Part shown: positions 1 through 64,000 of the stretch, piece after piece
How positions within the stretch are numbered: position 1 is the stretch's first letter
How the letters are laid out: every line of letters starts with the position of its first letter
IMG/VR virus record: IMGVR_UViG_3300037466_003234
Reading direction: 5' to 3' (one strand)
DNA length: 64,000 nt
Origin: a virus
Taxonomy: Duplodnaviria > Heunggongvirae > Uroviricota > Caudoviricetes
Made by a program: the position numbers and the translations under genes
The notes under the pieces: model-generated
What the model saw: the letters and a program-made list of their open reading frames with translations, nothing else
What the model was told of the DNA's origin: nothing
Databases searched by the model: none

Positions 1-462
1 GGTAAGGGCGATTCCATTCGAGCAGAAGACCGTTAAATCCAACTTAACGGTGAAATTAACGTCTCCATTGGCCTTGGGCGACTCAAGAACGGTCGTTTGG
101 GAGCCAAGAATAGATTTCCACATTCTTTTCGCGTTCTTAATGGCCAGAGAAGGCTTATAATCGCCCGAGTCAAAGTCATAACCCCAATCCTGAATGCCGG
201 GATTGTCAGAAAAAGACTCATCGGAATAATTCTTATATCCAGTAAGCTTTGCGATCTGAGACCGGGAGACCTTGAAAGTGAAGCTATTAACTAGAAGCTT
301 CATGTCGTCCGCGTAAGGGATAAAGAAAGTATTGCCCCTGCCAAGGCCAAGAACGTGGCTTCCTTCCTCGTCCGAGGTGCTATAAAAGAAATCCTTCTTC
401 AGGAATTGTCTGAAGTCGTCCAGACTACGCTTCTTAAGCTCAGCAGCGTCGTCTAGGGCCAT
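1..462 (-). CDS. hypothetical protein; N-terminal part only, gene continues past window start
   Basis: Open minus-strand frame from the ATG at 462 (MALDDAAELKKRSLDDFRQFLKK...) to the window edge with no stop. Absent from the ORF track because it is edge-truncated. Confidence 0.45.
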   Translation of the reverse strand, partial: MALDDAAELKKRSLDDFRQFLKKDFFYSTSDEEGSHVLGLGRGNTFFIPYADDMKLLVNSFTFKVSRSQIAKLTGYKNYSDESFSDNPGIQDWGYDFDSGDYKPSLAIKNAKRMWKSILGSQTTVLESPKANGDVNFTVKLDLTVFCSNGIALT

Positions 463-685
463 GCCTGGCGCATGAGGCGGCGAGTAGACCGTCTTATACT
501 CGAAGTTAAGCCGTGGAGTCCGGCCAGAGCAAAACTGATCCCTTACCTTCCTAAGCTGAACTTTTACAGGAACCTTCTCGGTCGAGATCTGCTCCAGGCG
601 ATGGTAAAGGCTATCGGAAACGAAATGGATAGGGTGATAGTCCTCAGCAAAGGCAGCTTGCGCGAACAGGGCCAATATAACGATA

Positions 686-1396
686 CTACTGACGTTCCAG
701 ATACACATCGACAGACTCCGTTTCTGTTGCCAATTTGCGGTCGCCGCTGAGCGTAACATGTTTTGGTTGATACCCTTCTGCGCGAATAACGATTTCTTTA
801 TCTGAAGGCTCGACCATTACGGTCATTGGATTACTAACGCACCGCATTACTCTTGTTAATTTACCACTAATTAACACTGACTGGCAAGCAGGAATTGACG
901 ATACAATTAACTGCTTATTCTGAGACTGAACGATCTCCTTCTTATCTATATGCCGATCAGAAGTGTCATTTTGGACATTGGCTGAAAATTTATTTTCAGG
1001 TTCGATCTTAGCCTTAGCAATATCGATCCGGCATTGAACCCAGGCTTCCTGAGAATCGTTAATTTTAGCCTCGTATTGCTTTTGGATGTCGCAGGTCAGG
1101 CCAGAGACGTTGTGACTTGCAGTCACTTCCTCATGGTAGGCGGCCATTTGCTCCGTTTCTACACTCAATGACTTTACCTGGAAGTCGCTACTCAACTGCT
1201 GCGTGGCAAGCGCTTTGCATTGATCTACTGCAAGCCGGATCGCAACGTCTCTGTCTGGACCTATACCGTGGCACGCTACAAGTAGCTTGCCTCCTTCTTG
1301 TCTGGGCGGCCTGGTTGCCCATTCCGGTCCTTCAGCAAAGGCGGGCAGGGTGAGCAATATAAGACCTACGAATCCAATGTTCACCCTGCCCAGCAT
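686..1396 (-). CDS. secreted protein (signal peptide), function unknown
   Basis: Start ATG at 1396 preceded by AAGGAAGGTGAG and forming a TAATATG junction with the upstream gene. N-terminus MLGRVNIGFVGLILLTLPAFA is signal-peptide-like. Confidence 0.55.
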   Translation of the reverse strand: MLGRVNIGFVGLILLTLPAFAEGPEWATRPPRQEGGKLLVACHGIGPDRDVAIRLAVDQCKALATQQLSSDFQVKSLSVETEQMAAYHEEVTASHNVSGLTCDIQKQYEAKINDSQEAWVQCRIDIAKAKIEPENKFSANVQNDTSDRHIDKKEIVQSQNKQLIVSSIPACQSVLISGKLTRVMRCVSNPMTVMVEPSDKEIVIRAEGYQPKHVTLSGDRKLATETESVDVYLERQ

Positions 1397-1397
1397 A

Positions 1398-2042
1398 TTA
1401 CTCACCTTCCTTGGCGTTTGAGGCAACCTTAGTTTCTGACTTCTTACCTTCTACAAAACGATCCCACTGAGCGTCCACTTTCTGCTGAAAGTTTTGGCTA
1501 AGCTTATGCTCTGCGACCTTTCCTGAGATAGCGTCATTTACAGCCTTCTTAAGATCTTCCTCGGGCATTGTCACAAGGCTATAGACCTTGTAATAGATCC
1601 GGCGAGATCCGTCGTCTTGGCTTTGAGCATAACGCTTATACCAATGACCTTCTGTCCGCATAGAATGGCTCGTTATCGAAGAGACTTCAGATCCAATATA
1701 CCGAGCCTGTGTTGAGTCCATTCCAGCGTTCTCTTCGCTGTTCTGGAATACGAATTCGAGTCGGTTCTCGATCGTCTTTGCGAAGTTAGCTCTCGCGTTA
1801 TTCTCCGCGATTCTAAAGCCAGCCTCCGGTCGATCTTCGCCACGCAGGGTAGTAACGCCGACTGAATAGACTTTACCGGACCGGATAACGAAAGGAGTAG
1901 ACTCATCAGCCCAATCAGGTTGGTCTTTCCCATTAAGCGTACTAAGAGTCTCATCTTTCTCATAACCTCTCACCGATGGGGCTGAAGAACAGCCTTGAAA
2001 TACAATGGACATAAAACCAATAACAACGATCATCTTATTCAT
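1398..2042 (-). CDS. putative secreted/lipoprotein
   Basis: ATG at 2042 preceded by GAGGAG. N-terminus MNKMIVVIGFMSIVFQGCSS (hydrophobic run ending in Cys). Confidence 0.55.
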   Translation of the reverse strand: MNKMIVVIGFMSIVFQGCSSAPSVRGYEKDETLSTLNGKDQPDWADESTPFVIRSGKVYSVGVTTLRGEDRPEAGFRIAENNARANFAKTIENRLEFVFQNSEENAGMDSTQARYIGSEVSSITSHSMRTEGHWYKRYAQSQDDGSRRIYYKVYSLVTMPEEDLKKAVNDAISGKVAEHKLSQNFQQKVDAQWDRFVEGKKSETKVASNAKEGE

Positions 2043-2053
2043 ACGTTCTCCTC

Positions 2054-2374
2054 TCACAGACAATTGCTAGCTAGGGCCTTCTTACGAAACTCTGGGCTAT
2101 CCGACGGAACGAAGTTAACGCTTACGCCGGAAAGACATCCCTGAAACTTTGGATCTTCCCATTTATTAACTTCGTTGTGGAAATCGGCGAGCATCCATTC
2201 GCTGGCGCACTCGTCTGCTGCCCAGGCATTGGCTGCCTCGGGAGACCGTGCGAAACCAGTCTTAAGAGCTATTCGGGCGGCTACAGACCGGCATGATGCG
2301 ATAAACGGAGCTTTCTTAGGATTCTCTCCTGCATACGCACTTGCGCATAAGAGGAGCACTACTACGTACTTCAT
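2054..2374 (-). CDS. small secreted Cys-containing protein
   Basis: AGGAGG SD. N-terminus MKYVVVLLLCASAYA signal peptide. Confidence 0.55.
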   Translation of the reverse strand: MKYVVVLLLCASAYAGENPKKAPFIASCRSVAARIALKTGFARSPEAANAWAADECASEWMLADFHNEVNKWEDPKFQGCLSGVSVNFVPSDSPEFRKKALASNCL

Positions 2375-2520
2375 TTTGCCTCCTAGTCAATCCTGACTGA
2401 TATACTCAGGTTAACAAAGCTTAGCAGTTTGGTCAACAATTATTTTTCTGCAATAAGTCGTTGACTTCACAGGGTCTAAACATTCACGATTAGGTACGTC
2501 AAAAATGACACGGAGGTCAG

Positions 2521-2814
2521 ATGATCGTTTTGGATGTTGTGTTAATGCGTATGGCTAAGGCTGTGCAGTACCTAAGCCCTACCGTTGTGGATGTTGCCGA
2601 CTATAGAGAGCCCGAAAACTGCAAACCAGAGATCGTTCTTCGAGTCGTTACTGACAATTTTAAGGACATTAGGAACAAAACCAGGGATCGCCTAGTGATG
2701 GAGATGGTTCAACATAACGATCCTGAGATGTCAGAGAAGCTGAATATCGTTTGCCAATGCCTCACTGAGCGCGAATATCGATTGTTTAAGCTCTCAAGAG
2801 ATTTCCTACACTGA
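2521..2814 (+). CDS. hypothetical protein with weak HTH/sigma-region-4-like C-terminus
   Basis: GGAGG SD 6 nt upstream. Segment CLTEREYRLFKLSRDF is weakly LuxR/sigma-r4-like. Confidence 0.5.
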   Translation: MIVLDVVLMRMAKAVQYLSPTVVDVADYREPENCKPEIVLRVVTDNFKDIRNKTRDRLVMEMVQHNDPEMSEKLNIVCQCLTEREYRLFKLSRDFLH

Positions 2815-2905
2815 AAATAACGCTTGCCAACGCTAATCTTATGTCTAACAATTAGACAATAAGCTCAATGAAGAGTTTAGATTAACCAAGGAAAGAGGTT
2901 ATAGT

Positions 2906-3178
2906 ATGGATATGTCGAGTGTACCAGTCGTAGGCAAGGCAGTTGTAGGTCTTGGCCTTATTAACATTGCTCTCACCGCAGCAAAGCAAATTCTTGATAA
3001 AGTAGCTGCAGGCAGCAAGGCCGACACCATCGTCGGTAAAGCTTGCGCGATTCTTGCTAAGATCCTTAGCTTTGTTACCGCAAACACGCAGGCTACTCCT
3101 GCAGCCGGCGCTACGGTAGCAGACCAAGTTGCAGCGGCTCCAGCAGCGCAGCCAGCAGCAGAAGCTCCACAAGCCTAA
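2906..3178 (+). CDS. small hydrophobic protein
   Basis: AAGGAAAGAGG SD. Ala/Gly-rich hydrophobic segment. Confidence 0.5.
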   Translation: MDMSSVPVVGKAVVGLGLINIALTAAKQILDKVAAGSKADTIVGKACAILAKILSFVTANTQATPAAGATVADQVAAAPAAQPAAEAPQA

Positions 3179-3214
3179 TAAGCTTTGTTTTAGGAGTTGT
3201 GAGGAAGAGGGCTG

Positions 3215-3243
3215 TCCAGGGATGGACGGCCTTTTTCTTTTTA
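3215..3243 (+). terminator. putative intrinsic terminator
   Basis: GTCCAGGGATGGAC hairpin followed by GGCCTTTTTCTTTTT. Confidence 0.3.
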
Positions 3244-3420
3244 AGAGGCCTCTTCTCTCTTTTCAGCACAAGCGTCGCAAGGGTAAAGAACTTTGCCATC
3301 CTTGACGCGGTAGATAAGCCTAAAGCCATCCACCTTCCAATTACTCACCTGCCGAACGTAACAAAGCTCGCAATCAGGGCATTTACATTCCATGTTGACC
3401 ATCTTAGGAGAAGGTGTCAT
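3241..3420 (-). CDS. small zinc-ribbon protein (59 aa)
   Basis: MTPSPKMVNMECKCPDCELCY...YPCDACAEKREEAS with CxxC...CxxC. Below the 60-aa track cutoff; weak RBS. Confidence 0.3.
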   Translation of the reverse strand: MTPSPKMVNMECKCPDCELCYVRQVSNWKVDGFRLIYRVKDGKVLYPCDACAEKREEAS

Positions 3421-3664
3421 GGGTGCAAATTAACCAATTGCGAGCTTTTGTCAATTATTAATTGGCGGCGCTGTCCTAACGTTTTGCAGAGATTTCCGAC
3501 GCATTCGCTTCCATCTCACAGCTACGGTCAATACTGTCGAACCAGACTAAGTTTCTGGCACCGATTGGCGTGTCTACAGTGGTTCCGTTTTGGCGTTCCC
3601 AACTTAACAGGAATCCCGCATTTGCCGACCACAGCGAATTCCCACGCCGCCGCCAAACTTTTGA

Positions 3665-3847
3665 TTACTTGGCGCCACCAATCTTGAGCGCGTCAATTTT
3701 GGCTTGGGTTTGCTTGAGATCTTTAGCAAGGAATTCCTTGTATTGCTTCTCGCGACCCACATTCTTAGGTCCAACGTCGCTGGACTGAATCTTCGCTTGA
3801 AGATCTGCTGCGTACTTAGTTAATCTTTGCAATTTGCTGTCAGCCAT
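3665..3847 (-). CDS. hypothetical small protein
   Basis: GAGGGAG SD; coiled-coil-like. Confidence 0.5.
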   Translation of the reverse strand: MADSKLQRLTKYAADLQAKIQSSDVGPKNVGREKQYKEFLAKDLKQTQAKIDALKIGGAK

Positions 3848-3849
3848 AT

Positions 3850-4092
3850 TTATTTCTCCCTCTTATTAAAATGCTCATCACAGAAGTATTCGCTATAGAC
3901 TTCTCCATCGCGAACGCCGTGACATCCTCTAGTGCTTTCGGCACCACACTTACAATTCATGCTTTGACCAAATACAGTCTCGGCCTTTTCCTTACTTTCT
4001 TCGGCTCCAACACCATCAACGCTATAAAGCATAGTAGTGCTGTACCCACCAACATCCTTGTTGTTCTCATACTCTTTCCTTAATGCGATCAT
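3850..4092 (-). CDS. hypothetical small Cys-containing protein
   Basis: AAGGAAGGAA SD. Confidence 0.5.
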   Translation of the reverse strand: MIALRKEYENNKDVGGYSTTMLYSVDGVGAEESKEKAETVFGQSMNCKCGAESTRGCHGVRDGEVYSEYFCDEHFNKREK

Positions 4093-4511
4093 ATTCCTTC
4101 CTTGGCCTTTTTAACTGCTCGTATTGCGCTACTGGACAGATGAACCTTGTCTCTTCCAGAAATAATGTAAACGACCGGAATCTTGAGGCCTAGATCCTCG
4201 TACCAATATTGCTGGATCTTCTCGTCCTCAAAATCCTTAGTGTTTCTAAGGCCGCGAATAATAGCACAGGCGCCTACTTCAGCTGCGTAATCCGGTAGAA
4301 GGTAATTAAAGTGATGAACGCTGACTCTGTCCACGTATGACAAAGCGATGTCGAGCGGAAGAACGTTTTCAAAGTCAGGATAAGCATCCTTATCTGGATT
4401 AATTCCAGGGGCTACAATGACTTTGTCGAACATCTGAAGTGCAGCTAGTAAAACCTGCGTATGTCCGGCATGCCAGGGATTAAAGCTGCCAGGATAGATA
4501 GCGACTCTCAT
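4089..4511 (-). CDS. nucleotidyltransferase of the cytidylyltransferase superfamily (PPAT/CoaD-like or NMNAT-like)
   Basis: MRVAIYPGSFNPWHAGH carries the (H/T)xGH motif. MFDKVIVAPGINPDK, IIRGLRNTKDFEDE and ISGRDKVHLSSSAIR parallel CoaD MFDHVILAI / LIRGLRAVADFEYE / ISSSLVKE. The ATG overlaps the upstream stop (ATGA). Confidence 0.65.
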   Translation of the reverse strand: MRVAIYPGSFNPWHAGHTQVLLAALQMFDKVIVAPGINPDKDAYPDFENVLPLDIALSYVDRVSVHHFNYLLPDYAAEVGACAIIRGLRNTKDFEDEKIQQYWYEDLGLKIPVVYIISGRDKVHLSSSAIRAVKKAKEGI

Positions 4512-5011
4512 GACAGTAAGATCCCGATAATAAGATAGTGGGTTAAGTGATGAACGCCTTGGTCGAGGCCCAAGGCCCACCAAAAGTAGGTGTTTTCCTT
4601 GAGGCGCTGGCGTGCCCACGTAACCTTTTGCTTATATTCTTCACCGATAACAGCTACAGGCATATTGCCTTCAGCCATTTGAGCAACACCTGGGTAGCAA
4701 TTCGCATCCAAGGATTTATAACGACCAAGAAGGTTTGGGCTCGCTTTAATGCGATCCATAGCGAAATGTAGAACAAAATCTAGTAGACCAAGACCGATTG
4801 GCAGCAATTGATGGTCGTGAAGTTTGCCTGTAACAATGAGATAGAAAGAGGCAATGATCCACGTTCCAACTAGATGGACTAGGGCGTGCGCGGAGAGCGG
4901 TAAGATCCACTCACGTCCGCCCTTGAACTTCCCAAGCATGTAAGGGGTCTGCAAAGGATAGTCGCAAAAGAAGTGTTTAAGCTGAAACAGAACTAGAAGT
5001 AGGTAGATCAT
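4508..5011 (-). CDS. integral membrane protein
   Basis: Multiple hydrophobic helices (LLLVLFQL, LVGTWIIASFYLIVTG, WWALGLDQ...IIGILLS). Confidence 0.5.
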   Translation of the reverse strand: MIYLLLVLFQLKHFFCDYPLQTPYMLGKFKGGREWILPLSAHALVHLVGTWIIASFYLIVTGKLHDHQLLPIGLGLLDFVLHFAMDRIKASPNLLGRYKSLDANCYPGVAQMAEGNMPVAVIGEEYKQKVTWARQRLKENTYFWWALGLDQGVHHLTHYLIIGILLS

Positions 5012-5328
5012 TCTTCGTCATCCATTCCTGCCATAATCATGGCAAATTCGATATCGTCCACTGCCTTAGAGATGTTGAGCTTATAGGCTTCTAGCTGTTC
5101 TTTTGTAGCTACATAGGCTTTGCCGTGACTCGTGAGCACGACGGCGCCATTTTTCTCAACTACATAAGTGTCTTCCGTACCTTCTTTCTTATGAAAGAAT
5201 CTAACAGTGAAACCGTATTCATCGCACTCCCAGCCGGAGTAAAACATGCGAAAGGCTTGCACTTCATAGATTCTCTTATTGGGAAAGAGATCTTGAATTG
5301 CTGATACTGGAATTCTTGCGCTCTCCAT
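5008..5328 (-). CDS. hypothetical protein
   Basis: GGAG SD; ORF. Confidence 0.5.
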   Translation of the reverse strand: MESARIPVSAIQDLFPNKRIYEVQAFRMFYSGWECDEYGFTVRFFHKKEGTEDTYVVEKNGAVVLTSHGKAYVATKEQLEAYKLNISKAVDDIEFAMIMAGMDDEE

Positions 5329-5416
5329 TTTATAGCTCCGTCATTAAATTCGCGGTATAACGATTTTTCCGTGTTAATTGCGTTATATGCGACTTAATAC
5401 TCAATATAATTAACGC

Positions 5417-5716
5417 TCATCCTCTCATTGGATCGCCGTAATTATGGTTCACACACTTGTCACAGGCACATTCAAAATCGTGCTCTTCCTTACGCATTCC
5501 AACGAACTGAATCCTATGATTCTTGATGGTCGAAAGAGAGTTGATCAGCTGATCAATATCAAACCAACCGAGATTGGTTCCGCCTTCTCCTTCTTCGCCA
5601 AAGCGAAGCTGAACCATATTGTCACCACCATCCAGAGAATCGGTGCTAATGGAAAGTCCATCGTCACCCTTGTCGGCAGCAACATAGATCTTAATTTCAG
5701 TAAAAGTGCGGCTCAT
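5417..5716 (-). CDS. hypothetical protein
   Basis: GGAGG SD; ORF. Confidence 0.5.
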   Translation of the reverse strand: MSRTFTEIKIYVAADKGDDGLSISTDSLDGGDNMVQLRFGEEGEGGTNLGWFDIDQLINSLSTIKNHRIQFVGMRKEEHDFECACDKCVNHNYGDPMRG

Positions 5717-6129
5717 TTTTCCTCCACAAGTCTTGCAACTTCACATTTTTCCTTGTACTCCCAGGTCTTACCGATCTCAGCCGAAATAACTCTGCCGATA
5801 ACGGTCTTCATTGGATTCTTAATGTCATCGACCAAAATAACATCACCAATGCTAAGATTGCGGATTTCAGAGATGGCCTGGTCGCGAGAAGAGTAGATCC
5901 TCACGGAGCCCACATTATGGTCTTCATGATCAAAGTATGCGTGCCTTACATATTGCTCAACAGAGCCGTAAACTACGGAGGAGAACTTACGACCATCCTG
6001 AAGCTCGTATTCGATGCTGGTTGCACCAATATCTAACTCTTGAGTCTCGTAAACAATGTGATCTTTACGTTCTTTCTTAGGAACTTCGATCTTCTTTTCT
6101 TCAGTCTTATTTTTCTTTTTGAAAAACAT
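5713..6129 (-). CDS. hypothetical protein
   Basis: ATG at 6129 with GGAAGGAAA SD. TAATG overlap with the upstream gene. Confidence 0.5.
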   Translation of the reverse strand: MFFKKKNKTEEKKIEVPKKERKDHIVYETQELDIGATSIEYELQDGRKFSSVVYGSVEQYVRHAYFDHEDHNVGSVRIYSSRDQAISEIRNLSIGDVILVDDIKNPMKTVIGRVISAEIGKTWEYKEKCEVARLVEEK

Positions 6130-6398
6130 TATTTGTTTCCTTCCAACCAATGTCTAAAGTTCTCTGCATCCGGTCCACAAAAACCTAGCGCAGCGTCATA
6201 GCAATCCTGCACGGCATCAGGCTCGCCTGTCGTATATTCTGGGCAAAGCTTTTGCGCAGCCGTATAGCAGCCTGTTTCATAAGCGTTTTGGGCAAGCTGC
6301 ATGCGACGCTCGCGCTGCACATCTCCATCGCGATAAGACTTGTAGCTTAGCAGTAACATCGCCACGACGAAGAGGATGATAAAAACCGTATCTTTCAT
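6129..6398 (-). CDS. membrane-anchored Cys-rich small protein
   Basis: N-terminal TM FIILFVVAMLLL, then 6 Cys. Confidence 0.45.
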   Translation of the reverse strand: MKDTVFIILFVVAMLLLSYKSYRDGDVQRERRMQLAQNAYETGCYTAAQKLCPEYTTGEPDAVQDCYDAALGFCGPDAENFRHWLEGNK

Positions 6399-6449
6399 GC
6401 TTAGAGAATATCTGACTAAAGAAATAAGCGCAATAAGAAAAATAAGGAA

Positions 6450-6995
6450 TTAACTCTTTTTGCGAGGGCCGGAATTGTCTTTCGAGGTCTTACCTTTATG
6501 GCAGGTATTGCAAATAGCCTGGTGATTATCAAGACCTAGGCTTTGTCCGCCCTTTGAAATGGGCACAATGTGATCAACTTCTATACGGCGCTCTTTGGGC
6601 ACCTTACCCTTAAGAAGCTTGATCATATACCAAGAAAACTCCTCTTTGAGGTCTGGAACCTTGAGATTTTTCTTGCGCATATAATCGCTAACTTGGTTAA
6701 CGAACGGCATGTAGTCAAATTGACACATGTTGCACTTATATTCTTGTCTTGCAAGAAGCGCGTTAAGTCCGTGCTCCTTTTGCGGATAGGCCCAAGCCAT
6801 GGCGCTATCGGAGCACTTTTGCGAACAGTATTTTCGCTGCCTTGATGTAAACGTTTGCTCGGCGCACCAGCAGCACTTGAAAAGCTTCTCTTCCGTCTCT
6901 ACCTTGATCGAGCGTAGCGATCCAAGGTGAATCGAGCGCTCGCGGCACGACTTCGTTAATTCCTCAATCTGCGGATTCCCAGGCTTCTTAAACAT
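6450..6995 (-). CDS. HNH endonuclease
   Basis: C-terminal EVDHIVPISKGGQSLGLDNHQAICNTCHKGKT is the HNH motif. Multiple CxxC. ATG at 6995; the track start is a TTG. Confidence 0.7.
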   Translation of the reverse strand: MFKKPGNPQIEELTKSCRERSIHLGSLRSIKVETEEKLFKCCWCAEQTFTSRQRKYCSQKCSDSAMAWAYPQKEHGLNALLARQEYKCNMCQFDYMPFVNQVSDYMRKKNLKVPDLKEEFSWYMIKLLKGKVPKERRIEVDHIVPISKGGQSLGLDNHQAICNTCHKGKTSKDNSGPRKKS

Positions 6996-7136
6996 CGTCA
7001 AACATCAGTAGGGCGTAAAAACATGTGCCTGCCATCAAACCTAAGAAAGCGTTTGTTGAAGGATGTTCGCAGTAATTACCTGCGGAAGAAAGTAAGAAGC
7101 AATAGGCGCAGAGCCATTTAAGGAACCTCTTTAGCT

Positions 7137-7328
7137 TTAGCACTCTTCGCACCTATCGCAGATATATCCCATCGGCATGACGACGTGCCCATTATGGCTC
7201 ATCAGCTCGAACGGCTGATCGCCGCAGGCAGCGCACTGAACCGGATGGTCATCGAAGTGCGTGCGCGGAAGGTTACTGTAAATTAACGAAAGGAGTTCTT
7301 CTTTTGAGAGTTCTGAGATCTTTTTCAT
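7137..7328 (-). CDS. small zinc-finger protein
   Basis: CAACGD...CDRCEEC Cys pairs. Confidence 0.45.
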   Translation of the reverse strand: MKKISELSKEELLSLIYSNLPRTHFDDHPVQCAACGDQPFELMSHNGHVVMPMGYICDRCEEC

Positions 7329-7329
7329 A

Positions 7330-7545
7330 TTAATCTCTTAATACGCAAACGCGGTAAAAACCCTTCTCGTCTTTGACAGGATAAAGACCGTTTGCGACAT
7401 TAACTTTGTACACGTACTTAATGTCTTGATCGTTCTCATGGCCGATCGAAACCCACATGCCGCGTTGGCCTGGGTTTGGATTCGTCTCAACTTCCTTAAG
7501 AATTAAAAGACCTTTTTTATCCTTTGCAAGCTTATAAAATCTCAT
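7330..7545 (-). CDS. hypothetical small protein
   Basis: ATG at 7545 with perfect AAGGAG SD (MRFYKLAKDKK...). Confidence 0.5.
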   Translation of the reverse strand: MRFYKLAKDKKGLLILKEVETNPNPGQRGMWVSIGHENDQDIKYVYKVNVANGLYPVKDEKGFYRVCVLRD

Positions 7546-7555
7546 AATTAACTCC

Positions 7556-7741
7556 TTAGTGGCACCAACAACGGCAGTCTGGGTTATCGCAGCACGGCTG
7601 AATAATGGACTCATACCAGGCTGTACATGAGGGGCATCTAACGTAATGCTGACCCGGAATATCTATATCAGTGTTCTCATCGTTACAGCGCCATTGACTT
7701 GAGTCGGACTCTTGTCCGCACTCGGGGCACTTCTGAAGCAT
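7556..7741 (-). CDS. Cys-rich zinc-binding small protein
   Basis: CPECG...CPSC...CCDNPDCRCWCH. Confidence 0.45.
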   Translation of the reverse strand: MLQKCPECGQESDSSQWRCNDENTDIDIPGQHYVRCPSCTAWYESIIQPCCDNPDCRCWCH

Positions 7742-8865
7742 TAGCCTCTATTCCTTTTGTAAAGCTCTGCAAGCGTTGCTGCGCTATTCTTTGTAATAAT
7801 ATCAGCTTTCACTTCGACTGTGTTATTGGCGATATTTTCTGAGCGCTTGTTTCGAACGATCGAATCCCTATAAAGTTCGGCTGCATTGCGGGCAGCTTCG
7901 TTAACAGTACGCACCGATTCCTTATAGGATTCAGAGTGTGCTTGAAGAAGCTCGTCTTGCGTAAGGCCAAATTGTACGTGAACAGTTTCAATATCGTACT
8001 TTGATGCTGGATCAACGCCGTCAAGGTACTTCGTCATACCTTCGTAGGTTGCGTATTTAACGCCTGGCACATGGCATGGGCTCTTTGGGCTCTGTAAGAA
8101 TTCGGCAAGCGAAATACCCAAAAGCTTTGGGATCTTCTTTGAATCTAGGAAAGGAAAGCAAAAGAGCGTGAACGTATTAAAGCCAGATCCGGTCTGGTCG
8201 GCCATGATCATCATGGATGGCATTGCCAAATGACCTAAGATCAGACCTTTATCGCTTAGGAGCTTGAGGTCATCAACTAAAGCTTGCTGAGCACGCTGAA
8301 GGTCTGGAGCCTCAAACGTAACAGATAGAAAAATAGCGGGCTCGACCCTGCGAATAGGATGGCCAACGTGAAGTAACGGCAGGAGCTTGATTTCATTCAA
8401 GCGATCCAAGTACTCGAATCGATTTTCGATCTTATAGAGGCCTGCGGCCTTCAAGCGGCGCTTGTTAATTAACGAGAACAGGGCGTTAATTGGCTTTGCA
8501 AGGACGCCAAGGATTCGGGCGCCGAAAGATGGATAGTCGGTGTATTGGTAAAGAACTGAATTGGACTTAACCTTTTCGAGGGCCTTTTTGATCTTCGGAT
8601 AGTCATCCAACATGACGGAGGCATCAACGATGTTGAGTAACTTGCCGTCGTTGCGACCGCTCGTAGAAGTAGGAAGGAACTTGACCTTCTCGCCTTCGGT
8701 CTTTTCGATAAACTCGGCTACGATCTCGGTCGGCGTCTTTCCAAGGATGTGCCCTTGGACGGCGTCAAGGCCGGAAAGCACATAGTGCCTAATCTTGTTC
8801 CCACCCATCTGGCGGGCAAAGCGCAGGGACAAATCTACTTGGGCTAAAGGACGAAGTTCGATCAT
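7741..8865 (-). CDS. hypothetical protein (374 aa)
   Basis: ATG at 8865 with GAGGTGA SD (the track start is a GTG). No family recognised by eye. Confidence 0.55.
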   Translation of the reverse strand: MIELRPLAQVDLSLRFARQMGGNKIRHYVLSGLDAVQGHILGKTPTEIVAEFIEKTEGEKVKFLPTSTSGRNDGKLLNIVDASVMLDDYPKIKKALEKVKSNSVLYQYTDYPSFGARILGVLAKPINALFSLINKRRLKAAGLYKIENRFEYLDRLNEIKLLPLLHVGHPIRRVEPAIFLSVTFEAPDLQRAQQALVDDLKLLSDKGLILGHLAMPSMMIMADQTGSGFNTFTLFCFPFLDSKKIPKLLGISLAEFLQSPKSPCHVPGVKYATYEGMTKYLDGVDPASKYDIETVHVQFGLTQDELLQAHSESYKESVRTVNEAARNAAELYRDSIVRNKRSENIANNTVEVKADIITKNSAATLAELYKRNRG

Positions 8866-8891
8866 AATCACCTCGTCCTGTTAATATCATA

Positions 8892-9455
8892 TCAAGGTTT
8901 GCCGGATCGGGCGTTTTTAACGATTTCTTCTTCGGACATTTCGGGCGCTACCTGCTTAGCCCACTTAACGAAGTCCGTCTCTAACATGCGATCAATGCGG
9001 CCTGCAAAATTCTTATTGGGAGCGTAGCAGACTAGGGCAACGCTGTTGCCATTTTTAAGAAGCTTGAAATCTTCAGGATTGGCGATCATCCAGTAGCGCG
9101 GGGCGAGCCTGACCACATGGTTGGGAAGGCCATAGTTCTCGACCGAGTTTATCGCAGCCTCTTCGACCATCTCAACGAGGTCTCGTTTAAAGAGAAACTT
9201 CAGGGTCAGCTGGGGCATCAAGGATGCCAAGGCCACGTCGGCCACATGACCGCGAATTAACGTGACGGCCCTGCGATCATATAGATCGACTTCCTCAGCC
9301 CTACCGTCCTCTTCAAAAGAAGTGGTTCCGATCTGGCAGTTATAATGCTGGACGTTAAATTTGATGTTAACGGTCGCCACCGCGTCCAAGAACTCTTTGA
9401 AAGTGACGAACTTAACGTTAAAGCCGACGACAGTTTGTTGATAGGCGGTTTTCAT
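8892..9455 (-). CDS. hypothetical protein (187 aa)
   Basis: ORF. ATGATATTAAC motif upstream, shared with the next gene. Confidence 0.55.
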   Translation of the reverse strand: MKTAYQQTVVGFNVKFVTFKEFLDAVATVNIKFNVQHYNCQIGTTSFEEDGRAEEVDLYDRRAVTLIRGHVADVALASLMPQLTLKFLFKRDLVEMVEEAAINSVENYGLPNHVVRLAPRYWMIANPEDFKLLKNGNSVALVCYAPNKNFAGRIDRMLETDFVKWAKQVAPEMSEEEIVKNARSGKP

Positions 9456-9537
9456 GCCCAGTTAATATCATGGAGATGGACGCCAAATGGTTGAAAGGGG
9501 CGTCCAAGATAAGAGGGCTTATTCTCCCAGGCCCCAC

Positions 9538-9795
9538 TCAGCGTTCGGGCTTACATACCCGGTTCATGGGCACCAATTTCCCAGGCTTGTCTCTTGCGGC
9601 CCAAGATTCGACCCACATTTCTCGGGCGCCTTCATTCCACGCAAAGTGCGTGACATCGCCCGCTAGGTCACGGATCACTCTTCCGTAGCCCCGCCTTTCT
9701 AGCCGCCGCCAATACGCCTGCGTCATCTCGGGTGCCCCATTAAAGGGGATGCCTTCAATGTATTCGATATAGGGGCCTCCGTTAATGAGCCTCAT
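9538..9795 (-). CDS. hypothetical protein
   Basis: ATG at 9795 with GAGGGG SD. Confidence 0.45.
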   Translation of the reverse strand: MRLINGGPYIEYIEGIPFNGAPEMTQAYWRRLERRGYGRVIRDLAGDVTHFAWNEGAREMWVESWAARDKPGKLVPMNRVCKPER

Positions 9796-9998
9796 TGAAG
9801 GCACACCGCCCCTCGGCTCTCTTTTTGGACCTCTAAGAGGCGGAGACAGTCATTGCACACTGAGACTTCGGGCTTCGAAAAGTAGCCTTCATTTGGGGCC
9901 ATGAGATCGAGGATCGCCTGGGCCGACATGGTGAATAGCTCCGATTGATGGCAGCAATCCCAGCATAGTCCACACGACGAATACTGGATCGTTTTCAT
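9792..9998 (-). CDS. Cys-rich small protein
   Basis: SSCGLCWDCCHQ...CNDC. First minus-strand gene next to the control region. Confidence 0.4.
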   Translation of the reverse strand: MKTIQYSSCGLCWDCCHQSELFTMSAQAILDLMAPNEGYFSKPEVSVCNDCLRLLEVQKESRGAVCLQ

Positions 9999-10035
9999 AG
10001 TGCCGTCATATACGCATGGTACATGCGCGTCAAGT

Positions 10036-10200
10036 GGATTATAGAAGTTATAGGCTGGTTTATAGAACGGTTATAGAAGGGGGCCGTTTTGTTATAGTTA
10101 AGTAACAGCGCCCCTTTGTTACTTTAAAATAACGGTTCCGAAAAAAATTTTTGATATCAGGTAGTTAGACGATATCTGGAAAAAAATTTTGGAAAAAATT
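10036..10200. promoter_or_regulatory. iteron array plus AT-rich tracts; candidate replication origin / divergent control region
   Basis: Five TTATAG(A/G)A repeats at roughly 10.5-bp phasing (10039-10100). Inverted repeat AAGTAACA-n9-TGTTACTT. Duplicated GAAAAAAATTTT tracts flanking two GATATC sites. Confidence 0.35.
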
Positions 10201-11238
10201 AAAGTGTTTGTATGTCGGTATACAAGGGGGGTTAAGGCAGCTGTGTCACACAAACCCCGGAAACCGGTTTTTATGTCTGGTTCCGTATACTTAGCGCATG
10301 TAAGCAAGCCGCATGCCGTTACATGTGTCTGTATATAAAGCTGACACCTAGACAGCCAACAAAGAGTGTGCCAAATCAAAGACCGTGCCAGCTGTCAGCT
10401 TTGACATGGACATAGCCTAGACTAGACAAGGCCTAGTCATGCCGTGGAATAATCCCTAGCCGGCCTAGCCTAGCCGCGCCTAGAGACTTCAAGGGGTTAG
10501 GCGCTTGCGCTTAGTCGTGTCGTAATGAGTTGATTAGTTGACGGTCTTATTAATAAATAACGCGGTTTTTGTTAATAAGGCCTAAGCCTATTAAAGCCGC
10601 ATTGCATACGCTGGACGCACGAATGCACCGCGTGCATTTAGCCGCGATGCTGCAGACCATTAGAGACTATACGCGGCGGAAAAGGACCGCTTTTAGTCAA
10701 GGTCTAGGAAAAGCCACCTAAAGGCTAATCGTGTAGTGTGTCGTTTGGGACACATGTTAATTCTGACGCAGCTACTCTAGGCGCGGCTATACTAGCCGAT
10801 CTATTCCCGCTAGGGTATTCCCTGCTATAGGTCAGAACTGACACACCTACTCTTTTTGCCCTTATTTGCGTTATGCCGTTAGGCGGACTAGCAAGGTCAA
10901 GGCAACTAGATAGGCAAGTTTTAGGGTAAGGCCTAGCCGTCTAAACGAAAGGGTTTATAGGGCAAGCTAACGCGTCGTATGAGGGGTTAGCATTCTAGTT
11001 AGGCTTAAGATTGGATCGCCTAGGCGTTAATTAACGCTAATTCGTATAAGTTTTAGCCAGTGTTAAAGCCTTAGACGGTGCGCTAAGCGCCGAATATGAC
11101 TCAGCTATTCAAGATAGGGCCTAATAAAATCAGATACTTAGACGGCGCTATAGGTCATAGGGCTAAATCCTTATTTTGCTTATATTGTTAACTGGCATAT
11201 GCGATGCATTAACTATCGGCATAACGAAAGGGTTAAAT

Positions 11239-11358
11239 ATGACTAAGCCTAAGTTCTGCCTAGCTAACAAGTTCTGCGTCATGATCGGCATTATGGGGGT
11301 TAGACATATCAGACGCGCTAACCGCATTAAAGAGATTTTGGCCCAATTGGGCGAATAA
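11239..11358 (+). CDS. small protein (39 aa)
   Basis: ATG preceded by the conserved ATAACGAAAGGGTTAAATATG motif. Confidence 0.35.
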   Translation: MTKPKFCLANKFCVMIGIMGVRHIRRANRIKEILAQLGE

Positions 11359-11385
11359 CGGATAACTAAACGAAAGGGATAGAAT

Positions 11386-11616
11386 ATGACTAACGCTAAA
11401 ATCAGTTTTTCAGCTAGTGGCGTCGTGACTCAAGACGTGACTATTCTAGTAGACGGTTTAACGGTTAGCGATCTAGTCAAGGGTTTACAGGAAGGGCTTT
11501 ATTTAACCACAATGCAAGGCGATCGGATTATAAATAGCGAGACATTGCAACCGGTTGCTATCATTGAGGATATGGATACACAACTAGAATATGTTGATTT
11601 TGAATCAGAGGGTTAA
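11386..11616 (+). CDS. hypothetical early protein
   Basis: Conserved AACGAAAGGGATAGAATATG initiation motif. Confidence 0.55.
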   Translation: MTNAKISFSASGVVTQDVTILVDGLTVSDLVKGLQEGLYLTTMQGDRIINSETLQPVAIIEDMDTQLEYVDFESEG

Positions 11617-11618
11617 TT

Positions 11619-11906
11619 ATGACACAGGCCTATGTTTTAAGCTCTATTTTTGGCATGGCTAAAGCCACAATTAACAAGACTAAGCAAGGCTATACGTTGC
11701 ATATCGCTTTAACGCCTAAGGGAAGTCTGAAAGTTGCCAAGTATTTAACACAATCCGGCCATAGACGCAAAATTGACGCGCTTAGGTCATGGGAAGAGTT
11801 AGCCACTAGATTGGAAGTTGAATTGCAGCAATTGCAGGTTAACCATACTGGCCATTGCTTTAGCATTCCTTGCCATTGTAACAAAAAAGACTGTTGTCCG
11901 TTTTAA
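11619..11906 (+). CDS. hypothetical early protein (C-terminal Cys cluster)
   Basis: GAGGG SD; translationally coupled. Confidence 0.5.
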   Translation: MTQAYVLSSIFGMAKATINKTKQGYTLHIALTPKGSLKVAKYLTQSGHRRKIDALRSWEELATRLEVELQQLQVNHTGHCFSIPCHCNKKDCCPF

Positions 11907-11933
11907 TTTAACGAAAGGGATAGGGTTAATTAT

Positions 11934-12398
11934 ATGGGAGTTGACACGCGGCTTTATATTGCATCTAAATGGCAAGTTAGCGACATTAAAAAGGTTTTAG
12001 AGCGTACCTTTAACGTCACGGCTAGCGTAGAGATGCCATTAAAAGACACTTGCAACTATTTTAGATTAAACTTTACGGCGCCAGATGGCGAAAATCGCAG
12101 TATGTCAATTCATACACAGTCTAGCCATAATGGCTTTGAATGCACGACGCTTAGCCTAGGGTGTGGCGGTATGGCTATTGAGATCATGCAAGCGCTTGCC
12201 GATACCTTTGGCGGGTTTTTGCAAAAATATGACTCCGACGAAACATACCACGGCATTAGGGGCAAGCTAGACGATTGTGATAACTTGCCGTTCTGGATTA
12301 AAGACGCTATTCTAGCCGGCATTGATCCCGATAGCCTTGAAGAGTTAAAAGCCCATATTGCTAAAACTACAGCACGTTGGAAGTCTAACGGATTGTGA
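11934..12398 (+). CDS. hypothetical early protein
   Basis: AACGAAAGGGATAGGGTTAATTATATG motif. Confidence 0.55.
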   Translation: MGVDTRLYIASKWQVSDIKKVLERTFNVTASVEMPLKDTCNYFRLNFTAPDGENRSMSIHTQSSHNGFECTTLSLGCGGMAIEIMQALADTFGGFLQKYDSDETYHGIRGKLDDCDNLPFWIKDAILAGIDPDSLEELKAHIAKTTARWKSNGL

Positions 12399-12417
12399 AT
12401 AGTGGCTAAGCCTTGAT

Positions 12418-12450
12418 CACTGGCTAAAAGATCGCCATATTATTAAATTA
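12418..12450 (+). promoter_or_regulatory. sigma70-like early promoter, family copy 1
   Basis: CTGGCT-AAAAGATCGCC...-TATTAA. Member of the conserved AAAAGATCTAC family. Confidence 0.4.
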
Positions 12451-12553
12451 ACAATATAAGGAAAATAAGGCGTTAGCGTTGGCATTCTAGGTGCATAACC
12501 CTATACCATGACGCGGCGCTAACGACGCCGAACGGATAACGAAAGGGATAGTT

Positions 12554-12910
12554 ATGCAAGGCATGAGAAAAACAGGAGTTAGAACGGTTAACGTATATTG
12601 TGGCGCCGTCTATGGTAACGGCAAGCGTGCAAGCGGTTGCGGCGCTAAACCTAAATCTAGCGGCTTTAACGAGTATGCCTATAATCCAGACGGTTATAAA
12701 TCGCTATGGTCTACGGTTAGCCTCTGCCCAAAGTGTGAAGCTAGGGTTATCGTTATGCTTAGAACCTCTAGCGGTGCATTCTATGCGTCTAGTGATCGCG
12801 ATTTAAAGAAGTTGAAACGCACTGGCTTAGGCAACTTAGGTTATTTGTCTCTAGGCTTGCTTGCTAGTCACGTTGCTAAACATGGCTATAACGTTGCAAT
12901 TTTGGGATAA
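12554..12910 (+). CDS. hypothetical early protein (CxxC pairs)
   Basis: GATAACGAAAGGGATAGTTATG motif. Confidence 0.55.
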   Translation: MQGMRKTGVRTVNVYCGAVYGNGKRASGCGAKPKSSGFNEYAYNPDGYKSLWSTVSLCPKCEARVIVMLRTSSGAFYASSDRDLKKLKRTGLGNLGYLSLGLLASHVAKHGYNVAILG

Positions 12911-12925
12911 CGAAAGGGATTAGTT

Positions 12926-13117
12926 ATGTTTATTTTGATCAACTCTAAAGCTCAATGGCGTGAGTATTATAAAGGCATGATGTGCGGCGTTATCGTTGAA
13001 GTATCGCCCGAATTCGAGGAGGCAGTCACATTTGACACAGAGCAAGCCGCACTAAAAGAACGTGACACTAACCACGCGTTTTTAAAAGACTTTAAAGTCA
13101 TGCGCGTTAACGGATAA
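12926..13117 (+). CDS. hypothetical early protein
   Basis: Motif GATAACGAAAGGGATTAGTTATG. Confidence 0.5.
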   Translation: MFILINSKAQWREYYKGMMCGVIVEVSPEFEEAVTFDTEQAALKERDTNHAFLKDFKVMRVNG

Positions 13118-13132
13118 CGAAAGGGATAGATT

Positions 13133-13429
13133 ATGCAATGCTTAGCCAGTGAATTAAAGTCAATTGCTCAAAAATCAGTAGATCAAAGCGAGGTTAAAAC
13201 AATCGTCAATAGCCTTATAGACAAAGCTAAAGAAGCGGCTCAACTAGGCCGGACCTATATGGTTATAAAGCTTTTAGGCGACGCATATAAAACCCGCTTT
13301 GAATATAGCGAGTATAATAAAGACAAAGCCTTGCAAGTTGCCGTTAAAGAACACTTGATCAATCTAGGCTTTGATTTTGAATACCGCCATGGGGTTAACG
13401 GACTATATGCGGTTATGATCTGGGGTTAG
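13133..13429 (+). CDS. hypothetical early protein
   Basis: Motif GATAACGAAAGGGATAGATTATG. Confidence 0.5.
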   Translation: MQCLASELKSIAQKSVDQSEVKTIVNSLIDKAKEAAQLGRTYMVIKLLGDAYKTRFEYSEYNKDKALQVAVKEHLINLGFDFEYRHGVNGLYAVMIWG

Positions 13430-13605
13430 ATATGAGACTAGTTAAACTTATACTAACGCCGCTATTTAGGCTTGCATGCATGATTAGGCGTTATCATAAC
13501 TTCGATACGTCTAAAGTGTTATGGCATTCGTGCAAGCTATGCGGAAAAACTAAATATTGGGTTATGGGTAAGGGTTATCAATTCTAAGCTATTGAAAGGA
13601 TTAGT

Positions 13606-13737
13606 TATGTTGCGGCTTCGTTATGTTAGATATTGTGCAATGTGCTGTAATTACGTTGACTTAGAAGAGCATGAGGATCACGACGCGGAAAGTGTAGAAC
13701 TTTCAGACGATAGTCAAGAACTTAAACAGGCTGCCTA
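13606..13737 (+). CDS. small Cys-containing protein (43 aa)
   Basis: AAAGGATTAGTTATG motif variant. Below the track cutoff. Confidence 0.3.
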
Positions 13738-13862
13738 GACACAGTGTCATTAAGACCTGAAGGAAAATAAGGATTTAGCGATTTTAGCAATTGGCATACT
13801 GGCTGCAATAGATAGATGCATAACGAACGGCGTTAACGACGCCATAACGAAAGGGATAGGTT

Positions 13863-14678
13863 ATGTTAAATAATCAAGTTGCTAAAATCGTAAACCCAAT
13901 CGATCAAGTCAAGGCATTTGTAGAGCGTGACTCATATGGCTTTGTTAATACTCGCGAAGTGTTAGACATTTTCGGTCAAGCTGGATGGTCGCCAGTTAGC
14001 GAGTCATACGGCAAGGTTAAAAAGGAAGAGAAAAAGGGTTATCAAAAACACTTGATTAGACTCGAAAATCCAGCTTTTCCAGCTATTGAGGGGTTGACCG
14101 ATGCAAATAAGTCTAGGCCTCAATTAGTCGTGCTCAATAGTCACGACGGCTCTAGCAGCTTGCAAATCATGTGGGGCCTTATTCGTATCGCTTGCCTCAA
14201 TGGAATCATTGCCGGCACTGGCATTAATGGCGTTAGAATTGTTCACTCTAAATCGATCGTGGACAAGTTGCCTAGCGGTATTGACTATATGTTGAACAAC
14301 TTTGGCAAGTTCAATAGCCAAATCAAAGAGTTGCAAGGTAAGCAATTGAGCGCTGCAGCAACTAAAGAGTTGATTAAAATCGTATACGATGAGCGTCTGA
14401 AAGGTGTGTCTAACTTGACACAGGTCAACTATGACTTGATCCGTTCGCGCCGCATTGAGGATAACGCTAGCGACGCCTATACGATCTTTAACCGCGTGCA
14501 AGAAGCTCTAATGCGTGGCGGTATTCAATATCAATACCTTAAGCAATTTAAAGACGATAACGGCGCGGTTATCGGCTCAAAGCTCATAACGACGCATACC
14601 GGAAAAATCAGCGCGGTAACGAGTCAAGTAAAGCTTAATCAGCTTGCCTATGACACGGCGCTAAACCTTGCCGCATAA
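13863..14678 (+). CDS. hypothetical protein, possibly DUF932-like phage/plasmid family
   Basis: Motif CATAACGAAAGGGATAGGTTATG. LVVLNSHDGSSSLQIMWGLIRIACLNG resembles DUF932, from memory only. Confidence 0.55.
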   Translation: MLNNQVAKIVNPIDQVKAFVERDSYGFVNTREVLDIFGQAGWSPVSESYGKVKKEEKKGYQKHLIRLENPAFPAIEGLTDANKSRPQLVVLNSHDGSSSLQIMWGLIRIACLNGIIAGTGINGVRIVHSKSIVDKLPSGIDYMLNNFGKFNSQIKELQGKQLSAAATKELIKIVYDERLKGVSNLTQVNYDLIRSRRIEDNASDAYTIFNRVQEALMRGGIQYQYLKQFKDDNGAVIGSKLITTHTGKISAVTSQVKLNQLAYDTALNLAA

Positions 14679-14837
14679 TCTCTAGCGGCCTAAAACAGGG
14701 GTTAGGTTATCACGTTGCCGATCGCCTAACCCCTCATACTAAAAGGCTAGTCTATGGCTTTAGCTATTATAACGGTTATCAAGGTTTTAGCGGTTATAGG
14801 CCTAATAAGCATTCTAATTAAATCGGCTAAGCTTTGA

Positions 14838-14872
14838 ACACTGGCTAAAAGATCTACAGATTTTAAATTTAA
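14838..14872 (+). promoter_or_regulatory. sigma70-like early promoter, family copy 2
   Basis: CACTGGCTAAAAGATCTACAGATTTTAAATT. The ~100-bp flank is near-identical to the 12.41-12.50 kb copy. Confidence 0.4.
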
Positions 14873-14972
14873 CAATATAAGCAAAATAAGGCGTTAGCGT
14901 TGGCATTCTAGGTGCATTAACTAGATGCATAACGAACGGCGATAACGACGCCACTAACGAAAGGGATAGGTT

Positions 14973-15275
14973 ATGTTTCAAGTAAAGAATATTGTTAGAG
15001 TTGATAGCGAGACTGTTAAAGTCACGGTTACGATGGACGCTAAAGAATTTAACAAGGCTAAAAAACAGGGATTAGGTCAACTCTTTGGTATCGATATCTC
15101 TAACCACGTCTTTAGGGAATATGGCATTAAAGCCTATAACCCTAGCGTTGACGGCATTAAGTCTCGCGCCGTTCAAGGCGTTAAAACCCTGCAGCTTTAC
15201 TATAAAGATGACGCATGGGTCTACAATGACAACGTTGTCAGAGTTGATTTTGCAGCTAAACGCGTTGCGGCCTAA
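14973..15275 (+). CDS. hypothetical early protein
   Basis: Motif CTAACGAAAGGGATAGGTTATG. Confidence 0.55.
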   Translation: MFQVKNIVRVDSETVKVTVTMDAKEFNKAKKQGLGQLFGIDISNHVFREYGIKAYNPSVDGIKSRAVQGVKTLQLYYKDDAWVYNDNVVRVDFAAKRVAA

Positions 15276-15349
15276 ATAAGAAAATAACGTTTGACGCGCC
15301 GCACGAATTAACGCATACTAGATTTAACGGATAACGAAAGGGATAGGTT

Positions 15350-16162
15350 ATGGACATCACTAAAAAACTTGACATGATTGTTAATGCCAACGAATTGTTA
15401 AGCGAAATGTTTCCTAATAAACATAAGGATATTAAGCTAGACGAAGTTGAGGCAGTCTATAGCCGCAACGTGCTAGGCATTCAAGCCGATGCAAAAACTA
15501 AGAAAGGTACCGGCAAGGGATATTTAACCGGCATTATGTACCTTGCACCTGCTAGCCTTAGCGGCGTCAATATCTGCCCTAAATCTAGTGCGGGTTGCCG
15601 GTCCGCTTGCCTGTTTAGCGCCGGACGTGGACGCTTTTATAGCATCACGCGGGCGCGTATCGTTAAAACGCTTGCATATCACTTGGATACGCCGCGCTTT
15701 GTCGAAACTATTAAAAAATCGATCAAGTCTCTAATCGTAAAGGCTAAAAATCAAGGCCTAATCCCGGTTGTTAGGCTCAATGGCACATCGGATATTCTTT
15801 GGGAACGTACCACGGATATTTTGCAGACATTCCCCGATGTGCAATTCTATGACTATACTAAAATTGCTAAGCGGTTTTTGTTCAGTATTCCCGCTAACTA
15901 TCACTTGACGCTATCGCTTAGCGAGGATAACGATAACGACGCTAAGCTTGCACTATCCAAAGGCTTTAACGTTGCTGCAGTGTTTCGTAAAGAGTTGCCG
16001 TCAAGTCTCTTCGGCTATGATGTAACTAGCGGCGACGAAACTGATTTAAGGTTTTTAGATCGGCGCGGCGTCGTCGTGGGCCTTAAGGCTAAAGGCAAGG
16101 CTAAAACCGATCAATCTGGCTTTGTTAGGGATTATAGCAGCGCGGCTAAGATCGCCGCATAA
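15350..16162 (+). CDS. Cys-cluster protein (C-x6-C-x3-C), possibly Gp37/Gp68-like
   Basis: Motif GATAACGAAAGGGATAGGTTATG. NICPKSSAGCRSAC Cys triad; family assignment tentative. Confidence 0.55.
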   Translation: MDITKKLDMIVNANELLSEMFPNKHKDIKLDEVEAVYSRNVLGIQADAKTKKGTGKGYLTGIMYLAPASLSGVNICPKSSAGCRSACLFSAGRGRFYSITRARIVKTLAYHLDTPRFVETIKKSIKSLIVKAKNQGLIPVVRLNGTSDILWERTTDILQTFPDVQFYDYTKIAKRFLFSIPANYHLTLSLSEDNDNDAKLALSKGFNVAAVFRKELPSSLFGYDVTSGDETDLRFLDRRGVVVGLKAKGKAKTDQSGFVRDYSSAAKIAA

Positions 16163-16178
16163 CGAAAGGGAATCAATA

Positions 16179-16286
16179 TGTTAACTCAAGTTGTGCAAAA
16201 TACCGCGCCAGTGCTAGCGATTGTGCAAGCGGTTGTCTTGATCACTAGCGGCGTTATCATGGCTATCTATTCAGTCTCGAAAGGTT
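16179..16286 (+). CDS. small membrane peptide (35 aa)
   Basis: Motif ATAACGAAAGGGAATCAATATG. Hydrophobic VLAIVQAVVLITSGVIMAIY. Confidence 0.35.
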
Positions 16287-16292
16287 AAACCA

Positions 16293-16454
16293 TATGCCTA
16301 ACTACAGTCGAAACATTGGCTCTAGGGTTAAAGTTGCGCCTAACAGTCTCATTCAAGTTGACGGCAAGACTTATAGGGTTATCGATTCTAAAGAATTGCA
16401 TACCCGCAACGCTAAAGGTTTTAGGTTTTATTTAACGATTAGCCTAGTTGTCTA
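16293..16454 (+). CDS. small protein (53 aa)
   Basis: AAAGGT SD. Confidence 0.3.
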
Positions 16455-16466
16455 GGTCAGATTAAA

Positions 16467-16492
16467 CACATGTGTCAATGGTGACACATGTG
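16467..16492. promoter_or_regulatory. perfect 11-bp inverted repeat CACATGTGTCA-atgg-TGACACATGTG (operator candidate)
   Basis: Seen directly. Lies just upstream of the SD/ATG of the 16530 gene. TGTGTCA reappears at 17021-17030, 10252 and 10740. Confidence 0.4.
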
Positions 16493-16529
16493 TCATAACG
16501 GACACACTGTGTCAGATAGGAGATATGTC

Positions 16530-16982
16530 ATGGGATACTCACACTATTTTACTTTTAAGCCAGTCAATGAACGTCAATGGCGGGATATTGAAACGCGATA
16601 TAAAAAGGCTATTTTAGACTGCCAACGTATCGTTAAAGCATGGTATTCAAAGCATGGCCGGTTATCAGGCTATTCAGCGCATACGCCGCTAGGCCGTTAT
16701 GGCGGTCTAAAGGTTAACGGCAAGGGCATTGATGCATGTGAGGCATTCGAGTTGCGCGAACATTATGGGCAAAATCTCCGCGATTTTAAAGGCTATTGCA
16801 AGACTAACGGCTTGCCCTATGACACGGTTGTCACGGCATGCCTTGCCGTTCTTAAGCATCGCTTAGGCGATGCGATCCAATTGCATAGCGACGGCAACCG
16901 CCACGACTGGAGTTATGGGGTTAGGCTTGCTAGGCGCGTAACTGGCCTTAAGCTCAAAAACCCTATCGTGTGTCTTGATTAA
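16530..16982 (+). CDS. hypothetical protein
   Basis: ATG (MGYSHYF...) with TAGGAGA SD. The track start at 16488 lies inside the palindrome region. Confidence 0.5.
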   Translation: MGYSHYFTFKPVNERQWRDIETRYKKAILDCQRIVKAWYSKHGRLSGYSAHTPLGRYGGLKVNGKGIDACEAFELREHYGQNLRDFKGYCKTNGLPYDTVVTACLAVLKHRLGDAIQLHSDGNRHDWSYGVRLARRVTGLKLKNPIVCLD

Positions 16983-17059
16983 CTGGATACAATCAGGCCT
17001 ATGTCTTGACCAGACACAGGGATGTGTCAAAACGGCCACATGGCCAAAGGAAAGTTGTT

Positions 17060-17479
17060 ATGGGTTACAACACGACGCTAATTATCCTAAACGATGCGTT
17101 ACATGAGATTAAAGACGATAAAGACTTTGGAGCTAAGGTCTATCATGCTGCAATTCGAGTGTCAGGCAATTTAAAGCCCATCGATATATCTAGCGGTCAC
17201 TTCGCTAACGCAGCAACGGTAATAGAGATGCATCATGCCGACGAAATCAAATTGCTTGCTGTTGGCGGTAATTATGCACAAGACTTAGGCTATATGGGCA
17301 ACTATCGGTCTAAGCCAACTGACTGGCTTAAAGCGCTTGCAGATTCCCTAGGCTATCGCGTATCTAAAAAGCCAGGTGTCTGCACTGATTGTTATGTTGC
17401 TAGGCGCGTAGGGCCACTAAAGAACCCGCCATGCGATAAATGCGGAGGGAGGGGGAGGGTCAAAAAACGCTCTAAATAA
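17060..17479 (+). CDS. hypothetical protein with C-terminal zinc ribbon
   Basis: ATG (MGYNTTLI...) with AAGGAAAG SD. CTDCY...CDKCGGRGRV. Confidence 0.5.
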   Translation: MGYNTTLIILNDALHEIKDDKDFGAKVYHAAIRVSGNLKPIDISSGHFANAATVIEMHHADEIKLLAVGGNYAQDLGYMGNYRSKPTDWLKALADSLGYRVSKKPGVCTDCYVARRVGPLKNPPCDKCGGRGRVKKRSK

Positions 17480-17518
17480 TTGGGTTTTTCAGAAGTGTTT
17501 TTTGGATAGAGAGGATCA

Positions 17519-17747
17519 TATGAGCACCACTAGATTTTGTGGCACTTGCTGTAGCAAGCCTAAGATGTGCGAGAATTGTATGGAAGCCACACTGCTATGC
17601 AATGGCTTGTCAGTGAATAAAGAGAATATGGATAAGCTTCGCGCCGTAGAGAGTGCCGAGCGCTCGCGATGGTTTGGAGCTAACGCATACACCTGGGTCG
17701 TCATGGACATTGCTAGAGGGGAGGGGGTTAAAAATGCACTTAGATAG
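17519..17747 (+). CDS. Cys-rich small protein
   Basis: ATG with AGAGAGGA SD. Upstream TTTTCAGAAGTG-TTTTTTGGAT motif. Confidence 0.45.
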
Positions 17748-17787
17748 AGACTATTTTCAGAAGTGATTTTTTGATTGAAAGGATCTT

Positions 17788-18015
17788 ATGCCTAAAGCAA
17801 TTAATCAGTATGTTACTGACTCTGTTAAGTCTTGGTATGTAAATAGAAAAACCTATTGCCTTATCAAGAATGCTGGTCAAGGCGATGAATACTTAGTGCG
17901 GGTTATTCCCGATGGACGCGACGCGGTTAGCTATTGGCTTAATAAAGGCCAAACATGGGAAACCGAGAGCGGCGCCGCATGGTCTATTCTTAATGATTTA
18001 GATGAAAGTGAGTGA
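17788..18015 (+). CDS. hypothetical small protein
   Basis: Upstream TTTTCAGAAGTGATTTTTTGATTGAAAGGATCTTATG. Confidence 0.5.
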   Translation: MPKAINQYVTDSVKSWYVNRKTYCLIKNAGQGDEYLVRVIPDGRDAVSYWLNKGQTWETESGAAWSILNDLDESE

Positions 18016-18260
18016 TTATGCCAAAGACTGAAGTATCCGTAACCTGTAACGACGGTACTAAATTTAAAATCTATTACGATAAGAAACATATGGAATACGT
18101 TCTATCCTATCGTAATGATCGCAAGGCTTTGCCAGCTGGTAACGGCCAAAAGATCAAGGGTAAGTGGCTTTGTCTTGATAGACAACCGTTCTATTCAGAC
18201 GCATTAGACTTTATGTGTGACGAGATCAAACAAATCGACGCCAAAGAAGGAGCTGGCTAA
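18012..18260 (+). CDS. hypothetical small protein
   Basis: ATGA overlap coupling. Confidence 0.5.
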   Translation: MIMPKTEVSVTCNDGTKFKIYYDKKHMEYVLSYRNDRKALPAGNGQKIKGKWLCLDRQPFYSDALDFMCDEIKQIDAKEGAG

Positions 18261-18267
18261 GAATTAA

Positions 18268-18302
18268 ACACTGGCTAAAAGATCTACGAGTTTGTAAAAT
18301 AG
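18268..18302 (+). promoter_or_regulatory. sigma70-like promoter, family copy 3
   Basis: CTGGCT-AAAAGATCTACGAGTTTG-TAAAAT (18-nt spacer). Confidence 0.45.
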
Positions 18303-18391
18303 CGATTTAATAAAAACAACAACTTAGACATGGCACGGTCGCTGCAATAGATAGCTGCATAACTGAACGTATCCTGAGGGAGGATAAACAA

Positions 18392-18610
18392 ATGACCAAC
18401 GGCAAATATAAAGTTACTTTCGAAGTTGAAATTGTTGGCATGCAAAACGGCCAAGAAGCCACGCACGCTATTGTTGATATGTTCAACGAAATGCGCGACA
18501 ACGAAGAAGCTCCGGCTATGGAATTCGAATTGATCGAGGAAGGCGTCGAGCAAGAATACTTGGAAGAAGAGGAAGAAGTCGAGGAGCTAGACCTTGAGCA
18601 AGCAAGTTAA
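18392..18610 (+). CDS. acidic small protein
   Basis: GGGAGGA SD. Glu-rich C-terminus. Confidence 0.5.
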   Translation: MTNGKYKVTFEVEIVGMQNGQEATHAIVDMFNEMRDNEEAPAMEFELIEEGVEQEYLEEEEEVEELDLEQAS

Positions 18611-18827
18611 AAAGTTATCCAAAAGACTCAGTAAAACCAAAGATGTTTTTAACTCTTTAAAGAAAGGATCTAAAATTCACGATACTTGGTATGGTAATGG
18701 AGTTGTGGTTAAAACCTTAAAGACTCGCATTCATATCAAGCTGTACTCTAGCGACGAGATCTATAGCTATGATAAAGCCCACGTAAACGGTTTTATTAAG
18801 CTTGGATACTATCGCCCGAGTAAATAA
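18594..18827 (+). CDS. basic small protein (probable TTG start)
   Basis: GAGGAG SD 8 nt before a TTG. Confidence 0.4.
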   Translation: MSKQVKKLSKRLSKTKDVFNSLKKGSKIHDTWYGNGVVVKTLKTRIHIKLYSSDEIYSYDKAHVNGFIKLGYYRPSK

Positions 18828-18883
18828 GTGTCCCCAATCCTAGCGGAGTCGTTAACCGCTAGTTGTCCTATCCCATCCGTGAC

Positions 18884-18920
18884 GGCGCTACTCGAAAGGG
18901 TAGCGCCGTTTTTTATTTTG
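18884..18920 (+). terminator. intrinsic terminator
   Basis: GGCGCTAC-tcgaaag-GTAGCGCC then TTTTTTATTTT. Confidence 0.6.
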
Positions 18921-18943
18921 CGCTGTAGTGTTTAAGTATTGTA

Positions 18944-18976
18944 CGTTGATTAAAAGATCTACAGCTTTGAAAATAA
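18944..18976 (+). promoter_or_regulatory. sigma70-like promoter, family copy 4
   Basis: TTGATT-AAAAGATCTACAGCTTT-GAAAAT. Confidence 0.45.
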
Positions 18977-19156
18977 CGAATTTAACGATTTCAACACTTT
19001 AGGAATGGCACGAGCGTTGCTTATATATAAGGCATGAGTGATCAAGTAGTTACGATAGTTTGGATGATCGCATGGATCGCTCTAGGAACCTGGGCTGGAA
19101 ACAGGTTTCAAAATAGAAAGTCTAAATAACAGCACTGATACTGCAACAGGAGTTAT

Positions 19157-19369
19157 ATGGCAATGTCTAATAAGGAAGTTAAGAAACCTCTCGAAATTAA
19201 AGATTTAAACGATGTTTTTCATTACCTCGCCCAAATCCAAGAAGAGCTTGAGATTCGAGGTTATCAGCAAGCCGCACTGCATGTGCATAAGTCGATCAGC
19301 AGTCTAAACGGCGCCATGCTACTAGATGCTGCGAGGAAAAGAACAGCTGACAAAGCTAACGCTTGTTAA
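19157..19369 (+). CDS. hypothetical small protein
   Basis: AGGAG SD. Confidence 0.5.
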   Translation: MAMSNKEVKKPLEIKDLNDVFHYLAQIQEELEIRGYQQAALHVHKSISSLNGAMLLDAARKRTADKANAC

Positions 19370-19410
19370 TTATTCTTGACCGCAAAGCATGACTATTATA
19401 ATCTAATAAG

Positions 19411-19722
19411 ATGAACACTCGCGATCTGATGGACTTCGGCCCACGAGAGCGGCGGTTAGCTGCTGAACTCCTATTACTCTTTAGGAGTCCACGAGATAAA
19501 ACGCTCCGGCTAGGGGAGTTTGTTTCGCCAGAATATAACCCCATTTCAAAAATCGTTTTCTTAGTAGACATTAACTTTAATGTCGGCATGGTGCGCGATG
19601 GATACTTAGAGGATTGGTATATCTGCCCCATGTGTAAAGAGGAAGGCTTTGGGGATGCCCTGGCCAAAGGCAAGGTTTGTTGTAGATCATATCTGAAAAG
19701 AGAAATTCCGATCGCTGCTTGA
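19411..19722 (+). CDS. hypothetical protein (CxxC...CC)
   Basis: Preceded by TTGACC-n15-TATAAT. Near-leaderless. Confidence 0.45.
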   Translation: MNTRDLMDFGPRERRLAAELLLLFRSPRDKTLRLGEFVSPEYNPISKIVFLVDINFNVGMVRDGYLEDWYICPMCKEEGFGDALAKGKVCCRSYLKREIPIAA

Positions 19723-19773
19723 TTGGCAAGCCGATTGCATATAGCCGCGCTTTCTTAGCACATGTACCTCCAA

Positions 19774-19812
19774 AGGACACCTATCAGCTGATCGGTGTCC
19801 TTTTTCATTTTT
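19774..19812 (+). terminator. intrinsic terminator
   Basis: AGGACACC-loop12-GGTGTCCT then TTTTTCATTTTT. Confidence 0.6.
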
Positions 19813-20069
19813 GCAACCAAAAAAATGTAGACAGCTCAATTTTGTCACTGAATAATATTATTAAACTAAAAAACGGTCTAAATTAAAAATGAATAATGGA
19901 TTAAAATTTAAGATGTTATCGAATAAAAAACGTATTTAACGATACTATTTTTAGTTGACCATTTTAGTATGTTTAAGCTACTATTAATTCATGGGAGCAA
20001 AGAAGTCTCTCAAATTGGCTAAGGAAATGGCCAGAATCAACAACTCCAGTATGGAGAGAAAGTAGTAAC

Positions 20070-20309
20070 GTGGCACGTATGAGCAATGTAATCATTGGTA
20101 ATTTTGGCTTTGGTGGTCGAGCATACAGCGAATGGGGCTGGACTCGCGCAGTGCTACTAAATCCTGTGGACTATAGAAATGGAGAAGTAATCATTCCCGC
20201 AGGTACGGAGATCGTAGTGGATACGTTTAAAAATGTTGGACGGTTGAATGACGAAGACTTCGAAGTATTTCCAGATGAGTATATGCTGCTAGCGGAAGCT
20301 GCAAACTAA
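20070..20309 (+). CDS. hypothetical small protein
   Basis: ORF. Upstream TTGACC-n18-TACTAT promoter-like sequence. Confidence 0.45.
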   Translation: MARMSNVIIGNFGFGGRAYSEWGWTRAVLLNPVDYRNGEVIIPAGTEIVVDTFKNVGRLNDEDFEVFPDEYMLLAEAAN

Positions 20310-20333
20310 AACGTTTAAGTAGAGTCGCAACAA

Positions 20334-20366
20334 ATGCCGCTCCTTGCAAAGGGAGCGGCATTTTTC
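20334..20366 (+). terminator. intrinsic terminator
   Basis: ATGCCGCTCC-loop-GGAGCGGCAT then TTTTTCATTT. Confidence 0.6.
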
Positions 20367-20433
20367 ATTTATAACATTTGATTTTGCCATATTCCCATGG
20401 TACGCGCTCAACAAATACGCTTTGGGGGAGACA

Positions 20434-20772
20434 ATGAAAGATATTCTGATTATTGAGGAGGACCAGGCCATTAGAGAGGTTCTAGGTCTTTATTGTAATC
20501 ACTGCAGGCAAAATTGCATATGTGTGTGTAATATTGGCGAGGGATTTAAGGAGCTAGAAAAGAAAAATCCATCCCTTATTCTGCTAGATCTAAGTTACCA
20601 TACCGAAAACCTACCAGAATTTATCCGTAAGGCCAGACAATCGGTCTCTAATCCTCGTATTTTTATAATGAGCGCCATGAATGGCGCCGAAGAAATTGCA
20701 AGAAATAATGATGTAAGCTTCATTGCAAAACCTTTTCATCTTGATTTGATTGAGAAAATCATTTGCGAATAA
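20434..20772 (+). CDS. stand-alone response-regulator receiver (REC/CheY-like) domain protein with Cys-rich insertion
   Basis: ILIIEED...LILLDLS...IFIMSA...FIAKPF matches REC acidic pocket, phospho-acceptor Asp, S/T and Lys. CNHCRQNCICVCN inserted after beta1. GGGGAGA SD. Confidence 0.7.
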   Translation: MKDILIIEEDQAIREVLGLYCNHCRQNCICVCNIGEGFKELEKKNPSLILLDLSYHTENLPEFIRKARQSVSNPRIFIMSAMNGAEEIARNNDVSFIAKPFHLDLIEKIICE

Positions 20773-20950
20773 GATGTGAAGAATTCGTCAAAATAATTGT
20801 TGACGCGAGGCAACAATTAACGTATTCTGATATTAGAAACGATCGCAAATTAATAAAACTCTAAGAGTCAGCGGTCATTTCTCAACAATACAAAATGAAG
20901 TACGTGTGGAAGCGTACAAGATAAACGAAAGGTAAAAAAGGTAAACGATA

Positions 20951-21535
20951 ATGAGTCAAAGTGTGAAGTTGAACGGAAGCCGACTGCATAGCATCACCCA
21001 TGCATCTCACAGCGCAGAAGTAACAATGACAGCATTAGCATTACGTGAACGTAACCGGCATTTCTCGGACATTGGCCGGACCCGAACCGCTCTTATCCGC
21101 GCAGGAGAGCGTATTGTTGACGAAGAGTATCGAAGGTTTTGGATTGACCTTGAAAAGGAAGGCGTTGGCAAAATCGTTTATGGAAGACGCGGAAACCCAG
21201 ACCGGTTTGAATGGTACCACGCGCTTAAGATGGTTGCCGATTGCGCATTAACCGGCAAGGATATAACCATTGAGCCACAATCGATGTTGCAAGCTGAGGA
21301 AGAAAAACCAGCTCCTAAGAAGGCAGCTGCACCTAAGAAGTCGGTGCGCATGACCAGTGCGCAAAAGAAAGATAAGGTCGAACATGCCGAAGTTGCTTCG
21401 GCTAAAGGTTCTGCTGAAAAGCTCGTGGTTATTCCATTGAGAAAAGACTTTTTCCTTGAAGTCAAGATGCCAGCTGACGTTTCTAAGGATGAAATGGAAG
21501 TCATTCAGGAAGCTTTGAAACGCGCTTCAGCATAA
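20951..21535 (+). CDS. hypothetical protein with Lys/Ala-rich linker
   Basis: AAAGGTAAA SD. Upstream TTGACG-n17-TATTCT with an 8-bp IR over the -35. Confidence 0.55.
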   Translation: MSQSVKLNGSRLHSITHASHSAEVTMTALALRERNRHFSDIGRTRTALIRAGERIVDEEYRRFWIDLEKEGVGKIVYGRRGNPDRFEWYHALKMVADCALTGKDITIEPQSMLQAEEEKPAPKKAAAPKKSVRMTSAQKKDKVEHAEVASAKGSAEKLVVIPLRKDFFLEVKMPADVSKDEMEVIQEALKRASA

Positions 21536-21567
21536 TAAGGAGAATTTAAGCAAAACAAAACATTTAG

Positions 21568-21601
21568 GCCGGAGCGGAAACGCTCCGGCTTTTTTATTTT
21601 T
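21568..21601 (+). terminator. intrinsic terminator
   Basis: GCCGGAGCG-gaaa-CGCTCCGGC then TTTTTTATTTTT. Confidence 0.7.
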
Positions 21602-21628
21602 ATGGCGTTGATGTTTAAGATATATACA

Positions 21629-21662
21629 GCTGTATAAAAGATCTACGAGTTTTGAAATTAAC
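21629..21662 (+). promoter_or_regulatory. sigma70-like promoter, family copy 5
   Basis: TGTATA-AAAGATCTACGAGTTTT-GAAATT. Confidence 0.4.
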
Positions 21663-21732
21663 TATTTCGTTATTTTCGCTATTTACGAGCGGCATAGACC
21701 ATGCAACACTAGTCAGCAAGGAGATAAACAAT

Positions 21733-22464
21733 ATGTTTAACACAGATAGAGGATCTAAAATGGCAGCTTATAAAATCGGTATCGTCGGCGCTATGTGCGT
21801 CGCCGCTAGTATTCTGAGCGGATGCGGCGGGGCTCCACAAATGGCAGCCGCTCCGAGCGTACCGGTAGACGTTGGCCCTGGCCCTAAAGATGATGGTTAC
21901 GTAGTTCGCGGCGTAGCTCTTTACACCATTAGCAATGAGCAACAAACGGCGCTAATGAAGCTCTTTAACCTCGCTATGCCCACGGCATACGCTGCAACCG
22001 GTAGCACGACTGTTACCTATGTAAACGCAGCATCAGTTAACTTCTCTATCAACGTATCTAATTTCGCAGCTGGATCATTTACCGGTAACACGCTAAGCCT
22101 TGGACATGTTGACCTTGGCTCAATTGACGATAACAATCTAAAGGTATGCGGCGCGGGCGGTAACTCCAAATGTAGCTCTGCAGTGATTCGCGTATATACG
22201 ACTGGATCTATTGCGGGCTTTGTAAATACCGCCGATGGCTATGGCGCTCCGGTCTATGCGGGATCGCTTAACCCATCGACCGCTGTGGGCCTAACTTCGG
22301 CCAATAGCGTCCAGGTTCAGACCTATACTATCCCTTCTAGCGATCACCGCATTACCACGTCAGACTTTGCGTCAACTCAATACGCTGTTAGTTCTGACTT
22401 CGCAAATGCTGGCGCGGGCTCCTATAGCATGACCTTTGTGGTCGAGTACGCTCTCGCTCCTTAA
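21733..22464 (+). CDS. lipoprotein (lipobox LSGC)
   Basis: AAGGAGA SD. MAAYKIGIVGAMCVAASILSGCGG lipoprotein signal. Gly/Ser/Thr-rich mature region. Confidence 0.6.
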   Translation: MFNTDRGSKMAAYKIGIVGAMCVAASILSGCGGAPQMAAAPSVPVDVGPGPKDDGYVVRGVALYTISNEQQTALMKLFNLAMPTAYAATGSTTVTYVNAASVNFSINVSNFAAGSFTGNTLSLGHVDLGSIDDNNLKVCGAGGNSKCSSAVIRVYTTGSIAGFVNTADGYGAPVYAGSLNPSTAVGLTSANSVQVQTYTIPSSDHRITTSDFASTQYAVSSDFANAGAGSYSMTFVVEYALAP

Positions 22465-22492
22465 TTGTCTCCTTAACCCTCTATCCCCCAAA

Positions 22493-22526
22493 GCCTCTGC
22501 CTTAACTGGCAGGGGCTTTTTTGTTT
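22493..22526 (+). terminator. intrinsic terminator
   Basis: GCCTCTGCC-ttaact-GGCAGGGGC then TTTTTTGTTT. Confidence 0.6.
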
Positions 22527-22532
22527 AAGAGC

Positions 22533-22570
22533 TTGACACTGACTAAAAGATCTACGAGTTTTGAAAATAA
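22533..22570 (+). promoter_or_regulatory. sigma70-like promoter, family copy 6
   Basis: TTGACACTGACT-AAAAGATCTACGAGTTTT-GAAAAT. Confidence 0.45.
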
Positions 22571-22626
22571 GGAATTAAGGAAATTAACTACTTAGCTATG
22601 GCATGCCGGTTGCTACATATAGAGAC

Positions 22627-22776
22627 ATGAAGAAGAAGACGAATAAAAAGATAAAAGTTTCAGCTAATGAAATGGTTAAAGCTTTTAAATTCCTTGAGAA
22701 GGAAGGCCACGGCAAGGTCATTACCGTAAAAGGAAAGAAACTTTTTAAATGGAATCGAAAGCTGCGTTAATTCTTA
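22627..22776 (+). CDS. small basic protein (49 aa)
   Basis: MKKKTNKKIKVSANEMVKAF... Below the track cutoff; weak SD. Confidence 0.3.
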
Positions 22777-22827
22777 TTGACGGAATTAACGGATAACAAT
22801 AGACTGAAATTAACGGAAGGGAATAAT

Positions 22828-24879
22828 ATGAAACTCGCAAGCCATAACAATAAACTGGAAACGAACATTCAAGACGCTGAAACCCAAAACTTCGGAATTG
22901 GTGATGCAAGCGTTGTCATTGAAATTCTGCGGAACCGGCTCTATGAACACAAGATCCAAACGCTTGTTCAAGAATATATCTGCAATGCTCGCGACGCAAT
23001 GCGTGAATGCGGCAAGGCTAACGAATTCGAAGTGACTTGCCCTACCTCTTTGAGCCCTGTTTTTAAGGTGCGTGACTTCGGTCCTGGCATCTCCCCTGAT
23101 CGCATGGCTAACGTCTTCATCAAGTACGGCGCTAGCACTAAGCGTGACTCTAATAATCAGACTGGCGGCTTCGGCATTGGCGCTAAAAGCGCTTGGAGCT
23201 ACACCGATAGCTTCACGATTGTGACCTATATTGACGGTAACAAGCGCACCTATGTCGCGCATACCGGAGTCAACAATAACGGACGCCTGGACCTTTTGAG
23301 CACTGCTGCTACCTCGGAACCAAATGGAACCGAAATTCAAGTTCCTGTCGGTCGCTATGACCTTGACGAATTCCGCAGAGCTATCTATCGCGCTGTTTAC
23401 TTCTGGGAGTCTCGCCCAACCCTTAAGGGCGGAAACCACGAGTTGCCTACGCTTGTTGGCGGCGAGCGCATTAGCGATCTCGTCGAAGTGATCGATTATA
23501 AGATGCTCCCTGCCTTCTTGAACGTTGATTACTACGACAACATGCTTGCCGTGATCGATGGCGTGCCATACATGATCACCTCCAAACTCATGGATAAAGT
23601 CAAAAAGCTTAAAGATCTCAAGCAATTGACCAAACGATTCATTGTATTGCACTTTGGAAATGGTCTTGTGGAAGTCTCTGCAAGCCGCGAGTCTATCGCT
23701 GACTCAAAGGCTACAGTCGAAGGCCTGGAAAAACTTGCAGCGCAGGGGGTAGTGGCAATTAAAACCAAGATCTCCAGCGACTTTTCAAAAGTGAAATCTA
23801 GCTCGGATTTCTTTAAGACCTACCTTGCAATGGAACCATACTTCCATGTGGACAAGCTTGCTAAGTATGACGTTTATCAAATCGATGGAGGCTATGTTAA
23901 AGCTGACCTGCTCCATAAGGTTTCGTTGACTCGCATGCATATGTGGGGAAGAAATAGCCGCGTCCAGGTCGATCGCATCACCAAAGAGCAATTCGATCAA
24001 AGACAAAAGCAAAATGGCATTCGTCTTCAATACCTGAATAACGTTTACTTTCTTCGCGCATCTGAAAACGCTATTATCCAAAATAAGCGTCTGCGCGAAA
24101 ACATTGGCCCTAACTTGCCAGAAGTGCTCTTGATCGAGCAACTGGGCGATAACTCTGCGGAATTTGAGAAGTTAATTTTGGATCTGAATGCTAAAGACTT
24201 CCAAACGCTGACCTACGTAGAAAAGCCAAGGGCTCCGCGTGTTAAGATCGAGCGCGATAAGCAAGAATTCTGCATCCATCAATTCTTGGGTGTAAGACAT
24301 CACTATACAAGTCTGGCAGATAACACAGATAAGTGGCTCTATATCCCAATGAGCGGCGGCAGTCTTACAAACTTCTCAAATGTGGACCTTAAAGACGTAG
24401 CTTATTTCGTTAAAGAAACTACTGGACTTATCGTCTGCGGGCTCTCTGAGAACGTTGTGGAGAAGGTGAAAGATAACGCAAATTTCTTGCCATTCTCCGA
24501 ATGGATCGCAAAATTTAAACCTACCGACAAACAAATGGCTTATGTTAAAATGATGGAAGGCAAGAATACCAGTGTCATGTCGATCCTTTCTAAGCTGAAA
24601 GGTCTTAAGGATAAGTTTATTCTTGAAATGATTGAGGAATATAAGGGTGCAGTGAGAAACGATTTTTCTGGCGATCCGGTCCCTAAAATGTTCCTTGAGC
24701 TTATCAAGAACAGTGAAGAATATAAGGAATTCGTCAACAAAGACGGTAAGTTGAAAGATCTTATTGGAAGCAAATATAGACTTCTGAGCATGCTCGATGA
24801 CTACTATTTTTCCAAATCGACAAAATACGCTGAAGAAATCGTTATTTATATGAACGCTAAACACAAGGCTAAGGCTTAA
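22828..24879 (+). CDS. rIIA: rIIA-like protein (GHKL/HATPase_c N-terminal domain)
   Basis: ATG with GGAAGGGAA SD (the track start is a TTG). N-box EYICNARDAM, G1 VRDFGPGIS, G2 GGFGIGAKS. About 680 aa, immediately upstream of rIIB. Confidence 0.8.
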   Translation: MKLASHNNKLETNIQDAETQNFGIGDASVVIEILRNRLYEHKIQTLVQEYICNARDAMRECGKANEFEVTCPTSLSPVFKVRDFGPGISPDRMANVFIKYGASTKRDSNNQTGGFGIGAKSAWSYTDSFTIVTYIDGNKRTYVAHTGVNNNGRLDLLSTAATSEPNGTEIQVPVGRYDLDEFRRAIYRAVYFWESRPTLKGGNHELPTLVGGERISDLVEVIDYKMLPAFLNVDYYDNMLAVIDGVPYMITSKLMDKVKKLKDLKQLTKRFIVLHFGNGLVEVSASRESIADSKATVEGLEKLAAQGVVAIKTKISSDFSKVKSSSDFFKTYLAMEPYFHVDKLAKYDVYQIDGGYVKADLLHKVSLTRMHMWGRNSRVQVDRITKEQFDQRQKQNGIRLQYLNNVYFLRASENAIIQNKRLRENIGPNLPEVLLIEQLGDNSAEFEKLILDLNAKDFQTLTYVEKPRAPRVKIERDKQEFCIHQFLGVRHHYTSLADNTDKWLYIPMSGGSLTNFSNVDLKDVAYFVKETTGLIVCGLSENVVEKVKDNANFLPFSEWIAKFKPTDKQMAYVKMMEGKNTSVMSILSKLKGLKDKFILEMIEEYKGAVRNDFSGDPVPKMFLELIKNSEEYKEFVNKDGKLKDLIGSKYRLLSMLDDYYFSKSTKYAEEIVIYMNAKHKAKA

Positions 24880-24902
24880 TAAGAAGGGAAAACGGAGGAA
24901 GT

Positions 24903-25799
24903 ATGAATAAAGTAAATTATCTGTGGTTGAAAGATTCCATTAATCTGAGCTTTGAAGGGAAGCATTTCACGATTTCAAGCGGCGATCCGCTCTTTGAAAA
25001 GGTTACGCAAGCGATCCGCGAACAGCGCTTGGAGGACATCCCAAGCATTGTGGACATCTCCAAAGACCTTAAGATTGCAGGCTTGGAGCTTAAAGACGGC
25101 GCTCTATACGATGGCGAAACGGCGCTCCCTGAAGCTCTTAACCGTCGCATCTTGGAATATCGCGACGGCGCTATTCCATATGACTCTCTGCTCAAGTTCT
25201 GGGAGAACGTGAAGAAAAACCCATCGTTCAATTCACGTCAAATGCTCTTCTCATTCCTAGCTCACAATGGACACCCTATCACTGAAGACGGATGTTTCAT
25301 TGCCTACAGAGGTGTCAGGGAAGACTTCAAAGATAAGCATTCTGGCACTTTTGACAATTCGCCAGGCTCCGTTTGCGAAATGCCTCGCGACCAAGTGGAC
25401 GACAACCCAAACAACACTTGCTCCAAGGGCTTGCACGTTGCATGCTTCGACTACGCCAAAGGCTTCGGCGCCAAGCTTGTCGAAGTGAAGGTCAACCCAG
25501 AAGACGTTGTTGCGGTTCCTACCGATTACAACGGCACCAAGATGCGCGTCTGTAAGTTCGAAGTGATCCAAGAGTGTGAGTCCATGAGAACTGAGACGCT
25601 CTATAACCACGGTATCAGTCGCGAAGAGCTTTGCGACGACGAGAGCGATGAGGATGGCTGCGAAGACTGTGGAGATTGCGAAGACTGCGATAAGAAAACG
25701 TTAGAAGATGGTAACTGCCCTGAATGCAGAGATGACGTTGAAAGTGACGACGCATTCTGCAAGCACTGCGGCACCGATCTGGACCAGTATCGCGGATAA
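24903..25799 (+). CDS. rIIB: rIIB-like protein
   Basis: HSGTFDNSPGSVCEMPRDQVDDNPNNTCSKGLHVAC...VEVKVNPEDVVAVPTDYNGTKMRVCKFEV aligns with T4 rIIB HSNTFDNTPGKVVKMPRTRVNDDDTQTCSRGLHVCS...VKVKVHPRDVVSIPIDYNDAKMRTCQYEV. GGAGGAAG SD. Confidence 0.85.
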   Translation: MNKVNYLWLKDSINLSFEGKHFTISSGDPLFEKVTQAIREQRLEDIPSIVDISKDLKIAGLELKDGALYDGETALPEALNRRILEYRDGAIPYDSLLKFWENVKKNPSFNSRQMLFSFLAHNGHPITEDGCFIAYRGVREDFKDKHSGTFDNSPGSVCEMPRDQVDDNPNNTCSKGLHVACFDYAKGFGAKLVEVKVNPEDVVAVPTDYNGTKMRVCKFEVIQECESMRTETLYNHGISREELCDDESDEDGCEDCGDCEDCDKKTLEDGNCPECRDDVESDDAFCKHCGTDLDQYRG

Positions 25800-25810
25800 T
25801 TAAACCCCCG

Positions 25811-25846
25811 CCCCGCACTTTGTCGGAGCAAGGTGCGGGGATTTTT
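25811..25846 (+). terminator. strong intrinsic terminator after rIIB
   Basis: 12-bp stem CCCCGCACTTTG/CAAGGTGCGGGG, 6-nt loop, then ATTTTT. Confidence 0.7.
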
Positions 25847-25851
25847 CAGGA

Positions 25852-26085
25852 GTGAATTTTATGTTCGATAGCAATAACCGGAAGTTTGTAAAGACTCAGA
25901 TGACTGTCGAAGCACCGTATGGCCACGGCAATGTCACTGGCAAGTTTAAAGCGGAAAAATTCGATGGCCACCCTATGATGGATACCCACGTAGAAATTAG
26001 CATTACGCCTTTCTCAGTCACCTGGGAGCAAAAGGAACAGATGTTAAGAGAGATCGCCGCAGTAATCGCCAAATACCAGATCTGA
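25852..26085 (+). CDS. hypothetical small protein
   Basis: AGGAGTGAATTTTATG initiation context. Confidence 0.5.
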   Translation: MNFMFDSNNRKFVKTQMTVEAPYGHGNVTGKFKAEKFDGHPMMDTHVEISITPFSVTWEQKEQMLREIAAVIAKYQI

Positions 26086-26097
26086 GGAGTGAATTTT

Positions 26098-26307
26098 ATG
26101 AAGGTCTTGAAAAGATTCAAAGAGGGCGACGCGATTCCAGAGGGTGCTAAGTTCATCTCCAAAGAACAGGTCAAAGATGACATGCCTTACAGGTTCTCGT
26201 CGGAGGTCGTCTCCAGCGGATTTTTCTTTGAGAGAACCAGGACTTATGCGCATTACCATGTGAGAACATATTATATCTATGAGGTAGAAGATGATCACAC
26301 TTCCTAA
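26098..26307 (+). CDS. hypothetical small protein
   Basis: Identical GAGGAGTGAATTTTATG context (MKVLKRF...). Confidence 0.5.
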   Translation: MKVLKRFKEGDAIPEGAKFISKEQVKDDMPYRFSSEVVSSGFFFERTRTYAHYHVRTYYIYEVEDDHTS

Positions 26308-26740
26308 CGATAACCGCATCGGTGGCGCTCATGGTAGCTATGTAAAATTGAGCCCATCTCTTGGCGTGAAGATTATTCATTCTGTCAAGTTTAATAATAT
26401 CGCCAAGGCTTATCGTAGTGGAGCTTATAGGAACGCGCTGAGAGAAGCTTATATCCTTAACGTTGCATTTGAGAGCGGCGTCGTTCCCCGCTGCTATGGA
26501 GTCACATTGGTTCGAGTTAAAAAAGGATATAGGGTGGGGGTGCTTATGCAACACCTCGGAAGTACACCACTTTTCGAAAGTGAATTTTGTGACAAATTTT
26601 CCGAAGCTTTCGACGAAATTAATGATAGATTAATTGAGCTAGGGATTGTTCATAACGATATACACGATGAGAATGTTATGGTCTATCGTGGCAAATTCTA
26701 CGTGATTGATTTTTCGCCCGACTGCGTTAAAATGAAATAA
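26291..26740 (+). CDS. small protein-kinase-like (APH/Kdo-kinase-like) protein
   Basis: IVHNDIHDENVMV resembles the HxDxxxxN catalytic loop. YVIDFS resembles DFG/IDW. GAGGTAGAAG SD. Confidence 0.5.
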   Translation: MITLPNDNRIGGAHGSYVKLSPSLGVKIIHSVKFNNIAKAYRSGAYRNALREAYILNVAFESGVVPRCYGVTLVRVKKGYRVGVLMQHLGSTPLFESEFCDKFSEAFDEINDRLIELGIVHNDIHDENVMVYRGKFYVIDFSPDCVKMK

Positions 26741-26753
26741 ATAAGGAGTTAGT

Positions 26754-27083
26754 ATGGATCAAGTATTTTCTGGCGCTAAAGTTTCTGTAACTGTCGATGG
26801 TGTAACGCACGACCTCGGTCGTATTGATGGCTCCATCACTCTCAAATGCAAGCCTTCTCTTGGTAAACTTAATCGTTTGACCAAAGCTGCTCAAAGTCTT
26901 ATTGCTCACCAAGGTCACGCAACTAAGCGTTTTAAGCGTGACTATGACACTGGCACCGCTAGTTACGAATGCCCTAATTGCGGCGCTCGTGCGCTAGTTG
27001 TGGCTAATCCTGTGGCCGGCGAAACCAAGATGCAGGGGGAGGCCATTAAACTTGGCTGCGTTCCTTCTGAATCTCAGAAGTAA
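26754..27083 (+). CDS. hypothetical protein (CPNCG zinc-ribbon-like)
   Basis: AAGGAG SD. Confidence 0.5.
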   Translation: MDQVFSGAKVSVTVDGVTHDLGRIDGSITLKCKPSLGKLNRLTKAAQSLIAHQGHATKRFKRDYDTGTASYECPNCGARALVVANPVAGETKMQGEAIKLGCVPSESQK

Positions 27084-27108
27084 TTTTTTGATAGATAAGG
27101 AATTAGTA

Positions 27109-27285
27109 TGAAGACGTTGCGCGTTACTATTAGCCTTGAACTTAAAGGCGACGCAGAAGATAGCGAAATGATTAAGGAAGATGTTTACAATTATCTTCAA
27201 GAGCTTATGGAGAGTGATGAGCTTGAAGAGAATTGGGATGTCGTAGAAGTTGAAGAAGACGAAGACAGCGAAGAAGAGCTGTAAT
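27109..27285 (+). CDS. acidic small protein (58 aa)
   Basis: AAGGAA SD. Followed by a hairpin plus TTTTTTT at 27290-27336. Confidence 0.4.
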
Positions 27286-27391
27286 TTCAAATGGCTATGT
27301 TCTTATTTAAGGACGTAGCCATTTTTTTAAAATAATAGTTGACGTAAATAGTCAGATACAGCATACTAAGAATATAAGAATCGAGGAACGT

Positions 27392-27574
27392 ATGAAACAA
27401 AACAAAGAACACTTAGCAAAACTGATCCTGATCCAAGTCGAGAGTCTTAACGAAGCCAAGAAGGAAGGTTCTTACCTTAACCTCGATGGCATCAAGACTC
27501 TTGAGCACGAAATCGCCCGTGATGCCAAGCAGTTAGCTGAACTGATCCAAAACGAAAATAACCAAGTCGCTTAA
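27392..27574 (+). CDS. hypothetical small protein
   Basis: GAGGAA SD. Confidence 0.5.
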   Translation: MKQNKEHLAKLILIQVESLNEAKKEGSYLNLDGIKTLEHEIARDAKQLAELIQNENNQVA

Positions 27575-27586
27575 TTAGGAGGAAAT

Positions 27587-27829
27587 ATGAATAACGTTAT
27601 TAACATGCGGACCAAGAAGCCAATCGAAACTCTCCCTTACGATAAGGAACAAGCGCAAAAGCTTATTGCTCATATCGTGCTTAATTTCAGAGCACCAGAG
27701 GAAGAAGCTTATTCCTACAGAGAAATGATCGAAAACACTCTTCGCCACATCATGAATAATAGCGGCGTTGATATGGAATTCGTTAATAACCTGATCGATC
27801 AACAAATCAAGAAATCGCAAGGAGCTTAA
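27587..27829 (+). CDS. hypothetical small protein
   Basis: TAGGAGGAAAT SD. Confidence 0.5.
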   Translation: MNNVINMRTKKPIETLPYDKEQAQKLIAHIVLNFRAPEEEAYSYREMIENTLRHIMNNSGVDMEFVNNLIDQQIKKSQGA

Positions 27830-27832
27830 TTT

Positions 27833-28120
27833 ATGAAAACTTATCAAGAACTTACTGAGATCCAACAGAAGAAAGCTATCGAACATGCTTATCAAGCTCT
27901 TGTTGCAGAAGTTGTTGAAAAAACCATCGTCTTCAAAGGCGAGATTGGTAAAAACGTAGATAAGGCCCTTAGGGTTGCAACAATGTCCGACCATCCTTCG
28001 GCTCCATATATCGAAGTAGCTCGATACGCAGGTAAGGCACTTATGGATCTAGCAGTAGAAATCGCTGAAGATAGCAAATATACCAACGATGGTGAACAAG
28101 TTATTTACGAAGTCGCTTAA
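27833..28120 (+). CDS. hypothetical small protein
   Basis: AAGGAG SD. Confidence 0.5.
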   Translation: MKTYQELTEIQQKKAIEHAYQALVAEVVEKTIVFKGEIGKNVDKALRVATMSDHPSAPYIEVARYAGKALMDLAVEIAEDSKYTNDGEQVIYEVA

Positions 28121-28131
28121 TTGGGGTTATT

Positions 28132-28329
28132 ATGAAACTCGTTGATTTCGAACGTTTACTTAAGGATTCTGGATATGTTCTTATCAGTAACTCGAAGCAC
28201 CGCAAGTGGAGCAACGGTGTAAATAACGTAGTCGTACCTCAAGGTCGCGTGATCAATCGCATGATTGCTCGCCGCTTACTTAAGGAAATTAACTATTCGC
28301 AACGTGTTCCTGAACTTAACTTTGGATAA
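28132..28329 (+). CDS. HicA/YcfA-like small protein
   Basis: LLKDSGYVLISNSKHRKW...VVVPQGRVINRMIARRLLKEI parallels the HicA pattern G-W-x-L...GSH...VTVPHP...IGTLKSILKQ. Confidence 0.45.
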   Translation: MKLVDFERLLKDSGYVLISNSKHRKWSNGVNNVVVPQGRVINRMIARRLLKEINYSQRVPELNFG

Positions 28330-28338
28330 GAGGTTTAT

Positions 28339-28581
28339 ATGGGAAAAAGTTCTTCACTCTCAGCTATAGCTATGATGGTGGCCGCAGGCATCGACCCATC
28401 TTTATTTTTAGGCCCAGGTGGTCGCGCCCCTACCGCAGATGAGCGCCGATTCCTAGACTCTTTGCACGGAGAAGCTAGACGTATCTGGGGTCGTAGGGTT
28501 GCAAGAGGATTAAGTGAATCAGAAAGTAAATTCGTTAAGGAAAGACTTGAACAGTTAGATAAGGAGATACCATGCAGCTAA
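28339..28581 (+). CDS. hypothetical small protein
   Basis: AAGAGG SD. Confidence 0.5.
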   Translation: MGKSSSLSAIAMMVAAGIDPSLFLGPGGRAPTADERRFLDSLHGEARRIWGRRVARGLSESESKFVKERLEQLDKEIPCS

Positions 28582-28685
28582 TTTTAATCTTGACCGCTTG
28601 TTATTGTCTCGGTGGAAAAGTAGCGCTCGGCTGGGGCTGTGTCGTAGCGCTCTGTCTACAGTTTGCATTCTTTATCTCTGAATGA
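28572..28685 (+). CDS. tiny membrane peptide (37 aa)
   Basis: AAGGAGA SD. Hydrophobic Cys-containing helix. Confidence 0.3.
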   Translation: MQLILILTACYCLGGKVALGWGCVVALCLQFAFFISE

Positions 28686-28692
28686 GGTTGTT

Positions 28693-28923
28693 ATGGTTAG
28701 TCTTTCAGAATTCTGGGATATGCTAAACCAGCATGATTGGTACCATGTTTTTTCGGACAGCTGGGAGATCGATCAAAGAGGTGCTGAAAATCGCGCAAAG
28801 CTATTAGAGATAGCTCACCAGTCAGATGCTCATACAAAGTTATTTATCGACTTTGAAAATCATTACTGGACCGGCAAGCCTTGGGGCACCGAACAAGCTC
28901 CTAAGCCTGAAAGACCAGTTTGA
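28693..28923 (+). CDS. hypothetical small protein
   Basis: GAGG SD (MVSLSEFWDML...). Confidence 0.45.
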   Translation: MVSLSEFWDMLNQHDWYHVFSDSWEIDQRGAENRAKLLEIAHQSDAHTKLFIDFENHYWTGKPWGTEQAPKPERPV

Positions 28924-29018
28924 CAGTAATCGTTAGATAGCCTATAAGGCCTCCAAAGAATTAACTTGCCAAAGCTGACCAATTATGTCAGACTCTTTGG
29001 AACCATTGGAGGTTATAG

Positions 29019-29561
29019 ATGGAAGAACTGACGAACGTTACTGAAACCCAAAAAGTAGAAGAACAAGAGTCCAAAGAAAATAAGTTTAGCGACCATCTGG
29101 TTTTCCTAGGCCTGTTGAGTCGAGACGAAAAGGGATCTCTAGTATTCACAGATCTTGGCAAGCGGACCCTAAGAACTCTCCGGTTCCTTGACGGTAAGAT
29201 CAATTACATTAAGAATGGCAGCAAGAAGGTTAAAGCCATTAAGAAAGCTCCTCTTAAGCGTAATAAGAAGACTGTCATGCATATTAAATACAAGGCGGGA
29301 GCTAAGCCTGTCAGACGCTCTGCCAGACCGCTTAATTTGCGTCAGAAGGGGCCTATCTTTAACCATAGGCTGGCTACCTTCATCTTTGCCAATCACGCCA
29401 AGGAACTCGTTTCTAAGCTCAATAAGGGCAAGGTAGACGCTACTATCCGGCCAACCCTGGATGGCAAGCGGAGCCATGTGATCATCCCTTACAGCAAAGT
29501 CCACGAGGCCCTGCCGATCCTTAAGGCGTTCCGCGAATCTGCCAAGGCTGGTGCAGCATGA
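29019..29561 (+). CDS. hypothetical basic protein
   Basis: GGAGG SD. Lys-rich. Confidence 0.55.
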   Translation: MEELTNVTETQKVEEQESKENKFSDHLVFLGLLSRDEKGSLVFTDLGKRTLRTLRFLDGKINYIKNGSKKVKAIKKAPLKRNKKTVMHIKYKAGAKPVRRSARPLNLRQKGPIFNHRLATFIFANHAKELVSKLNKGKVDATIRPTLDGKRSHVIIPYSKVHEALPILKAFRESAKAGAA

Positions 29562-29851
29562 AGAGCGTTAAAATTAAGGCGAAGGAGAAGCCAGAGATAC
29601 ACGTATTCGTCTACATGGAACAAAAGAGGGCCGAGGAACTTAGGCCTATCATTATGGGCATGGCCCAAGCCAATGCGGGCGAGTGGAATGGAGAAGGAAC
29701 CGACGGTAAAGAGTTCGATGTAAGCTTTACCTTCAAGAGCCAAATCAAAGCTAACGAGTTTGCCGAGAGGGCCAAGAAGCTTGCCATCAGAGAGGTCAGC
29801 TTAAGCCTGTGGGATGGAAACCGGCATAGTACGGTACCTACCCTACATTAG
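29558..29851 (+). CDS. hypothetical protein
   Basis: ATGA overlap coupling. Confidence 0.5.
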   Translation: MKSVKIKAKEKPEIHVFVYMEQKRAEELRPIIMGMAQANAGEWNGEGTDGKEFDVSFTFKSQIKANEFAERAKKLAIREVSLSLWDGNRHSTVPTLH

Positions 29852-30351
29852 CTCTCAAAACCACCCTCGGACTCTTCGCGTTCGAGGTAGCTTAAATTAA
29901 CGTAGCCCCCCTTGGGTAAATTATCCTTGGGGGGTTCGTCTTTTTCAGGAGTGTTTTTTTGATCGGGAACGCCAAGTAAGGTTGTCTCTTTAGCCAAGGC
30001 AGGATGGATAGGCTTACCGGACTCCAAGCGCAAGCGCTCTTCTTCCTCAGCCTGTTCCGCAAATGCGTCAAACTCTTCTTTCTTAATGGACTCGTACTCT
30101 GGATCTTCAATGGAATAGATACGATCCATAAGAACGTCTAGGTTATCGTCAATATCGATATCCTCTAGGTCGTCCTCGAAATAGTTCAAAATGACAAATT
30201 CTGGAGACAATTCCATTACTTGGTGCAATGGCGTATTAAACCTTTTAGAGTAGGCCCTGCATATTTTTCGATAAACGCTTTCAGCGGTTGGCGAAAGTAA
30301 ATTTGCGATTGCCTGCGCTCTCAGCGCATCGGCCAAGTCTTGGAAGTCCAT
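29848..30351 (-). CDS. acidic hypothetical protein
   Basis: GGAGGAG SD. Second gene of a 2-gene minus-strand operon. Confidence 0.55.
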   Translation of the reverse strand: MDFQDLADALRAQAIANLLSPTAESVYRKICRAYSKRFNTPLHQVMELSPEFVILNYFEDDLEDIDIDDNLDVLMDRIYSIEDPEYESIKKEEFDAFAEQAEEEERLRLESGKPIHPALAKETTLLGVPDQKNTPEKDEPPKDNLPKGGYVNLSYLEREESEGGFES

Positions 30352-30833
30352 TACTCCTCCGAACTATCGGAGTCTTCGTCTTCGTCAGCCTTATTGGCAA
30401 GGAAACTCTCAGCGGCCTTCTTAGCTCTTTCGATCGCGTCTTTCTTCTGCTTATCCTTCTCTTGCTTATACTTAAGCTGAGCATCGCCAGCAGCGTTAAG
30501 AACTTGAGTGATCACGTTCACGTCAGGGATGTCACCTGCTATACCACTAGCAGGGATGGTCGCAGTCCAAAAAGGAGGAGCAGAGATAACCCTTTGTTCT
30601 AATTGCGATAAAGCATAAGCCATGAAGCTCTCGTGCTCATCTGCAGCAAAAGGATTTGCACCAAGTAGTTCCCTATGCTTACGGCCAGCAGCGATTACCT
30701 GCGTAGGCGTTAAATAGCAGCGAAACTTGAACGTTCCTGCGTAGGTACCGTGGATATCACCCTCAGCCCTTAGCTGCCAGGTAGCCACGTCACCATCAAT
30801 TGAAATGTCGCTAAAATCTTTTTTATCAGCCAT
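30351..30833 (-). CDS. hypothetical protein
   Basis: ATG (MADKKDFSD...) with AGAGGAA SD; the track start is a GTG. Confidence 0.55.
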   Translation of the reverse strand: MADKKDFSDISIDGDVATWQLRAEGDIHGTYAGTFKFRCYLTPTQVIAAGRKHRELLGANPFAADEHESFMAYALSQLEQRVISAPPFWTATIPASGIAGDIPDVNVITQVLNAAGDAQLKYKQEKDKQKKDAIERAKKAAESFLANKADEDEDSDSSEE

Positions 30834-31105
30834 AGAGTTAATTCCTCTAACCAAGGGTATCGTAGCTGATATATCATAGCGTTAAAAGCCAAGGAAAAGC
30901 TTCCGCTAACTTTTTGCTAATATAATTATTATAATTAAATTATAGTAACTGTATTGAGTGAATAAATTCGTAAGAACAACTCACTCTCGTGAGGTGTATC
31001 ATATCTTTTTTTAAAAAATGAAAGAAAACGACAAAAAAAGAAAATTTATTTTTGCTATTGTCTTATTTTCTTAAATCAACTATCCTTATGCGAATAGGAG
31101 TAAAT

Positions 31106-32983
31106 ATGGATTTAAATACACTTTTTAGCATCGGTCTACACTACGGTGTTTACCTCATTGGTTTTATTGCGTTTTTGGTTTTGGTCTACAAGGCTCTTGG
31201 CATTGTAGTTATCGGTGAATCCGAAGTTGGTGTTGTTACTAAGAAAATTTCTAATAGGAATCTTCCTCCAGGTCGCGTCATTGCTACGAACGGCGAAGCT
31301 GGCGTTCAAGCTGATACGTTGAGCCCTGGTATGCACTTTGGCTACTGGCCATTTGTTTACAAGGTTGACTTGGCACCGCTTACGAGCATTGCTCCAGGCG
31401 AAATTGGCCTAGTGATGGCAATCGATGGTAATCAGATCCCAGCCAATCGCTTGCTTGGCCAAGGTGTTGATTGTGATAACTTCCAGTCCGCAAAGGCTTT
31501 CTTGGCTAATGGCGGTGAAAAAGGTAAGCAACTTGCTATCTTGACCGCTGGTAAGTATCGTATCAACCCAGCATTGTTTAAGATCGTAACGGCTCCTGTA
31601 ACCGTTATCGCTGCAAATCAAGTCGGTATCGTTACAACCTCTGACGGTGTACCTCTGGAACAAGGCGAAATCGCAGCGGCAACCGTTCCTGGCCACAATA
31701 ACTTCCAAGATATTCAGAAGTTCATTGATGCTGGTGGCAAACGCGGTCTTCAAGAGCAAGTTATCTTGGCAGGTCAATGGAACTTGAATCCATGGTTTGC
31801 TCAAGTAAAGACGGTTCCAATGACGAACGTGCCAATCGGACACGTAGGCGTTGTGACCTCTTACGTTGGTAAAGCTCACGTCGATATCTCTGGCTCTGAA
31901 TTCAAGCACGGCGACCTTGTGGACCAAGGCCATAAGGGTGTTTGGGCAAAACCTCTCTATCCTGGCTTGCATCCGATCAATACGGACACTATGAAAGTGG
32001 ATCTCGTCCCTACGACCAACGTCGTCCTTAACTGGGCAACAAATCGTAACGAATCCCATATGCTCGACAAGAACTTGTCTAGCATCACGGTTCGTTCGAA
32101 AGACGGATTCAGCTATAACCTCGACGTTTCTGTGGTTATTCACATCGGCGCTATGGAAGCCGCTCGCGTGATCTCTCGCATGGGCAGCATGTCTGGCCTT
32201 ATCAGCCAAGTCCTTGAGCCTACGATTGGTAACTACTTCAGAAACTCTGCACAAGAGTTCGCAGCCTTGGACTTCCTCAAGACTCGTACTGAAATGCAAC
32301 AAAATGCCGCTCACTTCGTTCATGAAGCTTTGAAGCAATATGACGTGGAAGCTGTCGATACCCTTATTGGCGATATCGTTCTCCCACAACAATTGCTTGA
32401 AACTCAGACACAACGTAAGCTTGCTGAAGAAATGCAAAAGACCTATGAGATCCAACAAGCTTCTCAGAAACAGAAAGAGGCTCTCAATCGCCAAACTGCT
32501 GTGACTGAAATGCAAAAGGATCTTGTGGCCTCTGAACAAGCTGTTAAAATTGCTCAGCAAAACGCAGAAGCAAGCATTCGTAAGGCAGAAGGTGATACCA
32601 AGGTCGCTGAACAGCAAAGCTTGCAAAAGATTCGTCTTGCTGAAGCTGAAGCTGCTCAGATCCAAAAGAAAGCTCTTGCTGAAGCTGAAGGCCTCAAGGC
32701 TCGCGGCTTGGCAGAAGCAGAAGCGATCAAGGCTAAAGGTAACGCCCAAGCTGAAGCATATCAAAACGGCGCTAAAGCAATGGGTGAAAAGAACTTCACC
32801 ATGCTCGAAACTATGTCCGTCATGGCTAAGGAAAAGATGAAGGTCATCCCAGACCTCGTAGTCAATGGCGGTGGTGAAGGCGGTGGAAGCGGCACCGGTC
32901 TCAGCATGCTCAACTTGCTGATGGCTGAAATGGTTAAGGAAAAGTTTCTTGATCCTAAACAGGAAAAGAAAACGACTGCCTAA
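31106..32983 (+). CDS. flotillin-like SPFH/band-7 membrane protein (FloT/YqiK-like)
   Basis: N-terminal TM helix LHYGVYLIGFIAFLVLVY. Long SPFH-like region. C-terminal Ala/Glu flotillin repeats AEAEAAQIQKKALAEAEGLKARGLAEAEAIKAKGNAQAEAYQ. AGGAG SD. Confidence 0.75.
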   Translation: MDLNTLFSIGLHYGVYLIGFIAFLVLVYKALGIVVIGESEVGVVTKKISNRNLPPGRVIATNGEAGVQADTLSPGMHFGYWPFVYKVDLAPLTSIAPGEIGLVMAIDGNQIPANRLLGQGVDCDNFQSAKAFLANGGEKGKQLAILTAGKYRINPALFKIVTAPVTVIAANQVGIVTTSDGVPLEQGEIAAATVPGHNNFQDIQKFIDAGGKRGLQEQVILAGQWNLNPWFAQVKTVPMTNVPIGHVGVVTSYVGKAHVDISGSEFKHGDLVDQGHKGVWAKPLYPGLHPINTDTMKVDLVPTTNVVLNWATNRNESHMLDKNLSSITVRSKDGFSYNLDVSVVIHIGAMEAARVISRMGSMSGLISQVLEPTIGNYFRNSAQEFAALDFLKTRTEMQQNAAHFVHEALKQYDVEAVDTLIGDIVLPQQLLETQTQRKLAEEMQKTYEIQQASQKQKEALNRQTAVTEMQKDLVASEQAVKIAQQNAEASIRKAEGDTKVAEQQSLQKIRLAEAEAAQIQKKALAEAEGLKARGLAEAEAIKAKGNAQAEAYQNGAKAMGEKNFTMLETMSVMAKEKMKVIPDLVVNGGGEGGGSGTGLSMLNLLMAEMVKEKFLDPKQEKKTTA

Positions 32984-33009
32984 ACTGTCAAATCCATAGA
33001 CACTCTGAA

Positions 33010-33044
33010 GGGCGGCCTAAAAAAGGTCGCCCTTTTTATTTTGG
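33010..33044 (+). terminator. intrinsic terminator
   Basis: GGGCGGCC-taaaaaa-GGTCGCCC then TTTTTATTTT. Confidence 0.6.
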
Positions 33045-33125
33045 TAATTACGAAAATAAGGATGTTGCAAATACGAAAATAAGGCGCTAAAGTGGATAAT
33101 ATAAGTCAGCTACTTGGAGGATAAA

Positions 33126-33392
33126 ATGAAAGAATTAAATAGCGCCGGATACGATCTCTCGGAAGTGTCTGAAAATGAATGGATCTTTAGCGTTCGCGGT
33201 GGCAGCCTTTACGTTGGCTCGTTCCTGCAGATCGTTATGATCATGGTCATGAAATTTGGCTTTCATATTGATAATGTTGATGAAGCTATCAAAGAGATGG
33301 TTAAAAAAGATAAGGATTCCGTTCACTTTGGAATGTATGGAACCATGATCTACCCTTACAATAGGGAAGATAACCTCAAGAAGGTGAGCTAA
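33126..33392 (+). CDS. hypothetical protein
   Basis: GGAGGA SD. Confidence 0.5.
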   Translation: MKELNSAGYDLSEVSENEWIFSVRGGSLYVGSFLQIVMIMVMKFGFHIDNVDEAIKEMVKKDKDSVHFGMYGTMIYPYNREDNLKKVS

Positions 33393-33610
33393 TGAGCCTC
33401 AGATTGATTAAGGGTGGTGCCCAACAAAACAGTAATGGTAGGGTCTTAAAGGACGGCCAATACACTCCCCATGAGCCACGTAAGCTCGATAAGGGGCCAG
33501 CTATCGATCCAGCTATTGAATCGCTAAAGAATAATTTACAAACCCTAAATTCTCTTCACGCTAAGCTTAAACATATGATAGAAGAACTTAGGGAGTTAGT
33601 AAGAGAATGA
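33392..33610 (+). CDS. hypothetical protein
   Basis: Coupled start. Confidence 0.5.
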   Translation: MSLRLIKGGAQQNSNGRVLKDGQYTPHEPRKLDKGPAIDPAIESLKNNLQTLNSLHAKLKHMIEELRELVRE

Positions 33611-33858
33611 ACGTCGGTATCCAAGTTCTTAAAGTAATGCATTATGGACCAACAGAAGAGGACAACCGTATGGTGACTATCTCACCGGTTAACGTTCTCA
33701 TGCTCGCGGCTCCATTGGTTTATGAGCGCATCCAAGATCGTGAAGTTAAGCGTGTTACCGTCCTTATGATTGACGGTGGCGAGACCGAGGTCTGTATCAA
33801 TGATATGGATCTAGATCAGCTAGAGCAAGCTGTAGGCGCTTACGGATTGCCTTATTAG
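33607..33858 (+). CDS. hypothetical protein
   Basis: Coupled start. Confidence 0.5.
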   Translation: MNVGIQVLKVMHYGPTEEDNRMVTISPVNVLMLAAPLVYERIQDREVKRVTVLMIDGGETEVCINDMDLDQLEQAVGAYGLPY

Positions 33859-33861
33859 TGG

Positions 33862-34136
33862 TTTGTGGGTGTTATGGTCAGACTCGACCGCCGAGGGCCA
33901 AGGTAGCGCTTTAAACTGGCCCATAGCGAAGATGCCTAGATAGGTATTTCTAGGGACAGCCTCTTCGGCCCACATTTAACTTAGTACATGGCCTAATATA
34001 GGTGCGTGGCAAGCCGGTACAGTTGGAACACTTGAGTCTTAAGCTGAGGGATAAAGGATCGCAACCCCCAAAGCCGCGAGGCCCGCTAGATTCCACGCCG
34101 TAGCTGTGTTATCCCGAGCGGTGGGCGAAGTCGGGG
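33862..34136. other. GC-rich structured non-coding region (ncRNA candidate)
   Basis: About 275 nt with no ORF, higher GC than the surroundings, several short stems (GGTC...GACC, CTTCGG). Confidence 0.2.
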
Positions 34137-34517
34137 TTATTCTTTATCAATCATCTTAGTTAAAAGAGAGACCATCTGACTGAACTGGCCTCTTAGCTCA
34201 GTTCTTAGGTCTTCTATCTTATCGCCAAGATTGCGGATTTCGCCATTGTAGGTCTCGCGGACGTGAGAGAAGTCTTTTTCCACGGATTCCTTGAAGTTAG
34301 AGAGTTCGGCGTCTAAGGCCATGATTTTAGACTCTAAAGCCGCCTTAATTTTGGCGTCTTCTTCTTTGGCCTTTTGGAGTAGGGCAGCTTCGGCCACTTT
34401 ACGTTGCTTGGTGTGGTCCGCGTTAATTTTGCGGATTTTCATATAAGCGCCAGCCACGGTAGAAACCATAGCGGCAAGTGATGCGATTGTCGTAAGGTTG
34501 ATATTTCCGGTTTCCAT
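34137..34517 (-). CDS. membrane-anchored coiled-coil protein
   Basis: N-terminal hydrophobic segment TIASLAAMVSTVAGAY. Lone minus-strand gene; weak SD. Confidence 0.4.
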   Translation of the reverse strand: METGNINLTTIASLAAMVSTVAGAYMKIRKINADHTKQRKVAEAALLQKAKEEDAKIKAALESKIMALDAELSNFKESVEKDFSHVRETYNGEIRNLGDKIEDLRTELRGQFSQMVSLLTKMIDKE

Positions 34518-34584
34518 GGCTTGCTTGGCCCTCTCACTAAAAGATTACTGTAAAGCTATGATATATAGGGTTTTAGAGGTCTTT

Positions 34585-34893
34585 ATGAAAGAGAAAGTAG
34601 CCGAATTCATCAATGTTATCTTTGGGTTCCGCAAGTTCATTATTATGTTACTTGCAATGCTCATCGCTATTATTTTCAGAATGAAAGGCCTTATTAACGG
34701 CGAAAATATGGTTGATTTGCTTAAGGCAACAATCATCTCCTTCTTTGGTGCCAATGGTGTCGAGCATATCATGGCAGTGGTTAAGGACTATGCTGCAGCT
34801 AAGGGTCAAAAAATTGCCGGAGAGGCTTTGGTAGGCCCGGACCAAATCGATGAGGCCGAAGAAGCTAAGGCTGAGGAGAAGAGCAATGAGTGA
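34585..34893 (+). CDS. holin-like small membrane protein (2 TM, charged C-terminus)
   Basis: AGAGG SD. FIIMLLAMLIAIIF and LLKATIISFFGANGV. C-terminus DQIDEAEEAKAEEKSNE. Confidence 0.4.
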   Translation: MKEKVAEFINVIFGFRKFIIMLLAMLIAIIFRMKGLINGENMVDLLKATIISFFGANGVEHIMAVVKDYAAAKGQKIAGEALVGPDQIDEAEEAKAEEKSNE

Positions 34894-35188
34894 GAAACTT
34901 AAGGCGTATTATAACGCCGCTAAAGCTAACGTTGTAGCCTTTGTGCAAGCCAACAAGGCGATTTTAATTGGCTTTCTGTCTATTTTAGCCGTTTTTAAGT
35001 TTAGAGACTTCTTGATGGATCTGTTGCTCAATAGCGCTAAGCGCATTGGTCAGCAAGCCCAGGAAAAAGACAAGGTTCTAGCGGAGCAGGAAAGTAATGC
35101 AAACACACAAGCGAATCACCTTATTGAGCAGGCTGAGAAAGCTAAAGAAGAAACGCCCCAAGCAGACGAAAACTGGTACAAAAAATGA
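34886..35188 (+). CDS. type-II membrane protein with coiled coil (i-spanin-like)
   Basis: GAGGAGAAGAG SD. TM ILIGFLSILAVF followed by a charged helical region. Confidence 0.4.
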   Translation: MSEKLKAYYNAAKANVVAFVQANKAILIGFLSILAVFKFRDFLMDLLLNSAKRIGQQAQEKDKVLAEQESNANTQANHLIEQAEKAKEETPQADENWYKK

Positions 35189-35302
35189 GAAGAAATAAGC
35201 TCTTAATGGCGATTGGCATTTTCATATGCCTATACGCGTGCTGGAATAGGCTTGCAGCCCATTACCAGCAGGTCATTGAGAACAAAAGTACAAGGTGTCC
35301 AA

Positions 35303-35695
35303 ATGAAAAAATTTATTGCGGCAATCCTGATCGCTAACGTCATGTCTAATGCAGCTTTTGCTGAATGCGACTTTAAGACTGGTATTACCGCGAACCAAGA
35401 CGGTTCGTATACTTATACTAAGGAATGTCACGTTAAAGTAGGTCAGATGAAGAATGACCTTGAGACCGCCCAAAAGCAATTGGACAACCTTGGTCAGGCC
35501 ATTACGCTTAAGGATCTAGCCCTTCAGAAGTCTGATGATCGCGTAAATCTTTGGATGCAGACCTCCAGTCAATTGGAAGATCGCATTACAAAGCTTGACT
35601 CTATGCAGAAGCATAACGAGTGGATCTACTTCGGACTTGGCGTTTTAACTACCCTTGGCGCAGGCTTTATGACTGCGAGGATTTTAGGGAAGTAA
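35303..35695 (+). CDS. protein with N-terminal signal peptide and C-terminal TM anchor
   Basis: AAGGTG SD. MKKFIAAILIANVMSNAAFA signal. C-terminal WIYFGLGVLTTLGAGFMTARILGK. Confidence 0.5.
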   Translation: MKKFIAAILIANVMSNAAFAECDFKTGITANQDGSYTYTKECHVKVGQMKNDLETAQKQLDNLGQAITLKDLALQKSDDRVNLWMQTSSQLEDRITKLDSMQKHNEWIYFGLGVLTTLGAGFMTARILGK

Positions 35696-36179
35696 GGTAG
35701 TTAAACACGTCTAGCGGCGTCATGTCGTCCAGATCTCTAGGTAGCTGTGCTCCTGCGTATTGCTGAAGAATGTAAGAAGCAAGCTCTGAGCAAACATAAG
35801 TCTGCCCTTCATCTTGGAATGGATTTGTTATCTTTCTGCCGAGAAGCTCGTTGATCCTTACCCAGGCCATTCCAAAGATCTGTTTAACGCCATAAGGCTT
35901 GCCAGCGTTATCGATGGCAAATTGCACCATGGCTGTTTTGTTCTCTTCAGTGATATCTACTTCGAATTCGTCTACGATGACGTTTTCCGATAGAAACTGA
36001 GCGTCACCCATGAAATTAACCATGAGCTTGCTCGCTTGATAGATCAAATTTCGACCATACTTATCAGAACGATATTTGATGTAGACGTGATCGTATGGGA
36101 TATTGAACGCAACCATGATAAGCCAAGCAAAAGGCTTCCATTTGTTTGGCTTTGAGAATCCTACTAGAATCTTTTCCAT
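35667..36179 (-). CDS. hypothetical protein (possible permuted papain-like hydrolase)
   Basis: Last gene of the tail module. QTYVCSELASY is weakly NlpC/P60-like; speculative. Confidence 0.5.
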   Translation of the reverse strand: MEKILVGFSKPNKWKPFAWLIMVAFNIPYDHVYIKYRSDKYGRNLIYQASKLMVNFMGDAQFLSENVIVDEFEVDITEENKTAMVQFAIDNAGKPYGVKQIFGMAWVRINELLGRKITNPFQDEGQTYVCSELASYILQQYAGAQLPRDLDDMTPLDVFNYLTSLKSSQS

Positions 36180-36180
36180 G

Positions 36181-36642
36181 TTAAACCCCTAAGTATGCCT
36201 TGATCTTGTTGACGTATTTTTCAATTCTTGCTTTAGGAACGAGAGCATCTGGAGGGGTAGCTTCCATAATAGCTATGGCCGTATATAGAGATCCTGCTTC
36301 TAGCGCAGCTTTTGCCCCTGCAAATTTGGTAAGGATCTGAACGATTTGGATAGGGTTGTAGCCCAAAACAATATTTTCTACGCCAACCTCAATAATTATG
36401 GATCTGCCAAAGTCCATAGCGTCTTGAATGGTTCGAGTGATGCCAGGCACTTTTTGATTATGGTCCATAACTACTTGGTAGATTCTGTTCACTTCGCCCT
36501 GCGATAAATCTCTATAGGTGTTAACTGTAAGAATATTACCGTTAACGTCCATAGATGAAATCCAAGAGGAGATGCCAGCTAGTTGCATTTCCTGGGTCAA
36601 AGTGTTCTGATCAATATGTTTGACGTAAGTATAAGTTGCCAT
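36181..36642 (-). CDS. hypothetical protein (possible tail-fibre assembly/chaperone)
   Basis: Immediately downstream of the tail fibre gene. Confidence 0.45.
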   Translation of the reverse strand: MATYTYVKHIDQNTLTQEMQLAGISSWISSMDVNGNILTVNTYRDLSQGEVNRIYQVVMDHNQKVPGITRTIQDAMDFGRSIIIEVGVENIVLGYNPIQIVQILTKFAGAKAALEAGSLYTAIAIMEATPPDALVPKARIEKYVNKIKAYLGV

Positions 36643-39600
36643 TACGATAACTTCTCAAGATTAATAGCGTAAGGCGACGCGTTTGCCGTACCTCCGCTGG
36701 TGTTCCATCTGAGGTCAATTGTTTGAGATCCATTGACGGTAACTACGCAGTCGGTGTAAATTGCGTGCGTATCTCCTGAGCCTATGGCGCCGCCAGTTCT
36801 AACGAGAACGGTAACTGCGGTATCCGCCACTTGAACTCCGTTGGAGTAGATGCTGACGGTCACAAGCCTGTTGTTGGAAGTGGCCGAAACCACCGCTCTA
36901 GCGGTTACTCTATAGGTTCCTGCGGCAGGTGTGAGGGCCATGCCGGTCATCAAGGTGTCTGTAGTGCTTAGCGTAGTGATTACGGTGCTACTAGACGTTC
37001 TAAAGTTCGTAACAGTAACAGCGTGGGTGTGGTCTGCTCTTGCGAAGGAAGTTGCAGACCCTTGGGCATTAGCCGTGCTCGTAGAGATCGAAGTTGCAGC
37101 TGCCGTAGGGATGTTATGAACATGGTCAGCACGAGCAAAGCTGCTTGAGGTTCCAACTGCACTCGTCTGATCTGGAGCCTGTGCGGCAGCCGCAGCCGTA
37201 GGGATGTTATGAACATGGTCAGCACGAGCGAAATTAACGGACGTACCCGCACCGTTAGCTTGGTCAGGAGCCTGAGTAGAAGCTGCTCCAGAAGCGATAG
37301 CGTGGGTGTGGTCTGCGCGAGAGAACGACGTTGATCCACCTTGCGTGTTGATAGATCCAGCGTTTAGGGAGCTTGCAGCAGCCGTAGGGATGTTATGTAC
37401 GTGGTCAGCACGAGCAAGGTTATTTGATGTTCCAGCCGCGTTCACTTGGTCAGGATTCTGAGTAGCAGCTGCAGCGGTAGAAACGGCATGAATATGATCT
37501 GAGCGAGAGAAAGTGGCTCCGATACCTTGAGTGTTAGTGTTATTTGCTCCAATAGATCCGCTAGGCGCAGCCGTAGGGATGTTATGGACGTGGTCAGCAC
37601 GAGCTAGGTTGCCAGACGTTCCGGCAGCATTTGTTTGGTCTGGGATCTGAGAAGATGCTGCACCGGTTGCGATAGCGTGGCCGTGGTCTGCTCTAGAAAG
37701 TGCGTTTTGAGTACCTACCGCATTAGATCCGGTAGCGCTTAAGCCAATTCCCGCAGCTGTAGCTAGAGGATCGGCTCCATTTGGAAGGTGCCTTGAAGCG
37801 TGGGCAGTAACGTCTACGCCGTTAACAGTGCCAGCATTTAAGATATTATTTCCGGCCATGTCCAAAGAGCCAGACATAGCGCGAGATCCATCGCCTAGTA
37901 GGTATTGCTTATGATCGTCCTTATCTAGGCCAAGCAAGTTACCGTGCGTAGATGAAGCGGATATGCCAGATGCTTTGAAACCGATGACTGGGCGCTCGTC
38001 GCGAATCTCGATGAGGTTAGGATAGGTAGTGTTGCTTGCGTTTCCATCACCTTTGACGATAATAGAGGCAATGAGAGTGATACCATCGGTGAAATAAGAT
38101 GGTGGGCTTGGAATATTACCCTGCTCTGCTTCGGTAAGAGTTGAGAATTGATTCTGGCCGTACACAAGCATGTATTTCTCATCATCGTCGTCTCCTACGA
38201 TGTATAGAGAATGCTTAACATATTTACCGGCAGCAATTACCGCAAGTGTTCCAGACCCATCGTCATAATGGGAGTTATCCACGGTGCTAGTGGTGGTTTT
38301 AGTGTAAGTGCTACCGCCGCTGTTACGGAAGTAGGAAACAAAATTTCCTGCGCTTATACCTACAGGTTGGAATTTGTTTCCTGAAAAGTAAAATATGCCT
38401 GAGCTAATGTTTAGCTTTCTTGTGCCTGACTCAGTAACGATAGATCCAGAATCATAAATAGATCCAAGGGCATAGCGGTTAAAAATATCGTTCCTGTTAC
38501 TGGCGTGAGCAGCTACGAAAGGCGACGTATCGATGATCTCAACGCCAGCGCTATCGGTAACTACCCGACCAAATAAGATATTTTGTTCAGTATTTGGCAT
38601 GGTGCTCGAATAGCTGAGGACGCCATCAACATTCACATAGATATAAGAAGAGGTATTGGCAGGCAATGCGATCGATAGGTTTGACCAATCGTAGCGCTTA
38701 AGAGTGCCGGTATCCGCTGTCATCACATAGCCAAAGCCGGCTTCCACGTTAATTGAAAGACCGCTACCTGGAGTTATATCTCCACCCTGAATAAGACCGA
38801 TCGCAGTTCCATGCTCTAGGAGTGGTCTCACGTCAACAGCCGTGGTATGCGTATCTCCCAAATACAATGCGCCAATAGCGGTGAAGCTATTGATAACTGG
38901 GTCGGTGTAAGAGATGGAGATGGTACCGTGGGTTGCGAGCGATGTTTTAGAGCGTTCGAAAGATCCTTCAATACTGCCGGTCGAAAGAGGATGTTCGATC
39001 AAAATATGTTGAGCAGTTTGATTAATTTGAAGTCCGAAGATCTTAACTTTAGGCGCCGCACCGTTGTTAAGTCCATGTAGTCCTGTAGCAAGTCCTTTTA
39101 CGGAAATACTTTGAAAATCAAGCTCTGTACCGTCATAAAATTCTGTGAAAGTGCCGCCGTTACTTTGACCATAGACATTGCTTAACAATACGAGGGTGTT
39201 TACGCCCGATGCTTTAATGAAAGCTTCTGCTGGAGGATTATAGACAGTAGTGAATCCAAAGTTTGTGACGATAAGATATGCCATTGCATTGTTGGCGTTA
39301 TCGATGACAAATCCATTCGTAAAGGCACTAGCGCCGATAGTTGGCGTTTCAAGCTGTAGGAATGCTGGAACTGAAGGGAATGATGCATGGCAATATGCGT
39401 GCGTTTGATTCGCATCAAATTGACAGTTGCTAGCATAGAAAATGCCCGGCACGTCCGTTGGCGAAAAGTAAATACCGTAACTATAGGTAGCGCCTACAAT
39501 TGCTAGATTGTAAATAGCAGCGTTAGCGCAGGCGATGAATACCGGCTCGGTAGGATCTTTAGCCTGAATAACAGTCAGTTTCCTCTCGGCACCAGAGATA

Positions 39601-40172
39601 GCGATATATGGCTTCATTACGATCGTATCTTCTACGTAAGTGCCAATCCCTACCTTGATGAGATATTGATTTGAGACGGATGAGTCTGTGATCGAATCTA
39701 CGGCTGCCTTTAGGGAACTAAAGTGATTTGGAGTAGAAGTGTCGCCTTTGGTGACATAGATAATGTTTTTGTCTGGAAAGAGCCTGGAATTGAAAGAGTC
39801 GTAGTCGGCCTTAGAAATTAAGCCGGAAGTAACCCCTGGTGACGATGCTTGGGGAATATTAATCGTGTTAATGTTGTCGCCAGACTGAGACCAGTTAGGT
39901 GCGGTTCCTGCTGCGCCAGTATTTAGGATCTGCTGTCTGTTTGTGAGTCCGTTGAGGGAACTAAGACCATACGCCTTTGTCCAAGAATCGGTAGTGATAT
40001 CGTAGGTCTCAAGGGACTTTACGTCGGTGTTGTAAATCAAAAGTCCGTTTTGAACGTTGCCTAACTGATCGCGTTCAGCGCTGGTTAGACTTGGAATATA
40101 AAGACCGCTACCCTCGATAGTAAGGAATTCGCCTGAGAAAGGGGTGATATTGTTGACTTTAATTTTACTCAT
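36642..40172 (-). CDS. tail fibre / receptor-binding protein with DHxH tandem repeats
   Basis: 1176 aa. Gly/Ser/Thr/Asn-rich beta-rich composition. C-terminal region holds 8 repeats of (L/F)(A/S)R(A/S)DH(V/T/I/G)H; HxH motifs like the metal-binding needle of T4-type fibres. Confidence 0.75.
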   Translation of the reverse strand: MSKIKVNNITPFSGEFLTIEGSGLYIPSLTSAERDQLGNVQNGLLIYNTDVKSLETYDITTDSWTKAYGLSSLNGLTNRQQILNTGAAGTAPNWSQSGDNINTINIPQASSPGVTSGLISKADYDSFNSRLFPDKNIIYVTKGDTSTPNHFSSLKAAVDSITDSSVSNQYLIKVGIGTYVEDTIVMKPYIAISGAERKLTVIQAKDPTEPVFIACANAAIYNLAIVGATYSYGIYFSPTDVPGIFYASNCQFDANQTHAYCHASFPSVPAFLQLETPTIGASAFTNGFVIDNANNAMAYLIVTNFGFTTVYNPPAEAFIKASGVNTLVLLSNVYGQSNGGTFTEFYDGTELDFQSISVKGLATGLHGLNNGAAPKVKIFGLQINQTAQHILIEHPLSTGSIEGSFERSKTSLATHGTISISYTDPVINSFTAIGALYLGDTHTTAVDVRPLLEHGTAIGLIQGGDITPGSGLSINVEAGFGYVMTADTGTLKRYDWSNLSIALPANTSSYIYVNVDGVLSYSSTMPNTEQNILFGRVVTDSAGVEIIDTSPFVAAHASNRNDIFNRYALGSIYDSGSIVTESGTRKLNISSGIFYFSGNKFQPVGISAGNFVSYFRNSGGSTYTKTTTSTVDNSHYDDGSGTLAVIAAGKYVKHSLYIVGDDDDEKYMLVYGQNQFSTLTEAEQGNIPSPPSYFTDGITLIASIIVKGDGNASNTTYPNLIEIRDERPVIGFKASGISASSTHGNLLGLDKDDHKQYLLGDGSRAMSGSLDMAGNNILNAGTVNGVDVTAHASRHLPNGADPLATAAGIGLSATGSNAVGTQNALSRADHGHAIATGAASSQIPDQTNAAGTSGNLARADHVHNIPTAAPSGSIGANNTNTQGIGATFSRSDHIHAVSTAAAATQNPDQVNAAGTSNNLARADHVHNIPTAAASSLNAGSINTQGGSTSFSRADHTHAIASGAASTQAPDQANGAGTSVNFARADHVHNIPTAAAAAQAPDQTSAVGTSSSFARADHVHNIPTAAATSISTSTANAQGSATSFARADHTHAVTVTNFRTSSSTVITTLSTTDTLMTGMALTPAAGTYRVTARAVVSATSNNRLVTVSIYSNGVQVADTAVTVLVRTGGAIGSGDTHAIYTDCVVTVNGSQTIDLRWNTSGGTANASPYAINLEKLS
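37000..37720. repeat. tandem DNA repeats inside the tail fibre gene
   Basis: GCCGTAGGGATGTTATG(A/T/G)ACRTGGTCAGCACGAGC recurs at about 37108, 37195, 37380 and 37567, alternating with AGCGTGGGTGTGGTCTGC-type units. Confidence 0.7.
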
Positions 40173-40176
40173 AGGA

Positions 40177-40386
40177 TTATAGAACGATTAGTTCCCCTCC
40201 GTCTTGGACTTCGATAGTCATGTCATCTGGAATGCAAAGGTTTGGATAAACTCTGGTGTAGCCATTCATAACGACGAATGGAGCTTTGGCGACATTGCGC
40301 ACCGTAAAGCCCATTTCAAGATCGTTAATGATCTGAAGTTCGTTAGTGAACGGATTTAATGCTGGCTTTGTTCTATTCTGTGCCAT
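40177..40386 (-). CDS. hypothetical small protein
   Basis: ORF coupled to the tail fibre gene. Confidence 0.45.
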   Translation of the reverse strand: MAQNRTKPALNPFTNELQIINDLEMGFTVRNVAKAPFVVMNGYTRVYPNLCIPDDMTIEVQDGGELIVL

Positions 40387-41147
40387 TATGTCACCTTCAC
40401 GTTGGTCATATTGCCGAACTCATCGTACTGCATCGTGAGAGTTGCTACGGCCTGACCGTTAAGCTTATAGGTAGCTCCCGACATATCTTGAGTGTCGGGG
40501 TCATAAGAGATGGAGATCTCGTCATATGGAACCTTGACGAGAGTGTTACGTTTAACGGTTTGTAGTGAACCTTGCCCGGCAGGCCCATCAGGTTGAACGG
40601 CGACTTCAGCGTTTTGATCGCCAATACGAACGGAGTCAGCGGGGGAGTCAGGAGCCTTAGTGCCAGTTTTTGAGGATAGCGCGACGTTAATTTCAGCATT
40701 AACGGTGCCGATGTTAATTGATCCGTCACTGAGCCTTACAGGGAGAGGGTTTGAGGTCTCGTAATAGCGCCCTAGCTGGTCCACCAAGACGTTTCTATAG
40801 GCTACGGCAGGCTCTTGGTCATAGACCGCCATTTCGCGGTCCTGTTGGGTTAACTCGGTCTTTGGCTGCTCTTCAGCGAAGATGTAGGCACCGGCAGAAA
40901 CCGTATAGGAGGTAAGGTTTAGATTTCGGTCAGTAATCTTGCCGCCCATTTTGGTCACGATCATTTGGGTATCGGACAAGACGCGACAGACTAGGACAGG
41001 GAGATTGGGCTGGCCTGGACATGTAATGGCCGCAGTAGCTTTAACTTTGAAGCCACGCGTATTTGCGACAGTGACTAAGCCTGTGGACGTACCATCGCTT
41101 GTAAAGAGCTGCGGGGCGACCGCAGGCCATTTCTTTTCTATAGCCAT
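40386..41147 (-). CDS. hypothetical virion-module protein
   Basis: AAGGAAA SD. First gene downstream of the tRNA cluster. Confidence 0.55.
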   Translation of the reverse strand: MAIEKKWPAVAPQLFTSDGTSTGLVTVANTRGFKVKATAAITCPGQPNLPVLVCRVLSDTQMIVTKMGGKITDRNLNLTSYTVSAGAYIFAEEQPKTELTQQDREMAVYDQEPAVAYRNVLVDQLGRYYETSNPLPVRLSDGSINIGTVNAEINVALSSKTGTKAPDSPADSVRIGDQNAEVAVQPDGPAGQGSLQTVKRNTLVKVPYDEISISYDPDTQDMSGATYKLNGQAVATLTMQYDEFGNMTNVKVT

Positions 41148-41212
41148 ACCATTTCCTTAAAGTCTCAACCCTATGAGACTATTTAAAGATTAGGCTTCTA
41201 GATATGAAATAA

Positions 41213-41288
41213 TGGTCCGAGGGGAGGGAATTGCACCCTCATTTCCGGGTTCGGAAGCCGGCGTTTTAGCTAATTAAACTACCCAAGG
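41213..41288 (-). tRNA. tRNA-like gene, anticodon CCG (Arg) predicted, non-canonical
   Basis: CCA encoded. T-arm GAGGG-TGCAATT-CCCTC. D-stem GTTT/AAAC. Anticodon loop TTCCGAA with a C-C mismatch at the closing pair. Acceptor mismatches at 3-70 and 4-69. Confidence 0.45.
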
Positions 41289-41375
41289 GGCTGTGATGGC
41301 TTTGGGTGAAAAATCAGGTTGTTCGGGCTTGCCAGTAACTCAAATTAGCTATATCGCAAGTACACTTGGAATAAA

Positions 41376-41451
41376 TGGTCCGAGGGGAGGGAATTGCACC
41401 CTCATTTTCTCCTTCACAGGGAGATGTTCTATCTCGCTAAACTACCCAAGG
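41376..41451 (-). tRNA. tRNA-His (GTG), shares acceptor and T-arm with the previous gene
   Basis: Perfect anticodon stem TCTCC/GGAGA, loop CTGTGAA. 3' 31 nt and 5' 14 nt identical to the 41213 gene. CCA encoded. Confidence 0.55.
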
Positions 41452-41461
41452 GACGTTAAAG

Positions 41462-41538
41462 TGGCGGGGCCAGGGGGATTCGAACCCCCGATCTCTGCCG
41501 TGACAGGGCAGCGCATTAGGCCGCTATGCTATGACCCC
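41462..41538 (-). tRNA. tRNA-Asp (GTC)
   Basis: Canonical cloverleaf. T-loop TTCGAAT. Anticodon loop CTGTCAC. CCA encoded. Confidence 0.8.
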
Positions 41539-41543
41539 AAAAA

Positions 41544-41620
41544 TGGCGCACTCCCTGAGACTCGAACTCAGCGCTTACGGTTTAACAGACCGTCTTCTCC
41601 ACCCGGTAGAACTGGAGTGC
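41544..41620 (-). tRNA. tRNA-Asn (GTT)
   Basis: Acceptor GCACTCC/GGAGTGC. Anticodon loop CTGTTAA. T-loop TTCGAGT. CCA encoded. Confidence 0.8.
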
Positions 41621-41625
41621 AAACT

Positions 41626-41702
41626 TGGTAGCGGGTAGAGGTATCGCACCTCTCTGCTAGGCTTATGAGACCTGGCTGGATCTATCTCCAGTCGAACCCG
41701 CT
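41626..41702 (-). tRNA. tRNA-Met/Ile2-like (CAT), non-canonical D-arm and T-loop
   Basis: Acceptor AGCGGGT/ACCCGCT. Anticodon loop CTCATAA. T-arm AGAGG-TGCGATA-CCTCT. Two extra nt before the D-stem. Confidence 0.45.
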
Positions 41703-41723
41703 AAATTAACTTTCCTTTCATTC

Positions 41724-41750
41724 CCCGCCAGGCCCTACTTGCCTGGCGGG
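41724..41750. other. perfect 10-bp GC-rich hairpin between tRNA genes
   Basis: CCCGCCAGGC-cctactt-GCCTGGCGGG. Possible processing or termination element. Confidence 0.35.
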
Positions 41751-41760
41751 ATTTCAAACA

Positions 41761-41836
41761 TGGTGCCTGCTCTTGGTTCCGCTCCAAGTCCTCTAGCTCT
41801 TCAGGCTAGCGCTTCTACTAAGTTAGCTTAGCAGGC
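41761..41836 (-). tRNA. tRNA-Phe (GAA)
   Basis: Acceptor GCCTGCT/AGCAGGC. Anticodon stem CTAGC/GCTAG, loop CTGAAGA. T-loop AGCGGAA atypical. Confidence 0.6.
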
Positions 41837-41841
41837 AAAAT

Positions 41842-41917
41842 TGGTCGGGAAAGCACGATTCGAACGTGCGACCTCCTGTATCCAAAACAGGCCGTCTGAC
41901 CACTGACTTATTTCCCG
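41842..41917 (-). tRNA. tRNA-Pro (TGG)
   Basis: Acceptor CGGGAAA/TTTCCCG. Anticodon stem CCTGT/ACAGG, loop TTTGGAT. T-arm GCACG-TTCGAAT-CGTGC. CCA encoded. Confidence 0.8.
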
Positions 41918-41924
41918 ATTTTAA

Positions 41925-41966
41925 ACCTTATAAAATAAAAAAGCCTCCAAACTTTCGTTGGGAGGC
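41925..41966 (-). terminator. intrinsic terminator for minus-strand transcripts
   Basis: Hairpin GCCTCC...GGAGGC followed on the minus strand by TTTTTTATTTTAT. Confidence 0.55.
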
Positions 41967-42164
41967 CTGTGTTCTTGTTAATTGTACAATAGTGAACACA
42001 AGCCTACATATCAGGGCAATCCTTATTAAAATTATGTTTCGGCATGTGTTTTTGCACAGTAAAATTCCTTATATCTTTATAGATTAGTACGCACTAAAGA
42101 ATATATCATATGAAAAATTACTTAAAAGCGAAAAAATCACTAATTTTAGTAATTTTTAATATTA

Positions 42165-42234
42165 CCGGGGTGCCGTGGTATCGAACCACGCAACTAGTAT
42201 TCGGGCTATTAGACCCTGGCGACCTGCACACCCC
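42165..42234 (-). tRNA. degenerate tRNA-like element (pseudo-tRNA?)
   Basis: Canonical T-arm CGTGG-TTCGATA-CCACG and pairing acceptor GGGGTGT/GCACCCC. D/anticodon region does not fold canonically. No CCA. Confidence 0.25.
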
Positions 42235-42341
42235 AGATTTTCAGATTACAATATAATATGTTAATTCGTTAATGTCAAATAAAAAGGGGCCGACGAATTA
42301 ACGCCGGCCCCGCCTTCAACCCTGAAGTTTATGGGAGGTGA

Positions 42342-42791
42342 TTAGGGGAGGCTTACAGCGCCAGCACCTTCATCTTGAGCACCAGATTCGTCACTTAGAC
42401 GTAGGCCGGTGTAGTTGATGGTGAAACGGCTTGTAGCTCTGGAGTTGTGGTTGCCGTTATATCCGGTAGCCACGCAACCGATAGCGGTTAGGATAGCTTG
42501 GCCAGTTTGACGGTCAACTACGGCAATCGTCACGCCTTCTAGGGTTAGAAGATCCTGAAGCTTAGGAGCTTTAGGAAGTGCGTGAGGTCCGTTACCAATT
42601 ACGCGGAAGCCACCGCATGAGAGGGTGACAGCTTCATAGCTGGTAGGGGTGATTTCGTCTGGGCTGAAACGGCCAAGTAGATGGATTGGCTCAACCCCGA
42701 CACTCATATTGTATGTACAAGTTTCGAAGACACCGACTAGTGCGTTATCCACGTAAACTTTGGCTCTTGCGCCTGTCATTACTTTCGACAT
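42342..42791 (-). CDS. tail tube protein
   Basis: 149 aa directly downstream of the sheath gene. AKVYVDNALVG...RFSPDE...LSCGGFRV is tube-like. Confidence 0.6.
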   Translation of the reverse strand: MSKVMTGARAKVYVDNALVGVFETCTYNMSVGVEPIHLLGRFSPDEITPTSYEAVTLSCGGFRVIGNGPHALPKAPKLQDLLTLEGVTIAVVDRQTGQAILTAIGCVATGYNGNHNSRATSRFTINYTGLRLSDESGAQDEGAGAVSLP

Positions 42792-42822
42792 TGTTTATCT
42801 CCTTAAATTCGTTAAGCCCAAA

Positions 42823-44964
42823 TTACCCAGCGTTTTGCTGAACCTGCGAGAGGCTGATTGCAATTGGGATGAAGTACACGCTGGTTGCGAGCTTCGCTTC
42901 CACAGAAACATCCATCTCTGGTCCAGAGATCGATACTTTTGCGTTCTTGAATCCGAGCGGAGCGTCGTCAGAAGCCGCAGTCATCTTTAGCTTCTTATAT
43001 CCGTCAAACTTCTGAGCCAAGAAAGCTAGTGCGGTAGCAGCGTCAACGTCTGCCAAGGACTTACCGACGAAAGCCTTTTGGAAGCTGTCAGCGAGGTCGA
43101 GGGCAAGGATGTCTGCCAAGTACACAGCCTGGATGCTGTTGTAGACGAAGTTAGTGTCGAAGCCGTAAGTGGTTTGGTCAGAAACCCAACGATTTCCTGC
43201 TGCATCCTTAGTGAGGATGAGGAGGCCAGCGTCGAGTGCGTCTTCAACGTCGCCAGGGCTACCAGAGTCGAGACCGCTTGGGTCAACGAAGCTAATAACG
43301 TTTGCGAACTTGTTGGTGATGGACTTATAGAATCCACCAGCTTGCATACCTGCTGCGACTGCAGCGCCGTACCAAGGCATGAACGTAACGACGTTACCGG
43401 AAGCGTCTACTTGGGAAACCTTTTGGCATGTTAGAGATGCGCGGTAGTTTGCCAAGGATTGAGAAGCTGCCTTAACGTTCGAAAAGCTATCCCAGATGGA
43501 GAGCATTGCGATACGATTGCGCTTGAGCTTAGGCGTGCTGTATTGGATGCAGTGAGACTTAACGATCGCGTGAATTGCCGAGATCGTGTAAGCCGAAGTG
43601 CTGTCCGTGAGGCCATCAGCGATGTCGTCAGCAGCGTCGCGGCTGAAGAGTGGAACGATGATGTTGCACTGAATACCAGCAAGCTGGTTAACAGCGTTAA
43701 CGATATCGTTTGCCGAGGTAGCGCCACGAGCGCCGCCAGCAAGGTAGGCTGGAGCAGACATAACGCCTGGGAGACCTGCCTTAGCGGTAGCAACGAACTC
43801 CACAGCGTGGGAGGTAGCCATTGCCTTCTTGAATGCTGCCATAGCGCTCTTCACGCGGCCTGCCTTAGCTGCTGGAGAAGCGATTCCGATTGCGGAAACT
43901 TCGTCAAGAGCCGAAGGAGCTTGCTGCTGAGCTTTAGCGGAAGCAGAAGCGCTGTATCCAGGCTGAGAAGCGATGTAAGATGCTAGGTCTGCGATCGTGC
44001 GGAACTGGCTCATGTCGATGCTGAGGTTAGAACCTGATCCACCGGTAACCGTCGTGGAGAGGGTTCCAGAAGCGATCGAAAGAGTTGCAGTCGTGCCAGC
44101 ATAACCAACCATGAGGGCAACTTCTGCGTTAACATCGATCGTTTCGCTGAGGCCGGTATCTGGACGAGAGATAGCGACTTCAACGCCTGGCTCTTGAGCG
44201 GAAACAACGAGTCCAGCCGAAAGGCCGAGAGCAGCGAGATCGCCAGCTTGAGCGTCAATGAGTTCAAACGACTTGCCCCAACCCTTACGGTTAGCGGAAG
44301 CGTCAACTGCAACCGTTAGCTTGATGCTATTGGATGCCGTTCCTGGTGCGGCGGTGATGCCAGCAGGAAGTTGAGCATTAAGTTCGGTGCAAAGAGCAGC
44401 GACCGTATTGTGGTCCGAAGACGTGGTGCTGAGGGTAACGGTTGTCTTAGCGCCGCCGTTCAAGCGAACGTCGAACGTTAGACCGTTAAGAGCAGATCCA
44501 AGGGCTGCGATCGTGTCACCGCTAACGGTAGGAGCAGATTCAGCAGCGATTTGGGTGATTTGGAACTTATACTTGTTTCCAGACTTACCAACGTTCTGAT
44601 CTTTGAAGGTACCGAAGTCGCTATCAACGATAGCGGAAGCCTTGGTGCCTTGGTTCGTCTTAACGATGTAGACGAGGTTAGCAGATCCGCTGATGTCAGC
44701 GTCGCTCGATGGAGCAGAAAGAGCGCGGAAAGCGTCTACGATCTGGCCGCTCTGATAAGCCTGGGTGACTTTATCGAGCTGGTCAGGGGTGAATGCGTTG
44801 TCCTTGAGGGCAACTTCTTGGTAGCTGGCGCCGCCATCGGCTTCACCGATAATAACGACAATACCAGAAGCTCCAAGACCTACTGGGTTACTTTTAACAG
44901 TAACGTTAGGATAAGCACCTGGAATATTGGTGTTTACAAAGCTTGTAACTAGTCTTTGAGACAT
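42823..44964 (-). CDS. contractile tail sheath protein
   Basis: 713 aa. N-terminus NIPGAYPNVTV...GIVVIIGEADGG and C-terminus NRWVSDQTTYGFDTNFVYNSIQAVYLADILALDLADSFQKAFVGK resemble the sheath N/C domains. Followed by the tube gene. Confidence 0.75.
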   Translation of the reverse strand: MSQRLVTSFVNTNIPGAYPNVTVKSNPVGLGASGIVVIIGEADGGASYQEVALKDNAFTPDQLDKVTQAYQSGQIVDAFRALSAPSSDADISGSANLVYIVKTNQGTKASAIVDSDFGTFKDQNVGKSGNKYKFQITQIAAESAPTVSGDTIAALGSALNGLTFDVRLNGGAKTTVTLSTTSSDHNTVAALCTELNAQLPAGITAAPGTASNSIKLTVAVDASANRKGWGKSFELIDAQAGDLAALGLSAGLVVSAQEPGVEVAISRPDTGLSETIDVNAEVALMVGYAGTTATLSIASGTLSTTVTGGSGSNLSIDMSQFRTIADLASYIASQPGYSASASAKAQQQAPSALDEVSAIGIASPAAKAGRVKSAMAAFKKAMATSHAVEFVATAKAGLPGVMSAPAYLAGGARGATSANDIVNAVNQLAGIQCNIIVPLFSRDAADDIADGLTDSTSAYTISAIHAIVKSHCIQYSTPKLKRNRIAMLSIWDSFSNVKAASQSLANYRASLTCQKVSQVDASGNVVTFMPWYGAAVAAGMQAGGFYKSITNKFANVISFVDPSGLDSGSPGDVEDALDAGLLILTKDAAGNRWVSDQTTYGFDTNFVYNSIQAVYLADILALDLADSFQKAFVGKSLADVDAATALAFLAQKFDGYKKLKMTAASDDAPLGFKNAKVSISGPEMDVSVEAKLATSVYFIPIAISLSQVQQNAG

Positions 44965-44980
44965 GTTGGTTTCTCCTTAA

Positions 44981-45289
44981 TTAACTAATCTTTTTAAGTC
45001 CGAAATGTTTGAGACCTTGTTCAAACTTCTCGGGTTCGTCCATCTTGGTAGCCTTCAAGTGTAGCCACAAGATTTGTTCTAGGTCTTTGGACTTTCCGTA
45101 CTTGTATTTTTCGCGTGCCCAAAAAAGTCTAAATTCTTCTCTCTTCTCTTCATCTGAAAGCTGCTTTTTAGCAGGCTTCGCTAAGGAAGCTCTAAAAGCG
45201 CGGGCTTCTTCAGCCGTCATTTCGGCTGTAGCGGTCTCTTCAAGAGCTTCAATCAATTCTTGCCCTAGGCTTTTATCTTTCTTAGCCAT
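44981..45289 (-). CDS. hypothetical charged protein
   Basis: ORF in the tail module. Confidence 0.5.
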   Translation of the reverse strand: MAKKDKSLGQELIEALEETATAEMTAEEARAFRASLAKPAKKQLSDEEKREEFRLFWAREKYKYGKSKDLEQILWLHLKATKMDEPEKFEQGLKHFGLKKIS

Positions 45290-45633
45290 TATTCCGCCTT
45301 TGGAGCCTCTTGAGCAGGAGCCTCTTTTGCAGGGGCTTCAGCTTCGGGAGCTTCTTTCTTTTGTCCGCGTTTGTGTTCCATACGGCCCAAGAATTTAGCG
45401 AGTTTGAGATGGCCCTTGAGGTGGCCTTCGGCAGCTTCGGCTTCAGGGTTTTCACCCATATGTTGGTCAACTAGACTTTCAACTTCTTCGCCGAGCTTAG
45501 CGTCTTCTTTTTCGTCTGGATTAGCGGCTGGCACTTCTGCCTTAGCAAGCTTCGAATTCTTAATAACCTCTTCGGCCTTCTTAAGAACGGCTAGAGCAGC
45601 TTCTTTAGCGCTAATTTTCTTTTCGTCTGCCAT
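45289..45633 (-). CDS. Lys/Glu/Ala-rich hypothetical protein
   Basis: ORF coupled downstream. Confidence 0.5.
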   Translation of the reverse strand: MADEKKISAKEAALAVLKKAEEVIKNSKLAKAEVPAANPDEKEDAKLGEEVESLVDQHMGENPEAEAAEGHLKGHLKLAKFLGRMEHKRGQKKEAPEAEAPAKEAPAQEAPKAE

Positions 45634-45662
45634 AAGTTAAAACCTCTTGTACTCCAATAAGA

Positions 45663-45926
45663 TTATCGCTTTGATCTAGTCTTCTCTAGAAAAGCCCTTA
45701 AATTCTCAATACTTGGCTTTTTTATCTTGCCAAAATCCTCGGATTTAAAGAACAAAGATGGCTTTCCAAATGGGTCAGGCATCTTCTTTGATTTCGGCGT
45801 CTTAACGGTTGCCTGGGTTCCCACCTTCATCGGAGATTTCATACCCCCACCGCCAGCGCTAGCCGACGGAAGCAATGTTCCTGGGTTTGAAAGGTTTTCA
45901 CCGATTTTAGGAATCTTGGCGTCCAT
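45663..45926 (-). CDS. hypothetical basic protein
   Basis: ORF. Confidence 0.45.
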   Translation of the reverse strand: MDAKIPKIGENLSNPGTLLPSASAGGGGMKSPMKVGTQATVKTPKSKKMPDPFGKPSLFFKSEDFGKIKKPSIENLRAFLEKTRSKR

Positions 45927-45940
45927 AAGCTAAAGATTAC

Positions 45941-46927
45941 CTAACCTTGCTCTTCATCAGTGCCGGGATCGTTAATTGTGGTCCAAGCTTCCTGAGTGGC
46001 GTCAAAAGTTGAGTCTAAATTGCTCATGATGGTAATTCCGCCAGTCATTCCATCCTTAACAGTAGCCTTCTCAATTACGCGGCGAGGTGACTTAATCCAA
46101 GTGTTCTCGACCTGACCAGATAGGGTGATATAGCGGCTCCAAGCCGTTTCCCCACCTTCGGTGGCAAAATTACCATTTAGGTCAGGATTTCCACGACTTA
46201 CAACGCTTTCAGCGAAACCGTTTGCCTCAAGCAGGCTCTCGCGGTATCGCAAAATGCTATAAAGTACGATCGACTCAAGCCATAGGAGGACTTGAGGGTC
46301 GCCGTGGACGTGGCAGCCTACGTTGTAGGTTTCTTGGAAGAATGTGTGCTCTACGCGTGCCTTATAGAACTGGAATTGTGGTATAATAGCGAATCTGGTC
46401 GTATCAAGCTCAAGGTCTTCTTCAATGAAAACGCCTTCGTCGTCCATTCCAATGATTTGATATCCGTGGCCTGTAGAAGGATCGACAAGGATCATTCCGA
46501 TTGCCACAGAGTCTAGGCCCGACGGAACAGGGACGTGACCGGTAGAGTTTTCATAAGACGTGTCAAATGGCTTAACAACGAAAGGAATAGGTTTTCCGAT
46601 TTCCTGAGGCATCAAAACAACGGTTTCGGAAGAAGAATCGCCCATGCTCTTCATAGGCTCTTTTTCATTGCTGGAGCCGATTTCGATGGTAATGCAAGGA
46701 AGCTCATCTTTATCGTCGCGACCGCGCATAAAGACGTTAATTTTGTTATTTAAGAACCATTCCTTACAGGCGTCGATTTGCTTTTGGCCGTACTTAGCAG
46801 CTGTATAGGGGTTTGAGGCCAGATCGCCAAGCATGTGGTCGATAAGCCATGGGTTCTTACGCATGTCGTCCATGCCGTTTTCAATTGCGGCTTTAATGAA
46901 GATATCGCCTTGAAAAATGCCTGCCAT
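45941..46927 (-). CDS. virion-module protein (unknown)
   Basis: ATG at 46927 overlapping the upstream stop. Confidence 0.55.
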   Translation of the reverse strand: MAGIFQGDIFIKAAIENGMDDMRKNPWLIDHMLGDLASNPYTAAKYGQKQIDACKEWFLNNKINVFMRGRDDKDELPCITIEIGSSNEKEPMKSMGDSSSETVVLMPQEIGKPIPFVVKPFDTSYENSTGHVPVPSGLDSVAIGMILVDPSTGHGYQIIGMDDEGVFIEEDLELDTTRFAIIPQFQFYKARVEHTFFQETYNVGCHVHGDPQVLLWLESIVLYSILRYRESLLEANGFAESVVSRGNPDLNGNFATEGGETAWSRYITLSGQVENTWIKSPRRVIEKATVKDGMTGGITIMSNLDSTFDATQEAWTTINDPGTDEEQG

Positions 46928-46929
46928 AA

Positions 46930-47691
46930 TTAACCCCAATCTTTCATGACCTTAGTCATTAAGTCGGGCAAAACCTTAGTTTCCCATTCTTTCATTGCCC
47001 ACTCTACGGCGCGATCCAAGAACTTCTTGGCGTCCACACCTGGGTGTAACCATTTATCTTTTTGATTAGGCTTGTCGGAGACTGTTCTAAAGGTAAATAT
47101 ATCACGCCTGACTCCGCCACCTGGGGTCTGGGTCTGGTAGATACGCAATCTGTCCAAAACAGGGGTATTGCCCTTGCCTGGGGTTTCGCCACCAAAGTTG
47201 AATTCATGGAGCAGTCCAACGCGAGGGCTGCCTTGGGCGTTCTTTTCAATTTTCTTAAATGGAACCTTTTGCTGCTTTAGCTCAGACTTGATTCTATCGA
47301 CTAGGTTCTGGGCGTAGCCATTCATTTGGCTTGGAGCTTTGCTGTGCTCAAAAGGAACTACTCTGTACTTATGACCATCTTTAGCCGTTTCGCCATCTCT
47401 CAATAGGCCTGGCTTCATGTCAAAATTAGCGTCCAAGCCTTCTTCGATCCAGAGAGCATCTTCGTCGATGGCAACAACCCAAATACCGTCAGAAACCTCT
47501 TCAAACTTTAAGTTATCCTGTAGAGTCTTAAGTGAAGACTTAAGCTCCTGACTGGCTAACTCAGCTACTTTGGCGTGAGTCATGGATGCGAGTGCTTTGA
47601 CGCCCTGAATGAACTCTTGTTCAGCTTCAACTGCAAATTCTTTGAATTGAGCAGCAATAGCAGCAACGTCAATGTTGATCTTAATGCTCAT
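46930..47691 (-). CDS. virion-module protein (unknown)
   Basis: ATG at 47691 with GAGGAA SD (MSIKINIDVAA...). Confidence 0.55.
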   Translation of the reverse strand: MSIKINIDVAAIAAQFKEFAVEAEQEFIQGVKALASMTHAKVAELASQELKSSLKTLQDNLKFEEVSDGIWVVAIDEDALWIEEGLDANFDMKPGLLRDGETAKDGHKYRVVPFEHSKAPSQMNGYAQNLVDRIKSELKQQKVPFKKIEKNAQGSPRVGLLHEFNFGGETPGKGNTPVLDRLRIYQTQTPGGGVRRDIFTFRTVSDKPNQKDKWLHPGVDAKKFLDRAVEWAMKEWETKVLPDLMTKVMKDWG

Positions 47692-47900
47692 CAGTGTTCC
47701 TCGAAGGAGGTTTGACAGGCACGCCGGTAGGGCTTTGAACCATACCTTGCTTACGATCGATAAAGCGAGTCTTGCCAGTTTTTGGATCAACTACCTTTTG
47801 CTGACCTTTGGCGTTAATTGCGCCTGGAGGCATAGGTGTTCTGGCGATATGCTTAGTAGTGTGTTTTGCCGATAGTTTGCCGATAGGCTGACCTACCGGC

Positions 47901-49190
47901 TTACTGCTGTGGGGATTCCGCAGCGTCCTCCTGGGCCGCTGCAGGAGGAGCGGCAGGCGTTTCAGCTTGCTGCCCTGGCTGTTCCGTTGGATCGGCTGGA
48001 GTTTCTTCGGATGGTCCAAGGCCTAGCATCTTTGCCATTTCAATCATGGCCTTAAGCATCATGATCGAAGCTTGATATAGCTGCGGCGCTTGTTCTTTTG
48101 CGCGTTCGAGAATGTCTTTGCTTTGCTTAAAGCCATCAAGGGCTTCGGACACCATTCCAACTACTTTTTCGCGTGCGATCTGATCTGCGTGCTGATCAAG
48201 TCCACCTTGGAGAACTTGCGTGAGATCTGGACCTTGACCTTGATCTTCTTCAGAAAGGCCCATGTCCGCAGGAACGTTTTCTTGGTCTCCTGGGAGCGCC
48301 TGCCCATTCACTGGAAGGGCAGCGTCATCTGACATCGGATCTACTGGAGCTTCTTGATCAAAATGTTGCAGAATATTCTGCATAGCTTGAGCAGTCTCAG
48401 GATCATCTTGTTCTGATCCTTCTGCTGATCCGACGGCTGTGGGGTCTTGCCCAGCAGCGACTTTAGCGTCGTACTCAGCGCAGTGGGGGCAGTCACAACT
48501 GTCTGCACCACCGCGTTCGTCGTATTCTTTACAGTATGGGCAATTGTCGTGATCGTGTTCTTCGCTATTTCCTTCAGCTTGCTTAGCATCGTATTCCTTA
48601 CAATATGGGCAGTCATCGCCGCATGCATGTCCGTCAGCGCCATCCATTTCTGCGCAATAAGGACAATCGTGATGATCATCAGCCGGAGCCGGTTGATCGG
48701 TTGTGGTTTGAACGTCGTCTGATTTTTGTTCTGGAGTCATGTAAGCTTCTCCTAGTTTCTTTTGTTCGGCAGAAGCGTCATCTGCTCCAAGGCTTGATTG
48801 GGCTAGCGCATAGTCCTGCTCTACACTGTCGTCGTAGTTAACGACTTGGTCTTTGCCGCGAAGTTTTCCGACCATGAGGGATTTGCCAGCCTGAGAAAGG
48901 TCTTGTCCAACGCCGACAGTCATGGTTAGGCCTGTCGCGAACTGATAGTCTTTGCGAAGTTCTTCAATGTGGTCCATGGCTTGAGGAGGAACCTGAAAGG
49001 TGCCTTCGTCGCCACCGCCAGAAATGCGGGTTCCGCCCATTTCAGCTACCCAGCGGGTAACGATTTCATGGCCGAGATCAATGCGCTGAGAGGCCTCGCT
49101 GAGACCTTGTGCGTCGTTTGCTAAAATTGCTCTTCCGACCAAACGACCGGCGTTGTCGCCGTCGTAGGCCATAATTAACATGTTATCCAC
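47901..49190 (-). CDS. acidic virion-module protein with N-terminal DxD...GGDE palm-like motif and four CPxC zinc-knuckle repeats
   Basis: IMAYDGDNAG...ISGGGDEGTFQV at residues about 7-62. DCPYCAEMD / DCPYCKEYD / NCPYCKEYD / DCPHCAEYD repeats. Long acidic tail. Confidence 0.55.
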   Translation of the reverse strand: MDNMLIMAYDGDNAGRLVGRAILANDAQGLSEASQRIDLGHEIVTRWVAEMGGTRISGGGDEGTFQVPPQAMDHIEELRKDYQFATGLTMTVGVGQDLSQAGKSLMVGKLRGKDQVVNYDDSVEQDYALAQSSLGADDASAEQKKLGEAYMTPEQKSDDVQTTTDQPAPADDHHDCPYCAEMDGADGHACGDDCPYCKEYDAKQAEGNSEEHDHDNCPYCKEYDERGGADSCDCPHCAEYDAKVAAGQDPTAVGSAEGSEQDDPETAQAMQNILQHFDQEAPVDPMSDDAALPVNGQALPGDQENVPADMGLSEEDQGQGPDLTQVLQGGLDQHADQIAREKVVGMVSEALDGFKQSKDILERAKEQAPQLYQASIMMLKAMIEMAKMLGLGPSEETPADPTEQPGQQAETPAAPPAAAQEDAAESPQQ

Positions 49191-50172
49191 GTTTCCTCCT
49201 CATGACCTCAAGGAGCATTTCGATATTTTCTTCATCCCAGCCTTTGCTGAAACGAACGGTGATGCCATCTTCGGTCTTCTTAATGAAAACCCTACGTTCC
49301 ATGTCATCGCCTAGGCAAATGCAGCCTGAAAAGAGCTTGCCATCAAAAATGTTCTTGCCACAGTCTGGACAATGGACGTTTTCGCCCTTAGCAAGCTCGA
49401 CTGTAAATTCTTTCTTTTTCTTACGAGAGTCTAAGAAGCCTTTAAGGGGAGAACCCTTAGTTTTTGGCGCATCCACAAATTCAGGCTCCTTCTTATTAAC
49501 TATGGCGTCCGCGACTGCCATACCGTTTGCCATGCCTCTGTGGTACTCATTACCGGTAGACTGCTTGGCGACCTGTGCTAGATTAGAAATATCATGCTTC
49601 ATATTACGGAGAGACTCTAACTCCTCCGTTAATTTCATAAGCATGAGTTGGTGGACGGCTTCTTTTTGCGCAATTTTGTTGTCTACGACCTTGTTAACTA
49701 GGTCGTGGAGGGCTAGACGCTCCTCAATAAGCTTCTGGACGCGTTCTTCTGCCCCAGGAGCGAGTTCTGCCTGCTTAGGGCCTTCTAGGCTATCCATGTC
49801 GTAAAGCTCAAAGGCGCTCATAATAACGAGTCCTACGCCGGGGATAGAGCGGAACTTAAAGTCAACGATAACCTTGTTGTCTTGTTCAATCTCGCCAGAA
49901 TAAACGTCACGCTCGTGCTTGTTAATTCTGACCATTGCAGGGGCGCCTGGGACTGGGAGCCAGATTTCCTTGTTATCGCCAAGGTTCATTGGCGTTAATT
50001 CGCGAATTAACAAGGACATAATAGTGCGCGGCACGATACGGAGAGCGGTTTTGATCTCCTCGTGGTCAAGCGTAGTCTTAGTTCCTGGTTTCCAAAGCTC
50101 AAACTTCTCTAGCGACTCAAAAAAGTCATCGCCGAGAGCTTTCTTTAGAAAGTTATCCGCGCCCTTAGCCAT
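49183..50172 (-). CDS. virion-module protein (unknown; C-terminal CPDCG...CIC)
   Basis: ORF. Contains the palindrome GTTAATTCGCGAATTAAC. Confidence 0.55.
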   Translation of the reverse strand: MAKGADNFLKKALGDDFFESLEKFELWKPGTKTTLDHEEIKTALRIVPRTIMSLLIRELTPMNLGDNKEIWLPVPGAPAMVRINKHERDVYSGEIEQDNKVIVDFKFRSIPGVGLVIMSAFELYDMDSLEGPKQAELAPGAEERVQKLIEERLALHDLVNKVVDNKIAQKEAVHQLMLMKLTEELESLRNMKHDISNLAQVAKQSTGNEYHRGMANGMAVADAIVNKKEPEFVDAPKTKGSPLKGFLDSRKKKKEFTVELAKGENVHCPDCGKNIFDGKLFSGCICLGDDMERRVFIKKTEDGITVRFSKGWDEENIEMLLEVMRRKRG

Positions 50173-50180
50173 GCTACACC

Positions 50181-50615
50181 TTAGCGCTTGGCTTCTTGTT
50201 GGATGTAGCTTTCGTCGTCAATTAAGAAGACTAGAAGCGTTGAAGCAGTAGTTCTAACGAAAGTCTTCGATCCGCAAGCAATGTAGGTCCAGTCGCCGGG
50301 GGCGCAAGGAATACCTACGTTTCCGTTTGCATCGCAAGCTCCAGGGGCCAATGCGGCAATGGAAGCGTCGTCTCCAAGGGTAACAGCGCCAACCGAAGTT
50401 GCGTTATTGTAAATAGCCAAGTTCTTACCCATGGAAGGAAGGACTTTAGCGGTAGCTGCGTTGGTGGTAAAGCCAGCGCCAGTTCCGTCGTCCAAAGGAA
50501 TGAGTTTACGGCCCACTTCCATATTCTTTTCTGCGCCAGAAGCCTCATTGTACGTGAGGTTGCCAAGCTGACCAGTGTCTTTGATATTACTAGTGTTTCT
50601 CTTGTTAATTGCCAT
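50181..50615 (-). CDS. hypothetical protein
   Basis: ORF. Confidence 0.5.
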   Translation of the reverse strand: MAINKRNTSNIKDTGQLGNLTYNEASGAEKNMEVGRKLIPLDDGTGAGFTTNAATAKVLPSMGKNLAIYNNATSVGAVTLGDDASIAALAPGACDANGNVGIPCAPGDWTYIACGSKTFVRTTASTLLVFLIDDESYIQQEAKR

Positions 50616-50647
50616 AAGTCGTTAACTTCCTTACAGTTAGGTTACCT

Positions 50648-51565
50648 TTAAGATTGCTCGCCGTCGTCGCCAAAGGCTGCCATATCGACTGCGATAGAGC
50701 CGTTATCGGGCTTTACGGAATCGGTAGGGGCCTCAACGGCACGCTGAGGATCTTTGGATTTATTTTGGTTTTCTGGACCACCCTTATTTTGGTTGTGGTA
50801 GATGTATTCTCTAACGATAACAGCATGATACGGCATTCTTTCGGAAGTTCTTACATTTCCGTTAGTTACGCCGGTTACGCGGACTTCCTTAGGTAAGGAA
50901 ACAACGTACCAGTAGGCCTTGTAGAGATAACGCACTGAATATACACGGCCTTTTCCAGTGTCCGGGTCAATGCCAGGATTCTTACCGCCAGAGAGCCAGC
51001 GAATATTGCCGTTTTGGGTGATGCAGTAGTCAACACCTTCGACGTATTCTTTATTTTGGCTATCCACAATTGGGACTTCTAGCTTGGAAATAGGGAACAT
51101 TGGGACATTATCTTGTCCCGATTCGTAGTCCATGCGTTGGTAATTGCTGACTAAAACGTCGGCTTGGGGATCAGAAATGTAGATACGATCGCCTGGAGCC
51201 ATGTAAATTCTTGTTTTTCCGTCTTCGTAAAAACGAGGAAGGACCAGTCTTGACTGGGAGGTATCCAAAAGGTCATTTTGACCACTCTTTTGGTTGCGCT
51301 CGTTATCTTCCATGGTGGCCGTAAACGTTCCAGCGCACTTATAGATCATGCCATTGGAAGTAATGGTATCGACGCCGTCAGAACGACGGTAGTCGCCACG
51401 GTCTTTGAGCCCAATAGGGCTTGGCATAGCCTTGTAGTGCGAAAAGGTAACGCCAAAGCTTTTGACGAACTTATCCTGCTTGTTCAAGTCCAAGGACATC
51501 TGAACAAAAGGGCTAGTTCTGTTAATTGCGTCGGCCTGATTGCCGTCTGGTTTACGATCTGCCAT
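50648..51565 (-). CDS. virion-module protein (unknown)
   Basis: ORF, 305 aa. Confidence 0.55.
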   Translation of the reverse strand: MADRKPDGNQADAINRTSPFVQMSLDLNKQDKFVKSFGVTFSHYKAMPSPIGLKDRGDYRRSDGVDTITSNGMIYKCAGTFTATMEDNERNQKSGQNDLLDTSQSRLVLPRFYEDGKTRIYMAPGDRIYISDPQADVLVSNYQRMDYESGQDNVPMFPISKLEVPIVDSQNKEYVEGVDYCITQNGNIRWLSGGKNPGIDPDTGKGRVYSVRYLYKAYWYVVSLPKEVRVTGVTNGNVRTSERMPYHAVIVREYIYHNQNKGGPENQNKSKDPQRAVEAPTDSVKPDNGSIAVDMAAFGDDGEQS

Positions 51566-51767
51566 TTTTTTCCAATAGATCTTTGATCTCTTCTATCTTT
51601 CTATCAGCGCTCTCCAGCGAAGAAGACATAAGTTTAACCATTTCTTGGAATTGCTGCTTTTTAACCTCTTTGTCGCTCCAAGACTTTTCGTTAATTTTGC
51701 TTTCTAATCTTTTATTCGCTGCTTTTGGCATAATTAACTCTCGATGCGCGTTTTCTTGGCTCCGCAA
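51552..51767 (-). CDS. small charged protein
   Basis: ORF overlapping neighbours. Confidence 0.4.
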   Translation of the reverse strand: MRSQENAHRELIMPKAANKRLESKINEKSWSDKEVKKQQFQEMVKLMSSSLESADRKIEEIKDLLEKNGRS

Positions 51768-52237
51768 GCCATTGCCTTCTCGATCGTCGCGCCGGCCAAA
51801 GCCCTTGCAAATTCTTTTGGCATTTTTAGTTCTTCAAACACGATCGTATCGCCTCTGAGTGATCCGGTAGCGGTACCGATTCTCTCGCCATGCTTTTGGA
51901 CATGGAATTCGATCTTTTCGTTGGTCTGAACTGAATAGATATCATGGCCAGACTTCCTAAGTTCATCAGAAAGGAAGTGCGAGTGCTGGTCCACGGTAGG
52001 ATTTACGGAATCTTCGCTCTTCATAAGGGTAGGCTGGAATTGAGGGTAAGCTTTTTCGATGTTATACTTAACGATAGCTGGGTGAGAGCCTGCAGCGAGA
52101 GCTTCTTCGCGAGCCTTTCCCTTTGGCTTGCCGATACCAATCCAGAATCCGCCCTTAGTGCGAATCATCTTGACTGGAGCGTTGTCGAGCATGCCAGCTT
52201 CTTCAATTGAATGAATTTCGTTTGGAGTAATATTCAT
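51734..52237 (-). CDS. hypothetical protein
   Basis: ORF. Confidence 0.5.
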   Translation of the reverse strand: MNITPNEIHSIEEAGMLDNAPVKMIRTKGGFWIGIGKPKGKAREEALAAGSHPAIVKYNIEKAYPQFQPTLMKSEDSVNPTVDQHSHFLSDELRKSGHDIYSVQTNEKIEFHVQKHGERIGTATGSLRGDTIVFEELKMPKEFARALAGATIEKAMACGAKKTRIES

Positions 52238-52238
52238 G

Positions 52239-53372
52239 TTATTTCCCTTTATTGTACGCGTCGTTAATTTTCTTAACGTGCCAATGATGGCTTATATTCT
52301 TGTGCTCTTTTTGGGCTCGATAGGTACCTTTGATGCCCTCTAACCATGCGTAACCTATCGCCGATGGATCATGACCGAAATGATGCTCAAGTCTTGCGAG
52401 ATGGCGGGAGGCTACTTGGTCCTCTAGCTCAGGATGATCTTGCATATAGTGATGCAAGTCTTGACCGTGTAGCATTAACGCCTTTTTGTGCTTGGCCTTG
52501 AGATCGGCACTGAGCCCGACAGTGTCGCGGATGATGGCAGGAGTAAGGCCGTATTTTCCGTACGCCTTTTCGCCATGATGCATTCCGCCTAACGCGTGGT
52601 GATCCATCTGTTTGCCATTGCTACTTTCGACCTGTGCGATCGTATGAAGCATTTTTTGGCTAGAATATGCAGGAATAGTTTGCTGGTGAGCAATATCGTT
52701 GTTGACCGGAGCCATCGATTGGCCCGGAGTACCTACTGCGACTGCGGCAGCTGCGCCGAGTGCAGTTCCTAAGTTTTTGAGAGCACCTTTTTCTAGCGGA
52801 TCGCCCAAGTCTTGCTCGGACGCTGCTAGTTTTTCATACTCCTCATGCTGTTTAGGAGGATGGAAGGTGTCAATTACCTTATGACCATGCCTTAACTGGG
52901 CAGGTCCAAATTCAATGCCTGCCTCGTGGGCAGTTTTTGGTTTTTTAGCGAAAACGTTATCAAACGTCTTTTTGTCCACTGTGATGTGGACAGGGTGATC
53001 TGGAGAGTGTCCAGGGTAGCCGTATTGAGAGAGCTTCTTTCTGTTCTCTACAAAGTGTTTTTGATGCTCGCCGAGCAGCTTAATGGCGTAGGTGTCGTTT
53101 CCGAACCTATCCTTAAGCACTGCGGGCTCAATATGAGTCTTCTTAGGATCAATCGCTGGGTAGTGAAGGCCCTTAGCCGCCTCATGAGCTTGCGCAAGAG
53201 GATCTTTGGTGTGGTCGAACATTTTAATGGTAGAGTGATATGCAATGCCATTGTCCGGTCTATGGGTTTGACCGTTAATGGTTACTGGATGACCCAAAAG
53301 AATACCCTGCTCGGCGATCTTTTTATACGCCTGCGGATCTTCAGCTTTGAGGAGTTCCAGAAAGTAGTCCAT
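52239..53372 (-). CDS. fusion protein: N-terminal 2H-phosphoesterase-like domain plus C-terminal lytic transglycosylase (SLT)-like domain
   Basis: Two H-x-T-x motifs about 85 aa apart (AYHSTIKM and PVHITVD), as in LigT/2H. C-terminal TIAQVESSNGKQ...GGMHHGEKAYGKYGLTP resembles the SLT catalytic ES and GLMQ region. Confidence 0.55.
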   Translation of the reverse strand: MDYFLELLKAEDPQAYKKIAEQGILLGHPVTINGQTHRPDNGIAYHSTIKMFDHTKDPLAQAHEAAKGLHYPAIDPKKTHIEPAVLKDRFGNDTYAIKLLGEHQKHFVENRKKLSQYGYPGHSPDHPVHITVDKKTFDNVFAKKPKTAHEAGIEFGPAQLRHGHKVIDTFHPPKQHEEYEKLAASEQDLGDPLEKGALKNLGTALGAAAAVAVGTPGQSMAPVNNDIAHQQTIPAYSSQKMLHTIAQVESSNGKQMDHHALGGMHHGEKAYGKYGLTPAIIRDTVGLSADLKAKHKKALMLHGQDLHHYMQDHPELEDQVASRHLARLEHHFGHDPSAIGYAWLEGIKGTYRAQKEHKNISHHWHVKKINDAYNKGK

Positions 53373-54199
53373 TAGAAGTTACTCACATGAAATCTTGAGA
53401 AGAAGAGGGCCTTAAGCTTTTTGATAAGCTCCGCCTTCTTATTTTCGAGATCTTCTAGCCTCTTATTATAAACGTTAACGCCTGGACCGCTTGACGACTG
53501 AGAAATGCCGTCTTGAGACATCGATTGAGAGTTGTAAATGTTCGAAGGAGCGATGCTGCTCAAGATGTCGATAGCTGCAACCACGCCAATGAGTTCATTG
53601 ACAGGAATCGGAATCTGACCTTCGGTAGCGGAGATGCCGGCGGTGTAATTGATTTGCCAATAGGCAGGAACCCAGCCGAGTCCACCCATGACAGAGAGGA
53701 ATGCGATACCTGCGTTACCTACGGCGCCCTGAACGGTGTTAATTCCATAAGCTGCAAGTAGCGGGATGACGTTGATTTGGCGCTTAGAGAAATTGGCAGT
53801 TTCGATCCAATCAGGTGGAAGTTCAAAGATATTTTCGCCGTTAGCACTGACGATAGCTAGATGCTCGATACTTACGATAGGGCCTTGCTCGGTGCGAAGC
53901 TGAATGAATGCGTCGTAGAGGCTTTTGTCGAATGGGGCTTTTTCTTGGACAGCATTGCGATAGATTGGGCAGCCAATAAGAGTTTCGACTTCGTTAGAGG
54001 CTAGATTGATACGATCCTTAAGCTCATCTGGGGTAAAGCTATCGCCGTTAGGGAACTGGAGTGGAATACCCTTCAAGTAGCGGCTGATAAGTTTGTCTGG
54101 CGTCAAAAGAGGTTCAACGCGCTTAAGAAGGCCTGAGGTCTCCTTTGCGTGAACCGGATAGACGGCAGTGCCGAAGTTTTTAGTCTGATTGAAGTTCAT
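53372..54199 (-). CDS. virion-module protein (unknown)
   Basis: ATG at 54199 with GGAG SD. TAATG coupling. Confidence 0.55.
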   Translation of the reverse strand: MNFNQTKNFGTAVYPVHAKETSGLLKRVEPLLTPDKLISRYLKGIPLQFPNGDSFTPDELKDRINLASNEVETLIGCPIYRNAVQEKAPFDKSLYDAFIQLRTEQGPIVSIEHLAIVSANGENIFELPPDWIETANFSKRQINVIPLLAAYGINTVQGAVGNAGIAFLSVMGGLGWVPAYWQINYTAGISATEGQIPIPVNELIGVVAAIDILSSIAPSNIYNSQSMSQDGISQSSSGPGVNVYNKRLEDLENKKAELIKKLKALFFSRFHVSNF

Positions 54200-54585
54200 T
54201 AGCAACTCCCATCGGCGCCTGGATACTCAACGGACATCAAATTGATTCCACTGAATTTGCGCGTGACGTTATTTTCAGTGATCGAGAAGACGACGTTACC
54301 GCTAGCAGGGATCTGCGTGCTGGATAGGTCGATCTTCCATAGGGAGCCATCTCCAGTGACCTGGACGGCGTTAATTGTGATCTTTTTAGCGTCGTCAACT
54401 GAAGGGAAATTAACGCTTAAAGCCACGGCAGGATCTTGGGGCATATAGCGCAAGCCATCCTGGTCCATGTCAACTAGTTGGAAATAAAGAGTATTTGGCT
54501 CTCCAGCTCTGATTTCCCACTGGTTAGCGTAGCCGAAGTGATTGATATCACTGAAATTTTTGATAACTTTTGCGGATAGCCTCAT
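54199..54585 (-). CDS. hypothetical protein
   Basis: GGAG SD. Confidence 0.5.
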   Translation of the reverse strand: MRLSAKVIKNFSDINHFGYANQWEIRAGEPNTLYFQLVDMDQDGLRYMPQDPAVALSVNFPSVDDAKKITINAVQVTGDGSLWKIDLSSTQIPASGNVVFSITENNVTRKFSGINLMSVEYPGADGSC

Positions 54586-54664
54586 CTTTTAACTCCAAAA
54601 GGGTATAGTCCTTAATAAAGATTGGAACAAAGGGCTTGATAACCCTTCTATATCGTGCTTAAAT

Positions 54665-54689
54665 AAGGAATTAAGGAATTAAGGAATTA
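54665..54689. repeat. 3x tandem GGAATTAA in the divergent intergenic region
   Basis: Seen directly, between the minus-strand gene ending 54585 and the plus-strand gene at 54708. Confidence 0.6.
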
Positions 54690-54707
54690 ACGAAAATAGG
54701 AGTTAAC

Positions 54708-55424
54708 ATGAAAGTAATCGCTGTAAGTGGCTGGAAAGGTTCAGGAAAAGACACTCTAGCTGCGCATTTGATCGATAAATTTGGTGCAGTCCGCACTTCT
54801 TTTGCTGACCCTCTGAAAGATATGGTGGCCGAAGAATACGGTATTGACCGTACCTCCCTGGACGACCCAGGCCGCAAGGAGCGAGCCCTTCTTCACCTCC
54901 CAGTGAATCCACAAGACCCATATAGTCGCATGATTGCCGAATTCCTCATTAAGGAATTTCGTACTACTCAAGGCATTCAGCCGACAGACTTCACCTATCA
55001 AAACGGTGATTTTTATGGCGTGATCGGAGACATCTCTACTGGACAAACCGTTCGCGTTTATTGGACCCCTCGCGCATTGGCCATTTTGAAGGGTTCTACC
55101 AATCGTTCCGTTCGCTCAAACTACTGGGTGAAGAGAGCGGTTGAGGAAGTTGCTCGCAAAGCCGCAGATGGCTTCGAGCTTCACGTTATTTCTGACCTTC
55201 GCTATCAGTCTGAAATGCAACAATTGAAAGACACCTTTGGATCGGACGTAGTATTCGTAAGAGTCAATCGTTTCGAAGAAAGCCCATCCAAAGATCCTTC
55301 GGAAAGAGATTTGGATAACGCGACCTTCGATTTCTACGTGAACAATAAGGGTACGAAAGAGGAAGCTTTCGCTAGGATGGAAGACATCCTAAGACAAGTG
55401 ACCGTAAACGCCCAAAGCGCGTAA
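54708..55424 (+). CDS. deoxynucleoside monophosphate kinase (T4 gp1-like)
   Basis: MKVIAVSGWKGSGKDTLAAHLIDKFG parallels T4 Dnk MKLIFLSGVKRSGKDTTADFI. P-loop present. TAGGAG SD. Confidence 0.7.
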   Translation: MKVIAVSGWKGSGKDTLAAHLIDKFGAVRTSFADPLKDMVAEEYGIDRTSLDDPGRKERALLHLPVNPQDPYSRMIAEFLIKEFRTTQGIQPTDFTYQNGDFYGVIGDISTGQTVRVYWTPRALAILKGSTNRSVRSNYWVKRAVEEVARKAADGFELHVISDLRYQSEMQQLKDTFGSDVVFVRVNRFEESPSKDPSERDLDNATFDFYVNNKGTKEEAFARMEDILRQVTVNAQSA

Positions 55425-55431
55425 TAAGTTA

Positions 55432-55472
55432 GGGGCCAGTAGCCGACGATGCTGGCCCCTATTCATTTTCTA
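55432..55472. terminator. hairpin between convergent genes (bidirectional terminator candidate)
   Basis: AGGGGCCAG-loop12-CTGGCCCCT then ATTCATTTTCT. Confidence 0.45.
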
Positions 55473-56136
55473 CGTAATATTCGCCATCTTCCGATTTAAC
55501 GATTTTCTTTGGATTTCCTTCGGTCGGTAAATACTGACCGTCCAAAACCGCCGCATTTACCCATACTTTGCCGTCTTTGTAGGTATAGCCGCGAGACTCG
55601 TGAATGTGACCAAAGATATGGAGTTTCACATTGGTCTCCATGATCCTCTTATAGAGGGCTGGGCAGCCAACGTTTTTATTTTGATGTGGAATAAAATCTA
55701 GGCGATCCCAAGCGGGGCCATGGGTAATAAGGATTTCGGTATCCTCTGGGATCATATCCCAGTGGGGTTGAATTTCGATCTGATTGCGATTAAATGCCCA
55801 ATTGCAGAATTCTGGCTGAACAGGCGAACCCCAGATCTTAATTCCTTCGATTTCGATTCCGCTATCGTTAAGGAGTATGATCCCGCGATTCTTGCACTCG
55901 TCTGCGCAGAGGCTTGGATTTTCCTCAAAGAGCCAGTCGTGGTTGCCTGGAACGAATATCTTATGCTTGTAATTCTGTTTGGCATACCAGTCCAAAAAGT
56001 TCATTACTTCGCTAACTCTGCCGCCAAGGGTGGCGTCGCCAGCGTGAATAAGAATGTCTCCGCCAGGCATGGTAAATTTGTTATGCCTATTATGGGTGTC
56101 CGAAATAGCGTGAATTTTGATACCTTCTAAACTCAT
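55459..56136 (-). CDS. calcineurin-like metallophosphoesterase
   Basis: HAISDTHNRH, HAGDATLGG and VPGNHDW (GDxHG / GDxxDRG / GNH[DE]). Also ITHGPAW and GHIHE. Confidence 0.7.
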   Translation of the reverse strand: MSLEGIKIHAISDTHNRHNKFTMPGGDILIHAGDATLGGRVSEVMNFLDWYAKQNYKHKIFVPGNHDWLFEENPSLCADECKNRGIILLNDSGIEIEGIKIWGSPVQPEFCNWAFNRNQIEIQPHWDMIPEDTEILITHGPAWDRLDFIPHQNKNVGCPALYKRIMETNVKLHIFGHIHESRGYTYKDGKVWVNAAVLDGQYLPTEGNPKKIVKSEDGEYYVENE

Positions 56137-56270
56137 GCCATATTTATATCAGATCGGGTATAAGAATGGTTATTTCGTTAATTTCTATACCCGAAGGGGT
56201 ATAAAATAAAAAAGGGCCGGTACCCGAAGGTACCGACCCTTTAATTATTTACGCTACTAGCGCTCCAGGC

Positions 56271-57653
56271 TTAGTGGAGTTGGCCAGTGATGTTCTCGAT
56301 GAGAACATTCTTGCGAGGCTGATAAACAGCCAAGCTGAGGAAGCGGAAGTGCGCTTCTGGGAGCGACAAATCGCTAACAGCGAGCTTGAGCTTGCTGTAT
56401 GGAGCGAGTTGAGCGAGGCCCATCGTGTTTGCTTGGACCAAGAATCCGGTGACCGAGCCTGGAGCGCGGTTGCCGAGGTCGGTGAACACTGGGTTGCCAG
56501 CGCCTTGAGCAACGCGACCGATGAACTTAGCAGAAGCAGCGCTTCCACCAACGTCAGAGCGGTAAACGTTGTAATACTTAGCCTGAGCAACAGCGCCGAT
56601 CGTGACCGTGATCTTGTGCTGAGCAGCGATCGTTACAGATCCAGCAGCCGAAGGCATGGACTCACCGCGTTCGTTGCAAGCCGTAGCGTAGTACGTGAAT
56701 GCGCCGGCAGCGAGGAGGGTTCCTGCGGCACCTGCGTCAGCAACCGTGATCGAAGGAGCAGCTGGGCTGCCAGAACGAGCGCGGGCTGGGCGGGTCTTAC
56801 CAGACAAGAAGCGAGAAGCTTCTAGGCTGACAACTGCGCTGGAGGTCCACTGAGTGCGGAGGTGAGCGCCGGTTGATTCTTGAGCAGATCCAGCAAGAAC
56901 GATACGCTCCTTAGCGTGTGCGATCTTGTTGTATGCAGACAAGCTGATTGGGTCGAGCATGAGCTTGTCAGCTGCGCCCATGTTCATTGCAGAACGAACT
57001 GCAGCGTCTTCGATGATGGATTGCGAGAGCGTTCCACCAGCAGAGAGGACGACGGTTTGGTCAGAGCCAAACTCAGCGAACATAAGGTCTTGGGTGTTCG
57101 ACTGAGCGTCCGATTGACGAACTTGCTGGTCGAGACCGATCATGTTAGGAACCTTAGCAGCTGCCAATGGGTTACCATCGAACACACCTGCGTTGGAGTA
57201 GTCAGATTGACCACGGAAGCAGTCGAACTCGATGTCGCCAGCGAGCTTCATAGCTGCATCGCTAGCTGCGCGGTCTTCAGCCTTTTGGCCGTCGAACGTG
57301 CCGATCAAGTTAGCGGCAACGGTGACACGACGAGTCGTGCTGTAGTATGCCATAGGCACCACTGCACGAACGTAGTTCGAGGTTTCTTCTTCCCCGATAC
57401 CACCTTCATACTGTGCCGATCCACCAAAGATACCGTAGTCTAGCTGACGGTTGAATTGGTGAAGCTGGGACTTAACGTCCTTAGAAGGGATCATCTTCTG
57501 AAGCTTAATGTGTTGGTCTTCGAAAGTGACGTTGTGCATAACAGGGGAAAGGTCTTCCACCATTAGCGCAGCGCCTTGGGCTAGTTGGCCTGGAGCAGCA
57601 TTATAAGAACCTGCTTCCAAAGCTTTCATGAGTGATTGTAGTTGCTCAATCAT
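56271..57653 (-). CDS. major capsid protein (HK97-fold type)
   Basis: 460 aa immediately downstream of a scaffold-like gene. Ala/Gly/Ser/Thr-rich capsid-like composition. Confidence 0.6.
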   Translation of the reverse strand: MIEQLQSLMKALEAGSYNAAPGQLAQGAALMVEDLSPVMHNVTFEDQHIKLQKMIPSKDVKSQLHQFNRQLDYGIFGGSAQYEGGIGEEETSNYVRAVVPMAYYSTTRRVTVAANLIGTFDGQKAEDRAASDAAMKLAGDIEFDCFRGQSDYSNAGVFDGNPLAAAKVPNMIGLDQQVRQSDAQSNTQDLMFAEFGSDQTVVLSAGGTLSQSIIEDAAVRSAMNMGAADKLMLDPISLSAYNKIAHAKERIVLAGSAQESTGAHLRTQWTSSAVVSLEASRFLSGKTRPARARSGSPAAPSITVADAGAAGTLLAAGAFTYYATACNERGESMPSAAGSVTIAAQHKITVTIGAVAQAKYYNVYRSDVGGSAASAKFIGRVAQGAGNPVFTDLGNRAPGSVTGFLVQANTMGLAQLAPYSKLKLAVSDLSLPEAHFRFLSLAVYQPRKNVLIENITGQLH

Positions 57654-57679
57654 TGTTATTCTCCTTAGTTAATTTCCGC

Positions 57680-58564
57680 TTACTTGAGTAAGTGGCTGAT
57701 TTTCTCAATACTTACTTGGCCCGTGCCGTAGTAAGCGTTAATTGCATCTCTGTCAGACTTGGTTAAAGTTGGATCTGCTGCTTTCTTCGTTAGAATCTGA
57801 GTGATTTCACTCTTAGTGAAGGTTTTCGCTTCGGCTTGAACGTTTTCGCTCTTAGCGACAACGTCGAGAGAAGTGATTGCCTTACCTACTGGAGCGGATC
57901 TCTTAGACATTTTGGTCAAGATTTCCGTAACTCCATCTAACGTTTTCTTAAGTTCTTCGATCTTTGCATCTTTTGCAGCGATCTCAGACTTTAGAAGGTC
58001 GGTCTCTTCGGACTTAACTTCGACCGAAACTTCCGTTTCAGACTTAGTCATTGCTGGGGCTGGAGCTTCAGCTTGCTGAGCTGCACCCTTAGCGTCTAGA
58101 GCCTTACGAACGGCGTCGTGGTGAGCCTTAAGTTCACCATGCGACATGGAGCTATACATCTGGTGCATATGTTCCATATCTTCGTCGTCGTACCCGTGAT
58201 CGTCGCCTTCTGCAGCTGGAGCTTCAGGAGCCTTAGCTTCATCAGCTGGGGCTTCTTTCTTATCTTCAGCTGGAGGAGCTTCTTTGCTTTCTTCCTTAGC
58301 TTCAGGGGCTTTTTCGCCTTCTTCTGCTTTAGGAGCTTCTTCAGCGGGTTTTTCTTCTTTCTTTTCTTCTGCTTTTGGCTCTTCCTTTTTCTCTTCAGGC
58401 TTCTTTTCGTCTTCAGCCTTAGCGAGAGGAGCAGCATCAGCAGCAGCGGTCGTAGATTCATCGGACTTAGCGAGCTTGAAGTCTTCTTCAGCTTTAGCCA
58501 AGTGAGCCGTGAACTCTCTTTCCACGTCTTCAATTAATTTTGCTAGTTCCTTCTCGGTGTACAT
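57680..58564 (-). CDS. scaffolding-like protein
   Basis: Highly charged Lys/Glu/Ala/Pro-rich helical protein directly upstream of the capsid gene. Confidence 0.5.
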   Translation of the reverse strand: MYTEKELAKLIEDVEREFTAHLAKAEEDFKLAKSDESTTAAADAAPLAKAEDEKKPEEKKEEPKAEEKKEEKPAEEAPKAEEGEKAPEAKEESKEAPPAEDKKEAPADEAKAPEAPAAEGDDHGYDDEDMEHMHQMYSSMSHGELKAHHDAVRKALDAKGAAQQAEAPAPAMTKSETEVSVEVKSEETDLLKSEIAAKDAKIEELKKTLDGVTEILTKMSKRSAPVGKAITSLDVVAKSENVQAEAKTFTKSEITQILTKKAADPTLTKSDRDAINAYYGTGQVSIEKISHLLK

Positions 58565-58591
58565 AGTAGTAACCTCCTACAATGTTACCGA

Positions 58592-59041
58592 TTAGACGCC
58601 CTTAGTTGGCCAGTAGAGATCCTCTAGCTCGATTGCAGCAGCGGCAGCGTTAAGAGCAGCTTCGCTTGGAACGGTTCCGTTAGCGATTTCCTTAACTTGC
58701 ACTTTTGCGCCGATAGCGAAAACTTCGCGAGCAACAGTCATGAGGTCAGTAGCAGCTGGGGTTGGCTTGCCGTTAGCATCGAGTTCGTAGCCGAGTTCGA
58801 TAGCGTGTGGAGCGAAAGCGGTAAGCGAGTTACCGAAAACGTCCTTAGAAACTGCGTCAGCAGCGCTGCAGCGAAGAGCGATAACAGATTCGCCGGTAGC
58901 TGGGGTTGCGTCTGCGGAAACGATGATCATTGGCCATCCTTGAGCGTCGGTCGATTGCGTAATGACTTTGCTTGCAAGGCGGATTTTAAGCTTGTCAGCG
59001 AGATCGCGGAATAGCGCGATTGCTTTTGCGGTTGATTTCAT
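58592..59041 (-). CDS. hypothetical head-module protein
   Basis: First gene of the minus-strand structural operon. Function unknown. Confidence 0.5.
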   Translation of the reverse strand: MKSTAKAIALFRDLADKLKIRLASKVITQSTDAQGWPMIIVSADATPATGESVIALRCSAADAVSKDVFGNSLTAFAPHAIELGYELDANGKPTPAATDLMTVAREVFAIGAKVQVKEIANGTVPSEAALNAAAAAIELEDLYWPTKGV

Positions 59042-59250
59042 GTAAAAATCTCCTGTTTAGAGTTGTGTTAACACCGCTACTTTCACTAAGTAGCGTAACC
59101 TTACGATATGATTAAATGATTCTTGCTCTGACCATTTATTAAGTCATTTCAATAGGTTACGAGCATTTTATTGCAATTTAACCAATTAGATCGGTTACTT
59201 AATGCCGTTATTTCCAGCCTAATCTTCTTTAAGATATAGGTAGGACATAG

Positions 59251-60753
59251 ATGGCCACATTCATTCACGGCATTGCCGCATCAGAAAATATCGATTCCTC
59301 TGGCGAAGTAGTTTCCATCGTCGGTATGGATATTTCTTCACTAGACAAGACTGGCGTGTTCAATTGGGAGCACGATCAGGCCACAGGTCCGAATGGCGAG
59401 AAATTAACGATTAAGCTACCTTCCAATGTTGTAGGTAAGATCTTGAAAGCAAAGAAGATCTTTTCCGAACAAGACTGTGAAGATGAGCACCAGCTTTATT
59501 TCTGGAATAAGATCAAAACCCCATACCTTTACGTTATGGGCGAACTTTTGGACGATTATAAGGATTCTGCCAAGGAAGTAGCTGGAATGTTCCGCTATGA
59601 CGCAGATAGGCAGAATCAAAATGAACACGACATTATTGGTTTTTCGATCGAAGGCAATAACCTCAAAAAAGAGGGAATGACCATTACCCGCTCGATCGCC
59701 CGAAAATTAACGATCACAACCGGCCCTTGCAATAAAGCTTGTGTGGCCGAAATAATGCCTGATCAGGGTGAAAGTCAGATTAAAGACGATATTGATAGCA
59801 TCTTCAAATCCGAAGAAAGCTTTGATATTCAACTATTTAAGTCTGACAAGCTTGATCAGATGTACGAAGACTTCTTGGCCAAGAAAGAGGAAGCCATGAA
59901 TAAAGCAGATCCAAAAACCCTCAATGGCCCAGCTAAGGCACCGATGGCGCCTATGGCTCCTGCCCAGACCACGACCGCCGGTCGAGTCCATGGTTGGCAT
60001 GCTTCTATTAGCCAGCATAGCGGTGGAACTAACGTTAATTTCGAACATCCGCAGCATGGCATGGTCACGGTTCATAAGAATCCTGAGTCCAATCACTACG
60101 AAGTAAAGCATAATGGCGCTCACGCAGGTCTTATGGGTCACAAAGGTATTCATCCAGATGCCGCCTCTGCCGTAGCCCACGCTAAAAACTACATCCAAGC
60201 AGTTAACTCCGGCAAGGTAGCAGGCAAACGCATGATGAACGTTAATTCCAATATGGGAATTGACAAAAAACCTGTCGCCAAGGCCGATACCGCTGGATCT
60301 GCCAACGTAGCTCCATCACAATTAACAGGCACCGCAGCCCTCGCCAAAGAAGATCTTGATAAGGCAGACGCAGGTGTTTACAATCAAAAAGGAGTTCACC
60401 TTCCTCCTTTGAGCGATAAGAAGGGTGGAACCAGCGTAATGGGCACTCATGTCAGAAACCCTTCTAGTGCCGGAGCAGGATCTAAAGAGATGGCTCGCCG
60501 CCATGCTCAAAATGGCCTAAAACAGCTCAAAGAAATGCCTAAGCCGAAATTAACGAAGTCTGACTGGCTTGATCGTGCGGACGAAGCTTACCAAAACTGG
60601 GATAAAAAAGAACAATTTGAAGCATTTATGCATTCCCGCCTTCCGCACCTAGCTAAGGGTGAGGTTGAAGCTATCGGAAAAACGTTAGCGTTGAAAAAAT
60701 CCCTTGATTTCGAGGCCGCTTTAGGTAAACTGATTAAGAAACAAGAAGAATAA
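59251..60753 (+). CDS. prohead protease-like (HK97 U35/S78 family) N-terminal domain fused to long low-complexity C-terminal region
   Basis: N-terminus FIHGIAASENIDSSGEVVSIVGMD resembles the protease pattern G-Y-A-S...D..G-[DE]-V-V. Divergent from the capsid operon. Confidence 0.4.
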   Translation: MATFIHGIAASENIDSSGEVVSIVGMDISSLDKTGVFNWEHDQATGPNGEKLTIKLPSNVVGKILKAKKIFSEQDCEDEHQLYFWNKIKTPYLYVMGELLDDYKDSAKEVAGMFRYDADRQNQNEHDIIGFSIEGNNLKKEGMTITRSIARKLTITTGPCNKACVAEIMPDQGESQIKDDIDSIFKSEESFDIQLFKSDKLDQMYEDFLAKKEEAMNKADPKTLNGPAKAPMAPMAPAQTTTAGRVHGWHASISQHSGGTNVNFEHPQHGMVTVHKNPESNHYEVKHNGAHAGLMGHKGIHPDAASAVAHAKNYIQAVNSGKVAGKRMMNVNSNMGIDKKPVAKADTAGSANVAPSQLTGTAALAKEDLDKADAGVYNQKGVHLPPLSDKKGGTSVMGTHVRNPSSAGAGSKEMARRHAQNGLKQLKEMPKPKLTKSDWLDRADEAYQNWDKKEQFEAFMHSRLPHLAKGEVEAIGKTLALKKSLDFEAALGKLIKKQEE

Positions 60754-60838
60754 GAACATAGTGTTGTCATGTATTCCTTTTATGGGCCAGGGGTGGCAAA
60801 CCTCTGGCCCTTTTTGTTTATGATATATACGGTTCAAT

Positions 60839-60914
60839 GGGGTCGTAGCTCAGTTGGTAGAGCGGTAGCTTTGCAAGCTATAGGTCAAGGGTTCGAGTCC
60901 CTTCTTCTCCACCA
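60839..60914 (+). tRNA. tRNA-Ala (TGC) with imperfect acceptor stem
   Basis: D-arm GCTC-AGTTGGTA-GAGC. Anticodon loop TTTGCAA. T-arm AAGGG-TTCGAGT-CCCTT. CCA encoded. G3-U70 present; mismatches at 5-68 and 6-67. Confidence 0.6.
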
Positions 60915-60957
60915 AGTTTAATTTGCCGCTTGCGGGCGGGGCCTGCCGCAACAGGTC

Positions 60958-61029
60958 GCTATCGTCGTCTAGGGGCCTAGGATACCGTCATTTCGGGCGG
61001 AGACGCTGGTTCAAATCCAGCCGATAGCT
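60958..61029 (+). tRNA. tRNA-Glu-like gene with aberrant anticodon loop
   Basis: Acceptor GCTATCG/CGATAGC. D-arm TCGTCTAGGGGCCTAGGATA and T-arm GCTGG-TTCAAAT-CCAGC parallel E. coli tRNA-Glu. Anticodon region CCGTCATTTCGGGCGG is 1 nt short (6- or 8-nt loop). Confidence 0.4.
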
Positions 61030-61142
61030 ATTTTCTTGTTGTCTTATTTTCTTATCTGATATAATCTTATTTGTATAGCGATGCCGATTGATAGTGCAAA
61101 GCTAGAAATTAACACTCGTAGGAATATTACGAGGAGGACAAA

Positions 61143-61922
61143 ATGATTTATCTCAATGACCAACCGGTCAATACTACCATTTTCCCAGACAACACTTCTC
61201 AGGTCTGGAAGCTTCCCAAAGATATCTTTTTTAAATCCTATATTTCAATTAAATGGGCTTTTTCTAATGAAGGCGAGTTTTTACAGCTTGCTCAGCTAAA
61301 GCATCTTTTGAGTAATAAGTGCCAATACGGTCCATTTATCACTCTTACCTTAACCTATTTGCCATATGGCAGACAAGATAAGGAAGTTTGCAATGAGGCC
61401 ACTTTCGCCCTTCGCACTTTTGCCGCTCTGCTCAACACCTTGCAATTCGACTCTGTCATCATTCATGATCCTCACAGTAAAATTGCGCTGGATTTGATCA
61501 ATAATTCTCATGCAGTTTATCCAGAGAGAAAAATTTTAGACGCTAGAGTGGCCACAAATTCTCCGCTACTCTGCTATCCCGATAAGGGCGCTGTAAGTAA
61601 ATATTCTGAGACGTATCCTGGGTGGGATTACATTTACGGTCAAAAAGTCCGCGATCAATTGACTGGAAACATTACGCACTATGAGCTTATCGGTGATTGT
61701 GTCGGCCAAAACGTACTTATCGTGGACGATATCTGCGATGGCGGAATGACTTTTATTTTGCTTGCCAAAAGCTTGCTGGCAGCAGGTGCTAAAGAGGTAA
61801 ACCTTTTTGTCACCCATGGAATTTTCTCCAAAGGGACGAGAGTTCTATTTGAAGCAGGCATTAAACGCGTGTTTACCCAAGATGGTGAAGTCGGGCCACG
61901 CGAAACCTCAATTCAGTTCTAA
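61143..61922 (+). CDS. PRPP-synthetase-family pyrophosphokinase (candidate ADP-ribose pyrophosphokinase, Adps-like)
   Basis: VLIVDDICDGGMTFILLAKSLLAAGAKEVNLFVTHGIFS is the PRPP-binding / phosphoribosyltransferase motif. Directly upstream of a NAMPT-family gene. Confidence 0.7.
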   Translation: MIYLNDQPVNTTIFPDNTSQVWKLPKDIFFKSYISIKWAFSNEGEFLQLAQLKHLLSNKCQYGPFITLTLTYLPYGRQDKEVCNEATFALRTFAALLNTLQFDSVIIHDPHSKIALDLINNSHAVYPERKILDARVATNSPLLCYPDKGAVSKYSETYPGWDYIYGQKVRDQLTGNITHYELIGDCVGQNVLIVDDICDGGMTFILLAKSLLAAGAKEVNLFVTHGIFSKGTRVLFEAGIKRVFTQDGEVGPRETSIQF

Positions 61923-61936
61923 TTATAGGAGATTAT

Positions 61937-63397
61937 ATGAAGAACTTATCTGCAATGTTGTTGTGTGATTTTTATAAAATTAGCCATAGGGCTATGTATC
62001 CAGTGGGCACTGAAGTCGTTTATTCGACCTGGACGCCTCGCGCTTCTCGCATGAATGGAGTGGAAAAGGTCGTTGCCTTTGGCTTCCAAGCTTTCTTGAA
62101 AGAGCTTAACGAATATTTTGACGTTAATTTCTTCGGTAGAGATAAGGAAGAGGTTGTTTTTGAATATTCTCGTATTGTCAAACACACCTTAGGTGTCGAA
62201 AATCCTGAAACTAAGCATATCGAAGATTTGCATGATCTTGGATACCTGCCTTTGTCGATCAAGGCCCTCCCAGAAGGAACCTTGGTACCACTTCGCGTTC
62301 CAATGCTTACGATCCAAAACACCGACCCTCGCTTCTTCTGGCTCACCAACTACATTGAGACCTTGGCCTCATGCCAACTCTGGCAGCCTTGCACGTCGGC
62401 AACGATTGCACGCGAATATCGTCAGATCCTTGATAAATGGGCCATGAAGACCGTTGGAAATACTGATTTCGTTCCTTTCCAGGGCCACGACTTCTCTATG
62501 CGCGGCATGAGTTCGCTTGATTCAGCGATGCTCAGTGGCATGGGCCACCTCACCCAATTCGTTGGCACCGACACGATTCCTGCTATCCAGGTAGCTGAAA
62601 AGTATTATGGAGCTAATGTTCAGACGGAAATGGTAGGAACGTCAATTCCTGCAACGGAACACTCGATCCAATGTGCTTATGGTAACGACGTTGAATACTA
62701 CAAAAACATGATCAATCGCGTCCATCCAAGTGGCTTCGTATCGATCGTGTCTGACGGATACGACTTCTGGGATGTCATCACTCGCGTAATTCCTTCCTTG
62801 AAACGCGATATCTTGAAACGCGATGGTCGCGTTGTTGTTCGCCCTGACTCTGGAGATCCAGTTCTTATTGTTTGCGGTGATCCAAATGCTCCAGTTGGAA
62901 GCCCTGAATATAAGGGTGCAATTGAGTGTCTTTACGAAACTTTTGGTGGAACCGTCACTAAAGAAGGTTATAAAGTGCTCGATAGCCATATCGGCTTGAT
63001 TTACGGTGACGCTATTACCCTTCGCCGCGCAGAAGAGATCTGCGAGCGTTTGGCTGCCAAGAGATTTGCTTCGATTAATGTTGTGTTCGGTATCGGTTCT
63101 TATACGTACCAATACAATACTCGTGACACCTTCGGATTTGCCCTTAAGAGCACGCTCTGCGTGATTAACGGCGAAGAAAAGCATATCTTTAAAGACCCTA
63201 AGACCGATAACGGCATCAAAAAGAGCCAAAAAGGTCGCGTGGCCGTCTTGAAGGATGGTAAAGAAGGTCTTAAATTCGTTGACGGCCTTGGCCTTCAAGA
63301 TAACCTCGTTAGTGATCAGCTTGTCGAGATTTATCGTGACGGCGAAATCCTTAAAGAGTATACTTTCGAAGAGATTCGCGCTCGCCTGAAGGGCTAA
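61937..63397 (+). CDS. nicotinamide phosphoribosyltransferase family protein (NAMPT/NadV-like; candidate nicotinamide ADPR transferase, Namat-like)
   Basis: N-terminus LLCDFYKISH and overall about 486 aa are NAMPT-like. Adjacent to the Prs-like gene. Confidence 0.75.
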   Translation: MKNLSAMLLCDFYKISHRAMYPVGTEVVYSTWTPRASRMNGVEKVVAFGFQAFLKELNEYFDVNFFGRDKEEVVFEYSRIVKHTLGVENPETKHIEDLHDLGYLPLSIKALPEGTLVPLRVPMLTIQNTDPRFFWLTNYIETLASCQLWQPCTSATIAREYRQILDKWAMKTVGNTDFVPFQGHDFSMRGMSSLDSAMLSGMGHLTQFVGTDTIPAIQVAEKYYGANVQTEMVGTSIPATEHSIQCAYGNDVEYYKNMINRVHPSGFVSIVSDGYDFWDVITRVIPSLKRDILKRDGRVVVRPDSGDPVLIVCGDPNAPVGSPEYKGAIECLYETFGGTVTKEGYKVLDSHIGLIYGDAITLRRAEEICERLAAKRFASINVVFGIGSYTYQYNTRDTFGFALKSTLCVINGEEKHIFKDPKTDNGIKKSQKGRVAVLKDGKEGLKFVDGLGLQDNLVSDQLVEIYRDGEILKEYTFEEIRARLKG

Positions 63398-63447
63398 CAG
63401 AGAATGTAGGGTCGCTCCCTACCCAGACCGGTGGTTCCTGGTGACAA

Positions 63448-63471
63448 GCGGGGAGAGACCCGCACATTTTT
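63448..63471 (+). terminator. weak intrinsic terminator
   Basis: GCGGG-gagaga-CCCGC then ACATTTTTA. Confidence 0.35.
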
Positions 63472-63513
63472 ACAGACGATGCGTCACCTGCCCACCCAGG
63501 AGGGTGGCTGTGG

Positions 63514-63753
63514 ATGAGTGGTGAGGATGGCCTGCTGGCTACTTTTATGACTGAATTGCTTATATCCCTAGCTTTAGCGTCTTGCCCGGCTACGCAAATG
63601 ATCAATAAGACAGCGTATCCATGGAACGATAACGATAAGCAGACGATGAAATACTGTCAGAGAAGGTGCTCAGACTACTACCCCGACGCGCCCTGTCTTA
63701 AACAGTTCATCAAGTGGAATAAGCAAGACTATCACTGTCTTTGTGGCATTTAA
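63514..63753 (+). CDS. Cys-rich small protein
   Basis: GGAGGG SD inside a CCACC/GGTGG stem. MKYCQRRCSDYYPDAPC...CLCG. Confidence 0.45.
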   Translation: MSGEDGLLATFMTELLISLALASCPATQMINKTAYPWNDNDKQTMKYCQRRCSDYYPDAPCLKQFIKWNKQDYHCLCGI

Positions 63754-64000
63754 GGCTTAAAGAAGCGTAAATGAATAACTGGTAAATTGTCGAGATGAAC
63801 CCAGCCACCGTTAAGGTCTTCCATGCGTAGTCCAAGCTCTTCTAGGTGAGGAAGAAGGATCTGACGGATCTTTGCACAGTTTGCGGCGCCTTCAAAGCCA
63901 GAGATGTGGAAATCGATAGCGTGACCGGTCTTGTGAGGCGAGTTTGGAACGTGCTTTTTAGCCTTTTCTTCAGGTGTTAAGTCTTTCCAAACCTGGGTCT
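63750..64000 (-). CDS. peptidase M15 family (L-alanyl-D-glutamate peptidase/VanY-like) endolysin, C-terminal part; gene continues past window end
   Basis: Minus-frame translation ...SPHKTGHAIDFHISG...GGWVHLDNLPVIHLRFFKP* carries the SxHxxGxAxD and VHxD zinc-peptidase motifs. Confidence 0.55.
   Translation of the reverse strand, partial: TQVWKDLTPEEKAKKHVPNSPHKTGHAIDFHISGFEGAANCAKIRQILLPHLEELGLRMEDLNGGWVHLDNLPVIHLRFFKP

Follow-up and report, generated by a model that had tools for sequence, protein, structure and literature searches.

The locus examined here raises the question of why a tailed phage would encode, among its virion genes, a protein with the active-site motifs of a signaling-nucleotide cyclase, and what role such a protein might have. 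We pursued it in a 64-kb stretch of viral DNA (64,000 nucleotides, hereafter the window) from an uncultured phage with a genome of ~171 kb.

A minimal CRISPR polymerase in a late phage operon

A sequence-only reading had drawn attention to an ORF at positions 47901 to 49190. These coordinates were correct, but the strand had been missed: the plus-strand translation is riddled with stops, and the gene lies on the minus strand. It starts with a GTG at 49190 (an alternative ATG is at 49181), is preceded 4 nt upstream by AGGAGG, and shares 8 nt at its start with the end, stop included, of the 329-aa gene upstream. The same protein, called from the ATG with 426 aa as P0001, is encoded on a JGI contig of 170,935 bp. 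The gene, the parts of its product, and the neighboring virion genes are located as follows.

47901..49190, minus strand: zero-frame ORF, 429 aa
48816..49178, minus strand: mCpol (minimal CRISPR polymerase) palm domain, aa 5-125
48735..48815, minus strand: two conserved helices after the palm, aa 126-152
48468..48668, minus strand: four [DN]CP[YH]C[AK]E[YM]D repeats, aa 175-241
48273..48467, minus strand: acidic linker, aa 242-306
48018..48272, minus strand: C-terminal three-helix domain, aa 307-391
56271-57653, minus strand: major capsid protein
42823-44964, minus strand: sheath
42342-42791, minus strand: tube

As had been proposed, the protein is acidic, with a pI of about 4.1 and 85 D+E residues versus 27 K+R. 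The placement in a virion gene block also held, the major capsid protein being encoded upstream and the sheath and tube downstream, with no strong terminator-like hairpin between them. Specifically, the two strongest minus-strand terminator-like hairpins (14 and 10 bp) follow the capsid and the tube gene, and the capsid-to-tube interval had only weak matches of 5-7 bp (the scan gave 31 sites, with about 20 expected by chance). The synteny is kept in a 172-kb MAG contig and in Mx1, and the protein is a conserved late-operon gene product of Mx1-like myoviruses. Homologues of the protein were found only on phage-like contigs of 150-177 kb, and a scan of 185,579 species genomes returned four matches, all on short MAG contigs with inconsistent taxonomy. 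Neither megablast with the region nor tblastn with the protein matched any of 50,697 phage records; the Mx1 orthologue, too divergent for tblastn, was reached only via capsid similarity and synteny.

The motifs quoted in the earlier reading were recovered, IMAYDGDNAG at aa 6-15 and ISGGGDEGTFQV at aa 56-67, and its suggestion of a minimal palm-domain nucleotide cyclase of the GGDEF, Cas10, or mCpol kind proved apt, specifically for mCpol. Sequence comparison and structure prediction (Pfam, phmmer against the PDB, AF2, Foldseek, and residue conservation) identify the N-terminal 125 residues as a true mCpol palm, a Cas10-type minimal cyclase. The Pfam mCpol model (PF18182) matched at E=2.6e-10, with 41.1 bits against a cut-off of 26.4, and aligned aa 7-119 to profile positions 2-114 of 114; among the matches listed, it was found in 120 of 120 homologues. 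OptS structures were matched by phmmer at E=1.8e-5 and 3.4e-5. The fold, on which the earlier reading had made its case depend, was predicted to be a palm that superposes on the Panoptes OptS/mCpol structures. The AF2 model had pLDDT values of 89-98 over residues 1-150 (93-98 over aa 1-130), in keeping with the minimal palm/RRM fold of a five-stranded sheet and four helices. The best PDB matches in Foldseek were 9mnr, 9pd0, and 9nwn (target-normalised TM 0.85-0.89, rmsd 1.5-2.1 Å, 116-120 columns), with sequence identities of 24-26%.

Membership in the GGDEF diguanylate cyclases or in Cas10/Cmr2 was not supported, both Pfam models failing. The GGDEF model (PF00990) gave no match at E<=10, the loop reading GGGDEG, and the Cas10 palm model (PF22335) reached only E=0.081 and 13.5 bits against a cut-off of 27, other Cas10 domains being absent from the protein. 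GGDEF and Cas10 palms were only second-tier fold matches, with GGDEF structures at a target-normalised TM of 0.5-0.56 and an rmsd of 3.4-4.2 Å.

The putative active site comprises the catalytic D10 and D12 and the loop G59-G60-D61-E62, alongside invariant K109, G112, and K113, with S34 at the position of the KpOptS specificity residue S30. In the alignment D10 corresponds to Asp6 and D61 to Asp57 of KpOptS, both of which have been shown to be catalytic (PMC12657218). Conservation of the DGD and GGDE residues, proposed earlier as a check, was evident in that DxD and GGD(E/Q) are kept in essentially all homologues. Eight residues (D10, D12, G59, G60, D61, K109, G112, and K113) were invariant in 121 aligned homologues, which, together with the PF18182 match, puts the motifs far beyond the chance resemblance that had been allowed for. 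Across 50 distinct IMG/VR-type loci, D10, D12, D61, and K109 were intact in 48 and all eight residues in 46, while in 127 distant representatives of 50% clusters the trio D10, D12, and D61 was complete in 122 (D10 in 122, D61 in 127). Over about 250 homologues, both catalytic Asp, the GGDE loop, K109, and K113 were nearly invariant. The full catalytic signature is under strong purifying selection, which makes it very probable that the domain works constitutively as a nucleotide cyclase or oligomerase, and Mx1-like phages probably make immune-signaling nucleotides of their own.

S34 was invariant in the 121 close homologues and was a Ser in 119 of the 127 distant representatives. This Ser, at the KpOptS S30 position, is the sole indirect hint toward a cyclic di- or tri-adenylate product.

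The C-terminal module and its tail

The family architecture consists of the mCpol domain, CxxC repeats that are lineage-specific, an acidic linker, and a three-helix domain. The two helices directly after the palm are conserved, carry a near-invariant EExKLGEAY motif, and were modeled with the domain at a pLDDT of about 90. The four CPxC repeats that had been described are all present (DCPYCAEMD at 175, DCPYCKEYD at 193, NCPYCKEYD at 216, and DCPHCAEYD at 233), forming presumed zinc knuckles with 10 Cys in total in a lineage-specific linker insert, but they are not fully conserved. Only the first and last CxxC pairs (C176/C179 and C234/C237) were at least 90% conserved within the close subfamily, the CxxC motifs were absent from most of the wider family, and the AF2 pLDDT of the region was only 59-72. 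The acidic linker that follows is little conserved and predicted to be disordered (pLDDT 40-50). The three-helix domain, with the pattern PDL..VLQ.GLD.HAD...APQLY..MLKAMIEMAKMLGL, is conserved: of 127 distant family representatives, 100 have it, as do the Mx1 orthologue and orthologues without mCpol. AF2 placed helices at 324-356, 358-367, and 369-388, and ten-residue blocks over aa 341-390 averaged pLDDT 84-93.

Beyond the zero frame, the window encodes a conserved basic tail. Both this putatively frameshift-encoded tail and the conserved helical domain had escaped the sequence-only reading. The tail and its putative recoding signals are located as follows.

47927..47932, minus strand: AGGAGG inside the gene, resembling a Shine-Dalgarno sequence, 12 nt 5' of the C run
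47907..47915, minus strand: putative recoding site TCC_CCA_CAG (zero frame)
47879..47900, minus strand: downstream stem-loop GCCGGUAGG-UCAG-CCUAUCGGC, 9 bp, beginning 6 nt past the site
47681..47911, minus strand: basic tail in the +1 frame, about 75 aa, pI 10.8, (H)SSKPVGQPIGKLSAKHTTKHIARTPMPPGAINAKGQQKVVDPKTGKTRFIDRKQGMVQSPTGVPVKPPSRNTDEH

The tail, with its stop at 47681-47683, overlaps the ATG of the next gene (47693), and the predicted transframe product has about 502-503 aa. Across the family, the conserved tail was found in 63 loci: 18 have it as an in-frame fusion, 37 have it in the -1 frame, and eight, the window included, in the +1 frame; among database proteins it was fused in frame in 16 of 120. 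An in-frame X_XXY_YYZ heptamer was present 3-30 nt before the stop in 29 of 30 distinct -1 loci, the site of this class being C_CCA_AAG with a 6-7-nt spacer and a hairpin. A stem-loop was predicted to begin about 6-7 nt past the heptamer in most loci, with stem sequences that differ between subclades and a mean folding z of -2.4 (below -2 in 19 of 33 sequences).

The putative slip site of the window, which has a 6-nt spacer, is not a canonical heptamer. It is the positional homologue of the heptamer C_CCA_AAG found in -1-class loci. The tail of the window is in the +1 frame, so that a -2 or +1 event, an unusual one, would be needed. With four Cs in a row, tRNA-Pro in the P site could slip back by two bases and pair again (-2, which leads into the +1 frame), and NCC_CCA_CAG is kept in all six distinct +1-class sequences. 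The window hairpin is the same in four other loci (L001, L007, L010, and L054), with compensatory changes, and the 126-nt region folds with z = -3.34. The internal AGGAGG, predicted to pair with CUCCUCCU at 47943-47950, was located at equal spacing in four of the five other distinct +1-class sequences, and similar elements were present in many -1-class loci. These patterns indicate that the family reaches its tail by in-frame fusion or by predicted programmed frameshifting, mostly canonical -1, with -2 or +1 at the CC_CCA_CAG of the window. Such -1, +1, -2, and in-frame alternatives are known from phage structural genes, including -2 frameshifting in phage Mu (PMC5009743). Since the tail would be reached by frameshifting, two isoforms are expected, of 429 and about 500 aa.

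The tail could instead be an independent small gene of 50 aa starting at the ATG at 47833, with no recoding and with coincidental slip-like sequences, to which we give hardly any credence. Gene callers do mark only a 50-aa ORF (P0138) in the tail region of the window and annotate 46-99-aa ORFs there more generally, including a 48-aa gene in L001, and the window is without a canonical heptamer. However, the ATG at 47833, the first in the tail frame, is reached only after 26 codons that are also conserved, among them a GKL...H.ARTP stretch, and several loci have no room for a start codon in the tail frame, which opens just 19-31 nt ahead of the stop. The canonical in-frame heptamers with their spaced hairpins in 29 of 30 distinct -1 loci also argue against coincidence, as do the fused tails in 18 loci and 16 of 120 database proteins. 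Searching with the tail sequence alone brought up just small mis-called ORFs and no new architectures.

The C-terminal module is shared by proteins with different heads. The mCpol domain is deleted in three loci (L042, L043, and L058) that have the same neighbors and a fused tail, and P0003, P0254, and P0266 carry GNAT domains attached to either terminus. Because the C-terminal module survives deletion or degeneration of mCpol, we infer that the helical domain and tail are the ancestral, indispensable part of the protein. Neither had a significant match in Pfam, PHROGs, or the PDB, the best match of the module being a non-significant one (E=0.027) to phrog_328, which represents a head maturation protease C-terminus, and the AF2 model of helical domain plus tail was poor (pLDDT 59.8). 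As a consequence, the assembly or virion-anchoring role that we propose is argued from context and analogy, assembly being suggested because a fixed ratio of frameshift isoforms is characteristic of proteins with structural and assembly roles in phages. A relationship of the helical domain to the N-terminus of the Mx1 GGDEF protein, via GL(x)DHADxIAR, was considered and rejected (HMM E=0.34).

Relationships to known systems

The mCpol enzymes were characterized in 2025 as the synthase of Panoptes, a guard that senses phage sponges or phosphodiesterases by the loss of a repressing cyclic nucleotide. The nucleotide is 2',3'-c-di-AMP or cA3. Panoptes mCpol works constitutively, and the nucleotide that it makes keeps the effector repressed (PMC12657218, PMC12657230). 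By Pfam, sequence, and fold, the phage domain belongs to the same family as Panoptes OptS/mCpol (KpOptS, 9mnr and 9pd0; ECOR31 mCpol, 9nwn; PF18182), and it shares with OptS the ~115-residue minimal palm, the two catalytic Asp (D10=Asp6, D61=Asp57), and the Ser (S34=S30). It carries neither a regulatory nor a sensor domain, so that constitutive activity, as in OptS, is expected. In contrast to OptS, which comes from a bacterial defense island, the phage version comes from the late structural operon of a virulent-type phage, is joined to about 300 extra residues (linker, helical domain, and frameshift tail), and has a canonical GGDE loop, where that of OptS is degenerate (AADG in KpOptS).

The locus is not a Panoptes system, as there is no adjacent effector gene, neither S-2TMbeta nor CARF-TM, and the gene lies on phage-like contigs, whereas Panoptes is encoded in bacterial or archaeal genomes, typically next to CBASS. 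Among about 85 ORFs of the 64-kb window, which include the neighboring virion genes and 65 further ORFs, we found no S-2TMbeta, CARF, CARF-TM, or SAVED receptor or effector and no known sponge, and no known anti-CBASS, anti-Thoeris, or ring-nuclease family. Likewise, no effector with a nucleotide-sensing domain was present near L001/L002, a MAG contig and the one homologous locus with Pfam-annotated neighbors. PADLOC and PHROGs returned nothing significant for the protein, and phmmer searches of four neighboring genes against the PDB gave no match. Co-variation of an MPPED2-like phosphoesterase, encoded in the same operon, with mCpol was tested and rejected.

With Cas10 of type III CRISPR and with GGDEF proteins, the phage protein has in common the palm/RRM superfamily, the GGD[DE] beta-hairpin, and the metal-binding DxD strand, but it lacks HD, D2, and D4 domains, a crRNA complex, an I-site, and GGDEF-type accessory helices. 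In its predicted recoding the family resembles the frameshift-extended proteins lambda gpG/gpGT, P2 E/E+E', T7 10A/10B, and Listeria phage PSA Cps/Tsh, as well as the Mu -2 site: a slippery heptamer near the 3' end, a short spacer, and a stem-loop lead to a C-terminal extension on some molecules, and -1, +1/-2, and in-frame versions alternate among related phages. Unlike these, it has no sequence or fold kinship with them, is encoded between the head genes and the sheath gene, and bears an enzyme domain on its short form. We know of no phage protein with a structural or assembly role that combines a frameshift extension with an enzyme.

Enzymes are delivered with the virion as fusions in MuF-toxin polymorphic proteins, T4 Alt and the internal proteins, and phage polyvalent proteins. 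As in these, the family studied here combines exchangeable enzymatic heads (mCpol, GNAT, or none) with a conserved module that would serve in particle targeting or assembly, and it is encoded among morphogenesis genes, but it has no homology to MuF or to T4 capsid-targeting sequences. The only cultured-phage orthologue found was Mx1 WNM70340.1, annotated as a hypothetical protein, which is positional, with orthologous flanking genes. It retains the fold family of the N-domain (N-terminal HMM, 2.6e-15), the C-terminal helical domain (1e-6), and a fused, tail-like C-terminus, but has lost catalytic residues (D10S, D61A, K109Q, and K113G), scores 21 bits, below the Pfam cut-off, and has no CxxC repeats and a long extra insert before the tail. 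The loss of catalytic residues in Mx1 makes the enzyme dispensable in at least one viable phage.

Possible roles of the predicted cyclase

We favor, with somewhat better than even confidence, the view that this Mx1-like myovirus of ~170 kb makes a late protein of modular design, in which an assembly or virion-associated carrier bears an active cyclase aimed at host cyclic-nucleotide immunity. The mCpol domain is tethered through the acidic, partly Cys-rich linker to the three-helix domain, followed by the basic tail of ~75 aa, and would be the enzymatic cargo of helical domain and tail, as GNAT would be in some relatives. The cyclase could act late in infection, or straight after ejection if packaged. 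In the weakest step, its product may act on host cyclic-nucleotide immune signaling, the most attractive version being an inhibitory ligand that would silence inverse guards such as Panoptes while the phage depletes other signals.

Three other readings were weighed against this active, carried cyclase. One that departs from it in location and timing only is a late, non-virion enzyme fused to a chaperone, with helical domain and tail acting like lambda gpG/gpGT and absent from mature particles, and with a cytoplasmic cyclase serving late processes such as lysis timing, superinfection exclusion, or host takeover through signals like c-di-AMP or c-di-GMP. We consider it unlikely. The gpG/gpGT design of an acidic helical part and then a -1 extension near the 3' end is similar, and the gpG/gpGT products are not found in virions (PMC5009743). 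Co-transcription with the late genes is suggested by the lack of a strong terminator-like hairpin inside the operon, and a separate GGDEF cyclase in the Mx1 head module hints at an interest in host second messengers. However, chaperones of this kind are encoded between the genes for tube and tape measure, a position at which L001 has other small ORFs, and the gene studied here lies elsewhere. The protein also has no sequence or fold similarity to gpG/GT-type chaperones.

That the palm is an exapted fold, serving a virion or assembly protein in structure or interactions without catalysis and making no signaling nucleotide, appears quite improbable. The gene does lie within the structural operon, the Mx1 positional orthologue retains a fold-level match without D10, D61, K109, and K113, two loci (L063/L064) have D10N, G59S, and G112E, and in three loci the domain is missing altogether. 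Yet the Asp pair, GGD(E/Q), K109, and K113 are near-invariant across hundreds of sequences that are otherwise 35-55% identical, the pattern expected of catalysis and not of a scaffold, and the specificity Ser is similarly maintained, without exception in the 121 close homologues and in all but eight of the 127 distant ones. A template-independent or priming polymerase acting on the phage genome or on protein, for example by Thg1-like addition to DNA ends during packaging, would draw on the relatedness of GGDEF, Cas10, Thg1, and mCpol palms (PMC12657218), on weaker structural matches that include Y-family and other polymerase palms, and on a basic tail that could bind DNA. It is nonetheless very improbable, given that the nearest relatives in sequence and structure are two biochemically proven cyclases, the specificity Ser is common to KpOptS, and the domain has no fingers, thumb, or template-binding elements.

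Returning to the carried cyclase, its more specific use by Mx1-like phages as a counter-measure to Panoptes-type, inverse-signaling guards is a proposal that we regard as rather unlikely. A phage-made repressing cyclic nucleotide would hold the suicide effector of the host off, either through late production or through a packaged and ejected isoform selected by frameshifting. In the papers searched, Panoptes is evaded by loss of sponge or phosphodiesterase genes or by a phosphodiesterase that spares 2',3'-c-di-AMP, and by no other route. We found no published description of phage mCpols in the literature searched, with a passing mention possible in the original mCpol description (Burroughs et al. 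2015), and the searched papers place mCpol in prokaryotic genomes only. Our search for a virion proteome of Mx1-like phages found none, and if the protein is packaged it would be a virion-delivered cyclic-nucleotide synthase, of which the literature searched holds no case.

Cluster representatives at E<=1e-10 numbered 570 here, against 295 cellular mCpol loci that have been counted (PMC12657230). Were the counter-measure reading true, phage-borne mCpols would form a large, unrecognized branch of the family, and the bacterial enzymes might even have arisen from them in evolution or have given rise to them. The phage clade moves the known diversity of the family toward viruses, and a large, strongly conserved, catalytically intact mCpol clade in morphogenesis operons is a testable candidate for phage-made immune nucleotides, whether as decoy, antagonist, or host-manipulating signal. 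The gene family also offers a new and tractable putative recoding cassette, with -1, -2/+1, and in-frame versions in one family and enzyme heads swapped on a constant C-terminal module.

The mCpol palm domain and its conservation

The sequence-only reading gave the correct coordinates, 47901-49190. The gene lies on the minus strand, and the plus strand across this interval is closed by stops in translation.

47901..49190, minus strand: mCpol gene, 429 aa, GTG start

The GTG has an AGGAGG 4 nt upstream, and the gene start overlaps the stop codon of an upstream 329-aa gene. The protein (pI 4.1) contains every motif that had been quoted for it, including four [DN]CP[YH]C[AK]E[YM]D repeats, which begin at residues 175, 193, 216, and 233.

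The suspected palm-domain cyclase was recovered, specifically as an mCpol. PF18182 covered residues 7-119, the whole profile (E=2.6e-10, 41.1 bits vs a cut-off of 26.4), while in the same protein Cas10 palm2 fell below the Pfam threshold and GGDEF was absent. In phmmer comparisons to PDB sequences, both solved Panoptes synthases were matched end to end (9nwn, 1.8e-5; 9mnr, 3.4e-5), and D10 and D61 aligned with KpOptS Asp6 and Asp57, the catalytic residues of that bacterial synthase (PMC12657218). In an AF2 model built from 120 homologues, residues 1-130 had a pLDDT of 93-98, and the predicted fold was a palm that best resembled OptS/mCpol structures in the PDB (TM 0.85-0.89 normalised by target, rmsd 1.5-2.1 A), followed by GGDEF, GTP cyclohydrolase III, Cas10, and class III cyclases. 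On all the criteria that could be tested, the domain belongs to the mCpol family, and the gene product is a member of neither the GGDEF nor the Cas10 proteins.

A database search found 248 relatives, of which 120 were listed; these all carried PF18182, were 383-694 aa long, and came in many cases from contigs of 155-177 kb. Conservation of the DGD and GGDE residues, on which the cyclase reading hinged, was found in this set, in which D10, D12, S34, G59, G60, D61, G93, G95, K109, G112, and K113 were invariant and position 62 was E or Q. Near-invariance of the active site was likewise seen across ~50 distinct IMG/VR loci, and among 127 more distant 50%-cluster representatives, 122 kept D10, D12, and D61. 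S34 is the counterpart of KpOptS S30, a residue whose identity shifts the choice of product. This is a genuine mCpol fold, with its active site intact under selection. An exhaustive phmmer search of 1.84 billion representatives with the N-domain gave 775 matches at E<=1e-3 and 570 at E<=1e-10, and long proteins made up most of the best 150 of the 775; the 295 unique mCpol loci counted in public genomes (PMC12657230) are not strictly comparable with these counts.

Membership in the late structural operon

The window is a portion of an uncultured myovirus genome. An identical protein (P0001) is encoded on a 170,935-bp JGI contig, with a 99%-identical IMG/VR contig of 170,122 bp, and Myxococcus phage Mx1 (169.6 kb; major capsid protein identity 54.9%) was the sole cultured relative found. 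The proposed virion-gene-block setting held, with the capsid on one side of the mCpol gene and sheath and tube on the other, all on the same strand.

56271-57653, minus strand: major capsid protein, preceded by two small head genes
55459-56136, minus strand: MPPED2-like metallophosphoesterase, 225 aa, directly 3' of the major capsid gene
Between metallophosphoesterase and mCpol gene, minus strand: ~7 unknown or 'virion structural' genes
After the mCpol gene, minus strand: two genes orthologous to Mx1 WNM70341 and WNM70343
42823-44964, minus strand: tail sheath, after those two orthologues and followed by the tube

The two strongest terminator-like hairpins on the minus strand were located 3' of the capsid gene and 3' of the tube gene, with only weak 5-7-bp matches between them, and gene order was conserved in an NCBI MAG contig. 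The mCpol gene is a member of the late structural operon. The metallophosphoesterase matched mammalian MPPED2 (PDB 3rl4, E=1.5e-37), a cyclic-nucleotide phosphodiesterase-type enzyme, and was kept at its post-capsid position in the close subclade, mCpol-less loci included. Several mCpol-bearing loci were without it, and it showed no co-variation with mCpol across the loci compared. Neither an S-2TMbeta, CARF, or SAVED effector-like partner nor a known sponge was present among ~85 window ORFs. With no such effector and a genome that is viral rather than cellular, the mCpol domain falls outside the Panoptes systems.

The tail module is split by a cluster of six tRNA genes (Arg, His, Asp, Asn, Phe, Pro; 41213-41917, minus strand), which separates the tube gene from the genes that follow, and two further tRNA genes, Ala and one with an odd anticodon loop, lie at 60839-61029 (plus strand). 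In Mx1 (locus L003, OR576727.2), the genes for the giant prohead protease and the capsid flank a separate GGDEF 'nucleotide cyclase' (WNM70324.1, PF00990 E=1.3e-9; L003 2174-2905, record 17173-17904), a further palm cyclase within a head module; no counterpart was found in the window, the part of the genome seen. The Mx1 head-to-tail block (L003 9405-15711, record 24404-30710) also encodes very large proteins annotated as enzymes, a 'NUDIX hydrolase' of 1479 aa and a 'kinase' of 619 aa, which suggests that enzyme-bearing proteins, possibly associated with the particle, are a general feature of this region in Mx1-like phages.

The C-terminal module and its predicted recoding site

Directly after the palm domain come two conserved helices (EExKLGEAY) and an acidic disordered linker, in which CxxC repeats occurred in the close subfamily only. 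These are followed by a strongly conserved three-helix domain (aa 307-391), which reaches an AF2 pLDDT of ~93 in its best-modelled stretch and whose HMM matched the Mx1 positional orthologue WNM70340.1 (E ~1e-6) and 100 of 127 distant representatives. In many versions with a fused tail, the linker between helical domain and tail bears a further conserved motif, EW(H/N)DPFP(T/K)HPD(K/Q)GGE.KPGH (columns ~120-140 of A3, the alignment of fused-tail homologues), which is absent from the window protein.

Helical domain and tail persisted despite deletion of mCpol in three orthologues with identical neighbours.

L042 9248-10687, L043 9251-10690, L058 6222-7550: mCpol-less orthologues

These begin at the Cys repeats (six CxxC) and continue, fused in frame, into the basic C-terminal sequence ...GKLPTSATTQHVARTP...GAINAQGQKKYVDPKNGK...GKPVKP. 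Both parts also persisted in Mx1, whose palm has degenerated (D10S, D61A, K109Q, K113G) and scores under the Pfam cut-off. GNAT acetyltransferase fusions were recurrent on either side of the mCpol-to-helical-domain core, N-terminally in homologue P0003 (aa 35-94) and C-terminally in P0254 (aa 529-612) and P0266 (aa 709-775). The pattern is that of a constant assembly/anchoring module carrying exchangeable enzymatic heads.

47681-47911, minus strand: basic tail, the sequence seen fused in the mCpol-less orthologues, in the +1 frame immediately past the mCpol stop codon
47900-47879, minus strand: hairpin GCCGGUAGG-UCAG-CCUAUCGGC, in a region that folds with z=-3.34

The tail HMM matched 63 loci, once per locus. 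Of these, 18 have the tail fused in frame, 37 carry it in the -1 frame, and eight, the window among them, in the +1 frame. In 29 of 30 distinct -1 sequences, a canonical slippery heptamer was located in frame 3-30 nt before the stop; C_CCA_AAG and C_CCA_AAA were the usual forms, A_AAA_AAG and G_GGA_AAG the occasional ones. In most loci a stem-loop was predicted to start ~6-7 nt downstream of the heptamer, constant in position between subclades and variable in sequence; the recoding region folded with a mean z of -2.4 (z < -2 in 19 of 33 sequences), and an SD-like GGAGG was often present 10-16 nt upstream of the slip site. The +1 class had NCC_CCA_CAG at the homologous position, with a spacer 1 nt shorter than in the -1 class and the same hairpin. 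The four-C run at CC_CCA_CAG permits -2 re-pairing of tRNA-Pro, reaching the +1 frame, and the window's tail frame may be reached by either a -2 or a +1 shift. Frameshifting by -2 is known from phage Mu and by +1 on Pro codons from Listeria phage PSA, and there are documented families of phage structural proteins in which -1, +1, and in-frame extensions alternate (PMC5009743). The phage's own tRNA-Pro(UGG) may be relevant to CC_CCA slippage. The SD-like AGGAGGA upstream of the recoding site (47926-47932, minus strand) is predicted to pair with CUCCUCCU farther upstream (47943-47950), forming a hairpin that could modulate how accessible the element is to the ribosome.

The earliest in-frame start of the window's tail frame, ATG 47833, lies 26 codons in and is preceded by a conserved GKL...H.ARTP stretch; independent initiation therefore does not explain the conservation. 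Gene callers detach the tail as a separate 46-99-aa ORF, and the predicted long isoform is ~502-503 aa. At the sequence level, the recoding signals are conserved, together with a conserved predicted transframe product.

Possible function and accessory genes

An assembly or virion-associated role is the most economical one that we infer for the C-terminal module, given the constant-module pattern, the gene's place in the operon, and a design that would yield isoforms at a fixed ratio. No relatives of known function were detectable for it in PDB, Pfam, or PHROG, and its AF2 model was poor. By analogy with OptS, likewise without a sensor domain, the enzyme would be constitutively active; two isoforms would be made, of which the long or the short would associate with the particle or its assembly. 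The cyclase product might, speculatively, intervene in host cyclic-nucleotide immunity. In the most specific version, equally speculative, the phage would replenish the repressing ligand (2',3'-c-di-AMP or cA3) of Panoptes-type guards, which fire once phage sponges or phosphodiesterases deplete it, and the operon's MPPED2-like phosphoesterase makes this hypothesis attractive, despite its lack of co-variation with mCpol.

Less probable rival accounts, assessed separately, are an exapted fold, a cytoplasmic chaperone-enzyme, a non-cyclase polymerase, and a tail made without recoding.

No description of phage-encoded mCpols was found in the literature searched; BFVD includes one uncharacterised 'uncultured Caudovirales' protein with a matching overall layout, as well as two GGDEF proteins from viruses. 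New here is a known enzyme family in a viral host, with an architecture and a mode of expression that are also new. The phage mCpol can be tested directly by experiment, and it touches on an arms-race model that is very recent and actively contested.

Other window genes were as follows.

61143-61922, plus strand: ribose-phosphate pyrophosphokinase (phrog_619)
61937-63397, plus strand: nicotinamide phosphoribosyltransferase (phrog_448, E=8e-201)
4089-4619, minus strand: cytidylyltransferase-like Pfam match, ORF assumed, as the pooled scan names the family and not the ORF
36642-40172, minus strand: fibre-like protein, 1176 aa, without a PHROG match, its C-terminal half with many (S/A)RADH(T/V)H(A/N)I repeats
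20344-20772, 31052-32983, 22777-24879, 26291-26740, plus strand: putative ORFs for the receiver, SPFH/Band-7, GHKL-type, and RIO1-like domains, with coordinates assigned by us, as the scan names families only

The first three form an NAD-salvage set, if the third member is as we assume; such sets in other phages counter NAD-depleting defences. When 65 ORFs of the window were scanned against Pfam as a pool, response-regulator receiver, SPFH/Band-7, GHKL-type ATPase, and RIO1-like kinase domains were identified, and the corresponding genes are unusual accessory genes beyond the structural block.

What the first reader, a model, noticed from the sequence alone, without database searches (positions are those of the whole stretch)
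52239..53372. Virion-module fusion of a 2H-phosphoesterase-like domain with a lytic-transglycosylase-like domain
The N-terminal ~190 residues carry two H-x-T/S-x motifs about 85 residues apart (YHSTIK, VHITVD), the signature of LigT/2H phosphoesterases. The C-terminal third has an SLT-like catalytic region (AQVESSNGKQ...YGKYGLTP). Its position among head-tail genes suggests an ejected virion protein. 2H enzymes elsewhere hydrolyse 2',3'-cyclic phosphates or 2'-5' oligoadenylates. A virion-delivered 2H domain could destroy cyclic-oligonucleotide immune signals on entry while the SLT domain opens peptidoglycan.
Basis: partly seen in the sequence, partly recalled or inferred. Interest (0 to 1): 0.75.

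Follow-up and report, generated by a model that had tools for sequence, protein, structure and literature searches.

The report
Phage 2H phosphoesterase–transglycosylase cargo protein
This phage gene does fuse a 2H-type phosphoesterase to a cell-wall-cutting lytic transglycosylase, and it is a compact member of the known "polyvalent" class of phage proteins thought to be packed into virions and injected to disarm the host, so it is a good test case but not a new principle.

Summary

- The linker carries a conserved K/A-S-E motif and a Gly/Ala-rich hydrophobic segment.
- The same motif is over-represented in the scaffold-like protein (9 against 2.1 expected). It brackets 2H domains across the family, so it is probably a prohead-protease cleavage site.
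- The two modules recombine freely with VTC, NUDIX, GNAT, ART and kinase domains in proteins of up to 2,471 aa. In Myxococcus phage Mx1 the same slot holds a 1,479-aa GNAT+ART-PolyVal+NUDIX+SLT protein.

This is a polyvalent protein in the sense of Iyer et al. 2017, who already predicted signal-degrading 2H domains. Virion delivery and the substrate remain inferred. I rate it a new variant of a known kind, of moderate interest.

The parts
52239..53372 (-). Whole gene, 377 aa: 2H phosphoesterase domain, processed or hydrophobic linker, then lytic transglycosylase domain
   Evidence: ORF list. There are 166 close homologues and 1,070 representative clusters at E<=1e-3. AF2 model pLDDT 85.
53337..53354 (-). 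N-terminal motif LLKAED (residues 7-12), a putative protease site after E11
   Evidence: In A1, K9 is kept in 49/49 non-gap rows and E11 in 42/54. It lies between helices 2-8 and 13-22 of the model. The same K-[AS]-E motif precedes internal 2H copies in larger proteins. Cleavage is inferred, not shown.
52818..53348 (-). 2H phosphoesterase domain (residues about 9-185)
53226..53237 (-). 2H motif 1, H46-S-T48-I
   Evidence: H is kept in 175/175 copies and T/S in 175/175. It starts strand 46-52 in the model. T4 Acb1 has the identical HSTI.
52977..52988 (-). 2H motif 2, H129-I-T131-V
   Evidence: H is kept in 175/175 copies and S/T in 174/175. It starts strand 129-132. hhalign registers it with PHITL of T4 Acb1 and of E. 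coli ThpR.
52815..52832 (-). Linker motif KLAASE (residues 181-186), a putative prohead-protease cleavage site after E186
   Evidence: It is conserved in an otherwise gappy, disordered linker: K181 in 41/54 rows, S185 in 29/54, E186 in 38/54. A K[AST]E/ASE motif lies within -8..+30 of the 2H domain end in 131/155 copies, against 15% background. Cleavage is inferred.
52722..52796 (-). LEKG motif plus Gly/Ala-rich hydrophobic segment (residues 193-217, LEKGALKNLGTALGAAAAVAVGTPG)
   Evidence: K195 is kept in 51/54 rows and G196 in 45/54. The best 15-mer hydropathy of the protein is here, at 1.61. Across 215 relatives the median best 17-mer is 1.25 against 0.08 for controls, with 2.4 K/R on the N side against 0.98 on the C side. 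Standalone versions of the C-module begin at this point. pLDDT is below 50 and the segment is not helical in the model.
52242..52682 (-). Lytic transglycosylase (SLT / GH23-like) domain, residues 231-377
52623..52628 (-). Catalytic E249-S250 of the transglycosylase
   Evidence: E is kept in 225/226 copies and S in 220/226.
59251..60753 (+). Putative prohead (head maturation) protease, the proposed processing enzyme
   Evidence: The N-terminal 190 aa match the Mx1 'putative prohead protease' (6e-34) and the SPO1 gp3.2 head maturation protease (4e-6). phrog_1028 gives 1.2e-4. It carries two copies of the motif.
57680..58564 (-). Scaffold-like protein just upstream of the MCP, rich in the same K-[AS]-E motif
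   Evidence: It has 9 motif copies against 2.1 expected from 2,000 composition-preserving shuffles; none reached 9. The Mx1 counterpart has 3 copies.
51734..52237 (-). Conserved downstream 167-aa gene with a central LMKSE motif, possibly a co-packaged protein
   Evidence: One base separates it from the target. Homologues follow the target's homologues in L002, L004 and L008. The motif is kept in L008 as AIMKSEGL.

Best explanation
The gene encodes a small 'polyvalent' virion cargo protein of an Mx1-like myovirus with a genome of about 170 kb. The proposed sequence of events follows, with each step marked as shown or inferred.

1. It is made late together with head and neck proteins. The operon position and translational coupling are shown.
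2. It is taken into the prohead and cut by the prohead protease after Glu in K/A-S/A-E motifs, at E11 and E186. This is inferred. Cutting would release a free 2H enzyme of about 20 kDa (residues 12-186) and a C-terminal fragment that begins with LEKG, a Gly/Ala-rich hydrophobic segment, a Pro/Gln-rich spacer and the transglycosylase.
3. At infection the pieces leave through the tail with the DNA. This is inferred.
4. The hydrophobic segment has a positive-inside charge bias, which predicts N-in/C-out. It would sit in the inner membrane and place the transglycosylase in the periplasm. There Glu249 cleaves the MurNAc-GlcNAc bonds of peptidoglycan to clear the entry path. The fold and catalytic residue are shown; the placement is inferred.
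5. The 2H enzyme reaches the cytoplasm and uses its two His-x-Thr/Ser motifs for metal-independent transesterification or hydrolysis of a 2',3'-cyclic, 2'-5' or 3'-5' phosphodiester. The fold and motifs are shown. The most likely substrate class is nucleotide second messengers of CBASS, type III CRISPR or related defences, as for the 2H enzyme Acb1. The substrate is inferred and carries the lowest confidence of any step.

The SLT module is the constant part of this locus. The N-terminal enzyme is exchangeable arms-race cargo. The confidence of 0.5 is for the statement as a whole. By part it is about 0.95 for the domain identities, about 0.55-0.6 for packaging and processing, and about 0.35-0.4 for the signalling-nucleotide substrate.
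For: - Fold and catalytic residues.
- Late virion operon with coupled junctions. The slot is conserved in relatives L002, L004 and L008.
- Polyvalent context. In Mx1 (MCP 55% identical) the same slot holds a 1,479-aa protein with GNAT, ART-PolyVal (PF18760, 2.8e-16) and NUDIX domains. It also contains the same C-module (HMM 5.2e-18, residues 1107-1233).
- Module shuffling. The linker+SLT module ends proteins of up to 2,471 aa. The 2H module occurs alone or next to VTC, NUDIX, GNAT and ART-like domains.
- Cleavage motif. The scaffold-like protein has 9 copies against 2.1 expected. There are none in the sheath, tube or the 1,176-aa protein. The motif lies at the 2H start in 100/169 copies (9% background) and at the 2H end in 131/155 (15% background), but inside the core in only 20/169. 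It sits exactly between Pfam domains in P0121, P0175 and P0124.
- Protease. A homologue of SPO1-type head maturation proteases is encoded nearby. T4, phiKZ, 201phi2-1 and SPN3US prohead proteases all cut head and ejection proteins after Glu at short motifs (PMC5694885).
- Standalone C-modules start where the cut would leave the fragment. One such 'standalone' copy lies in the same virion slot directly behind a 2H+cargo gene.
- Hydrophobic segment statistics and charge bias.
- Substrate analogy. Acb1 is a 2H enzyme that degrades CBASS signals (PMC9117128) and 2'3'-c-di-AMP (PMC12657230). Iyer et al. 2017 predicted this role for 2H domains of polyvalent proteins. A CBASS plus type III-B island of M. 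xanthus stops Mx4 but not Mx1 (PMC11506125).
Against: - There are no proteomic data for any member, Mx1 included. Packaging, cleavage and ejection are therefore all unproven.
- The motif is absent from 24/155 domain ends and 69/169 starts. The MCP has one non-terminal copy.
- The specificity of SPO1-type proteases was not established here.
- The hydrophobic segment is only moderately hydrophobic: 17-mer KD is at least 1.6 in under 5% of relatives. It is unstructured with pLDDT about 40 in the model, so a true transmembrane helix is uncertain.
- Pfam Acb1 hits only 2/54 relatives, at 0.025.
- hhalign to T4 Acb1 aligns only the motif-2 region.
- Mx1 itself carries NUDIX rather than 2H in this slot.
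Confidence: 0.5

Rival explanations
1. The delivery route is the same, but the 2H domain works on RNA rather than on signalling nucleotides. It could be a Usb1-like RNase that trims or cleaves host RNAs. Alternatively it could be a LigT/ThpR-like 2',3'-cyclic phosphodiesterase that heals tRNA or mRNA ends cut by host anticodon nucleases and other metal-independent RNase defences.
For: - Usb1 is the top Foldseek PDB hit.
- One relative hits Pfam 2_5_RNA_ligase2 at 0.0061.
- Iyer et al. 2017 list the RNase reading first for polyvalent 2H domains.
- The phage carries many tRNA genes. Mx1 annotates an 'RNA ligase A' fragment and a TROVE/Ro-like protein.
Against: - No RNA ligase or polynucleotide kinase was found among the larger ORFs scanned in this window.
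- Iyer et al. note that polyvalent-type 2H domains never associate with RNA ligases.
- The fused partners in relatives are nucleotide-directed enzymes such as VTC/CYTH-like and NUDIX, not RNA-repair enzymes.
Confidence: 0.3
2. The protein is not packaged. It is a late, membrane-tethered protein of the infected cell. The internal Gly/Ala-rich segment acts as a signal-anchor, as in SAR endolysins. This would put the transglycosylase in the periplasm as the phage's lysis enzyme, while the 2H domain stays on the cytoplasmic face.
For: - The Gly/Ala-rich, weakly hydrophobic segment has a positive-inside bias directly upstream of a muralytic domain.
- Short standalone versions look like signal-anchored SLT proteins.
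- No other endolysin was recognised in the 64-kb window or in Mx1 28-78 kb. Both surveys are very incomplete.
Against: - The segment is internal, after a folded 185-aa domain, and in relatives after up to about 2,300 aa.
- The gene sits between neck-like and virion structural genes. No holin or spanin was recognised beside it in the window or in relatives, but no dedicated holin/spanin search was run.
- A 'standalone' copy lies in the same virion slot behind a cargo gene, not in a lysis cassette.
- Partners such as ART-PolyVal, GNAT, ParB-like and NUDIX are typical of injected proteins.
- The domain-bracketing K-S-E motif is shared with the scaffold-like protein and the protease.
Confidence: 0.12
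3. It is a virion protein of the tail rather than the head, for example carried in the tail lumen or at the tip like muralytic tape-measure or hub proteins. In that case the K-S-E motifs are not prohead-protease sites.
For: - The upstream neighbour hits a PHROG labelled 'tail fiber protein' (phrog_772).
- The gene lies between the MCP and the sheath, where neck and tail genes are expected.
Against: - The motif is absent from every recognised tail protein of the window but enriched in the scaffold-like protein and present in the protease.
- Giant multi-enzyme relatives of up to 2,471 aa are hard to fit in a tail lumen together with a tape measure.
- The Mx1 counterpart has the domain set of head-packaged polyvalent proteins.
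Confidence: 0.12

Closest known systems
Polyvalent proteins of phages and conjugative elements (Iyer, Burroughs, Anand, de Souza, Aravind 2017, PMC5512222). The nearest concrete example is Myxococcus phage Mx1 WNM70333.1, annotated 'NUDIX hydrolase', 1,479 aa.
   Same: - Unrelated enzymatic domains share one polypeptide encoded among late virion genes.
- The catalogue of that paper includes both 2H and lysozyme-fold domains, and the predicted role for 2H is RNase or degradation of defence nucleotides.
- The Mx1 protein occupies the same slot, after homologues of the 128- and 277-aa genes. It contains the same hydrophobic+SLT module (5.2e-18) and K-S-E motifs at its domain borders.
   Different: - This protein has only two enzymatic domains, and it has no zincin-like metallopeptidase, which that paper proposed as the processing enzyme.
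- Processing here would be by the prohead protease at K/A-S-E sites.
- The text of the paper describes 2H fused to MuF or portal domains, not to a transglycosylase.
- Mx1 carries GNAT+ART+NUDIX+ParB-like cargo and no 2H.
Acb1, the anti-CBASS 2H phosphodiesterase (T4 gene 57B; Erwinia phage FBB1, PDB 7t26/7t27; Hobbs et al. 2022, PMC9117128)
   Same: - Both are phage-encoded 2H folds with two H-x-T motifs. Motif 1 is the identical HSTI, and motif 2 is HITV against HITL.
- The plausible role is the same: cutting cyclic oligonucleotide signals.
   Different: - Acb1 is a free protein of about 150 aa with a C-terminal lid and is not known to be virion-borne.
- The domain here is about 175 aa and fused to SLT.
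- It does not match Pfam Acb1 (no hit for the target; 0.025 in 2/54 relatives).
- It is structurally closer to LigT-like enzymes.
- Its activity is untested.
LigT/ThpR/YjcG and Usb1 RNA-end 2H phosphoesterases
   Same: - They share the same two-motif catalytic layout.
   Different: - There is no detectable sequence-profile relationship. A PDB profile search finds none, and hhalign to ThpR aligns 17 columns around motif 2.
- This domain is not linked to RNA ligases.
- It is embedded in a virion cargo protein.
Virion-borne lytic transglycosylases: the T7 gp16 N-terminal SLT domain (own knowledge: Moak and Molineux) and phiKZ gp144 (PDB 3bkh)
   Same: - T7 gp16 is likewise an ejected head-core protein that ends up in the cell envelope.
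   Different: - Here the SLT domain is C-terminal and preceded by a conserved LEKG+hydrophobic segment.
- It serves as the constant module to which variable enzymes are attached.
- The motifs diverge from the canonical GLMQ and AYNAG (YGLTP and GYAWLEG).
- Pfam SLT does not reach significance for this protein itself.
SAR (signal-anchor-release) endolysins, for example P1 Lyz and phage 21 R (own knowledge)
   Same: A Gly/Ala-rich, weakly hydrophobic segment with positive charges on its N side lies immediately upstream of a muralytic domain.
   Different: - The segment is internal, not N-terminal.
- The gene is in a virion operon, not a lysis cassette.
- The catalytic domain is SLT-type.
- Relatives carry up to about 2,300 aa upstream.

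Membership tests
2H phosphoesterase superfamily | Two H-x-T/S-x motifs, one per lobe | tested here: met
   The motifs are H46-S-T-I and H129-I-T-V. Across 175 domain copies H is kept in 175/175 at both positions, and T/S in 175/175 and 174/175.
2H phosphoesterase superfamily | Bilobed alpha+beta fold with each motif on a central beta-strand | tested here: met
   [not shown]
2H phosphoesterase superfamily | The two catalytic histidines are juxtaposed across the cleft | not testable with these tools
The feature is implied only by the fold superpositions.
2H phosphoesterase superfamily | Match to an existing sequence model (Pfam LigT_PEase, 2_5_RNA_ligase2, Acb1 and others) | tested here: not met
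   The target has no hit at E<=1. Among 54 relatives, 2_5_RNA_ligase2 hits 1 (0.0061) and Acb1 hits 2 (0.025), all below the curated cut-offs. This is an unmodelled clade.
Acb1 (anti-CBASS nuclease) family | Compact 2H protein of about 150 aa with a C-terminal lid that hydrolyses cyclic di- and trinucleotides | tested here: inconclusive
   [not shown]
Family 1 lytic transglycosylases (SLT, PF01464, GH23) | Catalytic Glu in an E-S motif at the end of the first helix of the lysozyme-like fold | tested here: met
   E249-S250 lie in helix 238-250. E is kept in 225/226 copies and S in 220/226.
Family 1 lytic transglycosylases (SLT, PF01464, GH23) | Lysozyme-like all-alpha fold | tested here: met
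   [not shown]
Family 1 lytic transglycosylases (SLT, PF01464, GH23) | Match to Pfam PF01464 and the canonical GLMQ and AYNAG motifs | tested here: inconclusive
   The target itself has no hit. PF01464 hits 21/54 relatives, best 1.5e-5, and 3 relatives carry precomputed PF01464. The motifs are variant: YGLTP (G275, L276 and P278 conserved) and GYAWLEG (W343 and G346 near-invariant).
Family 1 lytic transglycosylases (SLT, PF01464, GH23) | Product is 1,6-anhydroMurNAc (transglycosylase rather than hydrolase) | not testable with these tools
   This needs biochemical product analysis.
Polyvalent proteins (Iyer et al. 2017) | Two or more domains of unrelated biochemical activity in one polypeptide of a phage or plasmid | tested here: met
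   A phosphoesterase and a peptidoglycan transglycosylase share the chain. Relatives add VTC, NUDIX, GNAT, ART-like and PI3/4-kinase-like domains.
Polyvalent proteins (Iyer et al. 2017) | Encoded with late or virion genes; homologues share hallmark polyvalent domains | tested here: met
   The gene lies in a virion operon. The syntenic Mx1 protein has PF18760 ART-PolyVal at 2.8e-16, above the cut-off, and shares the C-module.
Polyvalent proteins (Iyer et al. 2017) | Packaged in the virion and injected with the DNA | not testable with these tools
   No proteomics exist for this clade. Support is only indirect, through the protease-type motif.
SAR endolysins | N-terminal weakly hydrophobic signal-anchor; gene in a lysis cassette with a holin or pinholin | tested here: not met
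   The segment is at residues 197-215, behind a folded domain. The neighbours recognised are virion genes in the window and in three related loci. No dedicated holin search was run.

The most novel reading that the evidence does not exclude
The virion operon carries a matched pair. The first element is a pre-packaged, protease-released 2H phosphodiesterase that destroys host cyclic-nucleotide alarm signals from the first moment of infection. The second lies five genes downstream: a phage-encoded minimal CRISPR polymerase (mCpol, 47901-49190, with DGD and GGDE motifs intact). It might make replacement 'decoy' nucleotides, so that guard systems of the Panoptes type, which fire when Acb1-like enzymes deplete their 2'3'-c-di-AMP, stay silent. 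That would be the 'anti-anti-anti-defence' anticipated in PMC12657218. Nothing here excludes it. The only support is co-occurrence in the window and in two relatives plus the published Acb1-Panoptes link.
Probability: 0.06. Interest if true: 0.85.

Novelty: new variant of a known kind. Interest (0 to 1): 0.45.

Why it matters
Known phage enzymes that destroy immune nucleotides (Acb1, Apyc1, AcrIII-1) are made after infection starts. A version that arrives ready-made inside the virion would show that signal degradation can begin before any phage gene is expressed. It would also give the 2017 'polyvalent protein' prediction its first concrete, small and tractable test object: two domains, clear catalytic residues and predicted cut sites.

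The family is large, with 1,070 representative clusters. It shows a simple grammar: a constant hydrophobic+transglycosylase module, exchangeable enzymes, and K-S-E borders. That grammar could be used to mine metagenomes for new counter-defence enzymes.

The 2H clade is not covered by any Pfam model, so it is currently invisible to routine annotation. If the substrate turns out to be RNA ends instead, the locus would still document virion delivery of an RNA-directed enzyme.

Tried and rejected
- Single-sequence searches of the target found nothing significant: Pfam, PHROGs and PDB phmmer, tblastn against 50,697 phage genomes, and a PDB search with the family profile. The domains are visible only by structure or by family-internal conservation.
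- hhalign of a 175-sequence N-domain alignment against T4 Acb1 and E. coli ThpR aligned only the motif-2 neighbourhood. No 2H clade could be assigned.
- The afdb50 fold library was unavailable, so BFVD was used instead.
- I looked for the paper behind PDB 9q2g/9q2y (the phage BCSR5 phosphodiesterase). None was found in the library.
- I looked for Mx1 virion proteomics. The genome announcement has none.
- The genomic context of a standalone 2H protein (P0183) was not on record. P0200 lies on a 964-bp contig and is uninformative.
- The PDB sequence search with the protease N-domain gave nothing. Homology to SPO1-type proteases came from tblastn.
- The first, narrow motif [KA]SE gave only a modest inside/outside-domain contrast: 1.4 against 3.7 per 1,000 aa. 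The positional analysis with K[AST]E|ASE was much clearer.
- Scanning Mx1 28-78 kb for an annotated endolysin found none. Most CDSs there are 'hypothetical', so this does not bear on the endolysin rival.
- I rejected the idea that the HxT motifs are chance.
- I rejected the idea that 'standalone' SLT copies mark a lysis cassette.
Full report
**1. The observation**

The ORF is real: 52239..53372 on the minus strand, ATG start, 377 aa. The quoted strings are at the stated places: YHSTIK (H46), VHITVD (H129, 83 residues later), AQVESSNGKQ (246-255) and YGKYGLTP (271-278).

Sequence-only methods say nothing about the protein on its own. Pfam gives no hit. The best PHROG hit is a family of unknown function at E 0.009. 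PDB phmmer returns only noise, and tblastn against 50,697 phage genomes finds no match.

The protein does have many relatives in metagenomes. There are 166 proteins at E<=1e-3 in the 90%-clustered collection, on contigs of up to about 171 kb. An exhaustive profile search finds 1,070 representative clusters.

**2. Both domain calls hold**

An AlphaFold2 model built on a 54-sequence alignment has mean pLDDT 85.3. Residues about 9-185 and 231-377 are mostly above 90, and the linker 188-230 is below 50.

- N-domain, an unbroken series of 2H phosphoesterases: YjcG 9.0, human Usb1 8.8, D. radiodurans CPDase 8.8, PH0099 8.6, LigT 8.6, rotavirus VP3 PDE 8.4, ASCC1 8.3, plant CPDase 8.1, penguinpox cGAMP PDE 7.7, Acb1 6.8/6.6, MHV ns2 6.1.

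Foldseek agrees.

Catalytic residues are almost invariant:
- In 175 copies of the N-domain, H46 is kept in 175/175, T/S48 in 175/175, H129 in 175/175 and S/T131 in 174/175.
- In 226 copies of the C-domain, E249 is kept in 225/226, S250 in 220/226, W343 in 224/226 and G346 in 226/226.

The two histidines each start a predicted beta-strand. I could not measure their distance because model coordinates are not exposed.

No existing sequence model covers the 2H domain. Only 3 of 54 relatives touch Pfam 2_5_RNA_ligase2 or Acb1, and only at sub-threshold scores. Pfam SLT reaches 21 of 54.

**3.

Between the domains, in an otherwise gappy and disordered stretch, two short elements are conserved.
- The first is K-L-A-A-S-E (181-186).
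- The second is L-E-K-G followed by a Gly/Ala-rich hydrophobic run (193-217).

A third, similar motif, L-L-K-A-E-D, sits at residues 7-12.

The motif K-[AS]-E (or A-S-E) is absent from the sheath, the tube, the 1,176-aa protein and most other virion proteins of the window. It occurs 9 times in the scaffold-like protein just upstream of the MCP, against 2.1 expected from 2,000 shuffles, none of which reached 9. It occurs twice in the putative prohead protease. The Mx1 scaffold-like protein has three copies.

Across the family the motif marks domain borders:
- Within -15..+8 residues of the 2H start in 100/169 copies, against 9% background.
- Within -8..+30 of the 2H end in 131/155 copies, against 15% background.
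- Inside the roughly 150-aa core in only 20/169 copies.

In multi-domain relatives it falls exactly between Pfam domains. One example is P0121: 2H | GKSE193 | VTC 225-472 | GKSE502 | NUDIX 612-718 | SLT.

The N-terminal domain of the 500-aa ORF at 59251-60753 is homologous to the Mx1 'putative prohead protease' (6e-34) and to the SPO1 gp3.2 head maturation protease (4e-6). Prohead proteases of T4, phiKZ, 201phi2-1 and SPN3US all cut head and ejection proteins after Glu at short motifs. They often cut several times in propeptides, and they cut themselves (PMC5694885).

My inference is that K/A-S/A-E is the cleavage motif of this phage group's prohead protease, and that the target is cut after E11 and E186. 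This is not shown.

**4. The hydrophobic segment**

The segment is the most hydrophobic part of the protein; its best 15-mer scores 1.61. It is conserved as a feature in 215 relatives, with a median best 17-mer of 1.25 against 0.08 in control windows. Basic residues are concentrated on its N side (2.4 against 0.98). A Pro/Gln-rich spacer of about 20 residues separates it from the SLT domain.

Short standalone versions of the C-module begin at this point, so they look like signal-anchored transglycosylases. The charge bias predicts an N-in/C-out orientation, which would put SLT in the periplasm and anything upstream in the cytoplasm.

Two points count against a real transmembrane helix. Hydrophobicity is only moderate. 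The model shows no helix there, with pLDDT about 40.

**5. Family context**

The MCP of the window is 55% identical to that of Myxococcus phage Mx1 (169.6 kb) and only about 25% identical to SPO1-like and other large myoviruses.

In Mx1 the same slot lies after homologues of the 128- and 277-aa genes. It holds a 1,479-aa protein annotated 'NUDIX hydrolase'. Pfam finds GNAT, ART-PolyVal (PF18760, 2.8e-16, above threshold) and NUDIX domains in it. My C-domain HMM finds the same SLT module at residues 1107-1233 (5.2e-18), preceded by a similar hydrophobic run. A ParB-like DGNHR motif follows. No 2H domain is detected.

The profile search shows that the two modules recombine:
- The linker+SLT module ends proteins of 900-2,471 aa.
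- The 2H module occurs alone (about 180 aa), or next to VTC, NUDIX, GNAT and ART-like domains.

Synteny around the gene is conserved in three related contigs. A 206-aa 'standalone' SLT protein lies in the same slot, overlapping by 11 nt the end of a 635-aa 2H+ART-like cargo gene. It is therefore not in a lysis cassette.

BFVD holds two uncultured-phage proteins with the same layout: A0A6M3SW15 (368 aa) and a VTC-bearing one.

**6. Comparison with what is known**

This is the pattern that Iyer et al. (2017, PMC5512222) named polyvalent proteins: unrelated enzymatic domains in one polypeptide, encoded with virion genes and proposed to be injected with the DNA.

That paper already lists 2H and lysozyme-fold domains among the modules. 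It notes that polyvalent-type 2H domains never accompany RNA ligases. It proposes that they are either Usb1-like RNases or degraders of 2'-5' oligoadenylate and cyclic-nucleotide defence signals.

Acb1 later proved that a phage 2H enzyme degrades CBASS signals (PMC9117128). It also degrades 2'3'-c-di-AMP (PMC12657230).

Four things differ here:
- The architecture is a 2H-linker-SLT fusion. The 2017 text describes 2H fused to MuF or portal domains.
- There is no embedded metallopeptidase, and processing appears to rely on the prohead protease.
- The hydrophobic+SLT module acts as the constant element.
- The 2H clade is unmodelled.

**7. Mechanism and confidence**

- Shown: the gene, two folds, intact catalytic residues, a late-operon position with coupled junctions, modular recombination, and the motif statistics.
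- Inferred, about 0.55-0.6: head packaging, cleavage at E11 and E186, and ejection.
- Inferred, about 0.5: membrane insertion of the hydrophobic segment with SLT in the periplasm.
- Inferred, about 0.35-0.4: the 2H substrate is a nucleotide second messenger. The RNA-end or RNase alternative stands at about 0.3, because the closest structures are LigT/YjcG/Usb1.

One piece of context fits but proves nothing. An M. xanthus island with two CBASS systems and a type III-B CRISPR system protects against Mx4 but not against Mx1 (PMC11506125). Mx1, however, has NUDIX rather than 2H in this slot.

**8. Verdict**

The protein is a new architectural variant within a known class. Its interest is moderate. 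It is not surprising to a specialist, but it is a compact and well-defined object with which to test virion delivery of a signal-degrading enzyme. Its family offers a simple grammar for finding further counter-defence cargo.

Noticed in passing
window 47901-49190 (-): This 429-aa ORF lies in the same virion operon, five genes downstream of the target. It has an N-terminal minimal CRISPR polymerase domain (PF18182 mCpol, 2.6e-10, above the cut-off) with DGD and GGDE motifs intact. Four CPxC(A/K)E(Y/M)D repeats (CPYC three times, CPHC once) and an acidic tail follow. Relatives carry mCpol at the same place (562 and 619 aa in L002 and L004), and Mx1 annotates a 'nucleotide cyclase' beside its protease. 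A phage-encoded mCpol next to a 2H phosphodiesterase may relate to Panoptes-type guards.
   Followed up: partly
window 57680-58564 (-) and 59251-60753 (+): The scaffold-like protein has 9 K-[AS]-E motifs. The putative prohead protease has a C-terminal extension of about 310 aa. In Mx1 the protease is a 1,239-aa multi-domain protein containing a stretch (FAKAMEAGNFNAAPSTLQGG) that resembles the MCP N-terminus of the window (MKALEAGSYNAAPGQLAQGA). Relative P0175 starts with the protease-like GVAASE and then carries 2H+VTC, so cargo may also be fused to the protease.
   Followed up: partly
window 51734-52237 (-): The 167-aa gene directly downstream of the target has no family hit. It is conserved after the target's homologues in L002, L004 and L008, and it keeps a central (L/I)MKSE motif. 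It may be another processed head protein.
   Followed up: partly
window 61143-63397 (+): A ribose-phosphate pyrophosphokinase-like gene (phrog_619, 1.7e-63) is followed by nicotinamide phosphoribosyltransferase (phrog_448, 7.8e-201). This is an NAD salvage pair of the kind linked to countering NAD-depleting defences.
   Followed up: no
window 54708-56136: A dNMP kinase (plus strand) and a calcineurin-like metallophosphoesterase interrupt the head-neck operon between the MCP and the 128-aa gene. The same pair (Metallophos plus Thymidylate_kin) is present in L002. In T4, acb1 (57B) also lies beside ipI, 57A, the gene 1 dNMP kinase and neck genes 3, 2 and 4. This may be a coincidence.
   Followed up: no
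L004 7330-7998; L008 4104-5123: A GIY-YIG/NUMOD homing endonuclease gene in L004, and an unrelated 339-aa ORF in L008, are inserted at the junction just upstream of the cargo gene. This slot appears to be an insertion hotspot.
   Followed up: no
P0074 (270 aa) and P0114 (287 aa), relatives of the target: These variants keep the 2H domain and the KLAASE motif. They lack the hydrophobic segment and the catalytic E-S region, and retain only the C-terminal helices of the SLT domain. This suggests those helices have a non-catalytic role, perhaps in incorporation.
   Followed up: no
window 41213-41917 (-) and 60839-61029 (+): There are eight tRNA-like genes in two clusters. One call at 60958-61029 has an undetermined identity (anticodon read as 'tt').
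   Followed up: no
window 31052-32983 (+), 13863-14678 (+), 15350-16162 (+): Elsewhere in the window are a 643-aa protein with an SPFH/Band 7 domain (9.2e-23), a DUF932 protein (also annotated in Mx1) and a GP88-family protein. These were not examined further.
   Followed up: no
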